Part shown: one piece after another, positions 1 through 64,000 of the stretch | How the letters are laid out: each line of letters starts with the position of its first letter | Position numbering within the stretch: the stretch's first letter is position 1 | Source of the DNA: Candidatus Nomurabacteria bacterium | GTDB taxonomy: Bacteria > Patescibacteriota > Minisyncoccia > Phycocordibacterales > UBA9973 | Assembly (NCBI GenBank): GCA_016699365.1 | Contig: CP064973.1 | Span: forward strand, 639,916-703,915 | Length of the DNA: 64,000 bases | Direction: 5' to 3' | Notes under the pieces: generated by a model | Databases searched by the model: none | What the model was told of the DNA's origin: nothing | Seen by the model: the letters and a program-made list of their open reading frames with translations, nothing else | Position numbers and translations under genes: made by a program

Positions 1-1046
1 ATAGGAATCAACTGCTGAACAGATCCTTTGCCATAAGTTTTATTACCTATGAGGGTCGCTTTTCCATATTCTTGGAGAGCTCCAGCAAATATCTCTGATG
101 CAGATGCAGATCCTTCATCTACAAGTATAACCATATTTAAGGCACCTTTGCCAATATTGTAGCCGTGACTTCTATATACTACATCCTCTACATCTCCACC
201 ATATGACTCTATGGCAACAACCTGACCTTTTGGTATAAACCAACTAGATATATCAACAGCTCCATCTAAATATCCTCCTGGATTACCGCGCACGTCGACG
301 ATAAGTTTATTTGTATTTGATTTACTAAATTCATACATAGCCTGATCAAATAAATCTGTTGCGTTAGAAGAGAAATTGTACAAAGATATCACAAATATTC
401 CATCATCATTCATCTTATATGAAAGTGTGGGTATCTCTATTATCTGACCGACCACAGAAACTTCTCTAGACTCTTCAGAGCCGAGCGACAAAACTGTCAA
501 TTTAACTTCTGTGCCTATATCTCCACGAATAAGCTCAATCGCCTCATCAAGGGTCATATCTGCAGTTGAAACTGAATTTATCTTCAATATAAGATCGCCT
601 GATCTAAGACCTGCTTTATCTGCCGGAGTATTCTCTAGTGGTGCAATAACAACCAAAACACCGTCTTTCTGACCTATCTCAATTCCTATTCCACTAAATT
701 CACCATTTATACTTTCTTCAAAAGACTTAGTTTCCTTTGGATCAAAGAAATTTGAATGTGGATCACCCAAAGACTCAACTAGACCCTTTGTTGCTCCCCA
801 AATCTTGTCCTGATTGCTAATATTTTTTGCATCTGGATATTTTTCTTCAATCTCATTCCACACTTCCCAAAACGGAGCGAAATCTGCCTCTTCAGTAGAT
901 ATTTCTGCTTCTTTATTTGTTACTGCAATAACTTTATCTACAGCAGGCCGATTGTTATAGCCGAAAGATACACCAGCAAAAAATATAACTACTATTATTA
1001 CTAGACTTGCAAATACATATTTAAAATTTGTTTTAATCTTTTCCAT
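1..1046 (-). CDS. carboxy-terminal processing peptidase, S41 family (N-terminal ~348 aa; 3' end beyond window start)
   Basis: Own translation of the minus strand from ATG 1046-1044 gives MEKIKTNFKYVFASLVIIVV... It has an N-terminal TM anchor, a PDZ-like segment (GLRSGDLILKINS) and an S41 core (VDVRGNPGGYLDGAVD, DEGSASASEIFAGALQ). The gene is not in the ORF track because it runs off the window. Confidence 0.7.
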   Translation of the reverse strand, partial: MEKIKTNFKYVFASLVIIVVIFFAGVSFGYNNRPAVDKVIAVTNKEAEISTEEADFAPFWEVWNEIEEKYPDAKNISNQDKIWGATKGLVESLGDPHSNFFDPKETKSFEESINGEFSGIGIEIGQKDGVLVVIAPLENTPADKAGLRSGDLILKINSVSTADMTLDEAIELIRGDIGTEVKLTVLSLGSEESREVSVVGQIIEIPTLSYKMNDDGIFVISLYNFSSNATDLFDQAMYEFSKSNTNKLIVDVRGNPGGYLDGAVDISSWFIPKGQVVAIESYGGDVEDVVYRSHGYNIGKGALNMVILVDEGSASASEIFAGALQEYGKATLIGNKTYGKGSVQQLIP

Positions 1047-1053
1047 AATTTTA

Positions 1054-2226
1054 TTATTCGTTTAATGCTGCTTTAGTGTAAGTGTTTGCTGGGTCCCATA
1101 GAAGCCATGAGTCTATACCCAAGTCTTCTGTAGCATCTATCTGCTCCCTAACCATACTTGGCGTATAAGTGGCCCCCATATTGAAATCTTGTAGCCAAGG
1201 TCTTAACTTGTTTATATCTTCTCCGATTGCAATAGTTCTGTCTACCGCACCTTGCATGGAAAGTTTTATAACTTCATATGGATTTGCTGCTGGGTTTGCA
1301 AATCCATTCCATGTTGCCGGATAATGTGAGGGATATACCATAGGAGAAACATAATCAAAATTTCTTACTGCATCTTCTAGTATTTGACCTATGTTGAGAT
1401 CATCTGTATTGGTTGTCGTCATACCAAATATATCTGCTGAAATAGGTATACCCTCTTCTTCAAAAGAACTGTTTAAATGTTCAAAAAAAGATCTCATTAC
1501 ATCTGCTTTCACCAACCCTTCACTTACTGGATAATATATATCCTTCATGTTTCCATCAGACGGAAATCTAATGTAATCAAAATTTAATTCATCAAAACCT
1601 CTGTTGTAAGCCTCTTTCCCGACGGCTACATTGTAGTCCCATACCTTGGTAGAACCTGCATCAATCCAGTGCATTCCTTTTCTATCTCCCCAAGCGATAC
1701 TTTTATCACTAGATTTTTTTACTGCTTCAGATGGCCATTCTTTTACCAAATAAGGGTCTTGAAAAACTGCAATTCGAGCTATTACATATATACCTTTTGA
1801 GTGTAGTAGTTCTATGAGTCCATCTACATCTCTGATTCTATTTTCTGAAGCACCAATTTCTGTTAAATAAGGATCGTTGGTCGCAAAAGATATTCTACCT
1901 GTAGAATCCTTAACATCTATAACTACTGCATTTACTTCTGTAGTATCTATAATCTCAATCATACTGTCTCTGAAATCAGTAGTCCCTGCTACCCAACTAG
2001 ACATATACAAACCCTTAACTACTTCTGGAGTTTCTATATGAGAAACTTTCTTTGTCTCTACAAGTTCACTTATTATACTGTCTTCTACCTCTTGTTTTGC
2101 AGCTTCTTCTGCAAAATTTGTTGAGTTATATCTATTTGCAAAAACATATGGCACAGCAAAGTATAGTCCTACAGCTATAGAAACAAAAAATATTGCTGTA
2201 ACTGCCTTGTGCGCCAAATTTCTCAT
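1054..2226 (-). CDS. putative glycoside-hydrolase-like protein (DUF4015/YngK-like), N-terminal signal anchor
   Basis: 390-aa ORF with an N-terminal TM segment. A GHL-type TIM-barrel-like pattern (WIDAGS, FDELNFDYIRFP) is recalled from memory. No catalytic assignment was verified. Confidence 0.45.
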   Translation of the reverse strand: MRNLAHKAVTAIFFVSIAVGLYFAVPYVFANRYNSTNFAEEAAKQEVEDSIISELVETKKVSHIETPEVVKGLYMSSWVAGTTDFRDSMIEIIDTTEVNAVVIDVKDSTGRISFATNDPYLTEIGASENRIRDVDGLIELLHSKGIYVIARIAVFQDPYLVKEWPSEAVKKSSDKSIAWGDRKGMHWIDAGSTKVWDYNVAVGKEAYNRGFDELNFDYIRFPSDGNMKDIYYPVSEGLVKADVMRSFFEHLNSSFEEEGIPISADIFGMTTTNTDDLNIGQILEDAVRNFDYVSPMVYPSHYPATWNGFANPAANPYEVIKLSMQGAVDRTIAIGEDINKLRPWLQDFNMGATYTPSMVREQIDATEDLGIDSWLLWDPANTYTKAALNE

Positions 2227-2438
2227 ATGCTTTCTATTGTCGGAGTATTATTTTCTTTTATTTTTATATCTGGTCTTGAGCGTATAGATTTTTTATAAAA
2301 TACGTATGCTATAAAACACACTCCTAAGCCTGATATGATAAATAATATCCTTCGTACTGAAACTGGAAACCCTAAAAATGATAATAACGCTATCCAAATA
2401 CCTAGGAAAAATAAAATTCTTTCGTATGACATATTCAT
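2223..2438 (-). CDS. small hypothetical membrane protein (71 aa, 2 TM)
   Basis: ORF track. Hydrophobic and overlaps the downstream gene start by 4 nt (operon coupling). Confidence 0.35.
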   Translation of the reverse strand: MNMSYERILFFLGIWIALLSFLGFPVSVRRILFIISGLGVCFIAYVFYKKSIRSRPDIKIKENNTPTIESI

Positions 2439-2476
2439 AATTATATATTATTTTAAAATAATAAAGAAACTCGGGA

Positions 2477-3160
2477 TTATCTACCACTAACCACTACCAC
2501 AAATTCTCCGCGAACCTTGTCTTTGTTGGTTAAAAAGTAATTCTGTATATATTCGGCATCTCCTCTAACAACTTCTTCAAAATGCTTTGTAAGCTCCCGA
2601 CTAATTGCGACTATACGGTCTTTGTCTAAATATTTTACAAGCTCTGCAATAGTCTTTTCTATCCTATGAGGAGATTCATAAAACATGACAGTCCTTTTTG
2701 ATTCAGATATTTCTTTGAATAAAGTTTCTCTACCTTTTTTATGAGGCAAGAAACCTAAAAAAGTAAATTCATTTCCACTTATACCAGATATTGAGTAAGC
2801 GCTAGTTAGCGCACTTGCACCAGGAACCGCTACTATCTTTACTTCACCTGCCAAATCTTTATGAACTCGCTCTACAAGTAAAACTCCTGGATCAGAAATC
2901 GCAGGAGTTCCTGCATCAGATACGAGTGCTACGTCTTTCCCATCTTTCAAAAGATCAATTATGTGTTCTTCTTTACCTTTTGTACTGTGACTGTGATAAC
3001 TAGTAGTAGGAGTTTTTATACCGTAATGATCCAATAAAACTTTTGTGGTCCTTGTATCTTCACAGGCAATTATAGAAACTTCTTTGAGTATTCGAATAGC
3101 TCTAAAAGTCATATCTTCTAGATTGCCTATAGGAGTTGCGACAACAAAAAGTGTAGACAT
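2477..3160 (-). CDS. rsmI: 16S rRNA (cytidine1402-2'-O)-methyltransferase
   Basis: The motif MSTLFVVATPIGNLEDMTFRAIRILKEV...ACEDTR...DAGTPAISDPG is the RsmI/tetrapyrrole-methylase fold. The start was reset to the internal ATG at 3160-3158, which overlaps the upstream stop by 1 nt (TAATG). Confidence 0.85.
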   Translation of the reverse strand: MSTLFVVATPIGNLEDMTFRAIRILKEVSIIACEDTRTTKVLLDHYGIKTPTTSYHSHSTKGKEEHIIDLLKDGKDVALVSDAGTPAISDPGVLLVERVHKDLAGEVKIVAVPGASALTSAYSISGISGNEFTFLGFLPHKKGRETLFKEISESKRTVMFYESPHRIEKTIAELVKYLDKDRIVAISRELTKHFEEVVRGDAEYIQNYFLTNKDKVRGEFVVVVSGR

Positions 3161-3570
3161 TAGGAAAACAATCTCATAATCCAATAATACATGAAGGCTA
3201 CTATAGCAGACAGGACTCCTCCCCAAAGAGTATCGACAATGAGTAGTGACTTTGGCCAAAATGCTAGGGTGCTGTAATTTGTAAATTCATATACACCATA
3301 TATACATACCCCCAAAATAAACGCGGACACTACACCTGTCAAAAGCCCTTTAGTCTCAATTGCTGGGTATATAAAATACGCAAACGCAAAAGAAAGTAGT
3401 ACGTACACCACAAGAGCTGGTGCTATGTTTACAGTTAACAATCCATCCTTCATTTTACCTATTGGAGCGAGTGCTTCTGAATAAAATTTGCGAGTTATAT
3501 TACCTATCCAAACCCAATCAAGCCCAATAAACAAAACAAACGATATTAGAAACGAATATATATATTGCAT
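3160..3570 (-). CDS. DUF2177-like integral membrane protein
   Basis: 136 aa with 4 predicted TM helices. The family assignment is from memory of the DUF2177 pattern. Confidence 0.4.
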   Translation of the reverse strand: MQYIYSFLISFVLFIGLDWVWIGNITRKFYSEALAPIGKMKDGLLTVNIAPALVVYVLLSFAFAYFIYPAIETKGLLTGVVSAFILGVCIYGVYEFTNYSTLAFWPKSLLIVDTLWGGVLSAIVAFMYYWIMRLFS

Positions 3571-3618
3571 AGATTTATTTTAGCAAAAAAGGCTTAATTT
3601 ATAAAGAAATCAATATAC

Positions 3619-3647
3619 TTGACAATATCATATATATATGATATACT
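3619..3647 (+). promoter_or_regulatory. sigma70-like promoter (TTGACA-17 bp-TgaTATACT)
   Basis: Perfect -35 TTGACA at 3619-3624, a 17-bp spacer, an extended -10 at 3642-3647, and an intrinsic terminator about 110 nt downstream. Confidence 0.5.
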
Positions 3648-3654
3648 TTCTGGG

Positions 3655-3766
3655 TATGAAGAAATGTTCTCTGCTTTACAGGTGTCTGTAAAAAACACCT
3701 AATTATTGGAAGAAATTCCGTGGACTCGCGCCTTTTGAAAAAAGGGCGCGTTTTTTTATTTAATTT
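3655..3766 (+). ncRNA. candidate small transcript 1 (promoter-to-terminator unit, ~110 nt)
   Basis: Bounded by the 3619 promoter and the hairpin GGACTCGCGCC-TTTTGAAAAAA-GGGCGCG followed by T7 (3729-3766). Contains only an 11-codon ORF. Confidence 0.3.
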
Positions 3767-3784
3767 ATTGAAGAATTAAAGTAC

Positions 3785-3813
3785 TTGACAAAAGTATCGC
3801 AATATGATACTAT
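3785..3813 (+). promoter_or_regulatory. sigma70-like promoter (TTGACA-17 bp-TACTAT)
   Basis: Second copy of the same promoter architecture, 166 bp downstream of the first. The spacer ends in atatgaTAC as in unit 1. Confidence 0.45.
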
Positions 3814-3819
3814 ATACAC

Positions 3820-3950
3820 ATACCAGTACAAATGAAAGCTTACGAAAAATGCCGTGGACCCACAGTCTCGGCAAAAAACAACTTAGAGGAATAAACCCCT
3901 CAGTCGACTCGCAGTTATCCTACAAGATAGCTGCGTTTTTTTTATTTGGT
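3820..3950 (+). ncRNA. candidate small transcript 2 (~130 nt)
   Basis: Promoter at 3785 and terminator GCAGTTATC-CTACAA-GATAGCTGC followed by T8 (3910-3950). Shares the 8-mer CCGTGGAC with unit 1. Its best ORF is 20 codons. Confidence 0.3.
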
Positions 3951-4835
3951 TAAGATATTTTCAGATTTTTTGGCTAGACACTCATCTGAACAAAAACCTT
4001 CCCCACTTTCTGTTAAGCAATTTTCACAACAAATAAAATGTCTGTGGCATGCTAGGTTTCCGCAGTTTACATAATGCTCAGATGGAGATTCACACCTATC
4101 ACAGCGACCTACAACCTCGTGTTTATCACCATTGAAATTCATAGTCACTCGCCCATCGAAAACATATAAACTTCCTTTGAAATTTTCACCTGGATATTTT
4201 TCCATATAACTTACAATCCCACCGTCGAGTTGGTATACATCTTTGAATCCTTCTTTTTTCAAAAATCCTGAAGCCTTTTCACAACGCACTCCGCCAGTAC
4301 ATACAGTCAAAACGGTCTTGTCTTTCAATTCAGCTAGTGCGTCTACTTTTTCGCGTAGATCACGAAAATTTTCTAGTCCAGGAAAAATCGTTCCTTCAAA
4401 TTTTCCAGTTTTCAACTCATAGTCGTTGCGCATATCTACAATATAAAAATCTTTATTTTCTTCATACCATTTTTTGAGTTCGTATGGTTTCAATCTCTTA
4501 CCTGTAAGTTTATTTGGATTTATATCACCCTCCTCACCTAAATGAAGTGAGACAATTTCCGGACGAACCTTTACAGACAGCCTTGGAAACGCATTACCAG
4601 TACCTTCGCTTCTCTTCCAGTGAATATCAGAAAAGCCTCGGCGTCCACTCATCCATGTTATGTATTTCTCTATATTCTCAGTCGTACCTTCAAGAGTCGC
4701 ATTGATTCCCTCCTCTGCCACTATAGTGCGTCCAGTAAGCCCTAAAACCTCAGATATGCCCCTTTGCATACCCATTTCAACCTTGGGGTCCTTGACCTTC
4801 GTGTATTTATAAAATAGTAGTATTGTGTATTTCAC
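3942..4835 (-). CDS. trhO: tRNA uridine(34) hydroxylase / rhodanese-domain protein (UPF0176, YceA)
   Basis: N-terminal LLFYKY...DP, rhodanese Cys loop TVCTGGVRCEKAS, and a C-terminal Cys-rich tail typical of TrhO. Confidence 0.75.
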   Translation of the reverse strand: MKYTILLFYKYTKVKDPKVEMGMQRGISEVLGLTGRTIVAEEGINATLEGTTENIEKYITWMSGRRGFSDIHWKRSEGTGNAFPRLSVKVRPEIVSLHLGEEGDINPNKLTGKRLKPYELKKWYEENKDFYIVDMRNDYELKTGKFEGTIFPGLENFRDLREKVDALAELKDKTVLTVCTGGVRCEKASGFLKKEGFKDVYQLDGGIVSYMEKYPGENFKGSLYVFDGRVTMNFNGDKHEVVGRCDRCESPSEHYVNCGNLACHRHFICCENCLTESGEGFCSDECLAKKSENILTK

Positions 4836-4867
4836 CCTTTTAATATATACGTTTTGGATAAAAAAAT

Positions 4868-4889
4868 AAACCCCTCAATTGAGGGGTTT
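4868..4889 (-). terminator. intrinsic terminator (AAACCCCTC-AATT-GAGGGGTTT, T-rich on minus strand)
   Basis: Perfect palindromic GC stem immediately 3' of the prs stop. Confidence 0.6.
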
Positions 4890-4897
4890 AAAGTACA

Positions 4898-5881
4898 TTA
4901 GAAATCTTCTACTAGACCATTAACGGATTCTCCAGTATGAATACGATATATAATATCGGCAAGTCTTGGAGCAACAGAAAGTATTTTCAAACCTGGAAAC
5001 ATTTTTTCTTTTGGAATAGGAATGGTGTCCGTAATGATTACTTCTTTAAAATCTTGATCTGCTAATTTGTCTAAGCCACCATCAGATCCTATCATGTGTG
5101 TAATAGCGAGAATTACGCTTTTAGCACCTTTTTCCATAAGAGATTTTTTGGCGGTGAAAATGGTATTACCAGTGTCGAAAATATCGTCGATCAATATCAC
5201 ATCGCATCCTTCGACATCTCCAATCAACGTCATCTCGCCAACAATATTTGTACCAGGACGATCTTTATCGTAAATTACTCTCGATAAGTGATACCTGTCT
5301 GCAATTTTTCTTGTAGGCTTAGTTGACCCTAGGTCAGGACCACACAATCTATATCCGTCAGGGTTATGTCTTACATATTTTTCGACAATGTAATCCATGA
5401 TCAAAGAATTCGTGCTGATATTATCGCACGGGATATCAAAGAAACCTTGAATTGTAGGATTGTGAAGTTTTACTGTTACAAACTGATTCACTCCTGCTCT
5501 TTCTAACTGATTGGCAAGTAATCTTGCGCTGATCGGATGACGAGGCTTGTCTTTACGATCCTGACGAGTATACGGCATATGCGGCATTACCAAACATATA
5601 GAACCCGCTGACGCCAATTTCAAAGCATCAACCAGAATCAATGATTCCCAAATATGAGAATGCACATCATCCCCAAACGCTGACTGGATTATGAAAGTAT
5701 CACAGCCTCTGACTGATTCGAGAGGTCTTGTCATAATCTCGCCACACTTAAATTTGAAAAATTCCTTGTCTGTAATTTTCAAACCAAGATCATTATTATT
5801 TTTGATTATCTCAGCAATAATCTCTGTTGTCAGATCATGAGAAGTGCTCCCTGCAAAAATCTTTAATTTGCCATTTTTCAT
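4898..5881 (-). CDS. prs: ribose-phosphate pyrophosphokinase (PRPP synthetase)
   Basis: Prs N-terminus KLKIFAGSTSHDLT, PRPP-binding loop ILIDDIFDTGNT, and the flexible loop MPYTRQDRKDKPRHPISARL. The track ORF starts at GTG 5923. The ATG at 5881 (MKNGKLKIF) is the better start. Confidence 0.9.
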   Translation of the reverse strand: MKNGKLKIFAGSTSHDLTTEIIAEIIKNNNDLGLKITDKEFFKFKCGEIMTRPLESVRGCDTFIIQSAFGDDVHSHIWESLILVDALKLASAGSICLVMPHMPYTRQDRKDKPRHPISARLLANQLERAGVNQFVTVKLHNPTIQGFFDIPCDNISTNSLIMDYIVEKYVRHNPDGYRLCGPDLGSTKPTRKIADRYHLSRVIYDKDRPGTNIVGEMTLIGDVEGCDVILIDDIFDTGNTIFTAKKSLMEKGAKSVILAITHMIGSDGGLDKLADQDFKEVIITDTIPIPKEKMFPGLKILSVAPRLADIIYRIHTGESVNGLVEDF

Positions 5882-5920
5882 ATCTTTATTTTTTGTGAAA
5901 AGAACAGGTACATCATAGCA

Positions 5921-5943
5921 CACTTTACATATTTAGTAAAGTG
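5921..5943. promoter_or_regulatory. 23-bp perfect palindrome CACTTTAC-N7-GTAAAGTG overlapping the predicted prs promoter (candidate operator)
   Basis: Read directly. On the minus strand the prs promoter TTTACT-17-TgcTATGAT sits over the palindrome. The same half-site recurs at 45196-45212. Confidence 0.4.
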
Positions 5944-5983
5944 TGTTTAAAAGTAATATTTAGAAAAAACTATAAACTAGTGA

Positions 5984-6794
5984 TTATTTATGAAATCTAC
6001 CGAAAATCTTCTTTCCTGGATAAAGTGGTATAAGAGAACTTGTTACTTTTTTGTATTCATCAAACTCAGCATTACCTTTGTATCTTGCTTCTGTCATAGG
6101 AACACCGGAAACTTTCGTTATGAGATATGTGATAGTGAGCGGTCCAACTATACTCCACCAAGGAACGCCCGCAGATAGCGAAACTATCCACACTCCCCAC
6201 CACATAGTCACTTCACCGAAATAGTTCGGATGTCGAGTGAGGGACCAAAGGCCACTTTTCATAATCTTGCCTTTGTTTGCAGGATCTTTGAGAAACGTCG
6301 CAAGCTGTTTATCTCCTACTGATTCATATATGAATCCAATCACCCATATTCCCAAGGCCAACTATGTCCAAAACTGTCGGAAACATATTGCCTGCATTTT
6401 TCGACACAAGCATCACTGGTATAGATATGAGAAGTAGTAAAAAACCTTGAAGCAAGAATACTTGTAAGTAACTTCGTAAATAAAACCACTTTCCCCAATC
6501 CATTCTCCATTTTGCGTAACGAGGATCTTCGGCTTTGTTTTTGTTACGAGCATATATATGAGTAGCGAGCCTCATACCCCAGATGAAAACTAATAAAGCC
6601 AAAAATACACTTCGGATATCTAAAGAGCCGCTAATTATATATCCATAAAAAACAGAAACTACAGCAACTATTATAAAACCGAGCCCCCAACCTATGTCTG
6701 CAATATCATTGCGCTTGTTTATGATAGCGGCAACATACAAAAGAGACATGTAAACAAATATGAGTAATGAACAAATTATGAAAATGTTTTGCAT
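5984..6794 (-). pseudogene. DUF1295 family membrane protein (RHPNYFGE motif; steroid-5alpha-reductase/ICMT-like) disrupted by a +/-1 frameshift near 6340-6352
   Basis: Two overlapping minus-strand ORFs (6324-6794 and 5984-6361) in different frames together make one ~270-aa DUF1295-like protein. The junction reads ...TVLDIVGL | ALGIWVIGF... Confidence 0.55.
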
Positions 6795-6962
6795 AAACCA
6801 ATTTTAACAAAAATAGTCCCAAACAGCTATTTCATACTTTGTACTTTCGGGTTCCCGTTTTGAGGTTTGAAGTTTCTGAACTATGAATACATAATAGTAC
6901 TTTTATTTTACTGGCATTTACAATATTAACGATCCGTAGTATAAATACAAAAATTATTTAAT

Positions 6963-7544
6963 ATGCTAAGAAACATAATCAACCTGGTTCTGAAGATTTT
7001 AGGACTTGGTCTTATTCGCAAAACGTATTACAAAGCTTTTGAACCGAACAACATAAGTTTGGAATACCGCATTATTGCCTACAAATCTGGAAATAAAGAG
7101 AGATTCGTTATAGAAAAACGTAAAGTGACCGACATTATCTGGACACCACTCTTGAAAGATTGTTTGGATGTATATACAAAACGTTGGGAAATGAATGATT
7201 ACGGATATGCTTGGAAGGAAAACAAGTATACATACAGAGATAGGCATGGCCGTGGCTTCGCAATCGTCAAAAGTAATGGTAATTGTGAGACTTATGAGCA
7301 AGCTCTTGAGTTTATTTCTTACCAACCCGGACAAGTACATATGCAAAATGAAGATGGTGAGTCTGTAATCCAATTGTGGGCAAACAACCAAATCGCTAGA
7401 AATTTTGTAGGTGATACTCGCGTCGAAAAACATGTATCACGTATTGGAATATTTTATTCAAATAAAGATACATTTTTTGAAAGTAACGGACCCTATTGGG
7501 AAGAATATTTTGAGAGAGTGTATAATCACAAAAAAATTGCTTAA
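6963..7544 (+). CDS. hypothetical protein (193 aa)
   Basis: Intact ORF with its own terminator. No recognisable motifs. Confidence 0.45.
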   Translation: MLRNIINLVLKILGLGLIRKTYYKAFEPNNISLEYRIIAYKSGNKERFVIEKRKVTDIIWTPLLKDCLDVYTKRWEMNDYGYAWKENKYTYRDRHGRGFAIVKSNGNCETYEQALEFISYQPGQVHMQNEDGESVIQLWANNQIARNFVGDTRVEKHVSRIGIFYSNKDTFFESNGPYWEEYFERVYNHKKIA

Positions 7545-7561
7545 TAAAAAGCACAAAACGC

Positions 7562-7590
7562 AAATGCTGACAGATTGTCAGCATTTTTTA
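7562..7590. terminator. bidirectional intrinsic terminator (AATGCTGACA-GAT-TGTCAGCATT)
   Basis: 10-bp perfect stem between the convergent genes 6963-7544 and atpC. Confidence 0.6.
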
Positions 7591-8025
7591 TTACATTCGA
7601 TATTTTCTATTCTTCCATTTGTCAGCGATTTTGACTCGAGTGAGAGAACGTTCGAGTTCGGCTTCGTAGTGCTCGAAGTCGACAACAGATGCGTCGTCTT
7701 TCATGCGCTTGAGCTCTTCTGCACGTGCGCGAGCTTTGGTTACTGCATCGTCTGAGAGATCACTAACATGCTCAGCGAAGTCAGCAAGTATTTTGACTTG
7801 ATCGTTTGATACTTCGATGAATCCTCCTGAGACTGCCATCGGCACGTCTTCACCATTTACTCGAGCAACAATGTCGCCTGAAGCAAGTGAGGAGATAAGT
7901 GCGATGTGTCCTGGAAGAACTGTTATCTCCCCTTCTCCTGTCGGCAAAACAACCTGATCGACTGCTTCGTCGAGGACGATACGTTCTGGAGTGATTATTT
8001 TTAATTGTAATTGTTTAATACTCAT
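7591..8025 (-). CDS. atpC: F1Fo ATP synthase subunit epsilon
   Basis: LKIITPERIVLDEAVDQVVLPTGEGEITVLPGH matches the epsilon beta-sandwich, followed by a C-terminal helical hairpin. Confidence 0.85.
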   Translation of the reverse strand: MSIKQLQLKIITPERIVLDEAVDQVVLPTGEGEITVLPGHIALISSLASGDIVARVNGEDVPMAVSGGFIEVSNDQVKILADFAEHVSDLSDDAVTKARARAEELKRMKDDASVVDFEHYEAELERSLTRVKIADKWKNRKYRM

Positions 8026-8030
8026 AAGTA

Positions 8031-9973
<1,943 letters not shown>

Positions 9974-9980
9974 ATATTTT

Positions 9981-10886
9981 TTAACTCACACTCGCCATAC
10001 CGGCACTAATTTCTGATATTTCTTTTGTGATCGCAGCCTGGCGTGCTTTGTTGAACGCTAGTGTCAGATCGTCGATCATCTCCCCAGCAGCCTCCGAAGC
10101 ATTCTTCATCGCCATCATGCGAGAAGACTGTTCAGATGCAGAAGATTCTAGAATCATCTGGTATACCTGCGCTCGTGCAATCTTTTCAACAAGCTTTGAC
10201 ATAAGAGCGTCGTAGCCCGGTTCGAAGACATAACTTACAGTTGACGGTTCTGAGACTACAGAAGGCTCAGAATCATTTTTACCCAAATGTTCAACAGACT
10301 CTTTCACTTCAGTTTTAGATATTGGGAGAATTGGTTTGATTGTTGGTTTGGAAACGAGAGCGGAAACAAAGTCTGTATATGCAATATACACTTTATCAAA
10401 TGAACCATTTGCAAAATCTTCAATCAAAAGGTTTCCGATTGGTGCAACGTCACGAAGTGTTGCGTTGTCTGGAAGTTCTGTAAATGATGCTACGATGTTT
10501 TGTCCGATACGACGAAGCGCTGCTTCTCCTTTTTTTCCAACAGCAACGAAACTCAGATTAACTTCTGTGTCGTTTTTTATCATATCAATAACACGTCGGA
10601 TGATCTGTGCATTGTATGCACCACAGAGTCCACGATTGGATGAAATGAGAACAACAAGAACATTCTTGACCTCGCGCTTTTTGAGTAGCGGATGCTCGCT
10701 TTCTGTTGAAATAGCAGACAAAGACTCGAGTATTTCCCATGATGCTCGTGCATATGGACGAGCAGAAAGAGTTGCGTTGACTGCACGCTTCATTTTGGAA
10801 GCAGAAACCAGCTCCATCGCTTTGGTTATCTTCTTCGTGTTTTTGACCGATTTGATTCGGCGCTTAATGTCTAGTGATCCTGCCAT
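9981..10886 (-). CDS. atpG: F1Fo ATP synthase subunit gamma
   Basis: N-terminal MAGSLDIKRRIKSVKNTKKITKAMELVSASKMKRA and C-terminal ...ITKEISEI match the gamma termini. Confidence 0.9.
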   Translation of the reverse strand: MAGSLDIKRRIKSVKNTKKITKAMELVSASKMKRAVNATLSARPYARASWEILESLSAISTESEHPLLKKREVKNVLVVLISSNRGLCGAYNAQIIRRVIDMIKNDTEVNLSFVAVGKKGEAALRRIGQNIVASFTELPDNATLRDVAPIGNLLIEDFANGSFDKVYIAYTDFVSALVSKPTIKPILPISKTEVKESVEHLGKNDSEPSVVSEPSTVSYVFEPGYDALMSKLVEKIARAQVYQMILESSASEQSSRMMAMKNASEAAGEMIDDLTLAFNKARQAAITKEISEISAGMASVS

Positions 10887-10890
10887 AAAA

Positions 10891-11208
10891 TTAGGAACCT
10901 ACTGAAAATAATAATATTATTCCTGCCACTGCAAATACACAGTTAACAGTTGAAACAGCCATCAATGTTATATCTTCTTTTATACGTCCAACATTCTCAG
11001 TCTTTCGCACATAGTTTATCAGGAACTTAATTACTCCGGTAAGCGAAAAAATAATAGTTAAAACTAATAGAGAAATTAGCGCAAGGAAAAGTAGGCGTAC
11101 CAAATCGCCAAGTTCATCTTGTTTGGCGAGCAAAAAAGTAAAAGACAATGATTCTGCAATCCAGAGAATCATAAGTCCAATATTAATTTTTAGCAGTCCG
11201 TTTTTCAT
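10891..11208 (-). CDS. hypothetical membrane protein (105 aa, 3 TM)
   Basis: ORF inside the atp operon between atpA and atpG. Confidence 0.35.
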   Translation of the reverse strand: MKNGLLKINIGLMILWIAESLSFTFLLAKQDELGDLVRLLFLALISLLVLTIIFSLTGVIKFLINYVRKTENVGRIKEDITLMAVSTVNCVFAVAGIILLFSVGS

Positions 11209-11232
11209 ATCAATTTATCCTTGGTATAAATA

Positions 11233-11451
11233 TTATCTAATTACTTGCTTACAGTAGTCCAGAGGATTATTTCTTTCTATTTTACCTATATTTATCCAAT
11301 CAATTTCTTTTGATATATTAGTAATGCATTCCTCATACGCCTTAAAAATAATCTTTTGATTAAAATAAAATCCAATAATTGCACAAATTCCAAAAAACAC
11401 TGGTAATCCAAGAATAAAAATTTTAAAAATAATATCTTTATAATTTTTCAT
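11233..11451 (-). CDS. hypothetical small membrane protein (72 aa)
   Basis: ORF inside the atp operon, one TM helix. Confidence 0.3.
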   Translation of the reverse strand: MKNYKDIIFKIFILGLPVFFGICAIIGFYFNQKIIFKAYEECITNISKEIDWINIGKIERNNPLDYCKQVIR

Positions 11452-11459
11452 AAAAATAA

Positions 11460-12962
11460 TTAATTAAACGTACTCTTAAAACTCTCAATTGTTTCTTTTA
11501 ATTTAGCTTCACTTGCATCCTCCCACATTTTCTTCTCAACAACATCAGCAATAAATTCTTTACAGTTTGCTTCTACATAGTCGATAAGCCCTGCTTCAAA
11601 TTCCTTGATCTTTGCTACAGGGATCGTGTCCATATATCCACGTGTGAGTGCGTAGAGAGATACCACTTGGTGCTGGACGAGCATTGGTGAGTATTGTGTT
11701 TGCTTCAATAGTTCAACTGCGCGACGTCCGCGTTCGATTTGGTTACGAGTGGCTTGGTCGAGGTCTGAACCGAATTGTGAGAACGCTTCGAGTTCACGGA
11801 ACTGTGCAAGGTCGAGCTTGAGTGTACCTGCAACTTTCTTCATAGCTTTGATTTGAGCAGAACCTCCCACACGTGACACAGAGAATCCGACGTTGACCGC
11901 AGGACGTACACCTTTGTAGAAAAGATCGGTTTCCAAGAATATTTGTCCGTCAGTAATAGAGATCACGTTTGTTGGGATGTATGCAGAGATGTCTCCAGCT
12001 TGAGTTTCGATGATAGGAAGAGCTGTGATAGATCCGCCTCCGTGTTCCTTGTTTCGTCGACACGCACGCTCCAAAAGTCGTGAGTGAAGGTAGAAAACAT
12101 CTCCAGGATACGCTTCACGTCCTGGTGGACGGCGAAGAAGAAGTGAGATTTCGCGATATGCAACTGCATGCTTTGAAAGATCATCGTAGATAATGAGTAC
12201 GTCTTGTCCTTTGTGCATGAAGTATTCTGCAACAGTCACACCTGCGTACGGTGCAAGGTATTGCATCGGAGATGGATCAGATGCTCCAGCTGAGACGATA
12301 ACAGTGTAGTCCATCGCCCCTGCTTCACGTAGACGAGTCTCGAGTGCGCGAAGTTTTGAATCTTTTTGTCCGATAGCGACATACACACAAGTCATATTCT
12401 GACCACGCTGGTTTAGTATTGCATCGATAGCAATAGCGGTCTTTCCAGTTTGACGGTCACCGATAATAAGTTCGCGCTGTCCTCGTCCAACTGGTACGAG
12501 TGCGTCGATAGCCTTGATACCTGTTTGCACTGGTTGGTCGACTGACTGTCGTGAGATAACACCCGGAGCAACAGATTCGATAGGCATTGTTTTTTCAACT
12601 TTAAAATCACCCTTACCATCGATTGGCTTTCCAAGTGGATCAACAACACGTCCAATAATACTGTCGCCTACTCCGATTTCAAGAATACGCCCTGTAAGAC
12701 GAACTTCCTGGCCTTCTTTGATACCAGTCTGACTTCCTAGGACGATAATACCCACTGTGTCGTCTTCAAGGTTTAGAGCAACACCAGTTGCACCACCTTC
12801 AAAAGTAACCATTTCTGACATTTTAACTCCACGAAGACCAGACACGCGCGCGATACCGTCACCGACTTCGAGCACTGTTCCGATTTCTTCACGAGTAACA
12901 TCACCATGGAAACCGGCGATTTCACTTTTCAATTGTTCAATTATGTGTTTTGTGTTGGACAT
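11460..12962 (-). CDS. atpA: F1Fo ATP synthase subunit alpha
   Basis: Walker [14 protein letters not shown], 500 aa. Confidence 0.95.
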
Positions 12963-12966
12963 ATGT

Positions 12967-13371
12967 TTATTTGGTTAGTGCTTGTCTAAATCTGTTTATT
13001 CGACCACTCAAGCTTGCGTCAATCAGGTACTCGTTTGTTTTTACTTTCCATCCCGCAAGAAGTGTTTTGTCTATTTTTTTATCTACTTCTACATCATCTG
13101 CTCCTACTTCTTTTTTAAAAATGCGAATTATTTCTTTTTCATGAGACTCGGATATTTTTTCAGGAGTTATAAGTTTCGCATACACTATCTTTTGTTGACC
13201 CGATGCGATTTTCTCAAATTTGGTAAGTATACTACCAAGCTTACCGAGCATCTTTCTTTTTTTTAGAAATCGCGCGTATGTATGTACTATCTTTGATACA
13301 TCTTCTACGCTATGTCCTTTTGATACTTCGTACAAAATATCAGCGTATTCTGTTGTGCTGTGTTTTTTCAT
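12967..13371 (-). CDS. atpH: F1Fo ATP synthase subunit delta (short form)
   Basis: C-terminal OSCP-like [33 protein letters not shown]. Sits in the canonical position between atpF and atpA. Confidence 0.65.
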
Positions 13372-13373
13372 CC

Positions 13374-13871
13374 TTAATTAAATTCTTTTACTGCTTCATC
13401 TGATATTTTTGATTTGATTTTTTCATCCATAACAGTGCCCAGTATCTTTTCTGCACTAGATACTACTAAGTTCGCCAATTCTTTTTTGGCTTCAACTATC
13501 ATCTTTGCTTTCTCTGCTTCTAATTCCATACGGCCGTTTTCAACTAGCTTCTGTGAATCAAGAGTTGCTTTTACTATCAGATCCTCACGGACTCTCTCTG
13601 CATCCCTCTTTGCCTCTGATAAGAGAACCTGCGACTCCTTGCGAGCTTCGGCTATAACTTTCTTGTATTCTTCTTCAGTTTCAGAAAGAAGTTCTTTGTG
13701 CTTTTTTGCATCAGTAAGACCACTTGCAATCTTTACGCTTCGTTCATCCATGAGCTTACCGAGAGGCTTGATTGCAAACTTGTATAAAACAATAATCACA
13801 ATCGCAAAGTTCACCATCTGCGCAATGATAAGTTTCCAGTCTATATGAAATGTGTCTATAAGTGCGTCCAT
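13374..13871 (-). CDS. atpF: F1Fo ATP synthase subunit b
   Basis: N-terminal TM followed by a long charged helix. Canonical operon position. Confidence 0.75.
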   Translation of the reverse strand: MDALIDTFHIDWKLIIAQMVNFAIVIIVLYKFAIKPLGKLMDERSVKIASGLTDAKKHKELLSETEEEYKKVIAEARKESQVLLSEAKRDAERVREDLIVKATLDSQKLVENGRMELEAEKAKMIVEAKKELANLVVSSAEKILGTVMDEKIKSKISDEAVKEFN

Positions 13872-13887
13872 TTTTATTTAAATTAAT

Positions 13888-14205
13888 TTATACTTCTCCG
13901 TAATAATCTTTAACTCTTTTTACAAATTCTTCGATATCGTCTTTATGCAACATATAATCATGATATGAACCAGTCCCTGTACCATTTTTATCGAAAACAT
14001 TTTTAAAATTTAAACCCTCACCAAGAAACTCATACTCTGAATCAAGTTTGTCGACAAGTCTACTTATGTATTCAGTATCTCTACCACCCAGAAGTCTGTA
14101 GGCTATATCAGCAAGCTTTACAAAACCCTCTTCATCATATACTAGGCCTTCTTTTGTAAAATTTTTATTTGTCTCGTTTTCTCTAACCATAATATTAGTC
14201 TGCAA
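13888..14205 (-). CDS. hypothetical soluble protein inserted between atpE and atpF
   Basis: 105-aa ORF with no TM segment and no recognisable motif. Confidence 0.4.
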   Translation of the reverse strand: MQTNIMVRENETNKNFTKEGLVYDEEGFVKLADIAYRLLGGRDTEYISRLVDKLDSEYEFLGEGLNFKNVFDKNGTGTGSYHDYMLHKDDIEEFVKRVKDYYGEV

Positions 14206-14269
14206 TTAGCAGGTACAGATCTACGATCTTGATTGATAGGACCATGATCGTAAACCTAAAATCTACTAA

Positions 14270-14536
<267 letters not shown>

Positions 14537-14566
14537 CTACGATATTCATAGAGTATGCGCAAACAC

Positions 14567-15490
14567 CTATGCGTGTACTTGCTTTGGTGACTCATGATGT
14601 TCGTGCTCGTGCTCATCATGATCTTGTGATGCAATAGTAAAGTATACGAGCGTAAGCATTGAAAATATCAAAGCCTGTATTACACCAACTAGTATTTCTA
14701 AAAACAAAAATGGTACTGGTACGGCATATGCAACAAGCGCTGCCATAGATGCGAGCAAGACTTCTCCTGCAAATACGTTTCCAAACAAACGAAAAGATAG
14801 AGATGCTATTTTTGCAAATTCACCTATTATCTCAAGCACTCCAACAAAGAATGTAATTGGCGCAACAATCAAAATGGTTGGTTCGTGGCGAACCTTTGTA
14901 AATATATGCCCCAATGCCTTTAAATTAACATATTTGTTGAACATTTTCCACCCACCTATTGTGATGATACCGAAAATATTTGCACCAATAACTGCTATTA
15001 TCGCAAGAGCAATTGTCGTGTTTATGTCTGCTGTTCCGCCACGTAAAAATGGCACAAGAAGGTTCTCTCCGTGATGCTCTACAACCTGACCAACAGAACC
15101 TGAACCAGGTAAAATTCCTAGCCAGTTGTTTATAAGAACGAAGAAGAAAAGTGATATAGATAATGGAAAAACTTTTTTAGTAAGTTTGCGATCATTTGTA
15201 ACCTGATCTGCTAGACTAAGCGCTCCTTCTACTATGATTTCAAAAATATTTTGTAATTTTCCTGGAACTTCTTTTAGATTTTTTCTTAATAGAACTGACA
15301 ATATTACAATTATCAAAACAGCACCCCAAGAAGTTACAAGAGAATTTGTAATAGGAAATTCTTTTATACTTCCAATAGGCTCTGCAAAGAGAGTTATTTC
15401 GTGAACAATCTCCTCGCTATGCGAAGTAGATGATTCATCCAATATTTCCAATTCAGTATTTATATTGGTTGTTTCTGTAGCTACTGACAT
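14567..15490 (-). CDS. atpB: F1Fo ATP synthase subunit a, with C-terminal His/Glu-rich tail
   Basis: Conserved Arg region LSFRLFGNVFAGEVLL. The tail HDEHEHEHHESPKQVHA was read directly. Confidence 0.9.
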   Translation of the reverse strand: MSVATETTNINTELEILDESSTSHSEEIVHEITLFAEPIGSIKEFPITNSLVTSWGAVLIIVILSVLLRKNLKEVPGKLQNIFEIIVEGALSLADQVTNDRKLTKKVFPLSISLFFFVLINNWLGILPGSGSVGQVVEHHGENLLVPFLRGGTADINTTIALAIIAVIGANIFGIITIGGWKMFNKYVNLKALGHIFTKVRHEPTILIVAPITFFVGVLEIIGEFAKIASLSFRLFGNVFAGEVLLASMAALVAYAVPVPFLFLEILVGVIQALIFSMLTLVYFTIASQDHDEHEHEHHESPKQVHA

Positions 15491-15491
15491 T

Positions 15492-15779
15492 TTATTTTAT
15501 TTCTAAATTAACTTTATTCTCATTTTCAATATCTGCAATCGCCTTCTTGGACTCTCTGACTATAAAAATTAGAGAACTAACAAAAGCTAGGGCAATAAGA
15601 GAAAAGAAAAAAGTTCTACCTGTAGAAAAATAATTGTCCAAGAATTTACCTAGTAGAACCGCAATAATTATCGGACCGGCTATATAGCCTGATACTCGAA
15701 CAAAAAACAAAACAGCCCCGCGCCACCAAATAGTATTATTTTTTTTATCCTTTTCTATTTGTGTACTGTTTTGATCCAT
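15492..15779 (-). CDS. AtpZ/AtpI-like small membrane protein
   Basis: 95 aa, 2 TM, immediately upstream of atpB as AtpI/AtpZ proteins are. Sequence similarity was not verified. Confidence 0.4.
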   Translation of the reverse strand: MDQNSTQIEKDKKNNTIWWRGAVLFFVRVSGYIAGPIIIAVLLGKFLDNYFSTGRTFFFSLIALAFVSSLIFIVRESKKAIADIENENKVNLEIK

Positions 15780-15855
15780 TATTTATTTGAATAGTTTAAT
15801 TTTTTGTTTTTTATTACTGTCATTGTGATCACAGATAATTTACTCGTCACCACTC

Positions 15856-15935
15856 GTAAATTTCTGCGATCCCGCCTCCTCGACCCCGTCGGGTCTGCGG
15901 CTCTCACAATGTGCCCCACACATTGTGAGCGTGGA
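15856..15935 (-). other. GC-rich structured trailer 3' of tRNA-Ile (11-bp stem CTCACAATGTG/CACATTGTGAG, GNRA-like hairpin GACCC-GACG-GGGTC, AATTTAC/GTAAATT stem)
   Basis: Read directly. A local GC spike in an AT-rich genome. The first stem shares nucleotides with the tRNA 3' acceptor strand. Confidence 0.35.
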
Positions 15936-15997
15936 TGGAATCGGACCATCGACCTCTGTCTTATCAGGACAGCGTTCTACCACTGAACTACACGCTC
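15926..15997 (-). tRNA. tRNA-Ile (anticodon GAU), 72 nt, CCA not encoded
   Basis: Manual fold of the minus strand. The acceptor stem GAGCGTG/CACGCTC is perfect. D-arm is GTTC-AGTGGTA-GAAC. Anticodon arm is CTGTC-CTGATAA-GACAG. T-arm is GATGG-TCCGATT-CCATC, with an atypical C at position 55. Discriminator is A. Confidence 0.8.
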
Positions 15998-16063
15998 AAA
16001 ACCCAATCTTTGAATTAAAAATGCCAAATGACTGGCGAAAAAACTATAGCAAAAAAAGCTCAT

Positions 16064-16094
16064 ATTAGCAAACAAAAAACCCTCACTTTCGTAA
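16064..16094 (-). terminator. intrinsic terminator downstream of the RRM-protein gene
   Basis: AAAACCCTTAC-GAAAG-TGAGGGTTTT followed by a T-run on the minus strand. Confidence 0.55.
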
Positions 16095-16113
16095 GGGTTT
16101 TTTGTATAAAAGC

Positions 16114-16422
16114 TTAGAACTCGCGTCTTTGTGGTCTGAAACCTCCTGAGCGTGCTCCGCCTTGTGGTCTATCACCTAGAGGACGTGCTTCGCTAACAGT
16201 TAGATTGCGTCCACCGAAATCTTTGCCGTTAAACATTTGGATAGCAGAATCTGCATCTGCGTCTTGATCCATCTCAACAAAGCCGAAACCTTTTGAGCGA
16301 CCAGACATCTTATCCATGATAATTGTTGCAGATAGAACTGCTCCTGCTTGCTCAAAATGTGATTTGAGCTCGTTGTCAGTTGTACTATAAGGTAAACCTC
16401 CAACGTATAATTTTTTTGCCAT
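16114..16422 (-). CDS. RRM-type RNA-binding protein (RNP1/RNP2) with Gly/Arg-rich tail
   Basis: RNP2 LYVGGLPY, RNP1 KGFGFVEM, C-terminal RPQGGARSGGFRPQRREF. Start reset to MAKKLYVGGL. Confidence 0.8.
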   Translation of the reverse strand: MAKKLYVGGLPYSTTDNELKSHFEQAGAVLSATIIMDKMSGRSKGFGFVEMDQDADADSAIQMFNGKDFGGRNLTVSEARPLGDRPQGGARSGGFRPQRREF

Positions 16423-16604
16423 ACATTGCATCACGCTCCCATCTTGCGATAGTGCGGACAAACTACTCTAGGAAACCTAGAAATTAATAAAGTACTCACA
16501 GCACTGTTACTTAAAACGTTGAGGTTTAACCCCCGAAACGAACAAGACTAACTAGACGCGAGAATACGTTTAGAAATATACCACAGTTGTATTAAATGAA
16601 CAAG

Positions 16605-17576
16605 TTATTCCTCTTCCGCATCTCCTACGGTTCCTGACATAAGACTATCTACAATCTTATCAATATTTCCAAGCATTATGTTCGGTATATTAGACCAAGA
16701 CTGCCTAATGCGATGATCTGTAACACGATCTTGTGGGAAGTTGTATGTGCGAATTTTCTCACTTCTATCCCCTGTTCCAATCTGACTTTTTCTATCTGCT
16801 GAATATTTTTTTGCATCCTCTTCTTCTTTCATTTGCTCCAATTTTGCCGACAAAATAGTAAGAGCTTTCTCGCGATTCTTCAACTGAGTTCTTTCAGAAG
16901 TACATCTCACATCTATTCCTGTAGGTTTATGGATAAGACGAACTGCAGTCTCAACCTTGTTTACGTTTTGTCCTCCAGCTCCTCCTGAACGGGAATATTC
17001 CATATCTAAGTCTGCCAAATTAATTTGGAATTTAATCTTCTTTTTTATAGGCAATACTGCAACAGAAGCAGTTGAGGTGTGTATTCGTCCATTCTTTTCG
17101 GTAGCAGGAACACGTTGAACTCTATGAACCCCAGTTTCATAACGAAGTTTTTTATATACATCATTACCCCTAATCTCGAAAGAGGCTTCTTTGTAGCCAC
17201 CAGTATCATTCATTGATTCATAGTTTTTTGTCCAACTCCAGCCTTCTTTTGCTGCGTATCGTTCATACATTTCAGCAAGCTGAAATGCAAACAACGAAGC
17301 TTCGTCACCTCCTGCTCCAGCTCTAACTTCAAGTACGATTTCATTTGGGAATTCCTCTTCTTCAACTTCTCGCGCGAGTATTGATTCGATCTGTTTAAAT
17401 AAACCCTCTTTTTCTATACGAAGTGTTTCAAGGTCGTTTTCTGCAAGTTCTTTTAGACTCGGATCAGAATCAAGCAACTCTTTTACAGATGCTTCGTTCT
17501 CCTCGATACGCTCAAGACTTTCAATTAGAAAACTTGTTTTGTAATCCTTCTTCAATTCTTCTCGATTTATTTCCAT
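16605..17576 (-). CDS. prfA: peptide chain release factor 1
   Basis: GGQ motif [11 protein letters not shown] and the RF1-specific PAT tripeptide in [12 protein letters not shown]. No programmed frameshift. Confidence 0.9.
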
Positions 17577-17647
17577 AGACTTATATTAACGTCCTAAATA
17601 CAAAAAAGAAACCCTTTTGGCCTCTTTTTTGTATAAATTAATTTTAG

Positions 17648-17863
17648 TTATTTTTTTGCAGCACTTTTTAGAGCACGCTTCTTGAATCTATCAACACGTC
17701 CAGCCGTATCTAGAACCTTTTCAGTTCCAGTAAAGTATGGGTGACATTGACTACAGATTTCAACAGTAATTGCTTCTTTTGTTGAGCCTACAGGAAAAGA
17801 CGCTCCGCATGCGCAAGAAACAAGTGCGTTTGTATAGTGTGTTGGGTGTATGTCTTTCTTCAT
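17648..17863 (-). CDS. rpmE: 50S ribosomal protein L31
   Basis: [10 protein letters not shown]...[13 protein letters not shown]...[10 protein letters not shown] is the L31 zinc-ribbon. Start reset to MKKDIHP. Confidence 0.85.
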
Positions 17864-17885
17864 ATCTGAGTACAATAGCACGATT

Positions 17886-19268
17886 TTATAAACCTTGCAA
17901 CGGGTCTATCATAGTTTCTTGGATAGTAGCCGCCTTGACCATAACCTGGTTTCCATAGAAGGAGTTTGCTGGTGAAGCTGCGTCACAAGATCTTCCAGAA
18001 TAGTATCTACAAGCAGCATTTCTTTCAGCTGTATAGGTTTTTGCATTTGCACCCAAATCTCCTAGATATATAGATGAAGCCATAAAAGCATCAGCTGGAT
18101 TCCATGGGTCAGGTACAGTTTTTCCTACAGCAGCACCGATTCTAGCCTGAAATAGCGCCCATGTTGAAGGTATAAACTGCGCAGGCCCCATAGCTCCTCC
18201 ATAACCGACTGTCCAAGGACAAGAAACTCGAGTTTTATACGGATCTCTTCCCAATGCTTTTGTAATATTCAAAAATGGAGTAACATCACGAGTTGGTTTC
18301 ATAACATTTAAAATAGTAGTTCCAGTATTTGCACCTACACCAGCCCCAGTCAAAGGATCAGACAAATAACATGAACCGACGTTTTTACCCAAGTTAGACT
18401 CCTGAGTCAAAATCGCCAACACAAAGGCTGGTCTCACACCTGTTTTCAAAGAAGCAGCCTCTGCGTATTTTAGAGCATCACCGAAAGGAATTGCACCTGT
18501 ATCACGAAGAGCAAAAAGTGCACTACGAATTTGCGCAGCTTTTTTCTGTCTCTCTGCTAGAAGTGCCTGGTATTCTTTTTCTTTGTTTTTACTAATTGAG
18601 AGAAGTTTTTGTTTCTCACTTTCAGATGTCTCAACTTTACGCTTAGCGCTTTCTATCTCTGCTTTTGCATCAAGCTCTTGATCTTGTTTCTTTCTCAACT
18701 CTTCTTTTTCATTTACAGTTATACCCTTCACCTCTTTTATCTCATCTACAGATTCTTTTATAGATTCTTGGATTGAAGAAAATGTATCTACGTCGTTATA
18801 AAAATCTGAAACAGTAGAATTTGTAAGTATCACATGCACAAAATTTGCATCATCAATTTGATGAGTCTTTCTAATTAGTTGAGCTAAAGATTCTTTAGTT
18901 TTGAAAAGTTTGTCATCTAAGTTGGTTATTGTTTTATTCTTTTCGTTTATTTCGCTCGTTAACTTACTTATAACCAAGTTTTTTGCTTTTATATTTAACT
19001 TAGCTTTTTCAATTTGAGTAGTTAGCACTTTTATGTCACCAGATATAGATGCTGACTGACCTTTTTGACTATTTAGTTCGGATGTCTTTTGGGCTATTTC
19101 TGCCTCCAGTTTGGCCAATTCTGCTTCCAAAACCTTCTTTTGGTCTTCAGCTATAGAAAGCTCTGAGGCGTAGACAGTATTTGGACCCGCCGCATAGAAA
19201 TAAGGTGATCCGACCAAGCTAATCAGAGTTAAAATCACTATTATTTTTGAGGTTATGTTCTTGAACAT
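17886..19268 (-). CDS. secreted coiled-coil protein with C-terminal lytic transglycosylase (MltB/SLT_2-like) domain
   Basis: Signal peptide [20 protein letters not shown], ~250 aa of heptad-rich sequence, then ...[11 protein letters not shown]...[13 protein letters not shown]. The start was reset because the track ORF overlaps rplY. Confidence 0.65.
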
Positions 19269-19341
19269 GTGGGTTATATTATAACATAACGAAAAACCCA
19301 CCTGTCTTGTGACAAGTGGATTTCTTTTTGGTTCAAAAATA

Positions 19342-19980
19342 TTATTCTGCTCCCTCTGCTCCTTCCTCTTCTTCTTTCTTGCCCTTCTTTTCAACTTCAA
19401 TTGCTGATAGATCGATTGGAGCTTCTTCTTTTTCTTCTTGCATAGGAGTAACTAACGCCACAACTTCATCTGGGGAAGTAACTAGAGTAACTCCACTTGG
19501 TAGAGATACATCTTTAGCGTGTATTTGATCGTCGAGAGTCTTTAGAACACTCAAGTCTACGCGCAATTCTTGTGGTAAATCTTTTGGTAGAGCACTTATT
19601 TCTATTTCGTACATAACCTTTGCTAGAGTTCCTAGACCATCCTTTACAGCATCTGAAACACCTTCAAATTCTATAGGAACATTTACAGTAACAGCCTTGT
19701 TTGTATCGATAGCAAGAAAGTCTACGTGTATAGGAGCGCCACTAACTGGATCAGTTTGTAGATCGTGTATAAGTGTAGCAACTTCTCCATCTGGAGTTTC
19801 TAGTGTTACCTGTGAAGATTCTCCTGCTTCTCTCCATACTTTCTTAAACGCCTTCATATCTACTGTTATTTACGTTGCCTCTTTTTTGAAACCATAAAAA
19901 ACAGCTGGTATTCTACCCTCTTTTCTAATATCTATTAGTTTGTCTCCCGCCTTGCGAGCTAATGCATTAAGTTTAAACAT
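19342..19980 (-). pseudogene. rplY: 50S ribosomal protein L25/Ctc (long form) interrupted by an in-frame TAA at 19872-19870
   Basis: The N-terminal 36 codons (MFKLNALARKAGDKLIDIRKEGRIPAVFYGFKKEAT) and the 171-aa ORF are in the same frame. They are separated only by TAA. Both halves align to Thermus TL5/L25 (recalled). Confidence 0.6.
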
Positions 19981-20022
19981 ATCTGGATAGTATACTCAAA
20001 AATTAAAATTGTAAAGCTTTTC

Positions 20023-21759
20023 TTAAGAAGAATGCTGGGTTATGGGCTGTTTTGGGTCAATAATATGGGTTTCTAGGTAGTTTTTGTCCTCAAAAACCTT
20101 CTTGTGAGGATTGAATATACCTTTGGGGTCAAACGTATTTTTAACTACCTCAAAAAGAGCACAGACTTCTTTGCCATACATTTTTTTCAAAAATGGTGTA
20201 CGAATCAGGCCGTCATTGTGCTCTGCGTCTATTGAACCATGATATGAAAGCACGAGCTCGTAAACTTTCTCTGAAAGCTCTAGAATTACAGGCTTAGTTT
20301 TTGGATCATTGAAATCCATAAGTGGAATTATGTGAAAATTCCCATTACCAGCATGTCCTGCAATTGTATAAGTAATTGTAGGATATTGATTCAATAATGT
20401 GTTTAGTTTTGGGAGAAATTCTGGCAGATGTTCTGGGCGCACAATAATATCATCAATGAAAGGTGCAGTTCTCCGACCCTTAACATGCTTGCGAAGTAGT
20501 GCAAAACTATCTCTACGTATTGTCCAATATTTTTCCGCTTCTTGGATACTTTTTGTAACACGTCCACGTAATTTAAATGGAGTGAGTTTATTCAGCACAT
20601 TTCTACATTTAACATCCAATTCTTCTTCGGTGCTACCAGTGTATTCAATCAATAAAATCAATTTTGGAACGCCACCTGTGAGAACAAGCCATAACTCAGG
20701 TAGAAAAGATAAGCCAAATTTTATAGTTCCAAATAATCCTTTGGTTTTTATAAAATCCATAAAGAATCTTACAGCTAGCATAAAGGTCTTGTTGTCGTAG
20801 CTTTCTACAGACTCTGGGTTTGTCTCAAGTATTGTATCTACAATCTCGCCGAGATTGTCTAGCTTGTCTAAAAATACTACTGCCAATTTAGAAGCAGAAG
20901 GTTTTTCGACTAGATAAAAAGTTATCTCTGTGTTTATACCAAGAGTGTCCTGAGAACCAACCAAAAGTTTAGTGAGATCAAATATATTTTCCTGTTCGTT
21001 TGTATTTTTCTTTAAAACATTCCAGAGATAATACCCTGCTGAATTTTTTGAAACATTTGGTCGCGCAGCATCGATAAGCGCCTGATTGTTTTCTATTAAA
21101 TCAAAAACTTTTTTATGAATTTGACCTTCTATATCTACTTGAGCAATTTTTGAATAAAGTTCTCTGCGATTTTCTGGACCAACTGTGTATGTGTGTCCAT
21201 CAGAAAAAACAGTTCGGAGACTTGCAACATAGTCCTCAGTCTTTCCATAGCGAAGAGTTAGCTCCCCACCAGAATTATTTCCAACCATTCCTCCAACTGC
21301 GTTTATGCTTTTAGACGCCGTATAGCAAGGTAGTAAAAGATTCAATTTATCTGCTTCTATTTCAAAATCTCTATAAAAACATCCAGGTTCAACAACAGCC
21401 TTACCTACAACTGTCACCGGTTTCGCTCCAGGAAAGAGAGGTTGAATAGTAAACGGGATTACTCGTTCAATCTTTTTGATTTTATTCATGTACTTTGTAA
21501 AGTCCATGATTATAGATTCATTGAGTGGACCGCCAGACATACAAGTACCTGCCGCACGCGCAGTAAGCGAAAGATCGGGATATTTTGCCTTGTTATCGTT
21601 TACCCATTGAACCAAGTTTTCTATATCCTTTTCGTTTTTAGGAAAAACGACTAGCTTTGGGCGTACTTCGAACAAACTCGCATCGTGCGAATATTTCGTA
21701 AGTACTTCATCACTGTCTTCAACATCGCCCGCAAAAAACTTTTTTATTTCTTCTTTCAT
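20023..21759 (-). CDS. FAD-binding oxidoreductase (PCMH-type FAD_binding_4 + FAD-oxidase C; GlcD/D-lactate dehydrogenase-like)
   Basis: 578 aa with an FAD-binding PCMH segment (VVFPKNEKDIENLVQWVN...ARAAGTCMSGG). Confidence 0.65.
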   Translation of the reverse strand: MKEEIKKFFAGDVEDSDEVLTKYSHDASLFEVRPKLVVFPKNEKDIENLVQWVNDNKAKYPDLSLTARAAGTCMSGGPLNESIIMDFTKYMNKIKKIERVIPFTIQPLFPGAKPVTVVGKAVVEPGCFYRDFEIEADKLNLLLPCYTASKSINAVGGMVGNNSGGELTLRYGKTEDYVASLRTVFSDGHTYTVGPENRRELYSKIAQVDIEGQIHKKVFDLIENNQALIDAARPNVSKNSAGYYLWNVLKKNTNEQENIFDLTKLLVGSQDTLGINTEITFYLVEKPSASKLAVVFLDKLDNLGEIVDTILETNPESVESYDNKTFMLAVRFFMDFIKTKGLFGTIKFGLSFLPELWLVLTGGVPKLILLIEYTGSTEEELDVKCRNVLNKLTPFKLRGRVTKSIQEAEKYWTIRRDSFALLRKHVKGRRTAPFIDDIIVRPEHLPEFLPKLNTLLNQYPTITYTIAGHAGNGNFHIIPLMDFNDPKTKPVILELSEKVYELVLSYHGSIDAEHNDGLIRTPFLKKMYGKEVCALFEVVKNTFDPKGIFNPHKKVFEDKNYLETHIIDPKQPITQHSS

Positions 21760-22493
21760 TTGGATCCTTCTATTATATCTAAAACATCTTTTGCAGAATT
21801 TTCTCCAATAAATTTCTCAAACAAATGGAGATTGTCTAGATTGTAAAGTATAGCTACAACAGAAATTATTGATACCACGAATGCGGATTTTAAAACTGAA
21901 CCAAGAAGAAAGCCAACAGAAGGAATAACTGTAACTGTTGCCAATAGTATAAACATAAAAAAGAATATCAAAAACCATTGAAATACGGGAATACGTTCTT
22001 GAAAAATCATAACCATATTTTTTCGCAAAACCTGACAATCACTCAAGTTTGAGAGTACTCTCCCTAGAGATTGGTTACGTAAACTTTCTTGCTTGTTATT
22101 TCCTACTTCTTCTTCTAAAATATCGTGCATTCTGGTTATGGTATTGGATTTGTGAGTAAAGTGATAATCCCAAGATTTGGAATCTACAACTTTTTGATAA
22201 TGATCTTTTATTATTTCTCCAAATCTATCTTGGATACTTTTTGAAATATTTCCAGAAACTCTATATATACCTGACATCTTACCGTCAAAAGTACTTATAA
22301 TTTCTCGTATTTTTGTATATCGATTCCCTTGTCTGGTTATGAAAAATCCAGTAAAGATTGAGAAAAAGAAAGTTGTAATAGTTATAAAAACTCTATCTGT
22401 ATTTTCAGCTCCAACCGGCACCATAAAGTATATATATGATAGAACAATAAAAAGTAAGACTAGGATTATTTCGATTTTATTCCTTATGTGCAT
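21756..22493 (-). CDS. hypothetical membrane protein (245 aa)
   Basis: ORF track, multiple TM helices, overlaps the downstream gene by 4 nt. Confidence 0.45.
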   Translation of the reverse strand: MHIRNKIEIILVLLFIVLSYIYFMVPVGAENTDRVFITITTFFFSIFTGFFITRQGNRYTKIREIISTFDGKMSGIYRVSGNISKSIQDRFGEIIKDHYQKVVDSKSWDYHFTHKSNTITRMHDILEEEVGNNKQESLRNQSLGRVLSNLSDCQVLRKNMVMIFQERIPVFQWFLIFFFMFILLATVTVIPSVGFLLGSVLKSAFVVSIISVVAILYNLDNLHLFEKFIGENSAKDVLDIIEGSK

Positions 22494-22495
22494 AA

Positions 22496-23368
22496 TTATT
22501 GTAAATGATTAAATAATTTTAATCTCGCTTCTACTACTGCCTCGATTGCATCTACTGCTGGTCCTAAAATCTTTGCTGGAGTTATTTCGTTTGGATTTTC
22601 TTCTATGGCTTCTTTTACTTCATCTCTGAAGGCGAGACGTATCTCTGAGTTTATGTGCACAACTGAAACCCCAGCCTTGATTGCATTCGTAAAGTCCTCA
22701 TCTCGAAGACCTGAACCACCGTGCAATACAAGAGGAATCTTTACTGTGTCTTTTATTTCTTTCACCAAGTCTGCATCTATATGAGGCTTGCCGGATTTTA
22801 TAAGTCCATGGATAGAACCAACAGATGGAGCGAACATGTCCACTCCTGTCTCGTCAACAAACTTCTTTGCGTCTTCAGGTTTAGTCAAAACTCCAGCACC
22901 CTCTGGAATAGAATCTTTTATATCTGAACCAGAACCTATGTAGCCGAGCTCAGCTTCAACTAAAATATCTCGGCCAGTATTTTTACTAACCTCGCGTGCA
23001 TAATCTACACACTGTTTAGTTATTTTTACATTTTCATCGAAAGATAGCTTTGCTCCATCAAATATAACCATATCAAATCCTGCATCTATACAGACCCTAA
23101 CTGATTCGAATGATCCGTGGTGATCAGCGTTCAAGAAAATAGGATAATCATCGCGTTCGCGAATAGTTTTTACAAGTGCGGCAACCTCTTCGATTCCAGC
23201 AAATTTTTGCTCCCCTTCTGAAACTCCGATTATAACTGGTAAATTTAATTTCTTTGCTGCATTGTATATTCCATGCAATGCCTCTAGGTTTGAAATATTG
23301 AAGTGCCCTATAGCAACTCCCTTCGTATCAGCATCTTGTATATATTCACGTAATGTTTTCATATGCAC
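22496..23368 (-). CDS. fba: class II fructose/tagatose-bisphosphate aldolase
   Basis: GHFNISNLE, HxDHG-type metal site ADHHGSF, LVLHGGSG. Confidence 0.85.
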   Translation of the reverse strand: MHMKTLREYIQDADTKGVAIGHFNISNLEALHGIYNAAKKLNLPVIIGVSEGEQKFAGIEEVAALVKTIRERDDYPIFLNADHHGSFESVRVCIDAGFDMVIFDGAKLSFDENVKITKQCVDYAREVSKNTGRDILVEAELGYIGSGSDIKDSIPEGAGVLTKPEDAKKFVDETGVDMFAPSVGSIHGLIKSGKPHIDADLVKEIKDTVKIPLVLHGGSGLRDEDFTNAIKAGVSVVHINSEIRLAFRDEVKEAIEENPNEITPAKILGPAVDAIEAVVEARLKLFNHLQ

Positions 23369-23415
23369 AGTATACCCTATAGAATAATCAGCTCAAACTC
23401 TGTTATAATATCCAT

Positions 23416-24423
23416 ATGTTATTTAGTAAAAAACCCTATGACTTTGTCGCGATCGGAGATATTGTAACCGACGCATTTATAAAACTAAAAGATGCATCTA
23501 CACACTGCAAGCTCGACCAGAGTGCATGTGAGCTTTGTGTGCGCTTTGGAGACAAAGTACCATTTGAATCTGTAGAAATAATTCCTGCTGTTGGAAACTG
23601 TGCAAATGCGGCCGTATCTGCAAGTCGACTTGGTTTAAAAAGTGCTCTAGTGTCAACCGTTGGAGATGACCAAAACGGAAAAGACTGTCTGATGGCTCTA
23701 GAAAAAAATGGAGTTTCTACAGATTATATGCGCACCAATAGTGAATTCCCAACAAACTATCACTATGTACTTTGGTATGACGTGGAGCGAACAATACTTG
23801 TAAAGCATGCACCATTCCCCCACTCTCTTCCAAAAAATATGCGAGCTCCAAAGTGGATATATCTAACATCTCTCGGTGAGAATTCTGTAGAATTTCATGA
23901 AGAAATCGCAAATTATTTAAAATCTCATCCAGAAACTAAGCTCGCATTTCAACCGGGAACTTTCCAAATAAAACTAGGAACTGAAAAACTGAAACACATC
24001 TATTCAGTTACGGAAATATTTTTCTGTAACGTAGAAGAAGCACAGAGAATTCTAAACTCAACCGAAACAGACAAGTTGAAACTTATGGACATGCTTCACG
24101 TACTTGGACCAAAGATAATCGTAATGACTGACGGGATAGCGGGTGCATATGCACGAGAAGAATCTGGAACAAGCTGGTTTATGCCAGTATACCCTCACAC
24201 ACCTTTTGAGCGCACTGGAGCGGGTGATGCTTTTGCTTCAACTATCGCAAGTACAATTGCTATGGGTAAAAGTCTAAAAGAAGCTCTGTATTGGGCACCT
24301 ATAAACGCAATGTCAGTAACACTACAAGTCGGCGCGCAAAAAGGACTATTAACAAAAAACAAAATCGAAGAGCTTCTCGCACAAGCACCTAGCGACTACA
24401 AACTCAAAAACCTGCGTAACTAG
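23416..24423 (+). CDS. PfkB-family carbohydrate kinase
   Basis: N-terminal GDIVTD...GG..N.A and the C-terminal anion hole GAGDAFASTI. Confidence 0.75.
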   Translation: MLFSKKPYDFVAIGDIVTDAFIKLKDASTHCKLDQSACELCVRFGDKVPFESVEIIPAVGNCANAAVSASRLGLKSALVSTVGDDQNGKDCLMALEKNGVSTDYMRTNSEFPTNYHYVLWYDVERTILVKHAPFPHSLPKNMRAPKWIYLTSLGENSVEFHEEIANYLKSHPETKLAFQPGTFQIKLGTEKLKHIYSVTEIFFCNVEEAQRILNSTETDKLKLMDMLHVLGPKIIVMTDGIAGAYAREESGTSWFMPVYPHTPFERTGAGDAFASTIASTIAMGKSLKEALYWAPINAMSVTLQVGAQKGLLTKNKIEELLAQAPSDYKLKNLRN

Positions 24424-24470
24424 TTTGACCAAACTAGAATTTCCTAGTATAGTTTTAAAAAAGTAAAAAG

Positions 24471-24977
24471 ATGGGAGAACTTACAGAAGGTACATTGAAA
24501 CGCCTTTCTTTTGATTCAGCAGAAAGAGCGATAAATTTTTGTATAAAAAGTAGCGAGGGAAAGACTCATATAACTGGAGGAAGATTCAAAATATTCCTTC
24601 CTTATATTGAATCTATTGGGGAAAACCTACCCTTGCGATGGAAAGAAATAAACAGAGATATCGTATGCAAAGAAGCAATTTTAAGAACGCTTCTAAGAGA
24701 CATCGACACTGAACTGGAAATCCGAAAAGTGTTGATATGGCATCTAAATGATATAAATTTATTTCGTGATATCTGCGCAATGAAAAAATCGCATCTATCA
24801 AAAAAAGAAACAGCTAAAGCTGAATGCCTCGACTGGATTCTTGCGGAGCTAAATATATCTCGGCAATATCTACAAGACGAATTAAAGAAAATAGAAGAAA
24901 AAATTTTTTCTATGAAGTCTACTCAAGAACGTTCCCATAATACACTTATGGAAATGCGAAATAGACTTCTAAACTAA
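24471..24977 (+). CDS. hypothetical protein (168 aa)
   Basis: Intact ORF with a terminator downstream. Confidence 0.45.
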   Translation: MGELTEGTLKRLSFDSAERAINFCIKSSEGKTHITGGRFKIFLPYIESIGENLPLRWKEINRDIVCKEAILRTLLRDIDTELEIRKVLIWHLNDINLFRDICAMKKSHLSKKETAKAECLDWILAELNISRQYLQDELKKIEEKIFSMKSTQERSHNTLMEMRNRLLN

Positions 24978-25003
24978 AAAAAGGTCCCATTTGGGACCTT
25001 TTA
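24978..25003. terminator. bidirectional intrinsic terminator (AAAGGTCCCA-TT-TGGGACCTTT)
   Basis: Perfect stem between the convergent genes. Confidence 0.6.
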
Positions 25004-25005
25004 AT

Positions 25006-25995
25006 TTATCTATTCAAAACTTTTTGTATTGCGTCTTTTATAGCTTCGCGTCCCATACCATAGTGCTCTATGAGCTCAAGAGGCGTTCCTGACTGACCAA
25101 ACTTATCTTTTACTCCGATAAATTCTATTGGTACTGGGAACTCCTCTGCGAGTACTTCCGCCACAGCTGAACCCATACCTCCCATAACCTGATGTTCCTC
25201 TACAGTCACGATATGTTTTGTTTCTTTTGCGAGCGCTATGATTCCACTCCTATCTATCGGCTTGATTGTTGCAAGATTCATCACTTTCACTTTTATTCCT
25301 TTTTTTTCTAAATCGCGTGCAGCGAGTATTGCATTTCGAACAAGTGCACCAGTTGCGATCACACCAACATGTGCGATGCCGTCTGGTTCATAAAAGATTT
25401 GTGACTTACCAATTTCAAATGGAGTCTCATCTGTTGTCATAATACCAGTCTTCTCACGAGCAAGGCGTAAGTATGCAGGCTTTCCAAGCTTCGCAAGTGC
25501 CAAAGTTGCTTTGCGAGCCTCTGTTGCGTCACATGGCGAAATTACAACCATGTTTGGCATCGTGCGCATGATAGCCATGTCTTCGATAGCCTGGTGCGTT
25601 CCACCGTCTGGGCCGACAGAGATTCCTGCATGACTTCCGACGATTACCACCGGTCGATCATTGTAAGCGATAGTAGTGCGTATCTGTTCCCAGTTTCTTC
25701 CAGGAGAAAACATTGCATAACTAGAGCAAAATGGAACCTTCCCCATCGCAGCCATACCTGAAGCAACAGTTACAAGATTTTGTTCTGCTACACCAATCTC
25801 TACAAATCTTTCCGGAAATTTTGCCTTAAACTTATCCATCTTTGTACTCTCAGTCAGATCAGCACAGAGCGCTACAACATTTTTATCTTCTTCCCCAGCT
25901 TTTACTAAGCCATCACCAAAGCCAGAACGAATTGGAATTTGTTCCACATCATCATTGAAAAGTTTTGTATTCAGTTTTAATTTAGGATTTAACAT
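25006..25995 (-). CDS. transketolase, C-terminal (pyrimidine-binding) subunit
   Basis: 329 aa split-type transketolase C-terminal half. Confidence 0.85.
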   Translation of the reverse strand: MLNPKLKLNTKLFNDDVEQIPIRSGFGDGLVKAGEEDKNVVALCADLTESTKMDKFKAKFPERFVEIGVAEQNLVTVASGMAAMGKVPFCSSYAMFSPGRNWEQIRTTIAYNDRPVVIVGSHAGISVGPDGGTHQAIEDMAIMRTMPNMVVISPCDATEARKATLALAKLGKPAYLRLAREKTGIMTTDETPFEIGKSQIFYEPDGIAHVGVIATGALVRNAILAARDLEKKGIKVKVMNLATIKPIDRSGIIALAKETKHIVTVEEHQVMGGMGSAVAEVLAEEFPVPIEFIGVKDKFGQSGTPLELIEHYGMGREAIKDAIQKVLNR

Positions 25996-25997
25996 TT

Positions 25998-26246
25998 TTA
26001 ATTTTCACTTACAAAAGTAAATCTTTCTATACTTTTTCCATCTATATCTTTTTTACCTAAAAAATTATCTTTGTTCCTACAGTATATTCTCCAGCCTGTA
26101 TGCGCTAGATCAGTAAGTCTCTCGTAAACTACAACATCTGTCAGGTCCGCGTCTTTAAATTTAGCAAGAGTTACTATCTTGTACGTATCTCCTTTGTAGT
26201 GTTTCCAAATTTGTCCAGGTTTAATTTCCATATTATTGATGCTCAC
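25998..26246 (-). CDS. DUF1653-like small protein inserted between the transketolase halves
   Basis: The pattern QIWKHYKGDTYKI...VVYE is the DUF1653 signature (from memory). Confidence 0.45.
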   Translation of the reverse strand: MSINNMEIKPGQIWKHYKGDTYKIVTLAKFKDADLTDVVVYERLTDLAHTGWRIYCRNKDNFLGKKDIDGKSIERFTFVSEN

Positions 26247-27096
26247 TTTTAATTTTCCCTCCCAAAGTTCGAAGTTCTTTTAATGCCATATCAGCCTGCT
26301 CCTTGTTTGGCGGAATTCCATGCCATTTGAAATCTCGTTCAAATTCTTTTACACCTTTACCTGGAATTGTACGTGCGATTATGATTGATGGTTTTTCATA
26401 AACTGCTTTTGCTTTCATGATCGCAGACTCCATCGCCAAAAAATTATGTCCATCTACTTCCTGAACATGCCAGTTAAAACTCTCGAATTTTTTTACCAAA
26501 TCATCGAGCGGCATTATGTCTTCGGTATATCCATCTATTTGAATATTATTTCTATCAACTATAGCGATCAGATTGTGGAGTCTTTCCTTTGCACCAAGCA
26601 TCACGGCTTCCCAATTGTTTCCTTCGTTTAGCTCACCATCACCTAACAAGCAATAAAAATATTTATCGCTTCTGTTAGTGTTGTCTATTCTATCTGCTAT
26701 TGCCATACCAACTGCTTGCGAGAGCCCTGAACCAAGAGGTCCAGAACTTGTCTCAAGCCAAGGCATGAATTCACGATGAGGATGGCCTTGCAAGCGAGAA
26801 CCAAACTTCCGTAAAGTTTTCAATTCTTCCAGAGGAAAATACCCCGCGTGCGCCATAGTCGCATAGTACACAGGACAAATATGTCCGTTTGATAACACCA
26901 CTCGATCACGCTCTGACCAATCAGACTTTTTAGGATCATGTTTTAGTATATGAAAAAAAAGTAGAGTAAAAATATCACTCATACCTAAAGGTCCAGCAGT
27001 ATGACCACTTCCAGCTTCTAGTAACATTTCAATTATAGACTTACGAATATCGTTTGCCTTTAATTCAAGCTCTTCGATTTTTTTATCACTCAACAT
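26233..27096 (-). CDS. transketolase, N-terminal (TPP-binding) subunit
   Basis: GHTAGPLGMSD, GDGELNEGNNWEA. Confidence 0.85.
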   Translation of the reverse strand: MLSDKKIEELELKANDIRKSIIEMLLEAGSGHTAGPLGMSDIFTLLFFHILKHDPKKSDWSERDRVVLSNGHICPVYYATMAHAGYFPLEELKTLRKFGSRLQGHPHREFMPWLETSSGPLGSGLSQAVGMAIADRIDNTNRSDKYFYCLLGDGELNEGNNWEAVMLGAKERLHNLIAIVDRNNIQIDGYTEDIMPLDDLVKKFESFNWHVQEVDGHNFLAMESAIMKAKAVYEKPSIIIARTIPGKGVKEFERDFKWHGIPPNKEQADMALKELRTLGGKIKSEHQ

Positions 27097-27115
27097 CTAT
27101 AAAAATATTATAGCA

Positions 27116-27814
27116 TTATCCTAGATCTTTTAGAGCAATTATAACTGCACGAGGATCTTGTGATTTCCAAATTGCAGAACCAACTACAAGTATATTTGCA
27201 CCTGCATCTATTATCTTCGGCGCAGTTTCTAAATTTACAGAGCCATCTACACTAATAGACAAATCTTTATATTGACTTCGGAGGAGGCGAATCCTGTCTA
27301 GAACTCGCTCATCGAACTCTTCACCTTGAAAACCTATTTCATCTATACCCATAAGCTGAACAAAATCTACATGATTCAAAAACGGATATATATCCTCAAG
27401 AGGTGTATCCATTCCAATCGATATGCCAATTTTTAAAATTTCACGAGTATACACATCGATCGCTTCTATAAATTCCTTGAAAGCGCCAGGTTCAGAATTT
27501 TCAGCCTCTAGATGAAAAACCACCCTCTTTGCACCCATTTTTATAAAAGTATCAAATTGTTTTTCAGAATTCCTAACCATCAAATCAAATTCGAAATCTA
27601 CTCTATCCCAAAAAGGTAGTCCTTCTTCTTCAGCGAGAATCTGCTCAAATTGATAATCATCGTTTCCGTTATACGGCCAAGTCTGATTTGGAACAAAATC
27701 TCCATCCATTAAATCTAGTTGAATAGTAGAAACAAGATCAGAAACTAATCCGATTTTTGACTTAATATCTTCTATGCCCTTCGGCATAATTGCAGGAATT
27801 ATTTCTACACTCAT
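27116..27814 (-). CDS. rpe: ribulose-phosphate 3-epimerase-like (with internal insertion)
   Basis: Motifs IIPAIMP, LDLMDGDFVPN, VQLMGIDEIGFQGEEF, SVDGSVN, VVGSAI. The start was reset to MSVEIIPAIMP, which overlaps the rpiB stop. Confidence 0.7.
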   Translation of the reverse strand: MSVEIIPAIMPKGIEDIKSKIGLVSDLVSTIQLDLMDGDFVPNQTWPYNGNDDYQFEQILAEEEGLPFWDRVDFEFDLMVRNSEKQFDTFIKMGAKRVVFHLEAENSEPGAFKEFIEAIDVYTREILKIGISIGMDTPLEDIYPFLNHVDFVQLMGIDEIGFQGEEFDERVLDRIRLLRSQYKDLSISVDGSVNLETAPKIIDAGANILVVGSAIWKSQDPRAVIIALKDLG

Positions 27815-27815
27815 A

Positions 27816-28262
27816 TTATTCTTGGTCAATTTTATTAATTCTTCGTACATGACGCTCGTCACCTGAAAAAGGTCTATCGAGCCAGAGCTTAACCGCTTCC
27901 ATAGCTTCACTTTCAAGTATCATTCGAGCTCCGATAGACAATATATTTGAATCATTGTGTTCTCGAGAGAGCGCTATAATATCAAGTGGACCTCCATAAT
28001 AAACACAGGCCCGAATTCCTTTTACACGATTTGCAACTATAGCCTCCCCTTGTCCAGAACCGCCCAAAACAATTCCACGAGACAGAGCTTCGTTTGCCAC
28101 TGCTACGGCAACAGGTTTACACATATCAGGATAATCATCTTGTGAATCATACGTATCAGAACCTAGATCAATTACCTCGTACCCGAGCGAAGTGACAAAG
28201 GGCTTTAATTTTTCTTTTAGCTCAAAGCCTGCGTGATCTGAACCTATGTATATCTTTTTCAT
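27816..28262 (-). CDS. rpiB: ribose-5-phosphate isomerase B
   Basis: IYIGSDHAGFELKE...GIVLGGSGQGEAIVANRVKGIRA. Confidence 0.85.
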   Translation of the reverse strand: MKKIYIGSDHAGFELKEKLKPFVTSLGYEVIDLGSDTYDSQDDYPDMCKPVAVAVANEALSRGIVLGGSGQGEAIVANRVKGIRACVYYGGPLDIIALSREHNDSNILSIGARMILESEAMEAVKLWLDRPFSGDERHVRRINKIDQE

Positions 28263-28268
28263 AAATAA

Positions 28269-28592
28269 TTAATTCGTATCCTTTGGATAAGTCTCACTCA
28301 CTATATAATCTTCTCTATCCAATGGACCACTATCTTTTAATTTAAATACCGTACCTAGATCAACAGGTGATACATTTTTCAATAATTTTTTTATTTTTGT
28401 AACCCCATTTTCATCTTGCTCCTCTATGAATTCAATTTCATAACTTATGTTTAGTTTTGGGTTAAAATATTTTTTTACCAAATTACCTCCACCTTCAACA
28501 GTTTTTAGAACCTTCATAGGCACCTTGAGCTCTTCGCTTGTTGTATTTATTGGTTTTGGTGCTTTTTTTAAATTAAAATTTAATCCCATCAT
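28269..28592 (-). CDS. hypothetical protein (107 aa)
   Basis: ORF track only. Confidence 0.4.
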   Translation of the reverse strand: MMGLNFNLKKAPKPINTTSEELKVPMKVLKTVEGGGNLVKKYFNPKLNISYEIEFIEEQDENGVTKIKKLLKNVSPVDLGTVFKLKDSGPLDREDYIVSETYPKDTN

Positions 28593-28597
28593 ATATA

Positions 28598-29188
28598 TTA
28601 GTTTAATGTTTCTTCTAAAATAATCTTATTACTAAACCCACCTTTCTTTTCAAATTTTTCTAATCTCCTAAGTTCTATTTCTTTTTTGGAAAAACCTTTG
28701 TAAGCACAGATCGCATCTACAACTTCTAGTACATCAGCTACCTCATCAATATTCTTATCTTTAGCCAGCTCAGATGCTTCTTCTTTTAATTTAGCAAACA
28801 GTTTATCTTCATATTCTATATCATCTGCTATATGTGTTTTAAATTCAACTCCGTTACTAGCCAAATGTTCAGGGATCAGATCTCTAACAAGTTTGTCATA
28901 AGAAATCTTTACCATATCTCCTATTTGAACTGCAGATATATTTTCCGAAACAGAATCATCTTTTTTAGATGAAATAGTTGGAACAAGGGATATAAAATAA
29001 GACAAGATATATGAATTTACAAGCAACAAAAAAACCTCGAGTAAATTCCTGTTTGTAGTACTTTGAATTAACTCAGAAAAAGAATTATCTTCGCCTTTAT
29101 TGAATATCACAAGTAAAATCAATCCGCTCGCAACAAAAACGGAAAGCCAAGTGATCAAATGTTTTTTTGTGGGATGTAAAAATTTCAT
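28598..29188 (-). CDS. membrane-anchored MazG-like nucleotide pyrophosphohydrolase domain protein
   Basis: N-terminal TM segments, then an all-helical EExxE region (LKEEASELAKD...VADVLEVVDAICA) like MazG/HisE. Confidence 0.45.
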   Translation of the reverse strand: MKFLHPTKKHLITWLSVFVASGLILLVIFNKGEDNSFSELIQSTTNRNLLEVFLLLVNSYILSYFISLVPTISSKKDDSVSENISAVQIGDMVKISYDKLVRDLIPEHLASNGVEFKTHIADDIEYEDKLFAKLKEEASELAKDKNIDEVADVLEVVDAICAYKGFSKKEIELRRLEKFEKKGGFSNKIILEETLN

Positions 29189-29239
29189 CTTTATTTGTTA
29201 TTCTAAAATTTCTTAAATACCACCTTTTGTTTCTATTTT

Positions 29240-29407
29240 AATTTCCAGACATTATAAAGTAAGACCGCTCCCAACAATACCTCAAAAGCTCTCAACCAAA
29301 TACTATTTGTAAATAAATCACCAAATGGTTGCATTGCACCAGTTACACCAGCGACAATAAAAGTCAGCGCTCCGATAATTGATAGAATTTTTATAATTAT
29401 GTTCATG
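29240..29407 (-). CDS. small membrane protein (55 aa; DUF378-like), not in ORF track
   Basis: Own translation gives MNIIIKILSIIGALTFIVAGVTGAMQPFGDLFTNSIWLRAFEVLLGAVLLYNVWKLK. Confidence 0.3.
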
Positions 29408-29428
29408 TGTTTTTATTAGTTAATAAAA

Positions 29429-30454
29429 TTATTCAATCGTCTCCCCTGTCTTGATCACATGATCCACAAGTGTGTATGTGTACCCCATTTCATTGTCATA
29501 CCAACCCATCACTTTCACTAGATTGCCACCAACAACACGAGTTAGTTCCAAATCTGCAATAGATGCATGTGATTCACCAAGTATGTCACTTGATACAAGT
29601 GGTTCATCTGTAACTGCAAAAATATCTTTCCACCGAGAATCCTTTGAAGCTTTCACTAAAATTTCATTTACCTCCTCGCGAGTAGTATCGCGCTTCGCAA
29701 TAAATGTAATATCTACTATAGATCCCGCTGGTACTGGAACGCGGATTGATATTCCATCAAATTTGTTTTCCAAAACAGGAAAAGCTTTTGTAACTGCAAT
29801 TGCGGCTCCAGTGGAAGACGGCACGATGTTCTGCGCAGCAGCACGACCTTCGCGTAAATCTTTTTTACTTGGACCGTCTACTAGCGCCTGAGACGCTGTA
29901 TATCCATGCACTGTGTTTAAAATAGCTTTTTCAATTCCTATAGATTCATGCATGATAGCAATAAGAGGACTAGCAGCATTTGTAGTACAAGATGCATTAC
30001 TAGTTATATCGCATGTTCCAAATTTGTCTTCATTTACACCAAGAAGTATTGTTTCGCCAGGAGCAGATGGATCCTCAGATTTTGCAGGAGCTGAAATCAC
30101 AACTTTCTTTGCACCTTGGTCTATATGAAATCGTGCTTTATCAAAACCAGCAAACAATCCTGTAGATTCTACTACAACATCTATACCTAGTGGTCCCCAC
30201 GGAAGTTTAGAAGTATCTTTTTCTGATATAAACTTCACTCGCTTGCCATCTATAATCAAGTCCGCACCATCGACTAGAACTTTATGTCCCCAGTTTCTAT
30301 ATACAGTGTCGTGGCGGAGTAAATACGCAAGACTCTCGATCGAGCCAAGGTCATTTACTGCAACTATATCTATCTCGGGACGTTCCCAGGCAATTTTTAA
30401 AAATGCTCGACCAATTCGTCCAAAGCCATTTATGGCAACTCGTGTTTTTTTCAT
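29429..30454 (-). CDS. gap: glyceraldehyde-3-phosphate dehydrogenase, type I
   Basis: INGFGRIGR, ASCTTN catalytic Cys. Confidence 0.9.
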   Translation of the reverse strand: MKKTRVAINGFGRIGRAFLKIAWERPEIDIVAVNDLGSIESLAYLLRHDTVYRNWGHKVLVDGADLIIDGKRVKFISEKDTSKLPWGPLGIDVVVESTGLFAGFDKARFHIDQGAKKVVISAPAKSEDPSAPGETILLGVNEDKFGTCDITSNASCTTNAASPLIAIMHESIGIEKAILNTVHGYTASQALVDGPSKKDLREGRAAAQNIVPSSTGAAIAVTKAFPVLENKFDGISIRVPVPAGSIVDITFIAKRDTTREEVNEILVKASKDSRWKDIFAVTDEPLVSSDILGESHASIADLELTRVVGGNLVKVMGWYDNEMGYTYTLVDHVIKTGETIE

Positions 30455-30515
30455 TTTCCTATTATAACACTAGATTATTGTGTTCAATAGTGTGCAATTA
30501 GTATTCCTTATAATC

Positions 30516-30539
30516 AAAAAGAGGCTTATGCCTCTTTTT
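30516..30539. terminator. intrinsic terminator (AAAAAGAGGC-TTAT-GCCTCTTTTT)
   Basis: Between the gap start region and the DUF1003 gene. Confidence 0.5.
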
Positions 30540-30541
30540 GA

Positions 30542-31045
30542 TTATTTATCTTCACTTTCTATTGCTCGTTTTATCTCTTTGATATCTGTCTTCTGTTTCA
30601 TTTCCCTAAGCTCATCATCATCCTCTGGTGATAATCCCAAGTGATCATGGATTTCATCCAACATATTTAATATTCTTGTGATTTCTGCCTCTGCGCGCAA
30701 GTTTAGCTCAAAATCAACTTCTTCACGCATATCTGCAATCTTTGATGATCTATTCTGACTCATTAAAACTATGACTGACAAGAAAATTGCTTCGAGGGAC
30801 ACTGTCATTGTAAGAAAAGTAAACGGATATGGATCAAAAGGCACCAAGCCTGGTATGATTCCCATATTCCAGACTATCCAAAATATAAAAACAATAGTAT
30901 TTATAGCCAAAAACCAGGTCGATCCAAAATTCTCAGTCAACATGTCCGCAAAGCGCCCCATTTTAGTTTTCTTGTCTTTTATGCGAGCACGAAATCCGAC
31001 AATGGTTTCAGTTTTTGAATTTATTTTTTTATTTGGTTCGTACAT
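30542..31045 (-). CDS. DUF1003 family membrane protein
   Basis: FGSTWFLAINTIVFIFWIVWN...FDPYPFTFLTMTVSLEAIFLSVIVLMSQNR (DUF1003 pattern from memory). Confidence 0.55.
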   Translation of the reverse strand: MYEPNKKINSKTETIVGFRARIKDKKTKMGRFADMLTENFGSTWFLAINTIVFIFWIVWNMGIIPGLVPFDPYPFTFLTMTVSLEAIFLSVIVLMSQNRSSKIADMREEVDFELNLRAEAEITRILNMLDEIHDHLGLSPEDDDELREMKQKTDIKEIKRAIESEDK

Positions 31046-31047
31046 AT

Positions 31048-31533
31048 TTATTTTGATTGATATGAAATAACTATATCATCTTTGTCTCGCAATACTGTAT
31101 TTTCAAAAGTATCTACAATCTCCCCATTCACAGATACAACTATTGTATGAGTATCATCTGTTTGGAAAGAGAGAATATTTTGACTATCAAAAGGCTTATC
31201 CCAAACTGCAAAGAAATCAGAAAGTGTAAAATCTCTTTGTATCGGTGATTCAACGTGGATCACACCACCACCTTCGTGTGTATGAATAGAGTTCATACAA
31301 GTAACATTTATACCTATATTTGCAGGTATTTCTTGTTTTTGTCCATTTATGATTATGGTCAGATTGGGATGGATATGAAACTCTGTTGCCATGTCTGTAG
31401 TACAAAGAAGCGCAACCTCTCTGTTGGTAAGTGGCTCACTTATATCACTATTTTCAAATCTAAAAAAACCTTTAAAAGCTAGGATCGACATAGCTAATAC
31501 AAAAATTAAAACAAATATACTTCTTTTACTCAT
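31048..31533 (-). CDS. hypothetical secreted protein (161 aa)
   Basis: N-terminal signal peptide. Confidence 0.4.
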   Translation of the reverse strand: MSKRSIFVLIFVLAMSILAFKGFFRFENSDISEPLTNREVALLCTTDMATEFHIHPNLTIIINGQKQEIPANIGINVTCMNSIHTHEGGGVIHVESPIQRDFTLSDFFAVWDKPFDSQNILSFQTDDTHTIVVSVNGEIVDTFENTVLRDKDDIVISYQSK

Positions 31534-31535
31534 AT

Positions 31536-32150
31536 TTATATTAGATTTATTATTATCATAGCAATCGACATAAATACCATAATCACATTTTCAACCACTG
31601 TCACATAAGACAATGGCAAGGAAAATTTTGTACCCGCACAAGAACATTTGATATCTGCACCATTTTTTAAAACCTTGATAATACCGAGAGTTTGAATACC
31701 AAGCATTGGGATTGTAAGTATAGATACGATCATAGAGGCCTTGTGAAAATGCAGCAGTAAGCCAAAGAAAAAAAATACAAAAGGATACAGGCCTGCATAC
31801 CACGAAAACTTCTGTGCTATTGGATGGTATTTCTTTAGAACTTCACTAGTAGAAGACAGAGAGTAAAGTTGCATTGCTCCAAAAAACATAAAGAAGCCAG
31901 CCATAAAGTCATTGAGAATGTTGTCTAGCCCGTAGTTTGAAAGAAAATAATATCTACCGAGCATATACAAAAATATCAAGCCAATCAAAACAAAAAGTAT
32001 ACGATAAGTCTTTAAGCCAGATAGAATCCTCGATTGATTTATTCTCTTTGATCCAGACGGAGCATGGTGTTTGCAATAATTATGCACCAAACCATCCTTG
32101 TCTATAAATAGATGGGTGGAATCCATTGAACATAGTTCACATTTTGTCAT
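31536..32150 (-). CDS. hypothetical membrane protein with N-terminal Cys/His cluster
   Basis: CELCS...YCKHH, then 4-5 TM helices. Confidence 0.4.
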   Translation of the reverse strand: MTKCELCSMDSTHLFIDKDGLVHNYCKHHAPSGSKRINQSRILSGLKTYRILFVLIGLIFLYMLGRYYFLSNYGLDNILNDFMAGFFMFFGAMQLYSLSSTSEVLKKYHPIAQKFSWYAGLYPFVFFFFGLLLHFHKASMIVSILTIPMLGIQTLGIIKVLKNGADIKCSCAGTKFSLPLSYVTVVENVIMVFMSIAMIIINLI

Positions 32151-32155
32151 ATATT

Positions 32156-33586
32156 TTATTGTAGCATTTCTTTTAATATTTTTTGTACGATTGCAGGGTT
32201 TGCAGAGCCTTTTGATTCTTTCATAACAGCCCCAACTAGAGACATGAGTGCATTTTCCTTACCACCTTTATATGTAGCAACGATTTCTGTATTTGCATCG
32301 ATTATTTTCTGTACGATCTCTTTGAGTGCACCTTCGTCATTTTTCTGCAATAAATCTTTTTCAGTCGCAATTTTAAGCGGAGATTCATCGTCCAAAGAAA
32401 TCATCGCCAAAATATCTTTTGCTGCACGGGAACTTATTTTTCCATCTGAAACAAGAGCTATTAGTTCACTAAAATTTTCAGATGAAGGTACTTTAATTTC
32501 AGAGTTATTTTTTTTCAAACCAAGAAAATCAGAAGTAACGTAATTTGATGCAGTCTTCATTTTATCTTTATCACCCAACAATTTTGCAACATCCTCAAAC
32601 CACAACCCAAGCTCTGAATCATTTACAAAACTCTCTATATCCTCATCTTTAATCCCAAATTCAGTTCGATATCTTTCCCTCTTCTCAGCAGGCAATTCCG
32701 GAAGTTCTGATTTCAAATTTTCAATATCAAAAAGCTTGCTCAAATAAAGCTTCGGGATATCTGGATCTGGAAAATATCTATAGTCATTTGCATTCTCTTT
32801 CGAACGCTGAGAAAAAGTAGCTTGCTTTGCCTCATTCCACCCACGAGTTTCTTGGACTATCTTATCCCCTTCACCTGCTTCTATAAGCTTTATCATTCTG
32901 TCTGTTTCAAAAAGTATTGCACGTTCAGCACTTCTAAAAGAGTTCAAATTTTTTACTTCAACTTTAGTTCCATAAACACTTTTATCATCTGATACAGACA
33001 TGTTCACTTCTACACGCATCTCACCCTTGTCCATATTTGCTTCTGATACTCCAAGTGCCAATAGTAGAAGTTGCAACTCACGAGCAAATCTTCCAGCAGC
33101 CTTTGAAGCCAATTCTGCACTATCAAATGTATGTGGTTCAGTTACAAGCTCCATAAGCGGCACACCTGCGCGATTGAAATCTACCAGAGAAAAATCACCT
33201 CTATCATGCTTGGATGTACCAGTGTCTTCTTCTAGATGAATTCTAGTCACATCAAAATCTGCCAAGTGTCCACCTGAAACAATTGGAAATTTATACTGAC
33301 TAATCTGATAACCTTTTGGAATATCTGGATAAAAATAATTCTTGCGATCAAACTCTGTAAAATCAGCAATCTTGCCTCCGATAGCTAAACCAACTTTAAT
33401 CACATTTTCTATAGCGGCTTTGTTTGGCACTGGTAAAGTACCTGGATGCGCCATACAGACAGGACAGATATTTGTATTCGGTTTTTTCTCGTTAGGGTCA
33501 TTGAAGCAAGCACAAAACATCTTACTTTTCGTAGAAAGCTCTGCATGTATCTCAAGACCTATAGTTGTATAGAAAGTTTTACTCAC
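32156..33586 (-). CDS. gatB: Asp-tRNA(Asn)/Glu-tRNA(Gln) amidotransferase subunit B
   Basis: N-terminal YTTIGLEIHAEL and C-terminal GatB/YqeY domain, 476 aa. Confidence 0.9.
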   Translation of the reverse strand: MSKTFYTTIGLEIHAELSTKSKMFCACFNDPNEKKPNTNICPVCMAHPGTLPVPNKAAIENVIKVGLAIGGKIADFTEFDRKNYFYPDIPKGYQISQYKFPIVSGGHLADFDVTRIHLEEDTGTSKHDRGDFSLVDFNRAGVPLMELVTEPHTFDSAELASKAAGRFARELQLLLLALGVSEANMDKGEMRVEVNMSVSDDKSVYGTKVEVKNLNSFRSAERAILFETDRMIKLIEAGEGDKIVQETRGWNEAKQATFSQRSKENANDYRYFPDPDIPKLYLSKLFDIENLKSELPELPAEKRERYRTEFGIKDEDIESFVNDSELGLWFEDVAKLLGDKDKMKTASNYVTSDFLGLKKNNSEIKVPSSENFSELIALVSDGKISSRAAKDILAMISLDDESPLKIATEKDLLQKNDEGALKEIVQKIIDANTEIVATYKGGKENALMSLVGAVMKESKGSANPAIVQKILKEMLQ

Positions 33587-33669
33587 GAAAAAAGTATAGC
33601 AAAAATAGTACTTTTCTATTAATTGACATGCTAATTAAAAAATAGTACTTTGAAATCAAACGCACCTTT

Positions 33670-34614
33670 ATGAAAATAAAAAATAACCCAATTTACTCTG
33701 GTATCTATGGCGAGATGATGGGACGTCCATTTGAATTCGCATATTTTTATGTTGAAAAAGTGATCAACCCTCTAAACGACAAAGATATCGATCCTGAAAA
33801 GTACTCCTTGCTTCTGCCGATTTTACGTACAGGTATGTATGAAAAAATACATGCAGGTGTAGAAAAATACTTTCCAAAAAAATTGAAGGGACTCGAAGAA
33901 TTTGTATATGGGAAAAAAATGTCACACTTTTTCACAGATGACACAGTACTCACTGTAGCAACTATGGACGCACTACTGGAAGACAATGAAAATCCAGATT
34001 TCCAAAAATTCTATTTGAAATGGGCACGTGCCTATCCGAATACTGGATATGGAAGAGTGTTCCGTGAATGGATTGAGAGCAACGACCCAAAGCCATACGG
34101 AAGTCTTGGTAACGGTGGAGCGATGAGAGTTTCTCCTGTAGCTTTTATATCAAACGATATTCTTGATGTTGAAAGACTCGCAGAATTATCTGCAAGAGTA
34201 ACGCACGACCACCCCGAAGGAATCGACGGTGCGATCGCTGTAGCCGGAGCAGTCTTTTTAGCAAAAAGACAATTTGGGAAAAAATATATTCACAAATACA
34301 TATCCGGATTCCCAAACTACAACATGCAAAGAAAATTGAGTGACATTCGTAAAAATTACAATTTTTATTCAGAAGCACTAAAAAGTGTCCCTGAATCAAT
34401 AATCTGTTTTTACGAAGCAAGGTCTTCAAAGGAGGCTATATCCAACGCGCTTTCACTAGCCGGTGACACAGACACCATGGCAATGATCGCCGGAGTACTT
34501 GCTGGAACTTACTACAAAGATACCGAAGATCATATGGTGGGCTTCTGTAGAATGAGACTTCCAGAAGAAATGTTATATATAATTGATGAATTTGAAGAAA
34601 AATTCATCCGATAA
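33670..34614 (+). CDS. ADP-ribosylglycohydrolase family protein
   Basis: FTDDT, GNGGAMRVSPVA, GDTDTMAMIAG di-metal site motifs. Confidence 0.75.
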   Translation: MKIKNNPIYSGIYGEMMGRPFEFAYFYVEKVINPLNDKDIDPEKYSLLLPILRTGMYEKIHAGVEKYFPKKLKGLEEFVYGKKMSHFFTDDTVLTVATMDALLEDNENPDFQKFYLKWARAYPNTGYGRVFREWIESNDPKPYGSLGNGGAMRVSPVAFISNDILDVERLAELSARVTHDHPEGIDGAIAVAGAVFLAKRQFGKKYIHKYISGFPNYNMQRKLSDIRKNYNFYSEALKSVPESIICFYEARSSKEAISNALSLAGDTDTMAMIAGVLAGTYYKDTEDHMVGFCRMRLPEEMLYIIDEFEEKFIR

Positions 34615-34638
34615 AAAAAATCTGCCCTATGGGCAGAT
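34605..34638. terminator. bidirectional intrinsic terminator (AAATCTGCCC-TAT-GGGCAGATTT)
   Basis: Between convergent genes. Confidence 0.6.
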
Positions 34639-35610
34639 TTATTTTTTTAGTAAAGCAACAAGTTCATCCGAAATTTTCTTTACAGACTTCTCATCAAAAA
34701 GAGTCACAGTGTAAATCGGTTTTTTAAGTTTTGTAAATTCTTTTATCTTTGCTTTCAATTCTTTCTCATCGATTGCGTCAGTTTTTGTAAGAATTATTAT
34801 CTCATCTTTTGTAGACAATCCCTCGCCATAAGCTTCAAGCTCACTACGAACTTGCTTATAAGCTTTCATCATGTTCATTCCGTTCTCACAAGAAACCAAG
34901 TGTGCAAGTATTTTTGTGCGTTTTATGTGACGCAAGAATTTTATTCCTACACCCTTACCTTCGTGTGCACCTTCTATAAGACCAGGAATATCAGCGATGA
35001 TATATCCATATAAATCTCCCAAGTTTGGGTCAAGTGTTGTAAAAGCATAATCACCGACTTTTGCTTTTGCATTTGTAATTGCATTTAAAAGACTAGACTT
35101 ACCGGCATTTGGTAATCCTATAAAACCAATATCAGCAAGTATCTCTACTACTACTTTAAATTTTGATTTCTCTCCTGCTTTACCTGGCGTAGCTTTTTCT
35201 GGAGTTGTGTTACGAGAACTTTTAAATTGTTCATTTCCTCTTCCTCCTGGACCACCCTTCAAAATCTTTTCTACTTGTCCTTCTTCTGTGAGCTCTATCT
35301 CAAGACCTGTTCCAAGATTTGTAATTTTAGTTCCTACTGGGAAATCAAAGATGAAATCTTTTCCATCTGCTCCGTGTTTTTTGCCACCCATACCAGCCTC
35401 ACCTGGAGAAGCTTTATAAACCTTTTCGGCAACATATTTCGATAGTGCATCCAAATCACGTATTGCACGTACATATACATCTCCACCAGCACCACCATCA
35501 CCTCCAGATGGACCGCCTTTTGGAATAAATTTTTCCCGGCGCCATCGAACAACACCGTTTCCACCACGGCCTGCTTCTGCAGATATTATCATTTCATCAA
35601 TAAATCTCAT
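34639..35610 (-). CDS. obg: GTPase Obg
   Basis: Gly-rich Obg fold GGNGVVRWRREKFIPKGGPSGGDGGAGGDVYV, G1 GLPNAGKSSL. Confidence 0.9.
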   Translation of the reverse strand: MRFIDEMIISAEAGRGGNGVVRWRREKFIPKGGPSGGDGGAGGDVYVRAIRDLDALSKYVAEKVYKASPGEAGMGGKKHGADGKDFIFDFPVGTKITNLGTGLEIELTEEGQVEKILKGGPGGRGNEQFKSSRNTTPEKATPGKAGEKSKFKVVVEILADIGFIGLPNAGKSSLLNAITNAKAKVGDYAFTTLDPNLGDLYGYIIADIPGLIEGAHEGKGVGIKFLRHIKRTKILAHLVSCENGMNMMKAYKQVRSELEAYGEGLSTKDEIIILTKTDAIDEKELKAKIKEFTKLKKPIYTVTLFDEKSVKKISDELVALLKK

Positions 35611-35619
35611 GTTTTTTTA

Positions 35620-35967
35620 TTAGTTAATTTCTTTTTTCTTGCCCTCTAATATGTCTATATGATCTTGTAATTCTCGAGAATTTAATATCGATATGTTGTA
35701 CATATAATCTCCTTTGTGATCTGGGAAACTAGATCTCATATACGATGCAAAACCTTGTCCGTATATTTTGTTTATTTGATCTACTGTAACCCTTACTCCA
35801 GACTCATATTTATTCGTCAAAACAAACTTTTCCTTAAGCTCTGGGTAAATACTTTCAATCCTTGTGAGAGTATTCTTCAGTTTATCAACTTCACTAAGTT
35901 CCCTTTCATTTCTAGGTGGAATTTGTGGAATATCCTTATTTTGATGCTTAAATATGTCTAGTTGCAT
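35620..35967 (-). CDS. hypothetical protein (115 aa)
   Basis: ORF track only. Confidence 0.4.
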   Translation of the reverse strand: MQLDIFKHQNKDIPQIPPRNERELSEVDKLKNTLTRIESIYPELKEKFVLTNKYESGVRVTVDQINKIYGQGFASYMRSSFPDHKGDYMYNISILNSRELQDHIDILEGKKKEIN

Positions 35968-35974
35968 AATTACC

Positions 35975-36865
35975 CTACATTTTATTCGCTTCTAAAGCAA
36001 GCTGGGCTAGAGCCAGGGCCCCGTCTTTGGTTTTTGCGACACAGAAAAATCTTTTGTTATGACAAAACATCGCCCCCTCAACTCCAGTAACTTTTTCCAA
36101 TTCTTCATTGACGAGCCCTGCCCATTCTACGGGGAAATATATCCGACTTTCAAATTGTCTAAACGCAGCTGGCACCATCTCAGTACCCCAGCTTTTATCT
36201 TGTCTCGGGTATACAACAATTAACGAATCTTCATATTCAGTCAAAACTTTTTTCCATGGAAGATATTGTGGTAACTCAACAATCCGTTTATCTGAAGTAT
36301 TCTTGTATATATCTCGCACTAGCTCCTGTGCTTCAATCAGATCTTTTGTCTTTTTTATAATTCGATCTAGCACAACTCGTGCATATGATACCAATTTAAC
36401 AAATTCAGCATCAACATCTATCACCTCTTTCCAACTCGGAAGAAAGAGTGAATATAAATTATGAAAATCAAAAGGTAAAGCATCTTCTCGAGTTGTTTTA
36501 TAAAGCTCTACTCCATTATCAGGAGCGTCGATCGCTTGCACAAGCTGTTTGTCTACAGCACCTGCAACTTCCCTGCTTCCACAAAGCTTCTCTCCATACT
36601 TTTTCCATACAAGCCCAAACGATGCATACGGAATTCCATTTTCTCTGATACCCGCTCCACCTTTCTGATGATGATCGAATCTCTCTATACCCTCATCATA
36701 CACACCTCCTACATCCACAACAAAATCTGCGCTTTTTATTATCTCCTCATCTCGAGTTCTAACTATCTTTATTTTCTCATCCGGAAAACTTGCGAGTATT
36801 GTTGCACACGCAAAAATATCATCAGCGTGAAAAGTTCCATTGTGTGCAAGTAAAATCTTCTCCAT
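35975..36865 (-). CDS. MYG1/UPF0160 family metal-dependent hydrolase
   Basis: LLAHNGTFHADDIFACA...DHHQKG matches the MYG1 signature (recalled from human MYG1 THNGTFHCDE). Start reset to MEKILLAHNG. Confidence 0.65.
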   Translation of the reverse strand: MEKILLAHNGTFHADDIFACATILASFPDEKIKIVRTRDEEIIKSADFVVDVGGVYDEGIERFDHHQKGGAGIRENGIPYASFGLVWKKYGEKLCGSREVAGAVDKQLVQAIDAPDNGVELYKTTREDALPFDFHNLYSLFLPSWKEVIDVDAEFVKLVSYARVVLDRIIKKTKDLIEAQELVRDIYKNTSDKRIVELPQYLPWKKVLTEYEDSLIVVYPRQDKSWGTEMVPAAFRQFESRIYFPVEWAGLVNEELEKVTGVEGAMFCHNKRFFCVAKTKDGALALAQLALEANKM

Positions 36866-36866
36866 A

Positions 36867-37211
36867 TTAATCTCTATCACCAAGCACCTTATCTCCGATC
36901 CAACTAAGTATAGATACAATGAGCGCTCCGATTATTGCTGCTGTAAAATTGTCTATATTGAATCCGTCTATAAGTGTTGCTACAAACCAGAAAAACAATC
37001 CGTTCAATATAATTGAGAAAAGACCAAGTGTTAAAATATTTATAGGCAAGGTAAGTATTTTTACTACCGGTTTTACAATCAAATTTATAAAACCAAGTAC
37101 CGCACCAACTATTATTGCAGTAAGCAATGTATCAACATGTATTCCGTCGACGACATAAGGTACAGCTAAAACCGCAAGTGTGATTATGAGCCAATGAGCT
37201 AAAATTTTCAT
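36867..37211 (-). CDS. DUF360/holin-like (YvlD-type) membrane protein
   Basis: 114 aa, 3-4 TM, pattern from memory. Confidence 0.45.
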   Translation of the reverse strand: MKILAHWLIITLAVLAVPYVVDGIHVDTLLTAIIVGAVLGFINLIVKPVVKILTLPINILTLGLFSIILNGLFFWFVATLIDGFNIDNFTAAIIGALIVSILSWIGDKVLGDRD

Positions 37212-37224
37212 ATTGTTTAAAAAA

Positions 37225-37683
37225 TTAAATAAATAATGAATCGACTACATTTTTTACATCTCCTCCGTCTGCCTTACCCTTAAGCTCTTTCATAAGCTCA
37301 GACATAAGCATTCCTTTTTTTGTTGCATCGGTGATACCAAGAGATTCTTTTTTTGCGCGAGCAATATTTTCAATTTCAGATTTTTCCATCATCTTTGGTA
37401 AATACACTTCAAGTATAGCAAGTTGAGCTTCTTCTTCTTTTACCAAGTCTTCCCTTCCTCCATTTTTAAATTGCTCAATAGAGTCTTTGCGCTGTTTTGC
37501 GAGTCTTGTAATAACTGCGATTACTTCTTCGTCAGTGAGTGCATCTTGTGGAGTACGTCCTTTTGAAACAAGTTCATTTGTCATAGCGGCACTGATACCT
37601 CGGAGCACTTCAAGCCTCACTGCTTCTTTTGCAAGCATCGCTTCTTTTATACTTTCTTTTATTTTTTGTTGAAGGTTTTGCAT
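37225..37683 (-). CDS. GatB/YqeY domain protein
   Basis: 152 aa, all-helical, YqeY-like (EVYLPKMM..., LMKELKGKADG). Confidence 0.65.
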   Translation of the reverse strand: MQNLQQKIKESIKEAMLAKEAVRLEVLRGISAAMTNELVSKGRTPQDALTDEEVIAVITRLAKQRKDSIEQFKNGGREDLVKEEEAQLAILEVYLPKMMEKSEIENIARAKKESLGITDATKKGMLMSELMKELKGKADGGDVKNVVDSLFI

Positions 37684-37719
37684 CTTTTAACTATATCAAA
37701 TCATGGTAGAATCTACTAT

Positions 37720-38442
37720 ATGCAATACAAACTTCTATTTTTAGATACAGAAACAACTGGCAACGAAGCAAAAGACCGACTTTGCCAGGTTGCTTATAGT
37801 GATGGAAAAAATCGTATCGAGGCGCTCTTCAAGCCCCCAGTTCCTATATCTATAGAATCCATGGCCGTCCACCACATAACTCCAAAGATGGTTCTAGATA
37901 AGCCGGCTTTCAAATTTAGTGAGGAGCATGCATTTCTCGCTAAAAAATTCAAAGAAGAAGAAACTATCGTAGTCGCCCACAATGCAATATTTGACCTAGA
38001 AATGCTCGCCAAAGAGGATTTGATTCCTGATAAATTTATTTGCACACTTCGCGTAGCTAGATATTTAGACCCAGAAGAAAAAATCCCTTCATATAGACTT
38101 CAATATCTACGCTACTTTTTAGATATTGAAATTGAAGCAACTGCACATGATGCGCTTGGAGATGTACTCGTGCTAGAAAAATTGTTTGAAAGATTGTTTC
38201 GCAAGATTGCCGATAGCGAGGAACTAACCGAATCTCAAACATATGAAAAGATGATTGAAATTTCTAAAACACCTTCACTTATAAGAACTTTCAGATTTGG
38301 AAAATATAACGGACAAAAAGTAGAAGAAGTGGCAAAGATTGATCGCGGATATCTAGAATGGATGCTCGCCCAAAAATCTGCAGTAGATAGTGGCGAAGAA
38401 GATTGGATCTACACCTTGAATCACTTTTTAGGTAAAAATTAA
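37720..38442 (+). CDS. DEDDh 3'-5' exonuclease (DnaQ-like) fused to DUF3820-like C-terminal domain
   Basis: Exo I LFLDTETTG, Exo II VVAHNAIFDL, Exo III HDALGD, C-terminal FRFGKYNGQKVEEVAKIDRGYLEWM. Start reset to MQYKLLF. Confidence 0.7.
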   Translation: MQYKLLFLDTETTGNEAKDRLCQVAYSDGKNRIEALFKPPVPISIESMAVHHITPKMVLDKPAFKFSEEHAFLAKKFKEEETIVVAHNAIFDLEMLAKEDLIPDKFICTLRVARYLDPEEKIPSYRLQYLRYFLDIEIEATAHDALGDVLVLEKLFERLFRKIADSEELTESQTYEKMIEISKTPSLIRTFRFGKYNGQKVEEVAKIDRGYLEWMLAQKSAVDSGEEDWIYTLNHFLGKN

Positions 38443-38476
38443 AACGACCACCAGGGGTCGTTTTTGAATTTCTTGA

Positions 38477-38785
38477 TTAATCACCACAGCCACAGTCGAA
38501 GAATGCAGTTGTATTTTCTTCTTCTTGTGACGTGCATTGGTAGACCGATATTTGTGGTTTCGGCGTACTTCGGATGCCGAAAAAAATAGCTCCCAAAACC
38601 ACTAAGATAACGATCATATAAGCAAGCCTATGAATAGGTCTGCGGCTACTTTGAAATGGGGAAATAAATTTACCCCACACCATCTTAAACCAAGAGGCTT
38701 TTGCCAAAACAAATGCGGCAATAATGAATGTAAATGGTATTGCCATTACAACCAGTCCTGCGGCAGTACACGATGAAATTTGCAT
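38477..38785 (-). CDS. hypothetical membrane protein with C-terminal CxxxxxxxxxxxxxxxCGCGD tail
   Basis: ORF track, 2 TM. Confidence 0.35.
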   Translation of the reverse strand: MQISSCTAAGLVVMAIPFTFIIAAFVLAKASWFKMVWGKFISPFQSSRRPIHRLAYMIVILVVLGAIFFGIRSTPKPQISVYQCTSQEEENTTAFFDCGCGD

Positions 38786-38868
38786 AGATCTTTATTTTTT
38801 ATAATTATACTTAAATATAAATAAATGTCAATAAAACAAAATCCCCCATCTGAGTGAGGGATTTTAAA

Positions 38869-39174
38869 TTATTTTTTATTTTTTATTTTTTTTAGGATTC
38901 TGTGTCTTAGGTCCTGATCGAACCATCGCAGCCATTCTGGCATATCATATCTATCCTCCCAGTTCATCGCTTTAAAAATCCGACGAACTATAAGTAGTAT
39001 AAATATCAAAATCGCAACTCCGTGAGACACGTTCTCCCCGGCTGTCATAAAGACCAAAAAACGACTAGTGAACTCAGCCCATATAAATGGTATTCCTAAG
39101 AAATGAAATAAAAAAACAGGTATTGAAATGATGTCGTAGAAGAACTCTAGAACGCTTTGTATGTATTTATTCAT
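38869..39174 (-). CDS. hypothetical membrane protein (101 aa)
   Basis: ORF track. The terminator hairpin AAAATCCC...GGGATTTT lies at 38837-38864. Confidence 0.35.
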   Translation of the reverse strand: MNKYIQSVLEFFYDIISIPVFLFHFLGIPFIWAEFTSRFLVFMTAGENVSHGVAILIFILLIVRRIFKAMNWEDRYDMPEWLRWFDQDLRHRILKKIKNKK

Positions 39175-39259
39175 AGTGTGAACATTTGTATGACAATACC
39201 ATTATATACAGATTGCGTCAAATGCAGCTAATCTCATAAATGTTTGTTATAATTTACAA

Positions 39260-40312
39260 ATGCAAAATATAACTTTCGGAATCATTGGGGCAATAGTAGC
39301 CGGGCTTCTAGTCTACTTTCTAACTCGAAATAAAAAAGATAACTCAAGTATAACCAACGACAAAAGTCTGGGGCTGTTGTTGCAACAAATGAACGAACTT
39401 ACTCGCACAGTAGACGCAAAACTCGGTGAATCTCAAAAGCATGTTTCCGAATCTATGCGTTTCCAGTCTACAGAGACTTCACGTATCATCGCCGACATAA
39501 CAGAGCGTCTAACTCGACTCGACGAAACAAACAAACAGGTTGTATCTTTTACTGACCAACTCCAGAGCTTGCAAGATATTTTAAAAAATCCAAAACAACG
39601 TGGAATACTAGGCGAATACTATCTAGAAACACTTTTGAAAAATGTAATGCCCCCAGGATCCTACCAGATGCAATATCCTTTTTCTGACGGGACGATTGTA
39701 GACGCAGCTGTTTTTGTAAAAGACAAAATTATTCCAATCGATTCAAAATTCTCTCTTGAAAACTATAACCGAATATCAGAAACAAATGATCCAAACGAGA
39801 AAGAGCGCTTAGAGAAAGTTTTTACAAACGACCTAAAGAATCGTATCGTAGAAACCTCAAAGTACATACAACCAGAAAATGGAACTATGGAATTTGCTTT
39901 TATGTTTATACCTCATGAAGCGATCTACTATGATTTGATAGTAAACAAAATCGGAGCAATTACTGAAGACACGGAAAATCTTATTCAACGTGCTGCAAGT
40001 AAATACAAAGTAATTATAGTTTCACCTACTTCATTCCTTGCATACTTGCAGACTGTTCTACAAGGATTAAAAGCAATGCAAATAGAAGAAAGCGCAAAGG
40101 ATATAGTAAAACGTGTAGGAGAACTCGGTAAACATTTAAAATCTTATGAAGATTTTCACAATAAACTTGGGAACGCTCTCGGCACAACAATCAATCATTA
40201 CAACAACGCCGGAAAAGAACTCAAGAAAGTAGACAAAGATATTTTGCGCATTACTGGAATGCAAAATGAAATTGAACCCGTGTTGTTAGAAAAACTAGAT
40301 AAAGAAGAATAA
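39260..40312 (+). CDS. rmuC: DNA recombination protein RmuC
   Basis: N-terminal TM, long coiled coil, C-terminal RmuC nuclease-like domain. Confidence 0.75.
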   Translation: MQNITFGIIGAIVAGLLVYFLTRNKKDNSSITNDKSLGLLLQQMNELTRTVDAKLGESQKHVSESMRFQSTETSRIIADITERLTRLDETNKQVVSFTDQLQSLQDILKNPKQRGILGEYYLETLLKNVMPPGSYQMQYPFSDGTIVDAAVFVKDKIIPIDSKFSLENYNRISETNDPNEKERLEKVFTNDLKNRIVETSKYIQPENGTMEFAFMFIPHEAIYYDLIVNKIGAITEDTENLIQRAASKYKVIIVSPTSFLAYLQTVLQGLKAMQIEESAKDIVKRVGELGKHLKSYEDFHNKLGNALGTTINHYNNAGKELKKVDKDILRITGMQNEIEPVLLEKLDKEE

Positions 40313-40920
40313 TGGAAGTTATAATTGGAACAATAGCCGGCGCAAGCGCACTTGCCGGATTAAAAAAAGTTTTCGACCGAGCTCCGAAACGTAAAATCCC
40401 AGAGAGTGGAATTGTTTCCCCTGCTTCAGGAAAAGTAATTGAAATTGTAGATATAGATCCGACAAAATTTGAATTTGTAAAAAAGAAAATAAAGAATTCT
40501 GTCTCACTTCCTGGGCTTGGCACAAGCGCTAAAATGATTGTAATAGAAATGAATATCCGCGATGTCCACGTCCAGCGCGCACCAATCGAAGGAGTAGTCA
40601 CCTACTCAAAACATTTTTCTGGAAAACACAAAAATGTAATCCACAGCAAAGGCAAAAAAGATTCTGTATACATAAACGAAAAACAAATCACTGTTATAAA
40701 AGGTAGAGATTTTTCGACTTGTGTAATCCAAGTTGCTGGCTTTGTAGCCAGACGTATAAGATCTCGAGTTCATATAAATCAATTCGTAAAAAAAGGTGCA
40801 GTCATCGGTAAAATCTCTTTCGGATCTCAGACAATACTTATATTACCTAATACACTAAATATAAAAATCCGTATAGGCGACAGAGTTACAGACGGAGAAA
40901 CTCTAATAACACAAAATTAA
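40312..40920 (+). CDS. phosphatidylserine decarboxylase-related protein (short archaeal-type)
   Basis: SPASGKV, HVQRAP, FGSQTILIL (candidate GS self-cleavage site). Confidence 0.55.
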   Translation: MEVIIGTIAGASALAGLKKVFDRAPKRKIPESGIVSPASGKVIEIVDIDPTKFEFVKKKIKNSVSLPGLGTSAKMIVIEMNIRDVHVQRAPIEGVVTYSKHFSGKHKNVIHSKGKKDSVYINEKQITVIKGRDFSTCVIQVAGFVARRIRSRVHINQFVKKGAVIGKISFGSQTILILPNTLNIKIRIGDRVTDGETLITQN

Positions 40921-40946
40921 AACCGCTCGATTGAGCGGTTTGCTTT

Positions 40947-41765
40947 TTATATATTTAAAATAAATTTGCATTGCCTGATAACTTCTATTGGACCGTGGTT
41001 GCGTTCAATAAAATATCTCACTGCATCATAAACATATCTTTCGTGACCTGCATGAAGAGCAAGTCCTTCTGATACAGGAATCCAGCTAACACTTTCAACT
41101 TCACTTTTATCAAGACCGTAAAAGGTGTCGATAAATTTATCCTTCGGAAGAAAGGCAAAGAATACGGTTGTCTCAATCCATGCGTTATCGGTATTCCGAT
41201 AATCATCGGAATATTTCCTATACATTCTCTTCACAAGACGCTGGTCGAAATTTTTAAATTGAGGAACCTCTTCGCCAAGCTCACGTAGAGCGGCTGTGAC
41301 TTTTGACTCACCTTTGTCTACCATTCCACCTACAACAGCATTCATACCGTTGTCTGCGCGTTTGATTGCTAAAAAACAAAGCAAGCCAGTTCTTGGATGA
41401 ACTGTAACCATGACAATATCCACTGCACGATTGGCTCCCCATTGATACAAAAGCCCTCTACCTCTAATACCTGTTCTTCCACAAGGATTAAGGGGTCGAC
41501 CTTCTATATCGTGAGCTATCCTATGGATAACTTTACTAAATCTCTGGTTGATATTTTTATAAGCATCCTCGGCTTCAATTTCTCCAGCCATGCTCTTTTT
41601 AAGAACAGAATCATGCACAAAATATGGAGGATCGTACTCAGGCCAATCAATAGCCCAGCACCCTTTATCTTCTGGAACGAAAAACCTTTCTGGATAACTA
41701 TCCGGCTTTTTTGTTCTAGCAATATTATGAACCTTTTTTAATATCTCTAAATTTCTTCTTGGCAT
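40947..41765 (-). CDS. NUDT9-like ADP-ribose pyrophosphatase (Nudix)
   Basis: NPCGRTGIRGRGLLYQWGANRAVDIVM matches NUDT9 [26 protein letters not shown] (memory). Nudix box GGMVDKGESKVTAALRELGEEV. Start reset to MPRRN. Confidence 0.65.
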   Translation of the reverse strand: MPRRNLEILKKVHNIARTKKPDSYPERFFVPEDKGCWAIDWPEYDPPYFVHDSVLKKSMAGEIEAEDAYKNINQRFSKVIHRIAHDIEGRPLNPCGRTGIRGRGLLYQWGANRAVDIVMVTVHPRTGLLCFLAIKRADNGMNAVVGGMVDKGESKVTAALRELGEEVPQFKNFDQRLVKRMYRKYSDDYRNTDNAWIETTVFFAFLPKDKFIDTFYGLDKSEVESVSWIPVSEGLALHAGHERYVYDAVRYFIERNHGPIEVIRQCKFILNI

Positions 41766-41774
41766 ATTATGAAT

Positions 41775-41803
41775 TTGACAAAGTATACAATATTTCGTAC
41801 AAT
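41775..41803 (+). promoter_or_regulatory. sigma70-like promoter for nadE (TTGACA-17-TACAAT)
   Basis: Read directly. Confidence 0.5.
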
Positions 41804-41841
41804 ATATCAAGACCTGAGGTCATTTTAAATTATTTCCTCAG

Positions 41842-41862
41842 ATAGTGTACTTTATACTCTAA
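41842..41862. promoter_or_regulatory. candidate NrtR operator A: ATAGTGTACTTTATACTCTAA (palindromic arms TAGTGTA/TACTCTA, GT-N7-AC core)
   Basis: Read directly. Lies 19 bp upstream of the nadE ATG in the divergent region shared with the NUDT9-like gene. 16/21 identical to site B. Confidence 0.45.
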
Positions 41863-41880
41863 ATACTATATACTAAAGAT

Positions 41881-43857
41881 ATGAAAAAAGCAAAACTAAC
41901 ACCAAGAGAACTAGGATTTGTAAGAGTTGGCGCAGCCGTTCCCTCTTTAAAAATTGGGGATATCTCCCACAACTTAGACGAGCTAGAAAAGCTCGCCAAG
42001 GCAAGTTTCCAAAATGGATCATCTATCACTGTATTCCCTGAGCTTTGTATCACCGGATACACGGTCGGTGACCTGTTTCAGCAAAAAATCATGATTCAAA
42101 AATCCCTTGAAGGTCTTTTTGACTTAGCAGGTAGAACTGGAAACCTATCAGGGGTTTTCATTGTAGGCCTACCTATCGAATATCAGGGTGCGCTATATAA
42201 CTGCGCAGCTCTAATAGGAGGAGGTGAAGTTCTCGGTATTGTGCCAAAAAGCTACTTACCAAACTACAGTGAATTTTATGAAAAAAGATGGTTCACAGAA
42301 GGCATTCATGTTCCAAAAGGTGCAACTATCAAGAAAAATTATTTGGGACAAGAAATTCCATTTGGAACAGACATTATCTTTGAAGACAGGGACAACAAAA
42401 ATCTCGTTCTTGGAATCGAAATCTGTGAAGACGTGTGGACAGTGATCAAGCCAAGCTCAAAATTAGCACTGGCTGGAGCGACTATTCTTGCAAATCTTTC
42501 AGCATCAAACGAAATTGTAGGCAAGGTCACTTATAGAAGAGACCTTGTGCGACAACAGTCAGCTGATACGATAAGTGCTTATGTTTACACTTCATCTGGC
42601 CCAGGCGAATCAAGTACTGATTTAGTTTTCTCGGGTCATGCAATAATCGCTGAAAACGGTTCGATACTTTCTGAAAACGAACGCTTCAAATTCGATAGTC
42701 AAATTGTCTATGCTGATATCGATATTGATTTGATAGCGATGAATCGCAGACGAAATATTAGTTTTGGTGAGTCGAAACGTGAAATCAATCCTGAAAACTT
42801 TAGAACTGTAATCGTAAACATGAATTGTTATTACGAAAAGTTCAAAACGCTCGGACGAAATATCACAAAGACACCATTTGTTCCTACAGACGAAAAGACT
42901 CGTTTTGAAATCACGGAAGAGATTTTCCAAATCCAAGCGACAGCGCTCGCGACTAGAATGCGCAATTCAAACATCCACAAACTCATCTTGGGTCTGTCAG
43001 GTGGACTGGATTCTACACTCTCTATGCTTGTGGCTATAAGATCCTTGGAGATCCTTGGTCTACCAAAAGAGAATCTGACACTGATTACGATGCCAGGATT
43101 TGGTACAACAAAAAAGACCAAGACTAACGCCGAAAAACTTGCAGAAGCTTTCGGAATAAAACTCGAAAGCATAAGTATCGAAAATGGGTCAAAAATTCAG
43201 TTAAGAGATGTAGGACATGATGGCGAAAAACAAAATGTAACGTTTGAAAATGTACAGGCTCGCTATCGCATGATGACCTTGCAAGATATCGCAAACGAAC
43301 GCGGTGGGCTTGTACTCGGAACCGGTGACTTATCAGAACTTGCACTTGGATGGTGTACATTTGGTGGAGACCACACTGTTACATACAATGTGAACGGTGG
43401 AGTTCCAAAAACACTTGTTCAGCATGTCGTACGATATGCAGGCAAAGTTTACGGTGGATCTATTGAAGAAGTTTTGAATGAAATCCTTGGCACACCGATA
43501 TCGCCAGAGCTTTTACGTGGAGACAAAGATAACCCAACGCAGAAGACAGAGGATGTTGTCGGGCCTTATGAATTGCACGATTTCTTCTTGTTTCATTTTT
43601 TACGTCGCGGAGAGAATCCATCAAAAATTCTTTACCTAGCAAAATATGCTTTTGGTGAAGAGTATGAGACAGAAACAATCCGTAAATGGTTGGGGGAATT
43701 CTTGAAAAGATTTTTTTCTCAACAATTCAAGCGCTCAATCATCCCAGACGGACCAAAAGTTGGATCGGTAACACTATCATCACGCGGAGACTGGCGCATG
43801 CCATCTGATGCTAGCGCCAAAATGTGGATAGAAGAATTGAATAATGTTATTATTTAA
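41881..43857 (+). CDS. nadE: glutamine-dependent NAD+ synthetase
   Basis: N-terminal CN-hydrolase domain, C-terminal PP-loop GLSGGLDSTL, 658 aa. Confidence 0.9.
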   Translation: MKKAKLTPRELGFVRVGAAVPSLKIGDISHNLDELEKLAKASFQNGSSITVFPELCITGYTVGDLFQQKIMIQKSLEGLFDLAGRTGNLSGVFIVGLPIEYQGALYNCAALIGGGEVLGIVPKSYLPNYSEFYEKRWFTEGIHVPKGATIKKNYLGQEIPFGTDIIFEDRDNKNLVLGIEICEDVWTVIKPSSKLALAGATILANLSASNEIVGKVTYRRDLVRQQSADTISAYVYTSSGPGESSTDLVFSGHAIIAENGSILSENERFKFDSQIVYADIDIDLIAMNRRRNISFGESKREINPENFRTVIVNMNCYYEKFKTLGRNITKTPFVPTDEKTRFEITEEIFQIQATALATRMRNSNIHKLILGLSGGLDSTLSMLVAIRSLEILGLPKENLTLITMPGFGTTKKTKTNAEKLAEAFGIKLESISIENGSKIQLRDVGHDGEKQNVTFENVQARYRMMTLQDIANERGGLVLGTGDLSELALGWCTFGGDHTVTYNVNGGVPKTLVQHVVRYAGKVYGGSIEEVLNEILGTPISPELLRGDKDNPTQKTEDVVGPYELHDFFLFHFLRRGENPSKILYLAKYAFGEEYETETIRKWLGEFLKRFFSQQFKRSIIPDGPKVGSVTLSSRGDWRMPSDASAKMWIEELNNVII

Positions 43858-43860
43858 GAT

Positions 43861-44541
43861 ATGAAATTCGATACATCAAAACTTCTAAATCCGTGGGTAT
43901 CTGTAGACGTAGTTGTCTTCACTTTGGAAAACAACGAACTCAAAGTACTTCTTACAAAACGCGCTAGTGATCCATTTATGGGATCATGGGCTCTTCCTGG
44001 TGGATTCCTGTTAAAAGGAGAAACTACAGAAATTGCTGCACGTCGAGTACTCAAGCAAAAAGCTGGGGTTAGTAGTGATGTATATTTAGAACAACTTTAT
44101 ACTTTTGATACACCGGGACGCGATCCGCGCGCTCCGGTGTTTTCTATTACTTATTTTGCTCTTGTGCCTATCGAAGATATCAAATTTGCAAAAACAGACA
44201 AAACTGAGAGCCCAGAATTCATATCTATAAACCATCTACCTCGCTTAGCTTTTGATCATAAAGATATTGTGAATTACTCAATTAAACGTCTGCAAGCAAA
44301 GATTCAATACACGAACGCTGCATATTCTATACTTCCAAAACTTTTTACTTTCTCTCAATTACAAAAAGTTTATGAAGCGATACTAGAACGCGCTATAGAC
44401 AAAAGAAACTTCCGTAAAAAATTCATGCAACTTGGTCTGATCAAAGAAACCAAGAAAATGCTTCGCGGCGGCAAGCAGCGTCCTGCAAAACTATATGAAT
44501 TTATCTCACACAAACCAGCTGAGCTAAAAAAGTTTTTCTAG
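43861..44541 (+). CDS. nrtR: Nudix-related transcriptional regulator NrtR (degenerate Nudix box + C-terminal winged helix)
   Basis: Nudix fold with non-catalytic box GGFLLKGETTEIAARRVLKQKAGV (REUxEE replaced by RVLKQK). The C-terminal FTFSQLQKVYEAILERAIDKRNFRKKFMQLGLIKET...RPAKLYEF matches the NrtR DNA-binding domain pattern (memory). Embedded in NAD genes. Confidence 0.7.
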   Translation: MKFDTSKLLNPWVSVDVVVFTLENNELKVLLTKRASDPFMGSWALPGGFLLKGETTEIAARRVLKQKAGVSSDVYLEQLYTFDTPGRDPRAPVFSITYFALVPIEDIKFAKTDKTESPEFISINHLPRLAFDHKDIVNYSIKRLQAKIQYTNAAYSILPKLFTFSQLQKVYEAILERAIDKRNFRKKFMQLGLIKETKKMLRGGKQRPAKLYEFISHKPAELKKFF

Positions 44542-45107
44542 GAATATAAATTTTTACTAACTATATACTCATAGACACCGTCGGCAATACTGTCAGGTTT
44601 TTCTCCTTTTTTAATTTTTTCACGTATCAGGGTTGCAGACATCGAACCGACAGGTTCTATCTCGGTACAAGAAATCTTAGCTAGAATTTCCCCATCTATA
44701 TTTCCATCACGTCCGACAACATAAAAGTGGTGCGAAAGTATCTCATCTGCAAATTCCCAAGTTGGAATAGAATTTACAACATCGGTACCTGTAATAATCG
44801 AGAACTTGTGATCAGAGTATTTTTTATGAAGATGCCTGAGTGTTTGAAATGTATATGACGGGGTCGGCAAATCAAATTCAACCCTAGACACAAATACGCT
44901 ATCTAGGTCATTTACCGCAAGCTCTACCATCTGTGCACGATCTTCACTAGGAGCAAGCGAGTTTGCGGGTTTGTCTGGATTTATTGGAGACACAACAACC
45001 CAGATTTCATCTGGAGAATTTTCATGATTTCTGACCTTTTGAATTACTTTTTTATGGTCGTCATGAATCGGGTTAAAAGATCCAAAGTATAGAGCTATGT
45101 GTTTCAT
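44538..45107 (-). CDS. nadD: nicotinate-nucleotide adenylyltransferase
   Basis: GSFNPIHDDH (GxFxPxHxxH), 189 aa. Confidence 0.8.
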   Translation of the reverse strand: MKHIALYFGSFNPIHDDHKKVIQKVRNHENSPDEIWVVVSPINPDKPANSLAPSEDRAQMVELAVNDLDSVFVSRVEFDLPTPSYTFQTLRHLHKKYSDHKFSIITGTDVVNSIPTWEFADEILSHHFYVVGRDGNIDGEILAKISCTEIEPVGSMSATLIREKIKKGEKPDSIADGVYEYIVSKNLYS

Positions 45108-45195
45108 ATGGTGGATTATATCAAAATTTATAAAGCTTTCTCTTTGACAAAATGACCTAAATATGATAGAATACTGTTAGATATGTGCACTTGTT

Positions 45196-45212
45196 GCACT
45201 TTTAAAAAGTGC
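45196..45212. promoter_or_regulatory. 17-bp perfect palindrome GCACTTTT-A-AAAAGTGC in nadD/pncA divergent region
   Basis: Read directly. Shares the CACTTT/AAAGTG half-sites with the prs-upstream palindrome. Confidence 0.4.
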
Positions 45213-45217
45213 ATGAT

Positions 45218-45238
45218 ATAGTGTATATAATACATTAA
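45218..45238. promoter_or_regulatory. candidate NrtR operator B: ATAGTGTATATAATACATTAA (GT-N7-AC core)
   Basis: Read directly. 21 bp upstream of the pncA ATG, and downstream of the predicted pncA promoter TTGACA(45144)-17-TAGAAT. Confidence 0.45.
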
Positions 45239-45258
45239 GTAAATTAAAAAACAAATAT

Positions 45259-45861
45259 ATGAAAGAAGCTAAAAAAGCACTCTTAATCATAGATGTGCAA
45301 AACGATTTTTGTCCTGGAGGCTCACTTGCTGTCACTGATGGTGATCGTGTGGTAGAACCATTGAACAACATGATCAAGCTTGCCCGCGAAAACGGCTGGC
45401 TTGTCATCGCCTCTCGTGACTGGCACCCAAAAGATACTGCCCACTTCAAAGAATTCGGCGGTATCTGGCCCGCACATTGTATCGAAGGTACTGGTGGAGC
45501 AAAGTTCAAACATGGACTTCTTTTTCCAGAAAAAACAGTAATCATCAATAAAGGTACTTCTAAAAAAGATGATGGTTACTCCCCTTTTGAAGGAACCGAT
45601 ACTGTACTTGATTTACCCCTTGCTCAAATTTTAAACATCAAGGGTATTACCGATATATTTATCGGAGGCCTTGCAACAGACTATTGCGTAAAAGCAGGAG
45701 TTCTGGATGCATTAAAAAATGGTTATGGTGTGTATCTTTTAGAAGATGCCATCAAAGCCGTAAATCTTAAACCCGATGATGGCGCAAATGCAATTGCAGA
45801 AATGCAAAATGCCGGTGCAATCATCACAACAACAACGGAGGTAATCAATGAAAAACGATAA
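45259..45861 (+). CDS. pncA: nicotinamidase / isochorismatase-family hydrolase
   Basis: LLIIDVQNDFCPGGSL, catalytic Cys in GGLATDYCV. Confidence 0.85.
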   Translation: MKEAKKALLIIDVQNDFCPGGSLAVTDGDRVVEPLNNMIKLARENGWLVIASRDWHPKDTAHFKEFGGIWPAHCIEGTGGAKFKHGLLFPEKTVIINKGTSKKDDGYSPFEGTDTVLDLPLAQILNIKGITDIFIGGLATDYCVKAGVLDALKNGYGVYLLEDAIKAVNLKPDDGANAIAEMQNAGAIITTTTEVINEKR

Positions 45862-47141
45862 CTTTAATTTCCATCGTCTCGATGAAGAGACTATGGAAGG
45901 CAATATTGTTGAGTCAGTACTCGACGATGACTTCTACAAATTCTCGATGGGCCAGTTTATCTGGGATCATCCTGAATTGAAAGAAACAGAAGTTGAGTGG
46001 CACTTCAACAATCGGACAAAATCGATACAGCTGGGCAATATTATTTCCGAAAAAGATTTCTTTGATCAAATCGAAGGGATTAAAAATTTCGGGATCGATA
46101 GTTCAGGGTTTCGTTTCTTGCGAGGGCTTGAAATCTACGGAGACAAAATGTTTTCCGATGATTATCTAAATTTCCTCAAAGGAATTAAATTCCCGGAAAT
46201 TAGTTTCGGAAGAACCGATGAAGGCCAGCTTGATATAAAGTGGAAAGATACATGGAACACTTCTATGCATGCAGAAATGCCAATACTACGTATTGTTAGT
46301 GGTCTGTATGTTCGAGCTCAACTCAAAAACAAGAGCAAGCTCGAACGCGAAGCATTCTATGCCGAAGGAATCAAAAGACTTGCGCTAAAAGTAGCAAGGT
46401 TGAAAGAACACAAAAATGTTGTGTTCTCAGATTTTGCAAACCGCAGAACACCTTCGCCAATACTTCATGAATACATGGTAGTAAGAGCCGCTGAAGAACT
46501 CGGCAAACAGTTCAAAGGAACTTCCAAAACGAGTCTTGCGATGAAGCACGGACTTGACCCTATTGGAACTTGGGGCCCATGAGCTTGCAATGATTATCAC
46601 AGCACTTCGTTTTGATGGCAGCCGCCAATCAATCGAGCAAGCTCAGATAGAGTTGCATACAAAATGGCTCAACCAGTTCGGTGAGGGTATCGCCCTGTCA
46701 CTGCCAGACACATACGGCACACAGTTCACACTGGATACACTGCCAGATGAAATCGTGAGCAAACTAAAAGGTTTCAGGATTGATTCTGAAGATCCGTTTG
46801 TATCGATCCCGAGATTTCAAGAGAGATTCGTCAGAGCCGGTATCGATTACAAAAACAAATTATTCGTGCCGAGTGATGAACTCAATCTCGACAAGATGAT
46901 CGCCATCAGTGATGCGTTCGGCGCATCGAGTATGATTAGTCACGGCTGGGGTGGAGGATTTGGAAACGACTTTGGTTTCAATAAAGTTTCAATTATCTGT
47001 AAACCATATTCGGCAAATGGAAAGTTTTGCGTAAAACTCTCCGACAATGTCGAAAAGGCAATCGGTGAATACGGAACTGTTAAAAAATACAAAGAAGCGC
47101 TCAACTACAAAGGCGAGTATGCAAAAGTTTGTATTTCATAA
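45848..47141 (+). pseudogene. pncB: nicotinate phosphoribosyltransferase with +1 frameshift in G4 run (46572-46575)
   Basis: ORF 45848-46582 (DFYKFSM at the N-terminus) and ORF 46554-47141 (FRIDSEDP, GWGGGF) are consecutive PncB segments. Removing one G restores ...DPIGTWAHELAMI, matching the PncB GTxAHSW motif. Confidence 0.65.
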
Positions 47142-47147
47142 GTTCAC

Positions 47148-47172
47148 AAAGGCGGGAAAATTCCCGCCTTTT
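47148..47172 (+). terminator. intrinsic terminator (AAAGGCGGGAA-AA-TTCCCGCCTTTT)
   Basis: After the pncB stop. Confidence 0.6.
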
Positions 47173-47196
47173 ATTATTAATGTATAATCAATCTAT

Positions 47197-48039
47197 ATGA
47201 CACACAAATTCGATAGAGTAGCTATTTTCTACAGACCCGACATCTCTGGCGGCAGCACATGGGAGAAGAAAATCATATCAAAACTAAAATCTTTAAATAA
47301 AAAAATTGAAATCGGGTCTAAGCGTCCGAAGGTGGTTATTGCTCTAGGTGGAGATGGAACAATCATGGAAGCCATCCGCAATTTTAAACACTTCTCCCCT
47401 CTTTTTATAGGACTGAACTTGGGCCACGTCGGATTCCTCGCGACTATTCGCGAGAAGAAAAATTTTCTAAAAGGCATCGAAAAAATATACAAAGGTGAAT
47501 ATACAGTTTCAGAGCGAATGATGCTCCACGTCGGAGTCGTACGTAAAGGCAAAGAGATCTACGAGACCCAAGCTCTCGGCGATATGTATATTCAAAACCT
47601 CACAGGACTTCTCGATCTCGATATCCATATCGATGAGCATCTAGTTCAGCGTGTTCATGGAACAGGTGCTATAGCAAGCACCGCGAGTGGTTCTACGGCC
47701 TACAACTTGTCACTACATGGTCCGATAGTTATGCCAGATATAAACTGTATCGTAGTGAACGAAATCCTCGATCACAACACTCCGACACCTTCTATGATTA
47801 TCAAGAAAACTAAACGTGTTTCTTTCCATATTAAAAATTTCCGCCGACGCAACGAAGTACTGCTCGCAAAAGATGGCCTAGATATTGACGTAGGTATGTG
47901 GACCGATGGAGTGCTCGTCATGCGCCTGCTTCCAGGCGACATAGTCCATGTAGCGCGCGCTCGCGGGAAAATAAAACTCGCCGAGATAGAAAAAGATTAT
48001 TTCTTCAAAAGTATCCAACAAAAATTCACATTCAAATAG
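47197..48039 (+). CDS. nadK: NAD kinase
   Basis: VIALGGDGTIMEA (GGDG), NE/D motif region, 280 aa. Confidence 0.85.
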   Translation: MTHKFDRVAIFYRPDISGGSTWEKKIISKLKSLNKKIEIGSKRPKVVIALGGDGTIMEAIRNFKHFSPLFIGLNLGHVGFLATIREKKNFLKGIEKIYKGEYTVSERMMLHVGVVRKGKEIYETQALGDMYIQNLTGLLDLDIHIDEHLVQRVHGTGAIASTASGSTAYNLSLHGPIVMPDINCIVVNEILDHNTPTPSMIIKKTKRVSFHIKNFRRRNEVLLAKDGLDIDVGMWTDGVLVMRLLPGDIVHVARARGKIKLAEIEKDYFFKSIQQKFTFK

Positions 48040-48042
48040 TAG

Positions 48043-48070
48043 AAAAGGCGGACAATTGTCCGCCTTTTTG
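48043..48070. terminator. bidirectional terminator (AAAAGGCGGACA-AT-TGTCCGCCTTTTT)
   Basis: Between convergent genes. Confidence 0.6.
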
Positions 48071-49033
48071 TTATTTAATTTTTTCAACATTCTCACCAGC
48101 TTTTTCTTTACTGGTAATATATGTGAAATGAAATTCTTTTGCCACTTCCGGCATTACTACCATACCTTCACATTCTGCCAATGCTTGTTTGCAATGCCTG
48201 AAAAATATTGGCATATAATTTTTTGGAAGATTAAGCATAGCAATCATTGATCGTACGTTTTTCAACACATTCATCTCGTAACGCTCCTGGCGCAATCCGA
48301 TTACACTAAAAGAAATATAGTCTTCCAGTATCCGCTCATACTCGAGCACAGGTAAAGTTAAGCGCTCTTCGGAATACGATCTGTTTATTGTTGGTAGATT
48401 TTCATACCAGAGCTTGCACCAAGCCGCATTGTTTTTACGAAACTTGCGCAAATAACCTAAAACCTTATCTGCGTCTGGATGCTGATTCATAAGACCAATA
48501 ACGTTATCTTCCGGCGCACTTAAGATAATCCTCTGTCGAAAGTCGAGCATTTCATTCGCAGTAGGCTTTTTATGACGACCAGCAAACCTAAGGAGATCGT
48601 ACATGATTGTGTAATCGAGAGATTTTTCACGCATCTCCGGAATCCGGTAATAAGTGAATATCTCGGTCTCGTTTGACGCAACCCATTCGTTTACATTCAT
48701 GATTTCAGCAAATGACTCAAAGGTCATATTGGCCCGCGGTGAAAGCGGATTGCGGAAAAGCATGTGAGTAAAGTCGTGAGCAAAATACATATCACGCACG
48801 AAATCATTTTTATAGTAATCTCCTCTGTCCAGCACAAAATTGAAGTACTGGGTGAAATGAGAAAATTCTTCAGGGGTCGATTGTTCGAAGAATATCGGCG
48901 CCCGGTTATCGATCACAAATTGAATCAAACCTTTATAGAAAGGATTTGATTTAAATTCGCGTGTACGAAATACATGCGAGAAAATATAGTTTTCATACTC
49001 CTCGACCGTATCAAAGATTTTAAAGTTTTTCAT
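48071..49033 (-). CDS. hypothetical protein (320 aa)
   Basis: Intact ORF, no recognisable motif. Confidence 0.45.
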   Translation of the reverse strand: MKNFKIFDTVEEYENYIFSHVFRTREFKSNPFYKGLIQFVIDNRAPIFFEQSTPEEFSHFTQYFNFVLDRGDYYKNDFVRDMYFAHDFTHMLFRNPLSPRANMTFESFAEIMNVNEWVASNETEIFTYYRIPEMREKSLDYTIMYDLLRFAGRHKKPTANEMLDFRQRIILSAPEDNVIGLMNQHPDADKVLGYLRKFRKNNAAWCKLWYENLPTINRSYSEERLTLPVLEYERILEDYISFSVIGLRQERYEMNVLKNVRSMIAMLNLPKNYMPIFFRHCKQALAECEGMVVMPEVAKEFHFTYITSKEKAGENVEKIK

Positions 49034-49151
49034 AGTGTACGTTTGGTTGAATTATACCACATATATTAGTATTCTGCAAGTATATTCCCTTTGAACTAAA
49101 AGTATTGTATTATCATTCCGGCACAAAAACATTTCATTTAAAAAAACAAAT

Positions 49152-50507
49152 ATGGAAAAAGGTTACGTAGACGTACTTTTAGGTCTCCAATGGGGAGACG
49201 AAGGCAAAGGAAAAATCGTAGATTATCTTTCGCCACAATATGACATCATTGCCAGATTCCAAGGCGGCCCAAATGCTGGACATACCTTGTATGTAAAAAA
49301 CAAAGAAGGGAAACAGGAACGAATAGTTCTGCACGTTGTCCCATCTGGACTTACAAGAGAAGACGAGCTCATGGGGGTTCTCGGAAATGGTATGGTGATA
49401 TGCCCTATCGCATTCAAGGATGAGATAAAAAACATCTTTGATATAACAGGTATTGATGTATGTGAAAAACTCATCATCTCTACAAACGCACATATGATTG
49501 TTCCGACTCACAGGCTTTTAGACAAAGCGAGTGAGATTGCAAAAGGTAAAGGCGCAATCGGGACAACCGGTAAGGGTATCGGGCCATGCTATATGGACAA
49601 AGCTGGCAGAAACGGCATTCGATTTGAATCATTGATTGACTTGAGTAAATTCAACGAAGAATACTTAAGACTTGAAAACAAACATCGTGAAATACTCAAA
49701 CAACAATATGGGTACACCGATGAGCAAATCAATGCTGAGATCAAAGAGCAATGCTACAGCTTCAAAAGATCAATTCTTTTTATCAGAAGAAAAATGATTC
49801 GACAGATAAAGAGGACTGAGTATTGGCTGAACGAACAAATTCGTGAAGGCAAAAAAGTTCTCGCAGAAGGCGCACAAGGGACCATGCTCGACATCGACCA
49901 CGGAACATATCCGTTTGTAACTTCATCTAGCACTATTGCTGGTGGAGCTTGCACAGGACTTGGAATATCACCACTTTTGATTCGCAAAGTGATCGGTGTA
50001 ACCAAGGCCTATTGTACACGTGTAGGCAACGGAGAATTTCCGACAGAAATTACAGACCAAATCGGTGAACAGATCCGCAAAGACGGAAATGAGTTTGGTT
50101 CAACTACTGGTCGCCCGCGTCGCTGTGGCTGGATGGACTTCCCTGCTCTTGAATATTCGTTTTTGATAAACGGCGTGACAGATCTGATCATCACTAAAAT
50201 TGATGTATTCAAAAACCTCTCTGGTTTTAAGGTATGTAGCGAATACATGGTGCAAGATAAAGTAAGTAGAGAATATCCAGTGGATTGCGACAAGGCCCTA
50301 CCTCTGTATGAACAATTTGAATTCGACGAACACGAAAGAATGAATCTCGGAAACATCACCGACGAAGAAGAGTTTGGAAAAGGTATGAAGCAATTTATTT
50401 TCTTCATGAGATTGAAACTCGAGAACACAGGTGTTCAACTGGCTGGAGTATCAAACGGACCAGAGTGCGAAAAGTATATTGATATAAAGAGTCTGCAAAC
50501 TGTATAA
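49152..50507 (+). CDS. purA: adenylosuccinate synthetase
   Basis: GLQWGDEGKGKIVD P-loop, GGPNAGHT. Confidence 0.9.
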   Translation: MEKGYVDVLLGLQWGDEGKGKIVDYLSPQYDIIARFQGGPNAGHTLYVKNKEGKQERIVLHVVPSGLTREDELMGVLGNGMVICPIAFKDEIKNIFDITGIDVCEKLIISTNAHMIVPTHRLLDKASEIAKGKGAIGTTGKGIGPCYMDKAGRNGIRFESLIDLSKFNEEYLRLENKHREILKQQYGYTDEQINAEIKEQCYSFKRSILFIRRKMIRQIKRTEYWLNEQIREGKKVLAEGAQGTMLDIDHGTYPFVTSSSTIAGGACTGLGISPLLIRKVIGVTKAYCTRVGNGEFPTEITDQIGEQIRKDGNEFGSTTGRPRRCGWMDFPALEYSFLINGVTDLIITKIDVFKNLSGFKVCSEYMVQDKVSREYPVDCDKALPLYEQFEFDEHERMNLGNITDEEEFGKGMKQFIFFMRLKLENTGVQLAGVSNGPECEKYIDIKSLQTV

Positions 50508-50510
50508 AAC

Positions 50511-50535
50511 AAAAACCCGAGTTAATCTCGGGTTT
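50511..50535 (+). terminator. intrinsic terminator (AAAACCCGAG-TTAAT-CTCGGGTTTT)
   Basis: After purA. Confidence 0.6.
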
Positions 50536-50653
50536 TAATATTTTTAGAGAAAAGTTTCTCCAATTTGTCTCCAACTTTCAAATCGGTGAGGTATGTCAGT
50601 TATTGACTTATTTGAAATAATGTTATACAATACTAATATAAAAAGTACAAATA

Positions 50654-50998
50654 ATGAAGACAGAAAAAACCAGATACCGCACTATTTCCGATGGACATGT
50701 AGAATTTCTACAATATTATCGCACCTACAAAGTATTCTTTGGGCTCATCAAATTAAGCGCATGGACCAATGTTTGGTACCCTTACTTTGACAAGCTATGG
50801 GGACGAACACTCGACTCCTCTGGATATAACGGATATGCTTGCACTTACAATACAAACCTTGAAAAATTCAAGGATGATTGGCCAAACATAGAAGACTACT
50901 TCAAATGGGCAGAAGAACAGCAGAAAATACTTGAAGCAGAGGCAAAAGAGTATAAGGAAGAGATAGAGAAAAAGAAAGGTGAAGTAAAGATGTTGTAA
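50654..50998 (+). CDS. hypothetical protein (114 aa)
   Basis: ORF track, followed by a terminator at ~51020-51052. Confidence 0.4.
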   Translation: MKTEKTRYRTISDGHVEFLQYYRTYKVFFGLIKLSAWTNVWYPYFDKLWGRTLDSSGYNGYACTYNTNLEKFKDDWPNIEDYFKWAEEQQKILEAEAKEYKEEIEKKKGEVKML

Positions 50999-51155
50999 AA
51001 ATACAATAACTAAACTTCTTAAAGCATCATTTTTAAAGTGATGCTTTTTTATTTGATTTGCGTCACGAATACTAAGTCTACTAGTATTACTTCGAAACAC
51101 TGGACGGATTAAGTACTTGCTTGTGATCCACAATAATTTGTTCGCCATCGCTCTA

Positions 51156-51220
51156 TGTGGTCACGAATCACTAAGTATTTTATTTCGATTACTCATAAAA
51201 TACAAAGTGTTCGCGACCCC
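51156..51220. repeat. 65-bp direct repeat copy 1 (internally an imperfect hairpin GTCACGAA...GTATTTTAT-N11-ATAAAATAC...TTCGCGAC)
   Basis: Identical to 51304-51368. A degenerate third copy lies at ~51062-51105. Confidence 0.7.
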
Positions 51221-51303
51221 ACCTCGCCTGTCGCAGGGCGACATGACTGCGGCTTCACCGCGTAGCAAAAAATCCCAAGCAGTTGGGATTTTTCTGTTGT
51301 GCT

Positions 51304-51368
51304 TGTGGTCACGAATCACTAAGTATTTTATTTCGATTACTCATAAAATACAAAGTGTTCGCGACCCC
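51304..51368. repeat. 65-bp direct repeat copy 2
   Basis: Perfect identity with copy 1, 148-bp period. Confidence 0.7.
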
Positions 51369-51410
51369 GGCTCGTGGTTTTGTGTGCTCACAAAACATCA
51401 CTGCGCCCGT

Positions 51411-51458
51411 CACACATAACAAAAAGACTGGAGCAGTCCAGTCTTTTTGTTATGTGTG
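51411..51458. terminator. exceptionally long hairpin (22-bp perfect stem CACACATAACAAAAAGACTGGA/TCCAGTCTTTTTGTTATGTGTG, loop GCAG)
   Basis: Read directly. T-rich on both flanks. Confidence 0.5.
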
Positions 51459-51502
51459 AGCCTAATCGAGATGCGACCCAAAGATTCATTGCCCTGTAAG
51501 GA

Positions 51503-51697
51503 TTATTTTAACCTTTCCTTGGCGTCAGATCGACCCTTCTCGAGAGTAGCTTTCTTTGTATACAAATGAGGGTTTTGCTTCCTATCTTGATCTAGTAACC
51601 ATCGAAATACTGCGACCACTCTATCACTTTCTTCTTTAGTCCAATTTTTAGGATTTCTTTTATCTTCTTGGTTCATAAAAAGTGACAAAAGTGACAC
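51503..51697 (-). CDS. hypothetical protein (64 aa)
   Basis: ORF track. Last gene of the minus-strand operon. Confidence 0.3.
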   Translation of the reverse strand: MSLLSLFMNQEDKRNPKNWTKEESDRVVAVFRWLLDQDRKQNPHLYTKKATLEKGRSDAKERLK

Positions 51698-51740
51698 AGG
51701 TTCGACTATAAAAGTTACAGATTACTGTAACTTTTATAGT

Positions 51741-52283
51741 CTACAAACCCCAAGAATCATGAGCTTCTTTTGTGTAATGATTTAAAGTTGTTTTTGGGTG
51801 ATTATTCATATCAAATTGAGAGATTGCATCTGCTATCGGTTCCTTTTTAAAAGGGATATGAATAATTCCAACCTGCCTGTTGCTTATTGCTTTAGATAAT
51901 TCAGCAGGCCATAGATGCGAAAGAGCTGATGGATCCATAATTCTGTTGTATCCAGTGTAAGTAACTATAATTGGGATTTTGCAAGTTTCGACAGCGTACT
52001 TAATTTCAAAAGGAACCCAGTCAGTATCCAGTTTTGTAGTTTGACCAATAATCAAAAGTAAATGTTTTGAATTATTCATTCTTGCTATCAATGCTCGACG
52101 TAGAGTTTCCTTTCTACTTGAATCTCTAACAGCTCCTGTCTTTTCATGACTATTAGCAAAGCTAAAGTCATCATCTCTTACTCTCCAACCTTTCAGTAAA
52201 CTGTAGTACTTCATATCTGAAGCGGTTGGGTTTGTTTCTCCGTCTGCATGAAAAGCTATGTATGTTCCACTTCTGTATGCCAT
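51741..52283 (-). CDS. TIR-like domain protein (ThsB-like, DUF1863-type), paralogue 1
   Basis: YIAFHADGE..., ...SKHLLLIIGQTTKLDTDWVPFEIKYAVETCKIPIIV matches the ThsB pattern (memory of B. cereus ThsB). Confidence 0.65.
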   Translation of the reverse strand: MAYRSGTYIAFHADGETNPTASDMKYYSLLKGWRVRDDDFSFANSHEKTGAVRDSSRKETLRRALIARMNNSKHLLLIIGQTTKLDTDWVPFEIKYAVETCKIPIIVTYTGYNRIMDPSALSHLWPAELSKAISNRQVGIIHIPFKKEPIADAISQFDMNNHPKTTLNHYTKEAHDSWGL

Positions 52284-52286
52284 AAA

Positions 52287-53129
52287 TTAATTATGTAAAG
52301 ACTTTAAAAAATCTTGAATTTCTAATAAATTAACCTTTTCTTTATCTTCTTCTCGTATTATCAAAACCAGTTCCTTTGAAATTGTCTCAACTCTTGAGTT
52401 AATGATAAATGACAAAAGAATTAGATTGATTGGTAGCTTAAATGAAATACCAGGAACTCTTGCTAGGTTTGTACCCATAACAGGCATAACGATAGTTTTT
52501 TGCTCTCCTTCAATTCTGATCTTAGTCCAAAGGTTTTGAAGCGATACCCATAGGCTATTTATATCCGAGGTGGCTTTTAGATCAGATCCCATTCGGCTAT
52601 AAGCACAGCAAAAAAACTTCCTATTCGGTGTTGAGAGTGCTACTACTGTGCCAATTTTATATCTCTTATTTTTACCTCGAGTTTTCTCTGTGTCTTCTTC
52701 TGATTCTTCATTTTGTAATAATGTATCAAGATCAGTATCAAGTTTGTTTTGATTATTTTCATACATTGAAACTAAAAACTGACCTTGCATACTATCCTTA
52801 CTTACAACATCACCTATCTCTGTATCAAAAGTATCACTGAACCCAATCACAAGATGTCCAGATTGGTCGAATATATTACCAACCTTTATACCGATTTTTA
52901 CATCAGGATTTGAAAATGATTCAGAAAAACTAGTTTGTGGCCATGCTCTAAAGAGAGCAATAATCGCAGATATAATGATCACTGAAACCCACCCTTTCCA
53001 TCCATAACTAGGAAGATTTGTATAACTAAAAGTAACTACCTGAATGATCCCACTAATCACACCAACTGACACAAGAAAGTTCGTACCAAATTTACGAAAC
53101 ATTCTTCTTGAAAGAATAGAATTTATCAT
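52287..53129 (-). CDS. 2TM + Macro-domain protein (ThsA-like effector of type II Thoeris)
   Basis: Two N-terminal TM helices. The C-terminal motif order fits a Macro fold (IGIKVGNIF...HLVIGFSDTF...GDVV; KIGTVVALSTPN...KFFCCAY; TIVMPVMGTNLARVP). Confidence 0.55.
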   Translation of the reverse strand: MINSILSRRMFRKFGTNFLVSVGVISGIIQVVTFSYTNLPSYGWKGWVSVIIISAIIALFRAWPQTSFSESFSNPDVKIGIKVGNIFDQSGHLVIGFSDTFDTEIGDVVSKDSMQGQFLVSMYENNQNKLDTDLDTLLQNEESEEDTEKTRGKNKRYKIGTVVALSTPNRKFFCCAYSRMGSDLKATSDINSLWVSLQNLWTKIRIEGEQKTIVMPVMGTNLARVPGISFKLPINLILLSFIINSRVETISKELVLIIREEDKEKVNLLEIQDFLKSLHN

Positions 53130-53638
53130 AAGCCGAGTTGTTGATACACAGAATCAGTATATGTATATCGATGATCTTGATAATCTATATGATTCTTCCA
53201 TTTATGATAATTATCTGGAAAATGATCTAAGGCATACTGAATCGCCTTTAATTTAAAAGGTACTGAAATAGTATATTTCCAGTCTTTAATGGCAGAAGGA
53301 CAAAGGTTATCATCGTAACCTTTTTTATTATTTAAATTAACAATTACTATCGGTATGTCTTTTTTTCTTGCCAACTCAATTTCCCATGGTAAAAATTTTC
53401 TCAGATACTTAGTATTATCTCCGACCAATAAAAGCATTTGTTTAGAGTTTGCCATTCGTACTCTAAGTTGAGCTTTTATTGATTCTTCGGTGCTTGTATC
53501 CCTCGCACTATTTAGGTCATGAGCATTTAAAAAATCAAATTCAATATGATCATGTTCTTTCCATGCAGTCATTAAGCGATAATATTTCATATTGTTATCT
53601 CCATCGAAAGCAACATAAGTTTTATTCTTGTAGGACAT
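53126..53638 (-). CDS. TIR-like domain protein (ThsB-like), paralogue 2
   Basis: YVAFDGDNN..., ...SKQMLLLVGDNTKYLRKFLPWEIELARKKDIPIVIV. Confidence 0.65.
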   Translation of the reverse strand: MSYKNKTYVAFDGDNNMKYYRLMTAWKEHDHIEFDFLNAHDLNSARDTSTEESIKAQLRVRMANSKQMLLLVGDNTKYLRKFLPWEIELARKKDIPIVIVNLNNKKGYDDNLCPSAIKDWKYTISVPFKLKAIQYALDHFPDNYHKWKNHIDYQDHRYTYTDSVYQQLGL

Positions 53639-53643
53639 ATTGT

Positions 53644-53874
53644 TTATCCACGAGGTGGAAATGGGTCATTTCCATAGCTGTTACGCTCTTGGATCTTTCC
53701 GTCTTTACCATGAATAAAATGTTCAACCTTTGATTTTTCGGCAACTTTTTCAGCTCTATCAAGAGCATTATTTTTTGTATGATGTGAAGAGACAGGAGTT
53801 GATGATCCCTCTTTTTTATTTTCCCACATACTACGATCCGAATTGTATACCGTGTGTATATTTTTGTTAGCCAT
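53644..53874 (-). CDS. DUF2188-like small protein
   Basis: 76 aa, pattern HTVYNSDRSMWENKKEGS...EHFIHGKDGKIQERNSYGNDPFPP (memory). Confidence 0.45.
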   Translation of the reverse strand: MANKNIHTVYNSDRSMWENKKEGSSTPVSSHHTKNNALDRAEKVAEKSKVEHFIHGKDGKIQERNSYGNDPFPPRG

Positions 53875-53885
53875 ATATTTATAAA

Positions 53886-54572
53886 TTAACTTTTAATAAT
53901 TCCGACAACCTTTCCACTTAACTGGAAATCATCACCCTCATGAATAAATATCGGGAGATATTTATCAGTTGAATCCGCTTCAAGAACGATACGATTGTTT
54001 GCTTTGTCATTTTTGTATCTCTTGATAGTTGCCATTCCGTCTATAACAGCGACAACGATATCTCCGTTCTTGTAGTTTTTATACCCACTATCTACCAAAA
54101 CGAAATCTCCGCTCTCTATAGTATTCTTGTCATCTACTTTTGCGAGATTCATACTGTTACCGTCTGCGATAACAGAGTAGAGATCTTTCTTGTTGTATGG
54201 CAACATAGAAGATGAAACCTTGAGATACTGCTGAATATTTTGTTCGGCAAATATAGTTGCAGGACCACAGTTTGCAGATCCAACAACAGGGAGTGAGAAC
54301 ACTATATTGACGGTTGATTTCACAAGACCTCGCTTTACAGGCTTTATAACCCCTTGTTCAAGGTTCATCTGAATCATTCCAGCCTTTTCAAGCTGTAATA
54401 AGTGATATTTCACTATCTGCGGTTTGTCAGGCACGCCAATTTTATCGGCTATTGTTCTAAGGCTGTATGATCCAATGTTGTTCGGATCACTATCTATGAG
54501 AGCTAAAAGCTGTTTCTGTTTGTTGTGCATACACTCATTATAGCATACTTTTAAACCTGCAACAATATCCAT
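53886..54572 (-). CDS. LexA/CI-like repressor (N-terminal wHTH + S24 peptidase)
   Basis: Ser nucleophile in GNSM and Lys in KRYK of the S24 autopeptidase domain. The wHTH is LRTIADKIGV. Confidence 0.75.
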   Translation of the reverse strand: MDIVAGLKVCYNECMHNKQKQLLALIDSDPNNIGSYSLRTIADKIGVPDKPQIVKYHLLQLEKAGMIQMNLEQGVIKPVKRGLVKSTVNIVFSLPVVGSANCGPATIFAEQNIQQYLKVSSSMLPYNKKDLYSVIADGNSMNLAKVDDKNTIESGDFVLVDSGYKNYKNGDIVVAVIDGMATIKRYKNDKANNRIVLEADSTDKYLPIFIHEGDDFQLSGKVVGIIKS

Positions 54573-54605
54573 TTGACAGTTTTAACACCCTTTTGGTATA
54601 CTTTC
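54573..54605 (+). promoter_or_regulatory. sigma70-like promoter (TTGACA-18-TATACT) giving a leaderless transcript at ATG 54609; divergent from the repressor gene
   Basis: Read directly. Confidence 0.4.
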
Positions 54606-54608
54606 CCT

Positions 54609-55028
54609 ATGGAGCAAAGTTTGCAATTAAATCGAGTAGCACAGCTTCCAAAGAAAGGTGAAAAAGTCATCGTTCTTCAGCTTACCGACATTCAATTGCA
54701 CTCTAATGCAAGACCTACCCAATCGGTTGGTGGTGCAATACGACGCTCCATAGAAAATAATAAGCCTGGTCGTATCTTTTCTTCTCTTGAGAAGAAGCAA
54801 GAATCGAGTGTTGATCAAAATTCAATAGAGTTCACAATGCCGTTTGCAATGAACGATCCTGTTCTAAGACAAACAATCCATGATTACCAACAACAAGGTT
54901 ATCGTGTGTTGATTCAAATGCCGAAGTCAGGATTACCAATTCATCTTGGCAAGGATGCTGTCGAATTTATGAACAGTACTCGAGGAAAGCGAATCTTGAG
55001 GAAGATAAAGAAAGACAAAGGAAATTAA
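54609..55028 (+). CDS. hypothetical protein (139 aa; first gene of the rightward operon)
   Basis: ORF track, start reset to MEQSLQL. Confidence 0.4.
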   Translation: MEQSLQLNRVAQLPKKGEKVIVLQLTDIQLHSNARPTQSVGGAIRRSIENNKPGRIFSSLEKKQESSVDQNSIEFTMPFAMNDPVLRQTIHDYQQQGYRVLIQMPKSGLPIHLGKDAVEFMNSTRGKRILRKIKKDKGN

Positions 55029-55187
55029 ATAAATACGCGTCGTAAAAGCGAATAGTGCAACGCCACAAGCCATGCCTATTCCGCGCAAGAAGTAGTTTGA
55101 GGTTTTTCGGACCTCTACTTATTTCGTGTGTGGAATAGGCTTTTTCTATATCCATACATTTTATTAAAGATTAATTAATAAAATGCT

Positions 55188-56462
55188 ATGAAAAAACTTT
55201 CATGGACTACAGGAGTTCGAGAGGTCAAAGACCTACTCCCTTGGCAAGAAAACCCAAGAAAAATCTCAAAGGTTGCGTTAGATAAATTAAAGAAGAAGAT
55301 CGTACAAAACGGCTTCCACAGTGTGATAGTGATTGATACTGACAATACGATTCTGTCAGGCAACCAAAGAAAGACCGCTCTCACAGAACTTGATATCAGC
55401 ACCGTAGATGTGATGATCCCTAGTCGTAAGCTAAGTGATGCGGAACGAAGAAGGATCGGTATTGAAAGCAATATCAATGACGGCGAATGGGATTTTGAGA
55501 AATTGAAGTCATTTGATTTGGAACTGCTCCAATTTGCAGGATTCGATGAAAAAGAATTAGTGAAGTTTTGGGACGAAGAAAAAGACACTAAAGACGACAA
55601 GTTCGATGTAGACAAGGAGCTTAAGAAAATTAAAACACCTCAAACAAAGTTGGGTGATCTTATTGTCATGGGCAATCATAAGTTGCTTTGCTCAAGCTCG
55701 ACCGATATCACTGCGGTTAAAAAACTGTTCGGAGATGATAGAGCTACTGCTATCTACAGTGATCCACCTTTTAATATCGGGCTTTCCTATGACAAAGGTG
55801 TCGGCAATAAATCCAACTACGGAGGGACATTTGATGATAATCAGTCGCCTGAAGCGTACAAGGAATTTATACGCCAAGTTCTTACGTCATCACTCGCCAT
55901 ATCAACCAAAGATACTCATGTCGCATTTTGGTGTGATGAAGCGTGGGTGTGGGTTTTTCAAACCCTGTATATGGAACTAGGCGTAAAGAACCGAAGACTG
56001 AACATTTGGATCAAGAACAACTCTTCGCCTATACCAACCGTCGCATTTAACAAGTGTGCGGAGTATTGCGTGTATGGGACAAAAGGGTCGCCTTACTTGT
56101 CTGATCTAATCAAAAATCTTAATGAGATTCAAAACAAGGATTGTACTACTGGCAATCAACTTCTTGAAGATATCTCTAATATCTGGGCAACCAAGCGACT
56201 ACCATCGAACCAAATGGAACACCCTACAAGCAAAAATCCTGAACTACACCACAAGTTCATCATGCGATGCACGAAGCCAGGAGACATAATCTTTGACGCT
56301 TTTTCTGGTTCTGCCAGCACCATGATTTGTGCGGAACAATTGGATCGCAAGGTGTACTCTCTTGAAATTGAACCCGTGTTCTGCGACTTGGCAATTCGCA
56401 GATACGAAAAACTGACTGGTCGCAAAGCAAAAGTAATCAAGAACTTCTATGAAAAAGAATAA
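55188..56462 (+). CDS. ParB-like nuclease domain fused to DPPF-type (N6-adenine/N4-cytosine) DNA methyltransferase
   Basis: ParB-N region (VIVIDTDNTILSGNQR). MTase motif IV IYSDPPFN and motif I FDAFSGSAST. Confidence 0.7.
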   Translation: MKKLSWTTGVREVKDLLPWQENPRKISKVALDKLKKKIVQNGFHSVIVIDTDNTILSGNQRKTALTELDISTVDVMIPSRKLSDAERRRIGIESNINDGEWDFEKLKSFDLELLQFAGFDEKELVKFWDEEKDTKDDKFDVDKELKKIKTPQTKLGDLIVMGNHKLLCSSSTDITAVKKLFGDDRATAIYSDPPFNIGLSYDKGVGNKSNYGGTFDDNQSPEAYKEFIRQVLTSSLAISTKDTHVAFWCDEAWVWVFQTLYMELGVKNRRLNIWIKNNSSPIPTVAFNKCAEYCVYGTKGSPYLSDLIKNLNEIQNKDCTTGNQLLEDISNIWATKRLPSNQMEHPTSKNPELHHKFIMRCTKPGDIIFDAFSGSASTMICAEQLDRKVYSLEIEPVFCDLAIRRYEKLTGRKAKVIKNFYEKE

Positions 56463-56787
56463 ATTTCAAGATCAGTTCCTTGATGAACTGCGAAAAGTAC
56501 CGATTGTTCAAGTGGCTTGTGAGAAGACAGGATTATCTCGCAATAGTATTTATCGTTGGAGAAAAGATGATAAAGAATTTCTCAAGAAAATGGATGATGC
56601 CCTTGCCGAGGGTGTCGCATTGGTAAACGACATGAGTGAAAGCCAACTACTCACACTCATTAAGGAGAAGAATTATCCTGCAATTAGCTTCTGGCTTAAA
56701 CACCGCAATGATAACTATAAAAATAAGCTAGAGATCACTACTAAAGAAGATTCCGAACAGCTTACACCGTCACAGCAAAAATCGTGA
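56449..56787 (+). CDS. HTH-domain protein, possible terminase small subunit
   Basis: N-terminal HTH CEKTGLSRNSIYRWRK. Position immediately upstream of TerL. Confidence 0.4.
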   Translation: MKKNKFQDQFLDELRKVPIVQVACEKTGLSRNSIYRWRKDDKEFLKKMDDALAEGVALVNDMSESQLLTLIKEKNYPAISFWLKHRNDNYKNKLEITTKEDSEQLTPSQQKS

Positions 56788-56802
56788 AGCAGGCACTTAA
56801 AC

Positions 56803-58353
56803 TTGCCAACATCACAAAGTCGAAATCAATTAAAAACATTAATTCTAAAAAGCACCATGACTAAAATAATTCCAAATGCATTGGTGAATACCATGCTCAA
56901 AGATCGTTCTGTTCGTACCTCTATTACCAAAGACAGTTTTCTGTATTTCTTCCACTTCTACTACGCCCACTATGTGAAATACGAAACTGCTGACTTTCAA
57001 AAAGAGATTATTCATAATCTTGAAAAAAGCTCGACAGAGAATATGTACGTTGTCGCATTCCGTGGATCAGGAAAATCTACTCTGGTAACAACTGCATATC
57101 CTATCTGGGCAATACTTGGAAAACAGCAAAAGAAGTTCTGTATTATCTTTTGCCAAACTCGTGCACAAGCAAAACAGCACATGATGAATATCCGTACTGA
57201 GCTTGAGGGTAACGATGTTCTTAAAAAGGATCTTGGACCATTCCAAGAAGAAAGTGATGAGTGGGGTTCGTTCTCATTAGTATTCAAAAAGCACGGAGCA
57301 AGAATCACCGTAGCTTCTGCCGAGCAAAGTATCCGTGGTATTCGCCACAACGAACACCGTCCAGACTTAATAATCTGTGATGACGTTGAGGACGTGCAAT
57401 CTACCAAAAACCGTGAGGGACGAGACAAAACATATCACTGGCTTCGAGGTGAAGTTATCCCTGCTGGCGATAGAAACACTCGACTAATTATTGTTGGAAA
57501 CTTACTCCACGAAGATTCACTCTTGATGCGTATTAAAGACGAAATTGCCAAAGGTAAAGCAAAAGGAATATTCAAAGAGTACCCACTGATAGATAATCAC
57601 GGCGTGTGCTTATGGTCAGGTAAATACAAAAGCGAGAAAGACCTTGAGGATGAAAAGTTGAAGGTTTCTAGCGATATATCATGGCAACGAGAATACCTGT
57701 TACGCATTATTCCAGACGATGATCAAGTTATTTATCCTGAATGGATCAACTACTATGACGAATTGCCTGGCGAAAAGCACCGAGGATATCGAGGTACTTA
57801 TGCAGGTGTCGATCTTGCGATTTCAGCTTCAGAAACTGCCGATGATACTGCTGTTGTATTTGCTCATATATATTCACGCCGTGAGAAAATGCGAATATAC
57901 ATATTGCCTAACCCTATCGCAAAGAAACTTAACTTTCCTGCACAAGTAGATCTCATGAAAGATATTCGTAGCACCATGCTCATAAAAAGTACCGATGAAC
58001 TGTTTGTGGAAAGCGTAGCGTATCAGGAAGCACTACCGCAAATGCTTGAACACCAAGGTGTTAAGGCGACAGCAATCAAACCTAAAGGAGACAAACGAAC
58101 TCGACTTGCCCTAACTTCGACTGCAATAAAATCATCAAAGATATTATTCCCAAGACAAGGATGCGAGAGACTTATTGAGCAACTTGTAGGGTTTGGAGTA
58201 GAAAAGCATGATGACCTTGCCGATGCATTTTCGTTGCTGATAAACTCAACTATGGATAAGCATGCCAAAGATTCAACATGGCTTATGTACTGGATGGGAG
58301 ATGAAGAACCTTTGTACTATAGAGATTATGTTGATATGGACATAAAAAAGTAG
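56803..58353 (+). CDS. phage terminase large subunit
   Basis: Walker A FRGSGKST, Walker B LIICDD. C-terminal RNaseH-like nuclease (GVDLAISASETADDTAVVFA). Confidence 0.7.
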   Translation: MPTSQSRNQLKTLILKSTMTKIIPNALVNTMLKDRSVRTSITKDSFLYFFHFYYAHYVKYETADFQKEIIHNLEKSSTENMYVVAFRGSGKSTLVTTAYPIWAILGKQQKKFCIIFCQTRAQAKQHMMNIRTELEGNDVLKKDLGPFQEESDEWGSFSLVFKKHGARITVASAEQSIRGIRHNEHRPDLIICDDVEDVQSTKNREGRDKTYHWLRGEVIPAGDRNTRLIIVGNLLHEDSLLMRIKDEIAKGKAKGIFKEYPLIDNHGVCLWSGKYKSEKDLEDEKLKVSSDISWQREYLLRIIPDDDQVIYPEWINYYDELPGEKHRGYRGTYAGVDLAISASETADDTAVVFAHIYSRREKMRIYILPNPIAKKLNFPAQVDLMKDIRSTMLIKSTDELFVESVAYQEALPQMLEHQGVKATAIKPKGDKRTRLALTSTAIKSSKILFPRQGCERLIEQLVGFGVEKHDDLADAFSLLINSTMDKHAKDSTWLMYWMGDEEPLYYRDYVDMDIKK

Positions 58354-58425
58354 TCGCGAGTATGCGACGTATCTCTAGTTCTGCATAGACTATGCACCAC
58401 CAACTGGTCTGTCATTAATTAATAT

Positions 58426-59706
58426 ATGACAGAAGTCGAACAAAGCCAGATGAAATATTGCTTGTACGCTCGTAAATCAACCGAAGCAGAAGAAAAGCAA
58501 GCCCTTTCTATTGATTCCCAAATCAAGGAAATGAAGCAGATTGCCGAGCGAGAAAATCTAACCATAGTTGAGATCCGTAAGGAATCTCACTCTGCAAAAG
58601 AATCTGGACAAAGACCAGTATTTGAGGAGATCGTAAAAGATATTGATACGGGGATATTCAACGGAATCATTACATGGGCACCTGATAGATTATCTCGTAA
58701 TGCAGGTGATCTTGGAAAACTTGTAGATAGAATGGATCAAAGGAAACTGATTCAGATCAAAACTTTTGGTCAGACTTTTTCCAATTCACCAAGTGATAAG
58801 TTCTTGTTGATGATCCTTTGTAGTCAGGCAAAACTCGAAAATGATAACAAGAGTATTAATGTAAAGCGTGGTATGAGAGCTAGATGTGAAATGGGTTTAT
58901 GGCCAGTACAACCACCAACAGGATACAGAAAGCCTAATCAACGACTAGCTAAGTGTGAGGTAGAAATCGATCCAGAACGATCTGATACCATACGACAAAT
59001 ATTCGAGAAGATTAGTTATGAAAAATGGAGCGTATCGAAAGTACACGCATGGCTACGATACGATCTTGATTTCAAAACCCATAGAGGTTTTCATCTAAGT
59101 TTAGGAAATGTATTCAAAATTATAAATAATACTTTCTACTATGGTCGCTTTGAGTTCCCACAAGGATCAGGTGTTTGGTATGAGGGAAAGCATAAACCCA
59201 TTATCACTAAAGAGTTGTTTGATGAGACCAGAAATTCTATCAAGTCGCAGACGATAAAATCACAAGGTAAGGAGTTCGCCTTTACGCGAATTATGAAATG
59301 TGGAGCTTGCGGATCAGGTATTACTGCCGATGAAAAATTCAAGAAGTTATTGAATGGTGGAGTTAACCGACATGTATATTATCGATGCACAAAAGCCAAA
59401 GACAGGAATTGTAAAAATCCTGCATTAAACGAAACTGAGCTTATCGAATCACTACTCGATATGGTTGATACCTTGAACATAAACAAGGTAAAACTCACCG
59501 CAAAGCTTGATATTGAAATTCAAAAGTTTAAGAAATTGCAGGCAATGTTCTTAGGAAAGAAAAAGACAGAAAAAATAGAACCGATTGATCTCAAGGACTA
59601 CACAAAATTTGTACTAAAAGAGGGATCTCCACTAGAGCAGAGATCCATCTTGGAATGTATCAGTAGTGAGTTGGTTTTGAAGAATAAAATAATAAAAATT
59701 ACTTAA
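58426..59706 (+). CDS. large serine recombinase (integrase)
   Basis: N-terminal catalytic YARKSTEAEEKQ...SIDSQ, recombinase domain, zinc-ribbon CGACGSG...YYRCTKAKDRNC, C-terminal coiled coil. Confidence 0.8.
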   Translation: MTEVEQSQMKYCLYARKSTEAEEKQALSIDSQIKEMKQIAERENLTIVEIRKESHSAKESGQRPVFEEIVKDIDTGIFNGIITWAPDRLSRNAGDLGKLVDRMDQRKLIQIKTFGQTFSNSPSDKFLLMILCSQAKLENDNKSINVKRGMRARCEMGLWPVQPPTGYRKPNQRLAKCEVEIDPERSDTIRQIFEKISYEKWSVSKVHAWLRYDLDFKTHRGFHLSLGNVFKIINNTFYYGRFEFPQGSGVWYEGKHKPIITKELFDETRNSIKSQTIKSQGKEFAFTRIMKCGACGSGITADEKFKKLLNGGVNRHVYYRCTKAKDRNCKNPALNETELIESLLDMVDTLNINKVKLTAKLDIEIQKFKKLQAMFLGKKKTEKIEPIDLKDYTKFVLKEGSPLEQRSILECISSELVLKNKIIKIT

Positions 59707-60847
59707 TCTTAATTATTGATTCAGTTGTTTTATCGTAAGTGTAGTTAACAATCTCTCCCTTTATTATTAGTTCAATCACATTTCCGATCACCATAATTGG
59801 TGCAATAAACCACTCTTTCGGAGTGTAGTTTTTTCCATTGTTGTCAGTGATTTCAATATCTAGACAGGAATCACTAAAGAAGCGATGTATCAATCGTTCA
59901 AATCTTTGAGGATTCATATTGAAACATCTATAGGTCGCAACAATAGACACTGGAGCCATGAGATAAGTTGGATCTTGCTGTGCGTTTTTTATACGATCTT
60001 CAACACTCGTAGTCGAGAACCCAATCTTGAAAAGATTTTTTGTACTAGAAATTCTAGGATTATCACTTAATGACTTAAGTACATAGATATAGCCAGTTTC
60101 TGAATCTCCGTCTTCAACGCTTGCAATATCTTGATTATCTTTTACGGCATAGCCCGCGTCAGACAATCTCTTTCCTAATGATCGCAAAAGCACACTTGAT
60201 TCAGTACCGTTTTCGTAAATACAACGAGTTCGTCGGTTTATCTTTTGACTGTTTCCTCGATATGGATCATAGATCTTTTCTAGATATATTAAGACACCAC
60301 TAAGAACAAAGAAGTCTCCTTGCTTCATCTCGCTTTCAACGAAAGTGGCAAGTTTTTTAGTACCATTTTTTAAATCTCTCTGAGTCTGTGCAAATAAATG
60401 CTCATACTGGTCAAAATCAGCACAAATCTCTCTTTGAGCCACGAAGTCAGGATCAGAACGATCTTGTCGTATCTCTGGAACATTCTTTATGTTAAAAACA
60501 GAACTATCTTCAATAGAAAGTAAGTCCAGATCATCATCTTCAAAAATATCACTTACTGTATCAATATCTTTTTTCTCAATCTTTAAAAGACCATGAGTAT
60601 CATACTTACTTAGGAAGTCTCGTTGCTCTTTATTTTCTCTGATGTGCTTAAGGCGTGATGCGAGTTTGTGTTCATGAATATCTCCGCCACTTTTAGGTTC
60701 AGCATTATGTACTGCAAAGAACTCATTTATTTCCATAAATGATTCTGTTAAACGATCATCAGGCGTAGCAGAAACAGCTTTCTTGTCTATGTCGAGAAGA
60801 CCTAAGTCATCATCATTTATTAAATCTAGTAAATCGTTTTTATCCAT
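59699..60847 (-). CDS. T5orf172/GIY-YIG-like nuclease domain protein with acidic repeat N-terminus
   Basis: C-terminal GYIYVLKSLSDN...KIGFSTTSVEDRIKN. N-terminal repeated DDDLxLL(D/S)I(D/E) motifs. Confidence 0.5.
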   Translation of the reverse strand: MDKNDLLDLINDDDLGLLDIDKKAVSATPDDRLTESFMEINEFFAVHNAEPKSGGDIHEHKLASRLKHIRENKEQRDFLSKYDTHGLLKIEKKDIDTVSDIFEDDDLDLLSIEDSSVFNIKNVPEIRQDRSDPDFVAQREICADFDQYEHLFAQTQRDLKNGTKKLATFVESEMKQGDFFVLSGVLIYLEKIYDPYRGNSQKINRRTRCIYENGTESSVLLRSLGKRLSDAGYAVKDNQDIASVEDGDSETGYIYVLKSLSDNPRISSTKNLFKIGFSTTSVEDRIKNAQQDPTYLMAPVSIVATYRCFNMNPQRFERLIHRFFSDSCLDIEITDNNGKNYTPKEWFIAPIMVIGNVIELIIKGEIVNYTYDKTTESIIKIK

Positions 60848-60848
60848 A

Positions 60849-62786
60849 TTAATTTTGAATTTGTTCAGCCTTGAGCTTCTTCAAGTACAGTACCGCTTCC
60901 GCCAAACGCTTCTCAAGGGGGTCAGACGAAGATATGTCTGGCTTTCGACCTGTTTGTATTGTGAACTCCTTAGCTTTAGGCCATAGGATCTTAACTTCTT
61001 CTGGTGTCATCTCGATTCGAGATGAATCAATTGTATCTTGAATAACCTTAAGGATACTTGAAGTCACTGATTTTGAGAGAATCTCAAAAGCTTCTTGGAA
61101 CGGATTGATACTGTCGATAAGGTCAATATTTAGATCATCAATATTCACAAACTGACCTGCCATACGAACAAATTTCTTATCACCAACTTCTTTGATTTCT
61201 CCGTTCTTGATTACAGAATCAACAACAACGTGTTGACGAACTTCCTCTACTTCAAGATCTGTTAGATCAGGGTATTTCATTTGAATAATCTTTGGGATCA
61301 TTACTTTGTTGATTACCTCGGGATCAACATTTCCAGGCAACGCTTTAATCATTTGATCATCTTGAAGAATTGAAGCTTTGAGGTCGTTGATATCAGATTC
61401 AATAATCTCTCGCACACGATCAGTACTTGGTGCTTTAAAACCCTTTATTTTTATTTCACCTGGAGTAAAGGTAGTGTCATCATTTGGGAATCGTGGTTTG
61501 AAGTTATAGTGCGGAGCCATGACTTGTTCCATAAGCAAAGAACAAGTGATCGCCTTGAGCATGTTGTTTACTGACACTTTAACCTCGCCGTCTTTTGCAT
61601 CAGGCTGAGCAATAAGATTAGTAAATTGTGCATGAGTTTTGTTTGCACTGTCACGAGTACAGCGACCGATAATCTGAATGATCTCCGTGAGAGAGCTTCG
61701 GTAGCCCACAGTCAAAGCATGTTCACAGTATGGCCAGTCAAATCCTTCCTTTGCCATACCAAGAGCAATAATGATATCCATGTCATCCTCCTTTTTCATT
61801 GTGCGGAGGTAGTTTGAAATCTTATCTCGATCAACTGAATCATCGACAAGGTTTGCTACTTTAAGCATCTTTCCGTCACCGTCACGCTTTACATAGATAA
61901 CACCGGTCTCATGATCTTGATGATCTACTTCTCCAATAATGTCCAAGATTAGATCAACCTCGTTGAGCTTGTCTTTTGTAGATTCTCCAGAGTTTACGTT
62001 TGGAATGTGTAAAATCGTTTTCTTATTCGTATCCAAAACCTCAGCAATCGCTGATGTGTATTTACCTTGATAAAAGTGATATCCAATACCCAAGGTTTTT
62101 AAATAGGTATAACCGTTCAATTGCTGATAGTAGTTGTATGTCACTTTCTGGAACTTTGCCTCATCTTGTGGCAACAGAACTGCAACACCATCGCCTCGAA
62201 AATATGATCCAGTCATCGCAATGATATGAGCATTCGAGTTCGTCATTATTCCATGCAGAACTCGTCCCAAAATACTGCTTTCCTTGTCGGCAGACACATG
62301 ATGAAATTCATCGATCGCAATGAGAATGTCATTAAATTTTGCATCTTCAATTTGCTCACATGCAAAACGAAGAGTGGCATGAGTACAGATAAGAATCTTC
62401 TCATCGTTATCCATAAAATTCTTGAATGCCTCAACCTTTCCTTTGGCATTATCAAGACCTGGGGTACAAAGGTTATAGTTATCATTTGGTTTCCAGTCTG
62501 CGAAAAATCCATTATCAGTTAGATTGGTTTCGCTAAATGATCCACCAATTGATTTTTCAGGAACGGCGACAATCACTTTTTTGATACCTTGATTAGTCAG
62601 CTTATCTAGAGCAAGGAACATCAAAGCACGAGATTTTCCCGATGCTGGAGGAGCTTTCAAAAGTAGGTATTGAGCTGTTCTTTTCTCAAATGCTTTTGCC
62701 TGCATTTCACGCATACCAAAATTATTGATTTTGGTACTTTCTCCTGTTTGGGCATATGTTGCTTCTGCAACTTGAATGGTTTTCAT
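60849..62786 (-). CDS. SF2 DExH helicase (ResIII-like N-terminus + Helicase_C)
   Basis: Motif I APPASGKS, motif II IDEFHH, motif VI IIQIIGRCTR. ~200-aa uncharacterised C-terminus. Confidence 0.7.
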   Translation of the reverse strand: MKTIQVAEATYAQTGESTKINNFGMREMQAKAFEKRTAQYLLLKAPPASGKSRALMFLALDKLTNQGIKKVIVAVPEKSIGGSFSETNLTDNGFFADWKPNDNYNLCTPGLDNAKGKVEAFKNFMDNDEKILICTHATLRFACEQIEDAKFNDILIAIDEFHHVSADKESSILGRVLHGIMTNSNAHIIAMTGSYFRGDGVAVLLPQDEAKFQKVTYNYYQQLNGYTYLKTLGIGYHFYQGKYTSAIAEVLDTNKKTILHIPNVNSGESTKDKLNEVDLILDIIGEVDHQDHETGVIYVKRDGDGKMLKVANLVDDSVDRDKISNYLRTMKKEDDMDIIIALGMAKEGFDWPYCEHALTVGYRSSLTEIIQIIGRCTRDSANKTHAQFTNLIAQPDAKDGEVKVSVNNMLKAITCSLLMEQVMAPHYNFKPRFPNDDTTFTPGEIKIKGFKAPSTDRVREIIESDINDLKASILQDDQMIKALPGNVDPEVINKVMIPKIIQMKYPDLTDLEVEEVRQHVVVDSVIKNGEIKEVGDKKFVRMAGQFVNIDDLNIDLIDSINPFQEAFEILSKSVTSSILKVIQDTIDSSRIEMTPEEVKILWPKAKEFTIQTGRKPDISSSDPLEKRLAEAVLYLKKLKAEQIQN

Positions 62787-62790
62787 AAAA

Positions 62791-64000
62791 TTATTTGTTA
62801 GTTTTTCTAGTAATCATCTCTTCATAAAGTTTGAACAAGTGAGCTAGTCGATCCTCGTCACCTTCAAACGGTTTGCTTCGGTATATCTGATCTATTGCTT
62901 GATCTAAATATTTGTGAGCTTCTCGCAATCCGTCAGGCATTTTATTTGGATCATATAATTCAGCTATTGTTTTGTCTGGATATCTTTCTCGCTCGCTGAG
63001 AATATTATATGCATGGGTACTAAGTGCTTCTTTTTGTTTTTCTGTAATAGCAGGAAAAGGAAACGTATTGTACGACAACGCAGTCAGGTATCGAATACTT
63101 TCTCCTAATTTTCCCGAGGTCAACCTTACCCACAGTAGATGCATTTTTGAACTTATTACTGAAAATATGTAGGTTGGCGGATCATAAATAACTGCTGCCG
63201 AACTCAAAACTATTACATCTTTTGATGAAAAACCTATTGGCATGTATTCTCTTCTTTCAGAAAAAACAATTGGAATAATTATTAAAGAATTTTTTGCAGT
63301 ATGAGTATATCTAAATTGATGTGGTCTCTTAACAAGACCTCTTGCCACATCGCCACCGTTCATTCTAAATTCTCTAACTCGATTAATTCTTTCTGCAATT
63401 TCAGGTATTCGCTCTGCATCCTTACGGTCCTCATCATTAATCCATAGACACCACCTATCAATATGGTTAATGAATTCATCTGATCCAATTGCTCTTCTCA
63501 GAAACTTTCTTGCATCTGGGTATTGATTTTGGAGCTTATTCTTTTCTGTTGTATTTAATGTTAAATTTCCAGCTTCATAAGGACTATTACCAGTAATCAT
63601 GACTGGGAAGTTAGAAATTGGTTTTAAAGATTTAGAAATATAAAAATCATCACCATTAACTAAGTAACCGTTTATATTTTTTACTTCCAATTTAATATTT
63701 CCTGTATAAAGATATTTTTTACCCTTAGATCTATTCCTTATGCCAATGATAGAACAAGTAACACCTGCTTTATTCTTTGCATTATTACTCCATGTAAAGG
63801 GCTTGTATGCAAAAAAGATTTCTTTGTTTAAAATAGAGATTTTAGGCCACATCTGTTCGACCTGAGATCCTTCACATAACGAACTCGTAGTAACAAAAGC
63901 AAACTTACAACTGTCTGTTATGTACAAGGCCGCTTTTATAAACCAACAAGCAACATAGTCCAATTCTTTATAATTACCGATTTTGTCAAAACAAATACCC
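62791..64000 (-). CDS. gamma-class N6-adenine DNA methyltransferase, C-terminal part with TaqI-like target-recognition domain (5' end beyond window)
   Basis: The frame continues upstream of the track's TTG start (..GICFDKIGNYKELDYVACWFIKAALYI..KFAFVTTSS). This matches the post-NPPY helix/strand of TaqI-type MTases. The C-terminal ...RLAHLFKLYEEM tail is as in MmeI-like enzymes (memory). Confidence 0.55.
   Translation of the reverse strand, partial: GICFDKIGNYKELDYVACWFIKAALYITDSCKFAFVTTSSLCEGSQVEQMWPKISILNKEIFFAYKPFTWSNNAKNKAGVTCSIIGIRNRSKGKKYLYTGNIKLEVKNINGYLVNGDDFYISKSLKPISNFPVMITGNSPYEAGNLTLNTTEKNKLQNQYPDARKFLRRAIGSDEFINHIDRWCLWINDEDRKDAERIPEIAERINRVREFRMNGGDVARGLVKRPHQFRYTHTAKNSLIIIPIVFSERREYMPIGFSSKDVIVLSSAAVIYDPPTYIFSVISSKMHLLWVRLTSGKLGESIRYLTALSYNTFPFPAITEKQKEALSTHAYNILSERERYPDKTIAELYDPNKMPDGLREAHKYLDQAIDQIYRSKPFEGDEDRLAHLFKLYEEMITRKTNK

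Follow-up and report, generated by a model that had tools for sequence, protein, structure and literature searches.

A private in-frame TAA in the bL25/CTC gene rplY of a Candidatus Nomurabacteria assembly: consensus error or recent nonsense mutation

The analyzed window, a 64,000-nucleotide stretch of a Candidatus Nomurabacteria bacterium genome assembly, contains an rplY gene for the long-form ribosomal protein bL25/CTC whose reading frame is broken by a TAA at codon 37, a position that is sense in every relative covering it. The TAA occurred in this assembly only among the collections searched, the window follows the standard genetic code, and two further conserved genes within it are broken by frameshifts absent from their closest relatives. 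Judged from these comparisons, the stop is probably a consensus or assembly error in a metagenome-assembled genome, with considerable room for doubt; a very recent nonsense mutation is the main alternative.

An interrupted long-form bL25 gene

On the minus strand, an ATG (19980-19978) was followed by 36 sense codons (MFKLNALARKAGDKLIDIRKEGRIPAVFYGFKKEAT), an in-frame TAA (19872-19870) as codon 37, and another 175 codons in the same frame (ITVDMKAF...) up to a TAA at 19344-19342. The preliminary description had reported a TAA after codon 36 of rplY, and this was confirmed, with the frame continuing to 19342. Compared to the TCA (Ser) codon of close relatives, the stop represents a single C-to-A change on the gene strand, at 19871, where the plus strand reads T. 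The features of the locus were as follows.

19342-19980, minus strand: conceptual rplY over its whole length, a long-form bL25/CTC gene of 212 codons and a stop, broken at codon 37 (Pfam, NCBIfam, and PDB matches)
19873-19980, minus strand: N-terminal 36-codon fragment of rplY (Pfam L25p profile positions 1-32)
19870-19872, minus strand: in-frame TAA, codon 37 of rplY (TCA, Ser, in close relatives)
19342-19857, minus strand: downstream rplY ORF from the ATG at codon 42, 171 aa (QQR76597.1)
19989-20015, minus strand: promoter-like element, TTTACA (20015-20010), 15-nt spacer, and TATACT (19994-19989), kept in relatives
19998-20002, minus strand: run of five T in the promoter spacer (T6 in all relatives)
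19292-19325, minus strand: terminator-like hairpin and T run directly 3' of rplY (from the sequence)
19849-19878, minus strand: five private substitutions, at 19878, 19873, 19871, 19852, and 19849 (comparison with conspecifics)

With the stop bridged as X, residues 5 to 88 matched Ribosomal_L25p (PF01386; profile positions 2-82 of 82, E 1.8e-17), residues 97 to 179 matched the C-terminal domain of the long form, Ribosomal_TL5_C (PF14693; E 4e-22), and the 212-aa protein scored 131.3 bits against the NCBIfam equivalog TIGR00731 (bL25/CTC; cut-off 73.1). The initial assignment of the gene as rplY, encoding a long-form L25, was thereby borne out. The L25p profile was split by the stop, with the 36-aa piece matching positions 1-32 and the downstream ORF positions 41-82 (Pfam), indicating that the N-terminal domain is interrupted by the stop but stays colinear across it. 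The colinearity with TL5 proposed in the preliminary description was confirmed against PDB chains (E 2e-30): the window protein aligned with Thermus thermophilus TL5 (PDB 1FEU) over residues 3-206, including the acidic/lysine-rich C-terminal tail. The same combination of Ribosomal_L25p and Ribosomal_TL5_C is found in Deinococcus CTC and Bacillus subtilis Ctc. The frame is broken at codon 37 in the window, but in no other listed member of the family; apart from this, the gene appears to be a standard long-form bL25/CTC member. By homology, the two pieces belong to a genuine interrupted gene rather than a chance pair of ORFs. A second copy of L25 was sought within the 64-kb window and was not found.

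An alignment of 15 bL25 sequences showed invariant columns at R9, P25-G30, K33, and T36. Within the 5S rRNA-binding domain, conservation is highest in the part that the 36-codon fragment encodes, with R9 and PAVFYG (residues 25-30). In the assembled frame, the TAA separates the invariant R9 and PAVFYG from H85 and D87, while the frame is unbroken in all relatives. A product started at AUG42 would be without the first, conserved third of the 5S rRNA-binding domain, including R9 and PAVFYG, and could hardly function as a normal bL25.

This shorter product is the one that has entered the public databases. QQR76597.1 (NCBI, "50S ribosomal protein L25," Candidatus Nomurabacteria bacterium), located on a 705,143-bp contig, was identical to the window's 171-aa downstream ORF, so the public L25 annotation begins at Met42; the record (P0122) was one of four members in the 90% cluster of the best homologue. 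By itself, the 171-aa ORF still passed TIGR00731 (97.3 versus 73.1 bits), which is probably why the record was named L25. Among some 15 billion collected protein sequences, the only occurrence of the truncated product was the record derived from this window, and the window's rplY allele did not occur in intact form. The finding is chiefly a curation matter: the public record is an N-terminally truncated L25 without the conserved RNA-binding N terminus, and surveys of ribosomal proteins in CPR would score it as present and intact. Its practical worth lies in correcting the public annotation and in the caution that it offers to such surveys.

The TTTACA-TATACT promoter proposed in the preliminary description was found, with a 15-nt spacer. 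It was kept in the lineages with 97% and 85% identity, with variable flanks, although the spacer is 16 nt in the relatives compared to 15 nt in the window, owing to a 1-nt deletion that changed T6 to T5. TATACT ends 8 nt upstream of the rplY ATG, and the rplY mRNA would therefore be leaderless or nearly so; the leaderless reading made from the sequence at the outset fits both the rplY sequence and the conservation of the promoter. A Shine-Dalgarno sequence was missing from most genes in the window, and many had a TGnTATAAT-type -10 box 6 to 10 nt before the ATG (e.g., those with ATGs at 19268, 21759, 23416, 27096, 30454, 39260, 45107, and 47197). This suggests that leaderless transcripts are widespread in the window, with rplY following the same pattern.

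Codon 37 in relatives and further lesions in the window

Conspecific contigs were found via exact matches of the neighboring 460-aa transglycosylase-like protein and 323-aa release factor, and the contigs from close relatives came from the NCBI MAG contig JAGOQN010000003.1, several ENA assemblies, and Logan runs. NCBI has two MAGs of this species, GCA_017991335.1 and GCA_018061905.1. Codon 37 was TCA (Ser) in all 16 close-relative contigs covering the site, 13 of which had 98.9% DNA identity in rplY and 99.6% over 7.3 kb. The conspecific contigs, which come from many samples, encode intact 212-aa rplY orthologues. TCA was likewise found in the 96.9% lineage, whereas the 85% lineage had CCT (Pro) at each of its four loci; codon 37 was a sense codon in all 20 related loci covering the site. 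A homology search gave more than 7000 bL25 proteins, of which the best 120 were examined (207-240 aa; Patescibacteria, Paceibacteria/"Nomurabacteria"). None of these best 120 was truncated, and residue 37 was S, P, A, L, or M in each of them. The comparison of orthologous codons, proposed earlier as a check, thus identified no relative with a stop, and the window's rplY carries a disabling lesion relative to its intact orthologues.

The TAA allele of the window has the 33-mer GAGGCAACGTAAATAACAGTAGATATGAAGGCG. A degenerate DNA pattern across the stop site gave only the 85% relative in the GTDB genomes and nothing in the JGI metagenomes, and the contig index had no exact match to the 36-aa fragment, the 171-aa ORF, or the neighboring 578-aa protein. 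Across the GTDB genomes, JGI metagenomes, and contig index, no second assembly with the TAA allele was found. From these searches, the codon-37 stop appears to be private to one assembly.

The stop is one of the five private substitutions listed above, of which two are synonymous, two non-synonymous (T35A and N43K), and one nonsense; three of the five are transversions. The preliminary description had listed a single-base error among its options, and the stop is indeed a one-base change, but it lies within this private cluster and is not isolated. In the block from 15925 to 23400, 29 differences from the JAGOQN-type strain were counted in 7476 nt, and at least five differences within some 30-nt interval of this block would be expected with P ~4e-5. 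The background differences over 16 kb were mostly synonymous (82 synonymous versus 23 non-synonymous, with 81 of 105 at third codon positions), and the non-synonymous excess of the rplY cluster was weakly significant (Fisher p = 0.085). Past the stop, the 171 codons differed from those of conspecifics at just two positions, indicating that rplY has not decayed. Elsewhere in the window, differences cluster at multiples-of-three spacing and look like recombination tracts; the rplY cluster could therefore also have been genuinely imported or have arisen by multi-nucleotide mutation. When a donor lineage for the five substitutions was sought, Ala35 alone was seen elsewhere (L032, P0013, P0026) and the other variants were private.

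When overlapping ORFs on the same strand were screened with Pfam, two other broken genes were identified in the window.

45848-47141, plus strand: pncB (nicotinate phosphoribosyltransferase), +1 frameshift at the G run 46572-46575 (five intact conspecific contigs)
5984-6794, minus strand: gene for a DUF1295 steroid-reductase-like (steroid-5-alpha-reductase-like) membrane protein, +1 frameshift at the G run 6351-6353 (88% homologue)

In pncB, the NAPRTase_N and catalytic domains were in different frames. The G run is GGGG in the window compared to GGG in five conspecific contigs encoding an intact 430-aa protein (GGAACTTGGGCCC in conspecifics, GGAACTTGGGGCCC in the window), with nearly identical surroundings, and this is essentially a single-base difference. 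In the DUF1295 gene, profile positions 2-125 and 124-235 were in different frames, and the G run is GGG in the window compared to GG in the closest relative, with 88% aa identity (GGCCTTGGAG in this homologue, GGCCTTGGGA in the window). All 120 homologues listed for this protein were single proteins of 244 to 279 aa. The reference for the lesion was the 88% homologue alone for DUF1295, and conspecific strains for rplY and pncB. Each of the two frameshifts consists of one additional G in a short G run right after CTTGG, and the recurrence of this context looks like a systematic error. Further Pfam screens detected no more split genes in the window. The NAD-salvage cluster around pncB was otherwise intact, with the following genes.

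41881-43857: nadE
43861-44541: nrtR
44538-45107: nadD-like
45259-45861: pncA
47197-48039: nadK

We regard pncB and the DUF1295 gene as probable further false pseudogenes in this stretch. It was also observed that a conspecific, low-coverage short-read contig (L036; ENA ERZ2272275, 3.8x) has its own pncB split at another site (715-2003; 105 aa and 330 aa), i.e., apparent pncB frameshifts arise in other assemblies too.

Origin of the stop codon

Residual consensus errors, in the form of short-homopolymer indels and local miscalls, create apparent pseudogenes in MAG and long-read genomes. The lesions of the window are of a similar kind, i.e., private lesions, +1 insertions in G runs, a change in a T run, and a tight patch of substitutions. 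If the codon-37 TAA is such an error, rplY would be an ordinary conserved gene for a two-domain bL25/CTC, a 5S rRNA-binding protein of the central protuberance in the 50S subunit, with a promoter of its own and a leaderless mRNA; TAA would stand in place of TCA through a local consensus error in one assembly, the organism would make a normal 212-aa bL25, and the 171-aa public "L25" would be an annotation artefact. Several observations point in this direction. TCA was present in 16 of 16 close-relative contigs and the truncated product is known only from the window's own record; the private cluster has an atypical spectrum (three transversions, three protein-changing) compared to the mostly synonymous background; the T6-to-T5 change in the promoter spacer is private as well; and rplY shows no decay past the stop. 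The two other frameshifted conserved genes, both with an additional G after CTTGG, shift the balance further towards consensus error, and what was found here is a private lesion accompanied by other private, error-like lesions. Since all three gene lesions are absent from the closest relatives, and given the shared context, the T-run change, and the substitution patch, we favor residual consensus errors over three separate inactivations, all of very recent date. The identity of the gene, the position and privacy of the stop, the standard code, and the presence of other private lesions are shown by the data; that these lesions arose as errors rather than mutations is what we infer from the sequence comparisons. 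Against this, the assembly is otherwise clean: over about 29 kb compared with conspecifics, the indels named above were the only ones in low-divergence stretches, and every other checked gene was intact. This accuracy, save for a few lesions, counts in favor of the main alternative, a genuine nonsense mutation of very recent date that is confined to a strain or population; rplY would then be a pseudogene of young age or a null allele that is still segregating. We consider this quite possible but less likely than an error. Translation of the leaderless mRNA would then stop at codon 37, and the cell would live without functional bL25 like many CPR lineages. bL25 is among the ribosomal proteins lost most often (PMC9297842; bioRxiv 10.1101/755876; PMC4408793), including in CPR and other small genomes, and it is missing in about half of the CPR phyla among the complete genomes examined in PMC9297842. 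In Escherichia coli, it is dispensable, with a viable, slow-growing rplY knockout (bioRxiv 10.1101/755876; PMC4408793), and a real knockout would therefore be biologically tolerable. The allele also has a promoter spacer of 15 rather than 16 nt and two amino acid changes beside the stop, which could be early decay, and three broken genes in about 74, although a high number, are possible in a real genome. A nonsense mutation is harder to reconcile with a stop seen in one assembly when 99.6% identical conspecifics from many samples are intact, with an undecayed downstream part of rplY, and with two frameshifts in an identical CTTGG+G context in conserved enzymes, one of them inside an intact pathway cluster. 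Known losses of bL25 (about half of the CPR phyla, Mollicutes, and tiny-genome symbionts) have removed the gene from whole clades, whereas the rplY of the window is complete, undecayed, and intact in 99.6% strains. If real, the stop would add a lineage to these losses, as a strain-level null allele at most, and would give a modest strain-level snapshot of bL25 loss where the lineage otherwise conserves the protein. Loss of bL25 is a known evolutionary trend and not a new mechanism. The closest known phenomena are therefore assembly-derived false pseudogenes or, failing that, evolutionary loss of bL25, neither of which is new. The behavior of long-read consensus errors is taken in part from PMC8518188.

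Stop-codon readthrough had been named as a third option beside assembly error and recent pseudogenisation; the latter two are left standing, while readthrough is disfavored. A real stop with functional bL25 made either by UAA readthrough or by re-initiation at AUG42, giving pieces of 36 and 171 aa, would mean that an ultra-small bacterium has a ribosomal protein that is naturally split or recoded. AUG42 lies 12 nt past the stop in an A-rich, unstructured stretch, the downstream 171-aa ORF is intact, and since most window genes are without a Shine-Dalgarno sequence, close-range re-initiation is conceivable. What this situation shares with programmed readthrough or recoding is nonetheless limited to an in-frame stop within a conserved gene. 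The stop is not conserved (all 20 related loci and the 120 listed homologues have a sense codon at the orthologous position), and M42 is conserved only in the closest lineages. UAA is the most used terminator of the window, the context TAAA is ordinary, being the same as at the ends of 19 window ORFs, and an RF1-type gene (16605-17576, minus strand) lies 2.3 kb from rplY. The RNA downstream of the stop had no unusual structure (z = 0.08) or other stimulatory context, Rfam gave no match at the stop, and a single tRNA (Ile-GAT) and no suppressor tRNA was detected in the whole window. The cut through the N-terminal domain, which parts the invariant R9 and PAVFYG from H85 and D87, also speaks against two cooperating pieces, and we regard a functional readthrough or split product as very unlikely. 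Reassignment of TAA to a sense codon in the lineage would be expected to leave many in-frame stops and a depletion of TAA as a terminator. The one in-frame TAA in rplY is all that speaks for it, a single case in about 74 ORFs, and TAA terminates 60 of the 74 window ORFs of at least 90 aa, consistent with the standard code assumed at the outset. When window ORF pairs split by one stop were checked, no further gene with an in-frame stop was found: nadE/nrtR, ThsA/ThsB, the small and large terminase, and other one-stop in-frame pairs were considered as interrupted genes and rejected, all being separate genes. About 20 kb of syntenic genes had lengths equal to those in relatives, and together with the presence of an RF1 gene, these data suggest that reassignment is so improbable that it can be taken as excluded for practical purposes.

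Other observations in the window

The RF1-like release factor has 323 aa and matches RF1 models from about position 42, with the usual N-terminal ~40 residues missing. This length is common to all relatives, and the score is under the NCBIfam equivalog cut-offs. The possibility that the gene is a prfB with a programmed +1 frameshift was considered and rejected, as its RF1 score (376 bits) exceeded that for RF2 (224 bits), and no frameshift site but a terminator-like hairpin was found in the 72-nt gap upstream of it.

Divergence from the conspecific MAGs (L023 and L034) was strongly mosaic, at 9300-13000, 23600-26750, and 39350-43650. Long stretches with 99.6 to 100% identity alternate with 93 to 97% tracts of third-codon-position changes (e.g., in atpA, atpG, and nadE), a pattern that fits strains recombining often by homology. 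Between atpH and atpA, the JAGOQN-type strain has an additional 74-aa ORF (L023 17051-17275) that is missing in the window (12962-12967), and the gene content of the atpA-atpG interval (window 10893-11454) differs between strains.

The window of this Patescibacteria genome also contains a complete Thoeris-type defense locus (51741-53638, minus strand; PADLOC matches, E 1e-64 to 1e-82), with the following genes.

53126-53638, minus strand: ThsB (TIR)
52287-53129, minus strand: ThsA (Macro domain)
51741-52283, minus strand: second ThsB (TIR)

The region adjoining this locus (about 53886-60847) resembles a mobile element or the remnant of a prophage, and its genes are given below.

53886-54572: S24/LexA-like repressor
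55188-56462: N6/N4 DNA methylase
56449-58353: small HTH protein and terminase-large-like protein
58426-59706: serine recombinase
59699-60847: T5orf172-domain protein

Follow-up and report, generated by a model that had tools for sequence, protein, structure and literature searches.

The window, the whole 64-kb stretch of DNA that was analysed, appears to contain a NAD-salvage control circuit of an ordinary, well-understood kind; the host is an uncultured, Patescibacteria-like bacterium. As a whole, the best explanation is a NrtR-family repressor with two operators and a control of NAD salvage that is released by ADP-ribose, and we consider it likely. The two 21-bp palindromes are very probably true binding sites for the NrtR that is encoded nearby. 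Its regulon has fewer members than the preliminary description had claimed with its cluster under NrtR. The operators directly precede nadE-nrtR and pncA-pncB only; the claim is supported for these two units, but not for nadK or an ADP-ribosylglycohydrolase and probably not for nadD.

The regulator and the NAD genes

The gene nrtR (43861..44541, plus strand) encodes a protein of 226 aa that combines an NrtR winged helix with a Nudix-like sensor domain whose Nudix box is dead. PF00293 NUDIX (residues 16-136, 1.5e-14) and PF21906 NrtR_WHD (residues 155-214, 4.4e-24, 84.8 bits against a cutoff of 27) were both found, and the family that had been assigned to the regulator stands. The protein aligns over its full length to the structures of Bacteroides thetaiotaomicron AraR (BtAraR) and Shewanella oneidensis NrtR (SoNrtR). 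Its Nudix box, GFLLKGE-x7-RVLKQKAGV, is degenerate, as had been described, and all three REUxEE glutamates are replaced. An impaired Nudix signature is typical of non-catalytic NrtR members, though not universal. The nearest NAD-type relatives retain an intact RE..EE box, whereas the host lineage has lost it. Against the NCBIfam equivalog for ADPR-responsive repressors (NF050029), NrtR scored 166.2 bits (E=8.8e-49), below the 400-bit cutoff; by this score it is a relative, not an equivalog, of the seed group.

The identities of all eight genes named in the preliminary description were confirmed. The gene nadE (41881..43857, plus strand) encodes a glutamine-dependent NAD synthetase with CN_hydrolase and NAD_synthase domains (NF002730, 834 bits) and is the first gene of the nadE-nrtR operon. 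Since nrtR begins 3 nt past the nadE stop, it is predicted to be autoregulated through the operator in front of nadE. The nicotinamidase gene pncA (45259..45861, plus strand) encodes an Isochorismatase domain (NF008623, 173 bits). It is followed by pncB (45848..47141, plus strand), for nicotinate phosphoribosyltransferase, which is present as two ORFs, one matching NAPRTase in its N-terminal half and the other in its C-terminal half. A one-base insertion, which adds a G to the run near 46572-46575, causes the frameshift that splits this gene. The run is GGGG in the window and GGG in the relative L002 and five same-species assemblies, where pncB is intact (430 aa). An intrinsic terminator (47148..47171, plus strand), with a 10-bp stem of which six pairs are GC and then a T-tract, closes the pncA-pncB unit.

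Past this strong terminator, nadK (47197..48039, plus strand, NAD_kinase domains) has its own TATAAT (47183-47188) and no operator, and it is a separate transcription unit. It is missing from strain L079. The gene nadD (44538..45107, minus strand; TIGR00482, 123 bits) is divergent from pncA and has its own TG-extended TATAAT, which ends ~8 nt before the ATG. This promoter is ~100 bp from operator 2, and direct regulation of nadD by NrtR is improbable. The ADP-ribosylglycohydrolase (ARH) gene (33670..34614, plus strand; PF03747 ADP_ribosyl_GH, 2.9e-31) is ~7 kb from the NAD genes with ten unrelated genes between. When the 64-kb window was scanned with the reverse matrix described below, no match was found near it. 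Its function is related, yet it has no physical or regulatory link here.

A putative NUDT9-like ADP-ribose pyrophosphatase of 272 aa is encoded divergently from nadE (40947..41765, minus strand). Its top PDB match is human NUDT9, 1Q33 (5.4e-31, residues 12-245), and its Nudix box is intact (RELGEE aligned to REFGEE of NUDT9). The domains PF25969 NUDT9_N and PF00293 were called in other assemblies, where the gene is identical. The start is most likely the ATG at 41765 and not the TTG at 41810. There are promoter candidates on the minus strand upstream of the gene. Its membership in the regulon is possible but unproven, because operator 1 is upstream of its predicted -35.

The two operators

Predicted operator 1, ATAGTGTACTTTATACTCTAA (41842..41862, no strand), is separated by 18 nt from the nadE ATG and lies at ~+32 to +52 from the predicted TSS. 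Predicted operator 2, ATAGTGTATATAATACATTAA (45218..45238, no strand), is separated by 20 nt from the pncA ATG and lies at ~+39 to +59. Their coordinates, their 16/21 identity, and their GT-N7-AC core agree with the preliminary description; G6-T7 and A15-C16 are present in both sites and exactly centred. A 21-bp palindrome with this core has been reported for most NrtR groups (Rodionov et al., 2008, PMC2330246). Read off the sequence, operators 1 and 2 are imperfect palindromes with 6/10 and 7/10 complementary pairs, respectively. Each has one perfect TAGTGTA half, the opposite half is TAGAGTA or TAATGTA, and GTGT is present in both. A degenerate 21-mer that covers both sites, with up to three mismatches, had only these two matches in 64 kb (0.07 expected), and none of 100 shuffled sequences yielded two.

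Both sites are downstream of good -35/-10 elements, as had been claimed. The predicted sigma-70-type promoter of nadE-nrtR (41775..41803, plus strand) is TTGACA-17-TACAAT, and that of pncA-pncB (45144..45172, plus strand) is TTGACA-17-TAGAAT with a TG before the -10. Each matches 11/12 positions and is conserved in the close relatives L001 and L002. Only five matches of at least 11/12 were found when both strands of the whole window were scanned, and these two are among them; the calls are consensus predictions, and the sigma-70-type consensus may not be that of the host lineage. NrtR operators have been reported over the promoter or between the promoter and the start codon (PMC2330246). There is also a weaker promoter-like sequence across operator 2 (TTAAAA-18-TATAAT, 45202-45231), so that occlusion instead of a roadblock is possible there.

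In L001 and L002 (79% DNA identity), both operators are retained and substitutions are found in the central spacer only. Operator 1 is unchanged in six same-species assemblies, and operator 2 is unchanged in L002 and the same-species assemblies. The intergenic regions of L001 and L002 are 83-91% conserved overall, so conservation in close relatives alone does not single out the operators. A CACTTT/AAAGTG palindrome was also considered as an NrtR site and is unsupported; none of the distant loci has a counterpart, and L002 carries a mutation in one of its arms.

The motif was compared with 12 distant loci (L003-L014) of 6-13 kb each, from several phyla and with 35-47% protein identity. A matrix (PWM) built from the two sites of the window alone had its top match 36-151 bp upstream of nrtR in nine of these. 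For a top match no more than 160 bp upstream, the binomial tail is ~2e-12, with about five independent lineages contributing, and this value is optimistic because the lineages in the footprint are partly non-independent and AT-rich motifs favour intergenic DNA. Tandem sites are present in L003. In the reverse test, a matrix built from the 12 distant sites only was scanned over the 64-kb window. The site at 45218 ranked first (20.3 bits) and the site at 41842 second (16.9 bits), and the next match had 7.9 bits. In Markov-chain random sequence of the window's composition, the best score of this matrix averages 11.8 +/- 2.5.

All of the distant loci that bear the motif are NAD-linked. The site precedes nrtR-pncB-ARH-nadE-ARH-pncA in L009, where ARH homologues are thus within the NrtR operon. 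Other arrangements are nrtR-pncB-pncA-nadR-like (L010) and nrtR-nadA (L003 and L006). In L011, there are sites in front of a PRTase gene and in front of pncA-nadE. Another Patescibacteria locus, L058, has the site in front of PRTase, permease, and pncA-like genes. Absence of the motif upstream of NAD genes in related genomes would, according to the preliminary description, have refuted the idea; the motif is instead kept in L001 and L002 and recurs beside nrtR and NAD operons in distant phyla.

The proposed circuit and its alternatives

The 226-aa protein would be a non-catalytic NrtR-family repressor that is bound as a dimer to the two 21-bp imperfect palindromes. The family consensus of the site, TTAGTGTA-N5-TACACTAA, would be read by the winged helix with DKRNFRK as the reading head. 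This segment is identical to that of BtAraR. In the crystal structure of BtAraR, K179, R180, N181, and K184 define the GTGT motif (PMC4666351), and these residues sit inside the segment. Because the operators are between a near-consensus promoter and the start codon, the bound repressor would block transcription of nadE-nrtR and pncA-pncB, presumably as a roadblock. NAD consumption would lead to accumulation of ADP-ribose, which may bind in the degenerate Nudix pocket. The repressor would then leave the DNA, and the steps from nicotinamide to nicotinate to NaMN and from NaAD to NAD would be induced. The signal could be removed by the neighbouring NUDT9-like hydrolase.

It is very improbable that the two 21-mers are conserved parts of the leaders or promoters that have nothing to do with NrtR, such as sites of another factor or translation signals common to two AT-rich leaders, and resemble its operators by coincidence. 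The sites are AT-rich, there is a TATAAT within operator 2, and in close relatives the conservation extends over entire intergenic regions. This reading was largely refuted by the forward and reverse matrix tests. The motif directly precedes nrtR in GC-rich genomes from other phyla (30.1 bits in a Luteolibacter locus of 63% GC), the reverse matrix selects exactly operators 1 and 2, and the reading-head residues match the crystal-defined GTGT contact. Somewhat less improbable, though still unlikely, is that the true pncA site is or includes the GTGCA/TGCAC elements at 45185-45213, alone or as a low-affinity partner of operator 2. These are a 19-bp perfect palindrome, TGCACTTTTAAAAAGTGCA, or the unit GTGCA-N5-TGCAC (45185..45199, no strand), which is just downstream of the pncA promoter and is the sole intergenic exact match in the window. 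In this unit the half-sites are spaced exactly as in an NrtR site and differ by a symmetric T-to-C change. L001 and L002 retain them while the spacer varies, and the unit lies at ~+5 to +20, a classic position for repression. Tandem sites also have precedents in L003 and in BtAraR targets. However, the 21-mer at 45182-45202 has 6.8 bits with the reverse matrix, under the random-sequence maximum, and the family's GT-N7-AC core is broken. No equivalent precedes nadE or is present in the distant loci. In L002 the 19-bp palindrome carries a mutation in one arm, and the element may instead be a 5' RNA hairpin (z = -2.75).

A more serious alternative, which we still regard as the minor one, keeps the operators and the repressor as described and replaces ADP-ribose with NAD+ as a co-repressor or with a smaller ribose-type ligand. 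There is a precedent in Corynebacterium glutamicum NdnR, which is cited as NAD-responsive (PMC4666351). The best PDB match of NrtR is the arabinose sensor BtAraR, the score for the ADPR-responsive equivalog is below the cutoff, and the pocket residues R34, R87, F131, and H133 are common to AraR and NrtR types and thus do not discriminate between effectors. Against this, Arg90 aligns with Arg98 of SoNrtR, a diphosphate/ribose contact for ADP-ribose, at the position of Gly89 in BtAraR. Among 76 loci, Arg is found in all NAD-linked members but one (L008), whereas every AraR-type member from Prevotella/Bacteroidales has Gly. The regulator thus departs at this position from Bacteroidetes AraR, in which Gly goes with a closed nucleotide cleft, and its neighbours are NAD and not ara genes; pentose genes are absent nearby. 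The divergent ADPR hydrolase at operator 1 and the ARHs inside the L009 operon point to ADPR metabolism. ADP-ribose is the effector that these observations favour.

Comparison with known systems

The NUDT9-like protein shares the NUDT9_N and Nudix architecture and the intact REUxEE box with human NUDT9 and TRPM2 NUDT9-H. It is bacterial and stand-alone, and its activity is predicted from sequence. For the regulator, the closest solved structure is BtAraR (BT0354; PDB 5BS6 and 5DD4; E=4e-43), which also has a degenerate Nudix box and a 21-bp semi-palindromic operator with GTGT. AraR is an L-arabinose sensor that regulates ara genes, whereas the context in the window is NAD. In addition to the Arg for Gly89, the wing residue Lys204 of BtAraR is Gln in the window protein.

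The ADP-ribose-responsive prototype is SoNrtR (SO1979; PDB 3GZ5, 3GZ6, and 3GZ8). The two-domain architecture is common to both proteins, and the equivalents of Arg41, Arg98, and His are kept (R34, R90, and H133), but the match is much weaker (E=1e-25) than that to BtAraR. The target of SoNrtR is prs-nadV, whereas the predicted targets in the window are pncAB and nadE.

Compared with NAD-type NrtR regulons (Rodionov et al., PMC2330246), the window differs by the nadE-nrtR order and by the divergent NUDT9-type ADPR hydrolase at the operator. The host, represented by MAGs labelled Patescibacteria/CPR, is outside the lineages of that study. The window is like these regulons in its Nudix-like sensor with a winged helix and in its 21-bp GT-N7-AC palindrome between promoter and start codon. 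The putative targets are likewise the salvage I genes pncA and pncB and the universal step nadE, and the regulator, in an operon with a target gene, appears to be autoregulated.

The NAD genes and their neighborhood

Profile searches bore out every gene identity in the preliminary description, from the ADP-ribosylglycohydrolase gene to nadK. The window encodes an ADP-ribosylglycohydrolase (33670-34614, + strand; PF03747), a NUDT9-like Nudix protein (40947-41765, - strand), a glutamine-dependent NadE (41881-43857, +; NF002730, 834 bits), NrtR (43861-44541, +; PF21906 NrtR_WHD, 4e-24, plus NUDIX), NadD (44538-45107, -; TIGR00482), PncA (45259-45861, +; isochorismatase domain), PncB (45848-47141, +; NAPRTase, two ORFs), and NadK (47197-48039, +; NAD_kinase domains). 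The NUDT9-like protein has human NUDT9 (1Q33) as its best solved-structure match (E=5e-31) and retains an intact RELGEE box; identical copies of the gene elsewhere are called as 272 aa with a NUDT9_N domain. Ten genes separate it from the ADP-ribosylglycohydrolase gene. These are obg, a MYG1-family gene, a holin-like gene, yqeY, an exonuclease gene, rmuC, psd, and three ORFs without a Pfam match, and none of the ten is NAD-related. Two exact copies of a 14-nt direct repeat, AAAAATAGTACTTT, 37 bp apart, flank a TTGACA ahead of the ADP-ribosylglycohydrolase gene (33601-33651). At up to two mismatches the repeat has eight matches in the window (2.2 expected); it is not an NrtR-type site. No signal of horizontal transfer was found, as GC content stays at 0.36-0.43 over 30-52 kb with no discontinuity.

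The pncB gene is split by one extra G in a G-run (~46570-46578; GGGG near 46572-46575). The run is GGG in the close-relative locus L002 and in five same-species assemblies of ~97% identity, where the gene is intact (430 aa). The frameshift thus reflects a sequencing error in the homopolymer, or else pncB is a pseudogene specific to this strain, and in the latter case nicotinate salvage would be broken. In one same-species assembly, L079 (GCA_017991335.1), nadK is missing: ~870 bp (window 47250-48116) are replaced by ~100 bp (8388-8489 of that locus), with flanks that align at 96-97%. The nrtR (+) and nadD (-) genes converge, with 3' ends overlapping by 4 bp (44538-44541) and without a terminator between them, so read-through transcripts would be mutually antisense. 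Among species-representative genomes, the nearest loci are in MAGs that carry the labels Candidatus Paceibacterota and Candidatus Saccharibacteria, with NrtR 94% identical and ~79% DNA identity across the syntenic region. An identical NrtR protein is present in six more assemblies at ~97% DNA identity. By these MAG labels, an uncultured Patescibacteria/CPR bacterium is the most likely source of the window.

Candidate operators and their conservation

Two 21-mers had been proposed as NrtR operators, one before nadE (ATAGTGTACTTTATACTCTAA, 41842-41862) and one before pncA (ATAGTGTATATAATACATTAA, 45218-45238). Sequence lookup placed both where they were claimed to be. They are identical at 16 of 21 positions, and GT (positions 6-7) and AC (positions 15-16) form a centered GT-N7-AC in each. 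Complementary symmetric pairs number six of ten in operator 1 and seven of ten in operator 2. Both carry GTGT in the left half, and their right halves read TAGAGTA and TAATGTA on the other strand, with one mismatch each. A degenerate pattern of both 21-mers, at up to three mismatches, matches only these two sites in the 64-kb window (0.07 expected), and two matches were obtained in none of 100 shuffles. According to Rodionov et al. (2008; PMC2330246), the operators of most NrtR groups are 21-bp palindromes with GT-N7-AC at the core, and they overlie the promoter or are located between it and the start codon.

The good promoters that were said to precede both sites were also found. The predicted promoters of nadE-nrtR (TTGACA-17-TACAAT, 41775-41803) and pncA-pncB (TTGACA-17-TAGAAT, 45144-45172) each match at 11/12 positions, a class with only five members in the whole window. 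Operator 1 starts 38 nt past its -10 element and stops 18 nt short of the start codon; for operator 2 these distances are 45 and 20 nt. Such a placement is consistent with repression at a point beyond the transcription start. Operator 2 is overlapped by TTAAAA-18-TATAAT (45202-45231), which resembles a weaker promoter, so that promoter occlusion is an alternative there.

Conservation was explored in 77 loci encoding NrtR relatives. A weight matrix built from the two window sites only was scanned across them, and in nine of the twelve distant loci (L003-L014) the top match of the 6-13 kb locus is found upstream of the nrtR match, at a distance of 36-151 bp. The twelve have NrtR proteins 35-47% identical to that of the window; these loci belong to Gammaproteobacteria, Verrucomicrobiota, Planctomycetota, Paceibacterota, and Bacteroidota and have GC contents of 37-63%. 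One Luteolibacter locus (63% GC) has the match TTAGTGTATTTTTTACACTAA at 30.1 bits. The tail probability is ~2e-12 under a uniform-position null, but the independent lineages number only about five, which makes the true figure weaker, if still small. The reverse matrix, built from twelve of the distant sites with the window sites left out (consensus TTAGTGTATTAAATACACTAA), ranked 45218 first (20.3 bits) and 41842 second (16.9 bits) in the window. Random Markov-chain sequences of window composition gave a mean best score of 11.8 +/- 2.5 bits. The third match reached 7.9 bits, and nothing above this was found near nadK or elsewhere.

The distant loci that bear the motif are NAD-linked. In a Luteolibacter MAG (L009, 5947-12590), nrtR-pncB-ARH-nadE-ARH-pncA appears to form a six-gene operon behind a perfectly palindromic site; in it, two ADP-ribosylglycohydrolase (ARH) genes are embedded among those for NAD salvage. 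The arrangement is nrtR-pncB-pncA-nadR-like in L010 and nrtR-nadA in L003 and L006. In L011, sites lie ahead of a phosphoribosyltransferase gene and of pncA-nadE; in another Patescibacteria locus (L058), one site precedes genes for a phosphoribosyltransferase and a permease and a pncA-like gene. The close relatives L001 and L002 keep both operators, with substitutions confined to the central spacer. Their intergenic regions are conserved overall (83-91%), and therefore it is the distant loci that carry discriminating weight. The motif is thus found upstream of NAD genes in close and distant relatives, and the interpretation of the 21-mers as NrtR operators is supported at the level of sequence comparison.

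Other elements are present in the two leaders. Directly past the pncA promoter is a palindrome, GTGCA-N5-TGCAC (45185-45199), with NrtR half-site spacing and a symmetric T-to-C change. Its half-sites are kept in L001 and L002 while the spacer varies, it scores poorly with the reverse matrix, and it belongs to a predicted 5' RNA hairpin (z = -2.75). As a regulon-wide motif it was rejected, its only other exact match in the window (10607) being inside a coding region. It overlaps, within 45185-45213, a perfect 19-bp palindrome, TGCACTTTTAAAAAGTGCA (45195-45213), which is unique in the window. This CACTTT/AAAGTG palindrome, named in the preliminary description as another place where NrtR might bind, has one arm mutated in L002 and is absent from the distant loci, and it was rejected. 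TGCACTT half-sites are not enriched (7 found, 9.9 expected). An inverted repeat in the nadE leader, CCTGAGG-N16-CCTCAG (41814-41841), lies past the predicted start of transcription and ahead of operator 1; its arms are kept in L002 with a different loop, and its fold alone is not significant (z = -1.3). No riboswitch or known RNA was detected in the leaders, as Rfam at gathering threshold returned one tRNA only in the window.

The NrtR protein and its probable effector

The Nudix box of the regulator had been described as degenerate, and all three catalytic glutamates are indeed replaced (GFLLKGE-x7-RVLKQKAGV). The R-E-x-x-E-E box is intact in the nearest NAD-type relatives (L003, L004, L006, L007, L009, and L010; 43-47% identity), which may thus still hydrolyse ADP-ribose; it is lost in the window lineage and in L011. 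The closest solved relative is the Bacteroides AraR (5BS6, E=4e-43), followed by the Shewanella NrtR (3GZ5, 1e-25). In the AraR-DNA crystal structure, the residues that "define the GTGT motif" are Lys179, Arg180, Asn181, and Lys184, together with Lys204 and Arg205 of the wing (PMC4666351). The DKRNFRK segment of B. thetaiotaomicron AraR (BtAraR), which contains the four residues outside the wing, recurs unchanged in the window NrtR (residues 180-186). Of the two wing residues, the Arg is conserved and the Lys is replaced by Gln. Across the loci, DKRNFRK proteins pair with GTGT-type sites, and Betaproteobacterial relatives with NKVSFRR pair with another best motif.

We infer that ADP-ribose is the effector. 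According to the AraR structural study, Arg98 of S. oneidensis NrtR (SoNrtR) hydrogen-bonds ADP-ribose, and the equivalent residue of BtAraR, whose nucleotide cleft is closed, is Gly89 (PMC4666351). The window NrtR has Arg90 there. In an alignment of 76 relatives, this column is Arg in the window lineage and in all NAD-linked loci except L008, Gly in every Prevotella/Bacteroidales AraR-type protein, and Val, Gln, Leu, or Ala in other Bacteroidota groups. Residues R34, R87, F131, and H133 are common to both types and do not discriminate. Further pointers to ADP-ribose are the NUDT9-type hydrolase neighbor and the ADP-ribosylglycohydrolases of the Luteolibacter operon. The effector could instead be NAD+ or another ligand. 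The protein falls under the NCBIfam equivalog cutoff for ADPR-responsive NrtR (166 vs 400 bits).

Reach of the regulon and known NrtR regulons

The preliminary description placed the whole cluster under NrtR. This is supported for nadE-nrtR and pncA-pncB, which lie behind the operators. The nrtR start is 3 nt past the nadE stop, so autoregulation of nrtR is predicted, and there is a 14-nt overlap between pncA and pncB. Behind pncB is a terminator with a 10-bp stem (47148-47171), and beyond it nadK has its own TATAAT ~8 nt before the ATG (47183-47199). For nadD, a TATAAT extended by TG ends ~8 nt ahead of the ATG (45107-45120), ~100 bp from operator 2. These positions suggest that nadD and nadK transcripts are leaderless or nearly so. 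The reverse matrix found no operator near the ADP-ribosylglycohydrolase gene. Operator 1 is upstream of the predicted -35 of the NUDT9-like gene, and control of that gene by NrtR is possible but not indicated. Because of this layout of operators, terminator, and separate promoters, the regulon with direct support is limited to nadE-nrtR and pncA-pncB. The observation is confirmed and its interpretation supported, with a regulon narrower than first titled and ADP-ribose as the probable effector.

A wider reading, which appears rather unlikely, would make NAD salvage here a compact feedback module built on ADP-ribose. The divergent NUDT9-type enzyme at the same operator region would take over ADP-ribose hydrolysis, and ADP-ribose would thereby induce its own removal. 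An NrtR without Nudix catalytic residues, with hydrolysis elsewhere, may represent a division of labor in a reduced genome. The GTGCA-N5-TGCAC palindrome would be a second, variant operator giving graded control at pncA. Since the DNA-reading head is identical with that of BtAraR, Bacteroidetes arabinose regulators would have descended from this NAD-type clade through a change of effector (Arg90 to Gly), with DNA specificity unchanged.

To our knowledge, almost no transcriptional regulation has been described in Patescibacteria-type lineages, and their cofactor supply is thought to be host-dependent. A literature search returned no paper joining NrtR or NAD salvage with Patescibacteria. The complete nicotinamide-to-NADP route is kept here (pncA, pncB, nadD, nadE, and nadK), part of it apparently regulated, and the protein, the two predicted operators, and the candidate effector make up a testable circuit. 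Two minor features go beyond the textbook picture: the window lineage has lost the NrtR Nudix box and carries a separate NUDT9-type hydrolase beside an operator, and its DNA-reading head is common to NrtR and an arabinose regulator.

A well-established regulon type is extended by these results, and the understanding of NrtR is unchanged. The CPR-type MAG lineage appears to lie outside the coverage of Rodionov et al. The window regulon is very similar to regulons in their Table 1, such as those of Blastopirellula (#pncB-nrtR-pncA; #nadE), Roseiflexus (#nrtR-pncA; #pncB), and Streptomyces (#nrtR1-draG) (PMC2330246).

Follow-up and report, generated by a model that had tools for sequence, protein, structure and literature searches.

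A terminase-encoding, capsid-less integrative element of Candidatus Nomurabacteria as a probable phage satellite with exchangeable defence cargo

The integrative element analysed here, from Candidatus Nomurabacteria bacterium, is best explained as a member of a new family of phage satellites, which would be SOS-inducible, carry their own complete terminase, lack a capsid, and benefit their host through defence cargo; we consider this interpretation probable. The element lies in a window of 64,000 nt (GCA_016699365.1 CP064973.1:639916-703915), the whole stretch of DNA that was analysed, and coordinates count from its first letter. As packaging enzymes are kept, capsid and tail genes are absent, and the defence cargo is swappable, the island probably spreads inside capsids made by other phages, and we infer that it depends on a helper phage. 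This agrees with the initial annotation, which had described an integrative, satellite-like element combining terminase genes and defence cargo without structural genes, and whose gene lists for both arms were recovered with Pfam, PHROG, and PADLOC (Table 1). No description of these elements was found in the literature searched.

The conserved core and its distribution

The conserved core of the family is ordered as CI/LexA-type repressor, divergent switch, protein U, a fusion of ParB-like and DNA methyltransferase domains (ParB-methyltransferase), small terminase subunit (TerS), large terminase subunit (TerL), and large serine recombinase (the integrase), and the same gene order is found in about 100 loci. 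The search yielded more than 4000 TerL homologs. Identity is 76-93% for the best 120, and wherever a source is named, it is a Patescibacteria lineage. A relative is encoded in 202 species-representative genomes of Patescibacteria, and the family is, as far as these sequences indicate, specific to CPR (Patescibacteria) bacteria. The dN/dS values are 0.007-0.05 for TerL, 0.014-0.02 for the integrase, 0.03-0.04 for the ParB-methyltransferase, and 0.03-0.05 for the repressor (0.03-0.05 for the last two together).

Table 1. Features of the element, with positions in the window, strand, and supporting matches.
Feature	Position	Strand	Evidence or remark
Left junction, attL crossover region TGTGTGA	51453..51459	.	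Host sequence ends here
Element left arm (P' arm), GCCTAATCGAGATGCGACCC...	51460..51544	.	Conserved in L059, L035, L080, L097
Small conserved end gene	51503..51676, ORF to 51697	-	56-57 aa from internal ATG
Conserved non-coding block, ~60 bp, perfect 17-bp hairpin (51704-51741)	51675..51741	.	Left border of cargo slot 1
Cargo slot 1, Thoeris with Macro-domain ThsA	51741..53638	-	Pfam and PADLOC
ThsB (TIR)	51741-52283	-	One of two ThsB (PADLOC 4e-64 and 9e-70)
ThsA, transmembrane and Macro domains	52287-53129	-	PF20016 2.8e-54; PADLOC ThsA 4e-82
ThsB, second copy	53126-53638	-	One of two ThsB (PADLOC 4e-64 and 9e-70)
DUF2188 gene, downstream of repressor	53644..53874	-	PF09954 6e-19; PADLOC PDC-S16 5e-27
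CI/LexA-type Peptidase_S24 repressor	53886..54530, ORF to 54572	-	PF00717 1.8e-20; phrog_4 transcriptional repressor
Divergent switch	54531..54608	.	Rightward promoter and leftward extended -10
Protein U, 139 aa, heads rightward operon	54609..55028	+	
ParB-like domain + N6/N4 DNA methyltransferase fusion	55188..56462	+	PF01555 (N6_N4_Mtase) 2e-27; phrog_498 4e-72
TerS-like HTH protein	56449..56787, coding remnant to 56864	+	phrog_4044 terminase small subunit 6e-10
TerL, 498 aa from ATG used by relatives	56857..58353, ORF from 56803	+	phrog_38 2e-76; Terminase_6C/6N
Large serine recombinase (integrase)	58426..59706	+	Resolvase PF00239 3.6e-20; Recombinase PF07508 1e-9; Zn_ribbon_recom PF13408 2e-8
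Cargo slot 3, cut by window end: T5orf172/helicase/MmeI	59699..64000	-	Pfam
T5orf172/MUG113 protein	59699-60847	-	Pfam
ResIII/DEAD helicase	60849-62786	-	Pfam
MmeI-family type IIG enzyme	62791 to beyond 64000	-	Pfam

In the rightward operon, protein U has neither a detectable homolog nor a fold match. The N-terminal part of the ParB-methyltransferase (residues 10-150) is matched by ParB-like PHROGs, and its DPPF motif is intact. The Walker A, Walker B, and nuclease acidic residues of TerL are conserved across 76 distinct family members. The integrase possesses the resolvase catalytic domain, recombinase domain, and zinc ribbon that characterize large serine recombinases, and also matches phrog_95 (8e-62). 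Searches of the core proteins against Pfam and PHROGs gave no match to a primase, helicase, or replication-initiator family, which counts against the satellite interpretation.

The TerS gene of the window's copy carries a 1-nt deletion near 56773, which leaves 112 aa where relatives have 135, the C-terminal coding remnant running on in another frame. Because of this truncation, the copy may be packaging-defective. A second single-base frameshift, located in the host NAPRTase gene (46572), makes an assembly error an alternative explanation.

The repressor most likely starts, by comparison with relatives (213-216 aa), at the internal ATG at 54530, giving 214 aa. The divergent switch recognized in the initial annotation is real, but with this start it spans about 78 bp rather than the 36-40 bp (54573-54608) first assigned to it. 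Its rightward promoter, TTGACA-18-(TG)TATACT at 54573-54602, is the best sigma-70-like site in 51000-60000, with 11/12 matches. On the minus strand, a leftward extended -10, TGCTATAAT, can be read at 54537-54545, and since only 6 nt separate it from the repressor ATG, it suggests a leaderless repressor transcript. The repressor translation contains a candidate Cys-Gly cleavage site (VVGSANCGPA), together with Ser in GNSM and Lys in IKRY.

Further left, the DUF2188 gene is a semi-conserved core gene, found in a subset of relatives, while the hairpin block is present in 65 loci at the same position and in the same orientation. The small end gene, with a dN/dS of 0.1-0.4, has homologues at the left end of many relatives (a cluster of 17) and no match in Pfam, PHROG, or PADLOC; it is a candidate for a recombination directionality factor.

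Ends, chromosomal targets, and cargo slots

Comparison with relatives places the left end at 51453-51460. Homology to four independent elements (L059, L097, L035, and L080) begins at 51444-51456, and in every one the junction reads ...(G/T)GTGA/GCCTAATCGAG (the slash marks the joint). The motif CGACCCTTCTCGAG, at 51531-51544 inside the left arm, occurs once in the window and recurs in tRNA-Glu-type relatives, ~45 bp inward of their right end. The starting point of homology, together with unoccupied relatives, displaces the left boundary of 51000 given in the initial annotation. On the host side of the junction, a 23-bp terminator hairpin is found at 51410-51459. Two 71-nt repeats (51156-51226 and 51304-51374) also lie on the host side, outside the element; the repeats of 65-71 bp, whose recurrence at the other edge had been proposed as a check, do not recur there and were rejected as element ends. 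A repeat search found no long direct repeat flanking the element.

Elements that are 83-92% identical are inserted between different host flanks and share their left end, at 51455-51456. Among near-identical genomes (96-97% flank identity), one locus carries the element (L186) and three are without it (L183-L185), the latter departing from the window exactly after 51452, so that the predicted left junction is common to genomes with and without the insert. A different insert may be present in the unoccupied allele, and no tRNA was seen at the site in these close relatives. These occupied and unoccupied junctions deviate by ~3 nt from a simple two-base crossover model, which counts against the best explanation. 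The differing host contexts and the near-identical genomes with and without the element are not what a conserved, syntenic presence in all relatives would give.

In complete relatives, the element terminates against the 3' end of a tRNA gene. Among the genome loci, 28 had a tRNA call to the right of the integrase, and in all 28 this tRNA is on the minus strand (types Gln, Glu, Ser, Asn, Trp, His, and Lys); the viral contigs L092 (Glu) and L096 (Asp) show the same arrangement. Integrase clusters largely track tRNA type, the exceptions being two small mixed Gln/Trp clusters, and the tRNA-Gln subgroup has sharp shared ends (L003 positions 4779 and 19677). As the window's integrase is 99% identical to that of L059, whose element abuts tRNA-Glu(TTC), tRNA-Glu is the predicted target of the window's copy. 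In L026, two copies in tandem reveal an attP-like junction with inverted CTAGCTCAAG half-sites, and the attL and attR of L059 have only TGA in common; as reconstructed from sequence comparison, the short crossover core and inverted attP half-sites fit a large-serine-recombinase element.

The initial annotation had drawn a compact element of ~8.7 kb ending at 59706. According to this alternative, the unit stops with the integrase, and the T5orf172/helicase/MmeI genes belong to a host defence island of their own. The match to the closest relative, L059, does end at 59694, and in some relatives (L025, L092) the integrase is not followed by cargo and lies ~100 bp from the tRNA. In L097-L100, however, 83% identity continues unbroken over 53867-61607, from repressor through integrase and T5orf172 to helicase, with a different left host flank, so in an independent host the trio directly adjoins the core. 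The end of the integrase gene and the convergent T5orf172 gene overlap by 8 bp, so that no attachment site fits between them; a scan of 59700-64000 found neither a tRNA nor a second CGACCCTTCTCGAG; and many relatives place restriction-modification cargo between the integrase and a conserved right arm plus tRNA. The overlap, the lack of a tRNA or end motif, and the contiguity of the trio elsewhere imply that the element exceeds 12.5 kb and continues past the window end, the module right of the integrase being a cargo slot of the same element; we regard the compact unit as very unlikely. The right end of the window's copy is predicted beyond 64000, for a length of about 14.6 kb.

Up to three exchangeable cargo slots can thus be recognized, to the left of the repressor, in the TerL-integrase interval, and to the right of the integrase. 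Slot 1 contains what defines Thoeris, a ThsA with transmembrane segments and a Macro domain plus TIR-domain ThsB; in relatives it holds CBASS of several kinds, a caspase with a small TIR-like partner (Thoeris type IV-like), or Hypoth_Ymh. The MmeI frame of slot 3 runs off the window, with only the C-terminal ~400 of ~900 residues inside, and the trio is cargo at other positions in L029, L082, and L111. Across the family, the cargo comprises Thoeris, CBASS, restriction-modification systems, diversity-generating retroelements, and copper resistance.

Packaging genes without structural genes

No portal, capsid, tail, or lysis genes appear in the gene maps of family members, and tblastn with portal, protease, and capsid queries found no homolog in the 64-kb window or in 1.7 Mb of related loci. 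An intact temperate tailed prophage would hold portal, major capsid, tail, and lysis genes between its attachment sites; where both ends of a relative are visible (e.g., L059, L003, L092), the interval they enclose is free of structural genes. The initial absence call for capsid and tail genes is thereby borne out, and the complete relatives do not reveal such genes beyond the part of the element that the window covers.

The closest phage TerL proteins (34-42% identity) belong to temperate tailed phages on viral contigs (L113, L116, L121-L123), some of which share the order ParB-methyltransferase, TerS, TerL with the element; unlike it, they continue after TerL with portal, protease, capsid, and further structural genes. 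The GC content of these contigs ranges from 26% to 57%. TerL relatives of at least 45% identity keep the capsid-less layout, whereas TerL genes with up to 42% identity are succeeded by genes for portal (phrog_2662), protease, and an HK97-type capsid, with a ParB-methyltransferase homolog preceding TerL in some. The packaging module is, to judge from such comparisons, of phage origin, and phages with portal phrog_2662 and an HK97-type capsid are likely the ancestral or helper lineage.

A phage origin would also suit a decaying or split prophage, with structural genes recently deleted or placed elsewhere in the genome (a complete virus or a GTA-like system), and the TerS frameshift of the window's copy is readable as decay. 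Nevertheless, the same truncation point (TerL, then integrase or cargo) recurs in about 100 loci of many lineages, selection on TerL is very strong, and portal and capsid homologs are missing from the 1.7 Mb around related copies and from the window. The recurrence of the core across more than 200 species genomes and the strong purifying selection on its genes argue against decay, which the initial annotation had offered as its alternative, and we find this explanation extremely improbable.

It is also conceivable, though rather unlikely, that the element is a mobile but non-transduced defence island, spread by transformation or other means, whose TerS and TerL act as a decoy or competing terminase against infecting phages. 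Defence systems dominate all three cargo slots, no replication module or capsid-size-redirection gene was found, and strong selection on TerL fits any function. Copies are few in viral contig collections: IMG/VR holds only 5 contigs with close relatives, and these look like integrated copies, which counts against the satellite interpretation. On the other hand, a packaging module and integrase behind a CI-type repressor are arranged as in an inducible transfer operon rather than as in constitutively expressed defence, and related phages have the same linkage of ParB-methyltransferase, TerS, and TerL where their late operons begin. One role does not preclude the other, as known satellites pair interference with their own packaging.

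For the phage-satellite interpretation, the following cycle can be proposed. In the integrated state, repressor made from the leaderless leftward transcript would silence the rightward operon until it is removed, either after DNA damage, through self-cleavage at the Cys-Gly site stimulated by RecA, or by a helper phage signal. The integrase and a directionality factor, for which protein U and the 57-aa end gene are candidates, would excise a circle of ~15 kb; TerS and TerL would recognise and cut element DNA and fill the procapsids of a co-resident or infecting helper phage, and the methyltransferase would mark this DNA against restriction in the next host. Such a cycle would make the element a phage satellite with its own terminase and without a capsid.

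More tentatively, and with slightly less than even confidence, we suggest that the family is the first of phage satellites to be recognised in CPR bacteria and has a new design: TerS, TerL, and methyltransferase without capsid, replication, or size-redirection genes, a serine recombinase acting at tRNA 3' ends, and a three-slot, superphylum-wide carrier of Thoeris, CBASS, restriction-modification, and diversity-generating retroelements. If true, the highly conserved TerL would indicate a conserved, undescribed lineage of helper phages of CPR bacteria.

Comparison with known satellites

In P2-like phages and P4-like satellites, conserved flanking genes frame defence slots that are swapped between near-identical elements. 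The element shares such swappable slots, its core genes being unrelated.

The integrase of capsid-forming PICIs (cfPICIs) is a tyrosine recombinase, whereas that of the element is a large serine recombinase, and the host range (CPR) is entirely different. Both are integrative, repressor-controlled, and encode TerS and TerL, but cfPICIs also possess capsid, protease, portal, head-tail adaptor/connector, and primase-replicase genes. Among four satellite families modelled, terL is a core gene only in cfPICIs (PMC10085698); of the cfPICI markers in that scheme, the element has terL (phrog_38 2e-76), and capsid, protease, portal, adaptor, and connector are found neither in the window nor in complete relatives.

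PICIs, which by definition have no structural or lysis genes (PMC10085698), resemble the element, as do SaPIs, in size (~10-15 kb), in having an integrase, a TerS for packaging redirection, and a master repressor opposite a divergent operon, and in accessory and defence cargo. Of the PICI markers (PMC10085698), the element has an integrase (as a large serine recombinase) and a small terminase, no primase-replicase, and no other structural or lysis genes, its TerL being atypical; the regulators expected are alpA, merR, or stl homologs, where the element has an S24 CI/LexA-type repressor with a divergent switch. PICIs encode a primase-replicase and often capsid-morphogenesis genes and use the helper's TerL, while the element has its own TerL and ParB-methyltransferase and no recognisable replication gene. 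Its repressor would be self-cleaving (SOS-type), that of PICIs being Stl-type, and its serine integrase is unlike those of PICIs and SaPIs.

The PLEs of Vibrio cholerae are not known to encode a TerL or to integrate at tRNA genes. They are ~18 kb anti-phage satellites that integrate through a large serine recombinase (PMC6002521, PMC9638900), a feature shared with the element, and no sequence relationship was detected beyond the recombinase superfamily. Unlike the element, in which no replication gene was found, PLEs carry RepA and an origin, and they are tied to one lytic helper, ICP1; every host name available for the element family is a Patescibacteria lineage, not Vibrio cholerae.

Finally, the marine VEIMEs, integrative elements that occur in particles, include some that encode serine recombinases and TerS; their large terminase is presumed to be helper-derived (PMC9618062). 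The element differs from VEIMEs in its unrelated core genes and in the up to three slots that flank its terminase/integrase core.

Integration site and extent of the window copy

The left end of the island can be located by comparison with near-identical genomes. The window purA and a 'Candidatus Pacebacteria' protein share 99% identity, and contigs with a matching purA are 96-97% identical to the window over 45479-50599 and 51240-51452. One of these loci, L186, runs on into the element as the window does, whereas three others (L183, L184 and L185) diverge directly after ...CAGTCTTTTTGTTA (window 51452) and continue with DUF1801 and glyoxalase genes. The insertion proposed in the initial annotation is borne out by this comparison, which places the break at the predicted left junction and shows recent gain or loss there. 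The unoccupied allele has no tRNA and may itself carry another insert; the occupied and unoccupied junctions lie about 3 nt off the simplest crossover model. Scanning metagenome DNA with the left-flank sequence for empty sites gave nothing, or one chance match.

The left junction, ...(G/T)GTGA joined to GCCTAATCGAGATGCGACCC, is common to the window and to the related loci L059, L035, L080 and L097. Between the window and L059, the closest relative, homology is confined to 51456-51733 (91%) and 53549-59694 (92%), so the cargo between and beyond these blocks has been swapped. Loci L097-L100, which come from other metagenomes and differ from the window in their left host flank, align over 51455-51737 and, unbroken, over 53867-61607 (83%), a block that spans the integrase and T5orf172 genes and reaches into the helicase gene.

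All genes named in the initial annotation were recovered by ORF listing and family searches of the window (see table). The GC content of the element region is not distinct from its surroundings, and Rfam and tRNA scans of the whole window detected only a tRNA-Ile at 15925-15997, with none near the integrase.

Genes of the window copy of the element; dN/dS was computed against the related loci L059, L012, L097 and L003
Product	Position	Arm or strand	Match	dN/dS
Small ORF	51503-51697	leftward arm		
ThsB	51741-52283	leftward arm		
ThsA, transmembrane and Macro domains	52287-53129	leftward arm	PF20016, 2.8e-54	
Second ThsB	53126-53638	leftward arm		
DUF2188	53644-53874	leftward arm		
Peptidase_S24 repressor	53886-54572	leftward arm		0.03-0.05
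139-aa ORF (protein U)	54609-55028	rightward arm		0.08-0.15
ParB-like/N6_N4 methyltransferase fusion	55188-56462	rightward arm		0.03-0.04
HTH protein (TerS)	56449-56787	rightward arm	small-terminase PHROGs	
TerL	56803-58353	rightward arm	phrog_38, 2e-76	0.007-0.05
Large serine recombinase (integrase)	58426-59706	rightward arm		0.014-0.02
T5orf172/MUG113 protein, ResIII/DEAD helicase, MmeI-family enzyme	beyond integrase	minus strand		

The length of about 8.7 kb and the end at 59706 first assigned to the element do not hold: no tRNA follows the integrase, the end motif CGACCCTTCTCGAG occurs only once in the window (at 51531), and the integrase stop overlaps the T5orf172 gene. The T5orf172/helicase/MmeI trio also serves as cargo at different places in other members: it lies in the TerL-integrase gap in L029, follows the integrase in inverted orientation in L082, and occupies the left arm in L111, a distant family member. 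As the MmeI reading frame is open at the window end and continues outside it, the predicted length of this copy, obtained by adding about 490 more MmeI codons, an HTH gene and a right arm, is about 14.6 kb. Beyond 64000, the model predicts about 1.5 kb of MmeI, a 68-aa Xre-type HTH gene, a terminator, a right arm with CGACCCTTCTCGAG ending ...TTGTGA, and the host junction, whose host side should be tRNA-Glu(TTC) or GCAGGTTTTTTTGATTTATAA. The predicted attP junction joins the right arm to GCCTAATCGAGATGCGACCC, and the predicted attB junction links ...CAGTCTTTTTGTTA with the right host flank.

On the host side of the left junction, 51154-51459 holds two tandem units, each with an identical, promoter-like 71-nt head that ends GTGTTCGCGACCCC; their bodies differ (GC-rich, about 50 nt), and each unit has a terminator hairpin of its own. 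The units look like two small RNA genes. The 71-nt repeats had been considered as possible element ends, a role ruled out by the lack of a copy at the other edge or in any related locus; they match no Rfam family. Loci L183-L186 have one such unit only. In all close relatives with 96-97% identical flanks, occupied L186 included, a 207-aa minus-strand ORF replaces the segment 50600-51239, which comprises a 114-aa ORF (50654-50998) and the first repeat unit; the stretch forms a second variable segment beside the element, independent of it. The host purA (49152-50507), which adjoins NAPRTase and NAD kinase genes, has three close relatives only, which are 72-99% identical and include one named Pacebacteria; matches beyond these drop to about 51% identity, the named ones being from Bacteroidota. 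The purine salvage genes may have been acquired horizontally.

Two single-base frameshifts are seen in comparison with close relatives. The TerS gene has a 1-nt deletion near 56773, by which the last ~27 residues are lost, and the host NAPRTase, a single 430-aa gene in L183, is split into 45848-46582 and 46554-47141 by an extra G in a G-run at 46572. Both may be real pseudogenes, with indel errors in the assembly a live alternative; a sequencing error is plausible for TerS, because NAPRTase also bears a 1-nt insertion relative to L183.

An element family with exchangeable cargo and tRNA targets

Searching with TerL yielded more than 4000 homologs. The top 120 are 76-93% identical, and the source names given are all Patescibacteria lineages (Paceibacterota, Colwellbacteria, Moraniibacteriota). 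Around three of these homologs, the core is the same and the cargo consists of CBASS (CD-NTase and Cap15), Hypoth_Ymh, or a caspase with a small partner. A scan with one genome per species identified 202 genomes encoding a relative, 80 loci of which were fetched, and ORF calling with clustering yielded a family plan. From the left end, this comprises a small end gene and cargo slot 1 (both minus strand), DUF2188 in some members, the S24 repressor and the switch, then protein U or a substitute, the ParB-methyltransferase, TerS, TerL, cargo slot 2 in some, and the integrase. Cargo slot 3, present in some members and headed by the 68-aa Xre-type HTH gene, comes next, and the right arm and a tRNA gene complete the plan. 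Cargo in slot 1 comprises Thoeris variants, CBASS of several types and caspase/TIR pairs; that in slots 2 and 3 comprises restriction-modification systems (types I, IIG and III), diversity-generating retroelements (reverse transcriptase PF00078, bAvd PF22296), a secreted nuclease and copper-resistance genes. Mobility, integration at defined ends and exchange of cargo are features that the analysis demonstrates.

Complete members are about 12-21 kb long, mostly 13-16.5 kb. A tight size distribution was considered as evidence of headful packaging and set aside, since the 10-kb flank limit truncates larger elements.

Several variations on the plan were observed. Diversity-generating retroelements lie between TerL and integrase in L017, L019, L025, L032, L043, L046, L054, L061, L071 and the viral contig L092 (e.g., L092 9579-12500), and consist of the reverse transcriptase, bAvd and a probable target protein of about 300 aa, several adjoining a type III restriction-modification pair; their presence inside an element without tail genes is unusual. 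The 72-bp TerL-integrase spacer (58354-58425) is 79-90% conserved even with several kb of cargo between the genes (L020, L093, L019), and, since it moves together with the integrase gene, probably represents either the integrase promoter or the edge of cargo slot 2. The serine recombinase of L027, L033 and L036 is longer (about 495-550 aa) and lies at the left end, not after TerL; on a circle, the gene order is unchanged and the attachment site is shifted across the integrase gene. Recombinases occur at both ends in L029, L039 and L087, and several assemblies contain two copies on separate contigs (L045/L047, L027/L029, L038/L081, L061/L082).

Relatives with the window's integrase type have a right arm that terminates in ...TT(G/T)GTGA, directly against the 3' end of tRNA-Glu. 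The integrases of the window and L059 are 99% identical, and the attL and attR of L059 have only TGA in common, which fits a serine recombinase cutting at a short central core. The attP rebuilt from both ends is an imperfect 10-4-10 palindrome, CTCTCTTTGG-TGAG-CCTAATCGAG. A tRNA-Gln subgroup has sharp shared ends (L003 positions 4779 and 19677), and L026 (4400-4520 and 17460-17600) comprises two elements in tandem, with an attP-like junction containing inverted CTAGCTCAAG half-sites between them. A minus-strand tRNA lies right of the integrase in all 28 genome loci with a tRNA called on that side, and also in the viral contigs L092 and L096; in about 20 other loci of full length, the 10-kb flank contains no tRNA. 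Integrase clusters correspond largely to tRNA identity, except for two small ones in which Gln and Trp are mixed. In L059 as well as in L025, tRNA-Glu lies beside a divergently oriented tRNA-Val(GAC), which marks the tRNAs as host genes rather than cargo.

Control, selection and origin of the packaging module

Within 51000-60000, the closest match to a sigma-70 promoter is a rightward TTGACA-18-TATACT at 54573-54602. Since the repressors of relatives are 213-216 aa long, the repressor probably starts at the ATG at 54530; an extended -10 box (TGCTATAAT) on the minus strand, 6 nt upstream of this ATG, suggests a leaderless transcript. The repressor translation contains a candidate Cys-Gly cleavage site and a Ser/Lys dyad, as in self-cleaving S24 repressors, and the repressor/operator layout is clear. 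In L025, L032, L057, L070 and L091, the S24 repressor is swapped for an ImmA-like metallopeptidase (HEIGH motif) and an Xre-type HTH protein; this pair, in the same position left of the switch, is an alternative damage-responsive control module. Protein U has 51 homologs by direct search and no match in family and fold searches, and some relatives encode an unrelated substitute in its place. To probe a role as directionality factor, the occurrence of protein U or its c7/c54 replacements was compared with tRNA type; the test was set aside, as the correlation is not strict.

The initial annotation had offered a decayed prophage as its alternative. This is excluded by the low dN/dS of the core genes and by the conservation of TerL motifs: Walker A (FRGSGKST), Walker B (DLIICDD) and the acidic residues of the nuclease are kept in 76 distinct sequences. 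The enzymes are intact.

The element TerL is at most 26% identical to those of GenBank phages, and its sole match among solved structures is a phage large terminase (E = 0.002). A search of 1.8 billion representative proteins revealed a continuum of relatives at 36-55% identity, and a profile-based scan of viral contigs with gene maps split their contexts cleanly by TerL identity. At 45% identity or more, TerL lies within a methyltransferase/TerS/TerL context with restriction-modification cargo, a serine integrase in most and no portal; at 42% or less, it is followed by a portal (phrog_2662), a protease and an HK97-type capsid (phrog_10), some of these phages having a ParB-methyltransferase homolog upstream. 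It follows from this split that the element kept the head of a phage late operon through TerL and lost everything after it, which looks like a single event followed by radiation. Structural genes are absent: neither the window nor 1.7 Mb of related loci contain homologs of portal, protease or capsid. Scanning viral contigs with individual distant TerL sequences yielded nothing beyond the profile-based scan, and the neighbourhood of one distant TerL, P0175, is a 2.4-kb contig only.

Proposed lifestyle and comparison with known satellites

A mobile family is well supported, and a satellite lifestyle is the one we infer for it. DNA damage or a helper cue would trigger self-cleavage of the repressor, leading to excision of a circle of about 15 kb; the element's own terminase would then package this circle, or concatemers, into helper procapsids, with methylation protecting the element DNA. 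No replication gene was recognised in the element.

CPR/Patescibacteria represent a large share of bacterial diversity, and of the phages, mobile elements and defence systems of this group, to our knowledge, very few have been described. One recognisable element family in hundreds of species would offer a practical handle on the CPR mobilome: with a TerL at least 45% identical to that of the window as a marker, and with defined ends, defence islands would become easy to find. The helper phages are predicted to carry a phrog_2662-type portal and an HK97-type capsid. The tRNA-end-specific serine integrases, with their exposed attP/attB, may also interest genome engineering.

A full-text literature search found no description of the element family. 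The genome nzgw467, host of L025, has been analysed, with prophages and islands reported; the element goes unmentioned, and that account makes no mention of terminase, recombinase or tRNA (PMC12455944). The Paceibacteria prophages reported there are roughly 44 kb long (PMC12455944), a length that about three 15-kb units of the element would match.

PICIs are defined by a primase-replicase module (PMC10085698), which the element does not have, and cfPICIs by capsid and connector genes (PMC10085698), which it also lacks. With PLEs, the serine integrase is the only common feature. In the VEIME study, the large terminase was presumed to be supplied by the helper (PMC9618062). If the proposed lifestyle is true, a satellite with TerL but without capsid genes would bridge PICIs (TerS only) and cfPICIs (full head module), and would constitute a third route to phage-particle hijacking.

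Follow-up and report, generated by a model that had tools for sequence, protein, structure and literature searches.

CPR bacteria (Patescibacteria) have very small genomes, in which few repeats or mobile elements have been recognised. The units described here are non-coding, strongly structured and about 100-160 nt long, and each of several known systems shares part of their anatomy. Integron attC arrays and the folded attP of the CTX phage have the same order of direct core, cargo, inverted core, structure and direct core; in both, the inverted and direct copies pair within one strand and so give the target in double-stranded form, compensatory changes preserve the structure, one strand is favoured, and copies accumulate in tandem at one site. 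Islands and prophages inserted at tRNA and tmRNA genes by tyrosine integrases likewise duplicate the tRNA 3' segment, with the junction in the T-loop or at the 3' end; they too target tmRNA and accrete in tandem. The T-loop and the 3' end are reportedly two of the three known tyrosine-integrase sublocations in tRNA genes, an account credited to Williams, 2002.

REP/BIME (REPIN) and MITE/PATE elements are, like the units, short, non-coding, hairpin-forming extragenic repeats in many copies, often placed at gene 3' ends beside terminators and presumably moved in trans. The retron msr-msd ncRNA resembles the units in topology only, with a1/a2 in the place of helix P1, msr in that of P2/P3 and msd in that of P4, all on one strand. 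Full-text literature searches returned no description of the element, which is apparently undescribed.

Repeat units of the window and the neighbouring island

The window, that is, the whole 64,000-nt stretch of DNA analysed, carries two direct repeats of 65 nt, at 51156..51220 and 51304..51368, which are 100% identical with a 148-nt period, as the initial annotation had described; folding bore out its view of each copy as an imperfect long hairpin. Over a slightly longer span of 71 nt (51156-51226 against 51304-51374) the identity was 97%, and a 60-nt core occurred exactly twice in the window against a chance expectation of 0. The structures that had been placed after the copies (GC-rich mini-hairpins and a terminator, then an imperfect stem and a perfect-stem hairpin) were all recovered in their positions, with AAAAAATCCCAAGCAGTTGGGATTTTT at 51267-51293, the GTGGTTTTGTGTG/CACAAAACATCAC stem at 51374-51401 and a perfect 23-bp hairpin at 51410-51459. 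Coding potential or a small toxin was considered and rejected: between 51000 and 51500 there were only overlapping ORFs, those of at least 20 aa crossing the repeats in several frames and none being gene-like, and the substitutions among copies were compensatory base-pair changes.

The two repeats are the P4 hairpins, with some flanking bases, of two adjacent members of a large family whose structured non-coding units measure ~100-130 nt, and a decayed remnant lies beside them. The family was modelled with two covariance models, R1 built from 18 copies and R2 from 83, and both window copies aligned to the full length of either model. Unit 1 (51150..51297, minus strand; R1 78.4 bits, R2 86.3 bits) consists of a distal arm at about 51150-51158, the P4 hairpin at 51159-51218, a P2 helix pairing 51221-51223 with 51251-51253, with an A.C at one position, a P3 hairpin at about 51225-51246, an inverted arm at 51254-51266, and a GCAG-loop hairpin at 51267-51293 that also resembles a bidirectional terminator. 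Its tRNA-sense strand folds at -62.7 kcal/mol (z -6.8). Unit 2 (51298..51455, minus strand; R1 94 bits, R2 106.6 bits) has its distal arm at 51294-51306, P4 at 51307-51366, P2 formed by G51369, G51370 and C51371 with G51405, C51406 and C51407, and P3 at 51374-51401; its inverted arm pairs perfectly with the proximal arm and, together with it and the GCAG-loop hairpin, makes up the 23-bp perfect hairpin at 51410-51459. The tRNA-sense strand of unit 2 folds at -81.3 kcal/mol (z -11.5) and was equally exceptional with DNA parameters.

The degenerate third copy announced at 51061 was likewise found. An exact 16-nt match from 51062, GTCACGAAT-ACTAAGT, adjoins the array in the same orientation and represents the P4 arm kept, together with a short hairpin, by unit 0 (51061..51149, minus strand), the unit farthest from the tRNA side. 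Neither R1 nor R2 detected it, and because its score falls under the threshold of the family model it was classed as a decayed remnant. A further, diverged member lies at 15818..15914 (minus strand; R1 37.2 bits, E 2.5e-8; R2 49.1 bits), 11 nt from the 3' end of tRNA-Ile, the only tRNA gene of the window (15925-15997, minus strand). Its arms read CATTGTG, CACAATG and CATTGTG, and its P4 carries compensatory changes while retaining the A.C/G.U position discussed below.

The perfect identity of the 65-nt repeats had been ascribed to recent duplication or concerted evolution, which suits it as far as it goes; the identity is limited to P4, however, and the remainder of the units differs. Since P3, the arms and the hairpins are all different, strong sequence constraint or gene conversion within the module would account for the P4 identity better than duplication of a whole unit.

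To the left of the repeats stand an adenylosuccinate synthetase gene and a 114-aa ORF with its terminator. To the right lies an island (51456 to at least 59706, with its left boundary taken from the contig L004), which is outside the repeat family. Its minus-strand genes encode a 64-aa ORF, a ThsB-TIR, a ThsA-Macro, a second ThsB-TIR, a DUF2188 protein and an S24 repressor; a DNA methylase, a small HTH protein, a large terminase and a large serine recombinase were further recognised with Pfam. The defence cargo is thus a Thoeris set (ThsB, ThsA-Macro, ThsB).

Two contigs that encode proteins exactly identical to those of the window, L001 and L004, separate the repeats from this island. L001 has the 114-aa gene, the unit 0 remnant and unit 1 with its hairpin, followed by tRNA-Glu on the other strand, with neither a second unit nor the island. 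L004 has the island with an identical end sequence beside the terminator of an unrelated gene, and no repeats. BLAST homology to L001 ends at window position 51297 and that to L004 at 51456, and by these breakpoints unit 2 (51298-51455) is a separate insertion of 158 nt, bordered by unit 1 on one side and the island on the other. It is absent from both contigs and identical in L012, a Ca. Paceibacterota MAG that matches the window at about 96-97% identity along much of its length, with one divergent stretch. The core of unit 1 is 98% identical in L001, directly followed there by tRNA-Glu, and only in L001 was the inverted arm TCACCGCG seen to match a tRNA-Glu end. Judged by these sequence comparisons, the units do not belong to the defence/terminase island. 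The phrase "at the element edge" in the initial annotation therefore holds as geography, but unit 2 is an insert of its own between unit 1 and the island, and the same comparisons remove the readings of the repeats as packaging (pac/cos) signals for TerS/TerL, as an origin or iterons of the island, or as att-flanking repeats of it.

The tRNA-Glu was looked for within the window and not found; downstream of unit 2 the island follows, with no tRNA up to position 64000. Exact look-ups of the island recombinase and of the T5orf172 protein, which sought the right end of the island, gave no matches, and both this end and the expected tRNA lie beyond the window. In another MAG (L055), a unit is followed in the equivalent slot by a related island, with 91% nucleotide identity in the repressor region and a Pycsar-like (PycTM) cargo in place of Thoeris. 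Comparison of the window and L055 islands indicates that the tRNA-proximal slot beside the units is used by exchangeable defence islands.

A structured family linked to tRNA and tmRNA genes

An exact seed taken from the hairpin, with 21 specified bases, was searched in one-genome-per-species data and in metagenomes. It matched 61 places in the species genomes, 60 of them in CPR MAGs and often several per genome, and 56 metagenome stretches. The seed-bearing genomes were labelled Saccharibacteria, Paceibacterota, Yonath-, Kaiser-, Campbell-, Nomura- and Lloydbacteria, and among the genomes and metagenomes searched with this exact seed the family is nearly confined to CPR/Patescibacteria. With the covariance models, about 90 units were recognised in 520 kb and another 71 in 330 kb more, many of them diverged and lacking the seed. 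The repeat is thus widespread and unrelated to the island, the outcome that the initial annotation had named as telling against its own proposals, and most of its interpretation was wrong. The units also break assemblies, as seen in an N-gap in one locus (L043).

A known RNA family was sought in Rfam at gathering and at permissive thresholds, and no unit was matched. At the gathering threshold the only match in the window was tRNA-Ile; Rfam 15 searched over the repeat region at E up to 10 gave chance hairpin matches outside P4, and 18 loci with units returned tRNA and tmRNA only. A phage or plasmid origin was also rejected, there being no similarity in a phage collection and 0 matches in viral contigs scanned with three patterns. 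A locus-specific metagenome scan gave 0 matches.

Most seed matches had a tRNA or tmRNA gene 120-300 nt past the seed on the opposite strand, and the genes with a linked unit always lay on the strand opposite to the search motif, that is, in a fixed relative orientation. The units follow the gene immediately on its 3' side: of 112 tRNA/tmRNA genes in the fetched loci, 63 had a unit no more than 150 nt from their 3' end, often several in tandem, and 18 of the 20 kinds of gene present were represented; the linkage was the same in the metagenome set as in the genome set. Next to GTCAC, the flank reproduces the last ~19 nt of the tRNA exactly, as their reverse complement, and this copy ends inside the T-loop (..TT|CGAAT..). 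Read in the tRNA sense, this direct copy begins at about T-loop position 56 in most units and at the tRNA 3' end in a minority, and in several cases extends 9-20 nt into the trailer; the repeat that ends in the T-loop measures 19-34 nt. By junction, 49 units were of the T-loop class, 13 of the 3'-end class and 8 of other types. The minority class, joined at the tRNA 3' end or in the trailer ('..TTGTG|GTCAC'; 13/70), includes the units of the window.

On its other side the core is flanked by an inverted copy of the T-loop and of the 3' strand of the T-stem, or else of the trailer. The inverted copy follows 36 of the 51 unit-bearing tRNAs and 3 of the 41 that have no unit. That so few empty tRNA flanks carry the inverted arm led us to reject its pre-existence at the target, and the two of these three that were examined carry a second, shorter core family that shares the architecture, being arranged as terminator, CUGC-loop hairpin, inverted copy, core and a direct copy of at least 55 nt. 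Simple insertion into the T-arm, with the inverted arm as its other half, is excluded, since T-loops that are asymmetric (TTCGATT) occur in the inverted arm in their sense form. The core of ~100 nt is near-identical at different tRNAs, with arms that match the local tRNA. Within the direct copy, the part that enters P1 is retained, and the acceptor part shows divergence in about half of the units.

RNAalifold and pair counting gave a three-way junction for the family. The two flanks, inverted and direct, form the closing helix P1; P4 is the long imperfect hairpin that appears in the window as the 65-nt repeat (consensus GGTCACGAAUCACUAAGUAUUUU...AAAAUACWAAGUGUUCKCGACC); and P2 is a 3-bp GNC/GNC helix with a covarying middle pair, enclosing the variable P3 hairpin. 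Each unit is hence composed of a target-derived arm, P4, P2, P3, the inverted copy of the arm and often a GCAG-loop hairpin. Paired cells made up 93.7% across 83 copies, and 27 of the 32 pairs showed double changes, amounting to 399 compensatory cells; no shuffle attained these values and slid controls reached at most 52%. P4 covaries as well in the diverged members, the tRNA-Ile unit included. The GCAG-loop hairpin follows 24 of 80 units, and never in the opposite orientation (CTGC, 0), against a background rate of 0.4%; the two supposed terminators of the window are such hairpins. A 'mini-tRNA' with a full acceptor stem was rejected, as acceptor pairing beyond P1 averaged 6.47 of 8 positions, compared with 6.35 for shuffled partners.

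In 81 of 83 units the tRNA-sense strand had the lower folding energy, the mean difference being 8.3 kcal/mol. An A.C mismatch at the base of P4 on the displayed strand, found in 80 of the 83, becomes a G.U on the tRNA-sense strand. Wobble within the modelled pairs was discarded as a strand signal, G.U and A.C being balanced (39 versus 37), so that the signal comes from this unmodelled position and from the folding energies. Since the tRNA-sense strand folds better, the functional single strand in the window would be the minus strand, and the tRNA-sense order of the parts is tRNA with trailer, often a CUGC-loop hairpin, inverted copy, P2/P3, P4 and direct copy. The 'terminators' would then precede the units, which counts against the suggestion in the initial annotation of tandem small-RNA genes each ending in a terminator; a scan of both strands of 51000-51500 found no promoter-like site either.

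Turnover and candidate explanations

The units turn over rapidly. For most cores the closest relative (85-97% identity) is found beside another tRNA, in some cases in the same genome, and in one MAG two cores were 97% identical from GTCAC to ..GGCYTT with different arms, each fitting its own target. At orthologous loci of two Yonathbacteria species, the tRNA-Cys unit was 100% identical and the adjacent tRNA-Leu carried wholly different units that also belong to separate junction classes, along with a 66-nt indel. Two strains with identically predicted tmRNA and 99.5% identity in the adjacent DNA had different unit arrays, and distal copies decay, as unit 0 does. All-against-all BLAST of 117 loci yielded array differences only and no clean pair of filled and empty sites. 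No transposase or recombinase was found inside the units or consistently beside them, no circular or excised form was seen, and none of 20 neighbouring window proteins scanned had an integrase-type domain. Gene conversion instead of transposition could also place near-identical cores at different tRNAs.

The reading we lean towards, with some reserve, is that of insertion elements which are non-autonomous, have tRNA 3' ends as their targets and function as a single strand in folded form. The tRNA/tmRNA 3' end would serve as the landing site of these site-specific elements, and insertion would duplicate the tRNA 3' segment and thereby leave the gene intact. An enzyme encoded elsewhere and acting in trans would recognise the folded strand of tRNA-sense polarity, which may be the lagging-strand template, if the tRNA genes are co-oriented with replication, or else a read-through RNA. 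In P1 the target half-site would be restored as a duplex, set against the conserved P4 helix. We know of no insertion mechanism that yields both a direct and an inverted copy of its target. The suggestion of recombination-site-associated repeats in the initial annotation came near to this reading in spirit.

A functional RNA would account just as well for the strong covariation and the strand bias, and such an RNA, in the tRNA sense, is the main rival. The units would then be genes for structured ncRNAs made by read-through transcription, polycistronic when in arrays, possibly processed through a tRNA-like 3' end and the P1 helix, and with a cellular role tied to the neighbouring tRNA. Covariation in all helices, the better-folding strand (again 81/83 units) with its conserved G.U, the co-orientation with and proximity to strongly transcribed genes, the copy of the tRNA 3' end at the unit 3' end and the helix-to-helix abutment of units in arrays would all be expected of it. 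It is nonetheless unlikely in our judgement: a terminator-like hairpin with a U-run usually stands between tRNA and unit, no promoter-like site was found in 51000-51500, and the duplicated segment often takes in non-tRNA trailer, even a terminator. The divergence of the acceptor copy in about half of the units, with acceptor-level pairing no better than chance, also argues against a tRNA-like 3' end, and units are found at only a fraction of tRNAs, are unrelated at orthologous tRNAs, and decay when distal.

That the units are scars of classical integrases, leftover attL/attR arms of islands or prophages that have lost their interior, with the hairpin as an arm-type protein-binding region, is a weaker rival and one we consider improbable. 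It would explain the direct repeat of the tRNA 3' end that begins in the T-loop or at the 3' end, the tandem accretion, and the two related islands (window and L055) lying exactly in the tRNA-proximal slot beside units. Yet only ~100-160 nt, with no ORF, separate the repeats; a core conserved with compensatory changes over at least 60 species and 18 kinds of target gene is unexpected of decaying arms; the window island has a serine and not a tyrosine recombinase, and in L004 it stands without units; and the inverted target copy plays no part in classical att sites. The island-linked readings (pac/cos signals for the terminase, island origin or iterons, island att repeats) draw on proximity only, the island beginning 0-4 nt past the hairpin of unit 2 and the terminase-like genes lying 5 kb off, and we give them hardly any credence. 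Besides L004, with its island end free of repeats, and L001, with repeats and no island, they are contradicted by the lack of a further copy near the right part of the island in the window, by the family adjoining tRNAs in dozens of genomes with no terminase nearby, and by there being just two good copies, 148 nt apart, an arrangement that is not iteron-like.

If the units are indeed insertion elements, they might, as a bolder and decidedly tentative proposal, constitute a new class of mobile element or a mobile structured RNA/ssDNA, which lands through base-pairing or copying of its target-derived arms, can be retargeted while remaining specific for tRNA T-loops, and is served by a CPR enzyme. 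Through the folded three-way junction, the target would appear in double-stranded form beside a conserved recognition helix. Because the equivalent slot is taken by exchangeable defence islands (Thoeris in the window, Pycsar-like in L055), the system may also organise hot spots for such islands.

Significance and comparison with known systems

An element present at a quarter to half of the sampled tRNA/tmRNA 3' flanks would be a major feature of CPR genome architecture. The precise T-loop junction, the target-copied arms in both orientations and the covariation-supported three-way junction together suggest a mechanism outside known transposons, integrases and integrons. The units also mark the slot where defence islands sit and can be misread as sRNA genes or phage signals; the models and alignments make the family directly amenable to tests by RNA-seq, long-read population data and biochemistry.

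Set against the systems introduced above, the units differ from retrons in having no adjacent reverse transcriptase gene and no evidence of msDNA, in being multi-copy and in closing their structure with a helix of tRNA sequence. In contrast to REP/BIME elements, whose units are 20-40-nt palindromes associated with a RAYT gene, they lack the GTAG head and adopt a three-helix fold of more than 100 nt. They are distinguished from REP/BIME and MITE/PATE elements alike by the absence of terminal inverted repeats, by a long direct target duplication that is variable with one end fixed, by strict linkage and orientation to tRNA/tmRNA 3' ends, and by the three-way-junction fold. The long direct target duplication sets them apart from the IS200/IS605-derived PATEs in particular, which have none, carry subterminal hairpins and insert 3' of a tetranucleotide.

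Compared with the tyrosine-integrase islands, the units span only 100-160 nt, with neither an integrase gene nor cargo between the repeats, and they add a conserved folded core, an inverted target copy and the use of at least 18 different target genes by one core family. From integron attC sites, they depart in lacking the R''/R' consensus (RYYYAAC/GTTRRRY), their junctions being ...TTCG|GTCAC and YTT|CGAAT, and in forming a three-way junction and not a single bulged hairpin (57-141 nt in attC). No IntI gene lies nearby, and the landing sites are the T-loop or 3' end of tRNA and tmRNA genes and not attI or dif; the core sequence of the units is highly conserved, while their arms vary with the target.

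Island backbone and defence cargo

The Thoeris set of the island is encoded on the minus strand at window 51741-53638, in the order ThsB-TIR, ThsA-Macro and a second ThsB-TIR, with N-terminal hydrophobic segments present in ThsA-Macro. Instead of a Thoeris set, the related island of another MAG (locus L055; L055:4446-7307) carries UPF0489 and PycTM, each followed by an unknown protein. The repressor region of the two islands is 91% identical. The islands seem to share a repressor, a methylase, a terminase and a serine recombinase as their backbone, on which the defence cargo is exchanged.

Beyond the serine recombinase, window 59699-63963 encodes, on the minus strand, a T5orf172/MUG113-domain protein, whose gene overlaps that of the recombinase by 8 nt at its 3' end, a ResIII/DEAD helicase and a 390-aa ORF. 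Together, the three may constitute another defence module, in which case the island may run beyond the window.

The NAD-related Thoeris system lies 3-7 kb from an NAD-salvage gene cluster (window 44538-48039) composed of cytidylyltransferase-like (NMNAT-type), isochorismatase/nicotinamidase, nicotinate phosphoribosyltransferase and NAD kinase genes. The nicotinate phosphoribosyltransferase is represented by two overlapping ORFs (window 45848-46582 and 46554-47141), a split that may reflect a frameshift.

Left end of the island and putative control region

In L004, a locus with the island and without the units, the left end of the island (L004:2445-2500) reads as a tRNA-like minihelix, with UGAGCCU paired with AGGCUCA and followed by CCA, and preceded by a CGAUU T-loop-like motif. 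Unlike in L004, the 5' partner of the stem is mutated at window 51456-51510. The minihelix could be a tRNA-end mimic belonging to the island itself, or else an att site. The L055 island end differs from both, yet has in common with them GCCCTGTAAGG and two copies of AAAAGTGAC. This tandem 9-mer pair is located at window 51678-51696, between the 64-aa ORF of the island and ThsB, where a 17-bp perfect inverted repeat is also found (window 51704-51741). Because the pair is kept in the L055 island, this region may be an operator or promoter.

Variation within and near the units

In three relatives a breakpoint falls at window 50565-50599, a stretch of 35 nt located upstream of the 114-aa ORF. Homology to the window begins there in L001, a unit-bearing locus without the island, and stops there in the closely matching Ca. 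Paceibacterota MAG (L012:2484-3135), while in L002:1355-2100 two copies bracket a 655-nt insert carrying a 207-aa gene.

A second, shorter core family, ending in GTCGAGAAAC immediately before T, was found at tRNA-Pro (L043:380-750) and tRNA-Tyr (L031:6345-6720). It is built like the units, with a terminator and a CUGC-loop hairpin ahead of the inverted T-arm copy, then the core and the direct copy; it has the junction at T-loop A59/T60 and a direct repeat of at least 55 nt, which in L043 enters an assembly gap of Ns.

Units also carry insertions. In one Yonathbacteria species the inverted arm of a unit is interrupted by a 66-nt two-hairpin module (L052:6415-6480; TTTCGCACAAC and GTTGTGCGAAA, plus GATTTTTG and CAAAAATC) that its relative (L069) lacks. 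A similar module occurs at L066:3190-3260. The module could represent another small insertion element. A rare P4-loop insertion of about 55 nt is common to units of two different Yonathbacteria MAGs (L048:259-437 and L060:2240-2417), one at tRNA-Glu and the other at tmRNA; the P4 loop of the L015 unit holds a different insertion in the same place. Insertions are tolerated in the P4 loop.
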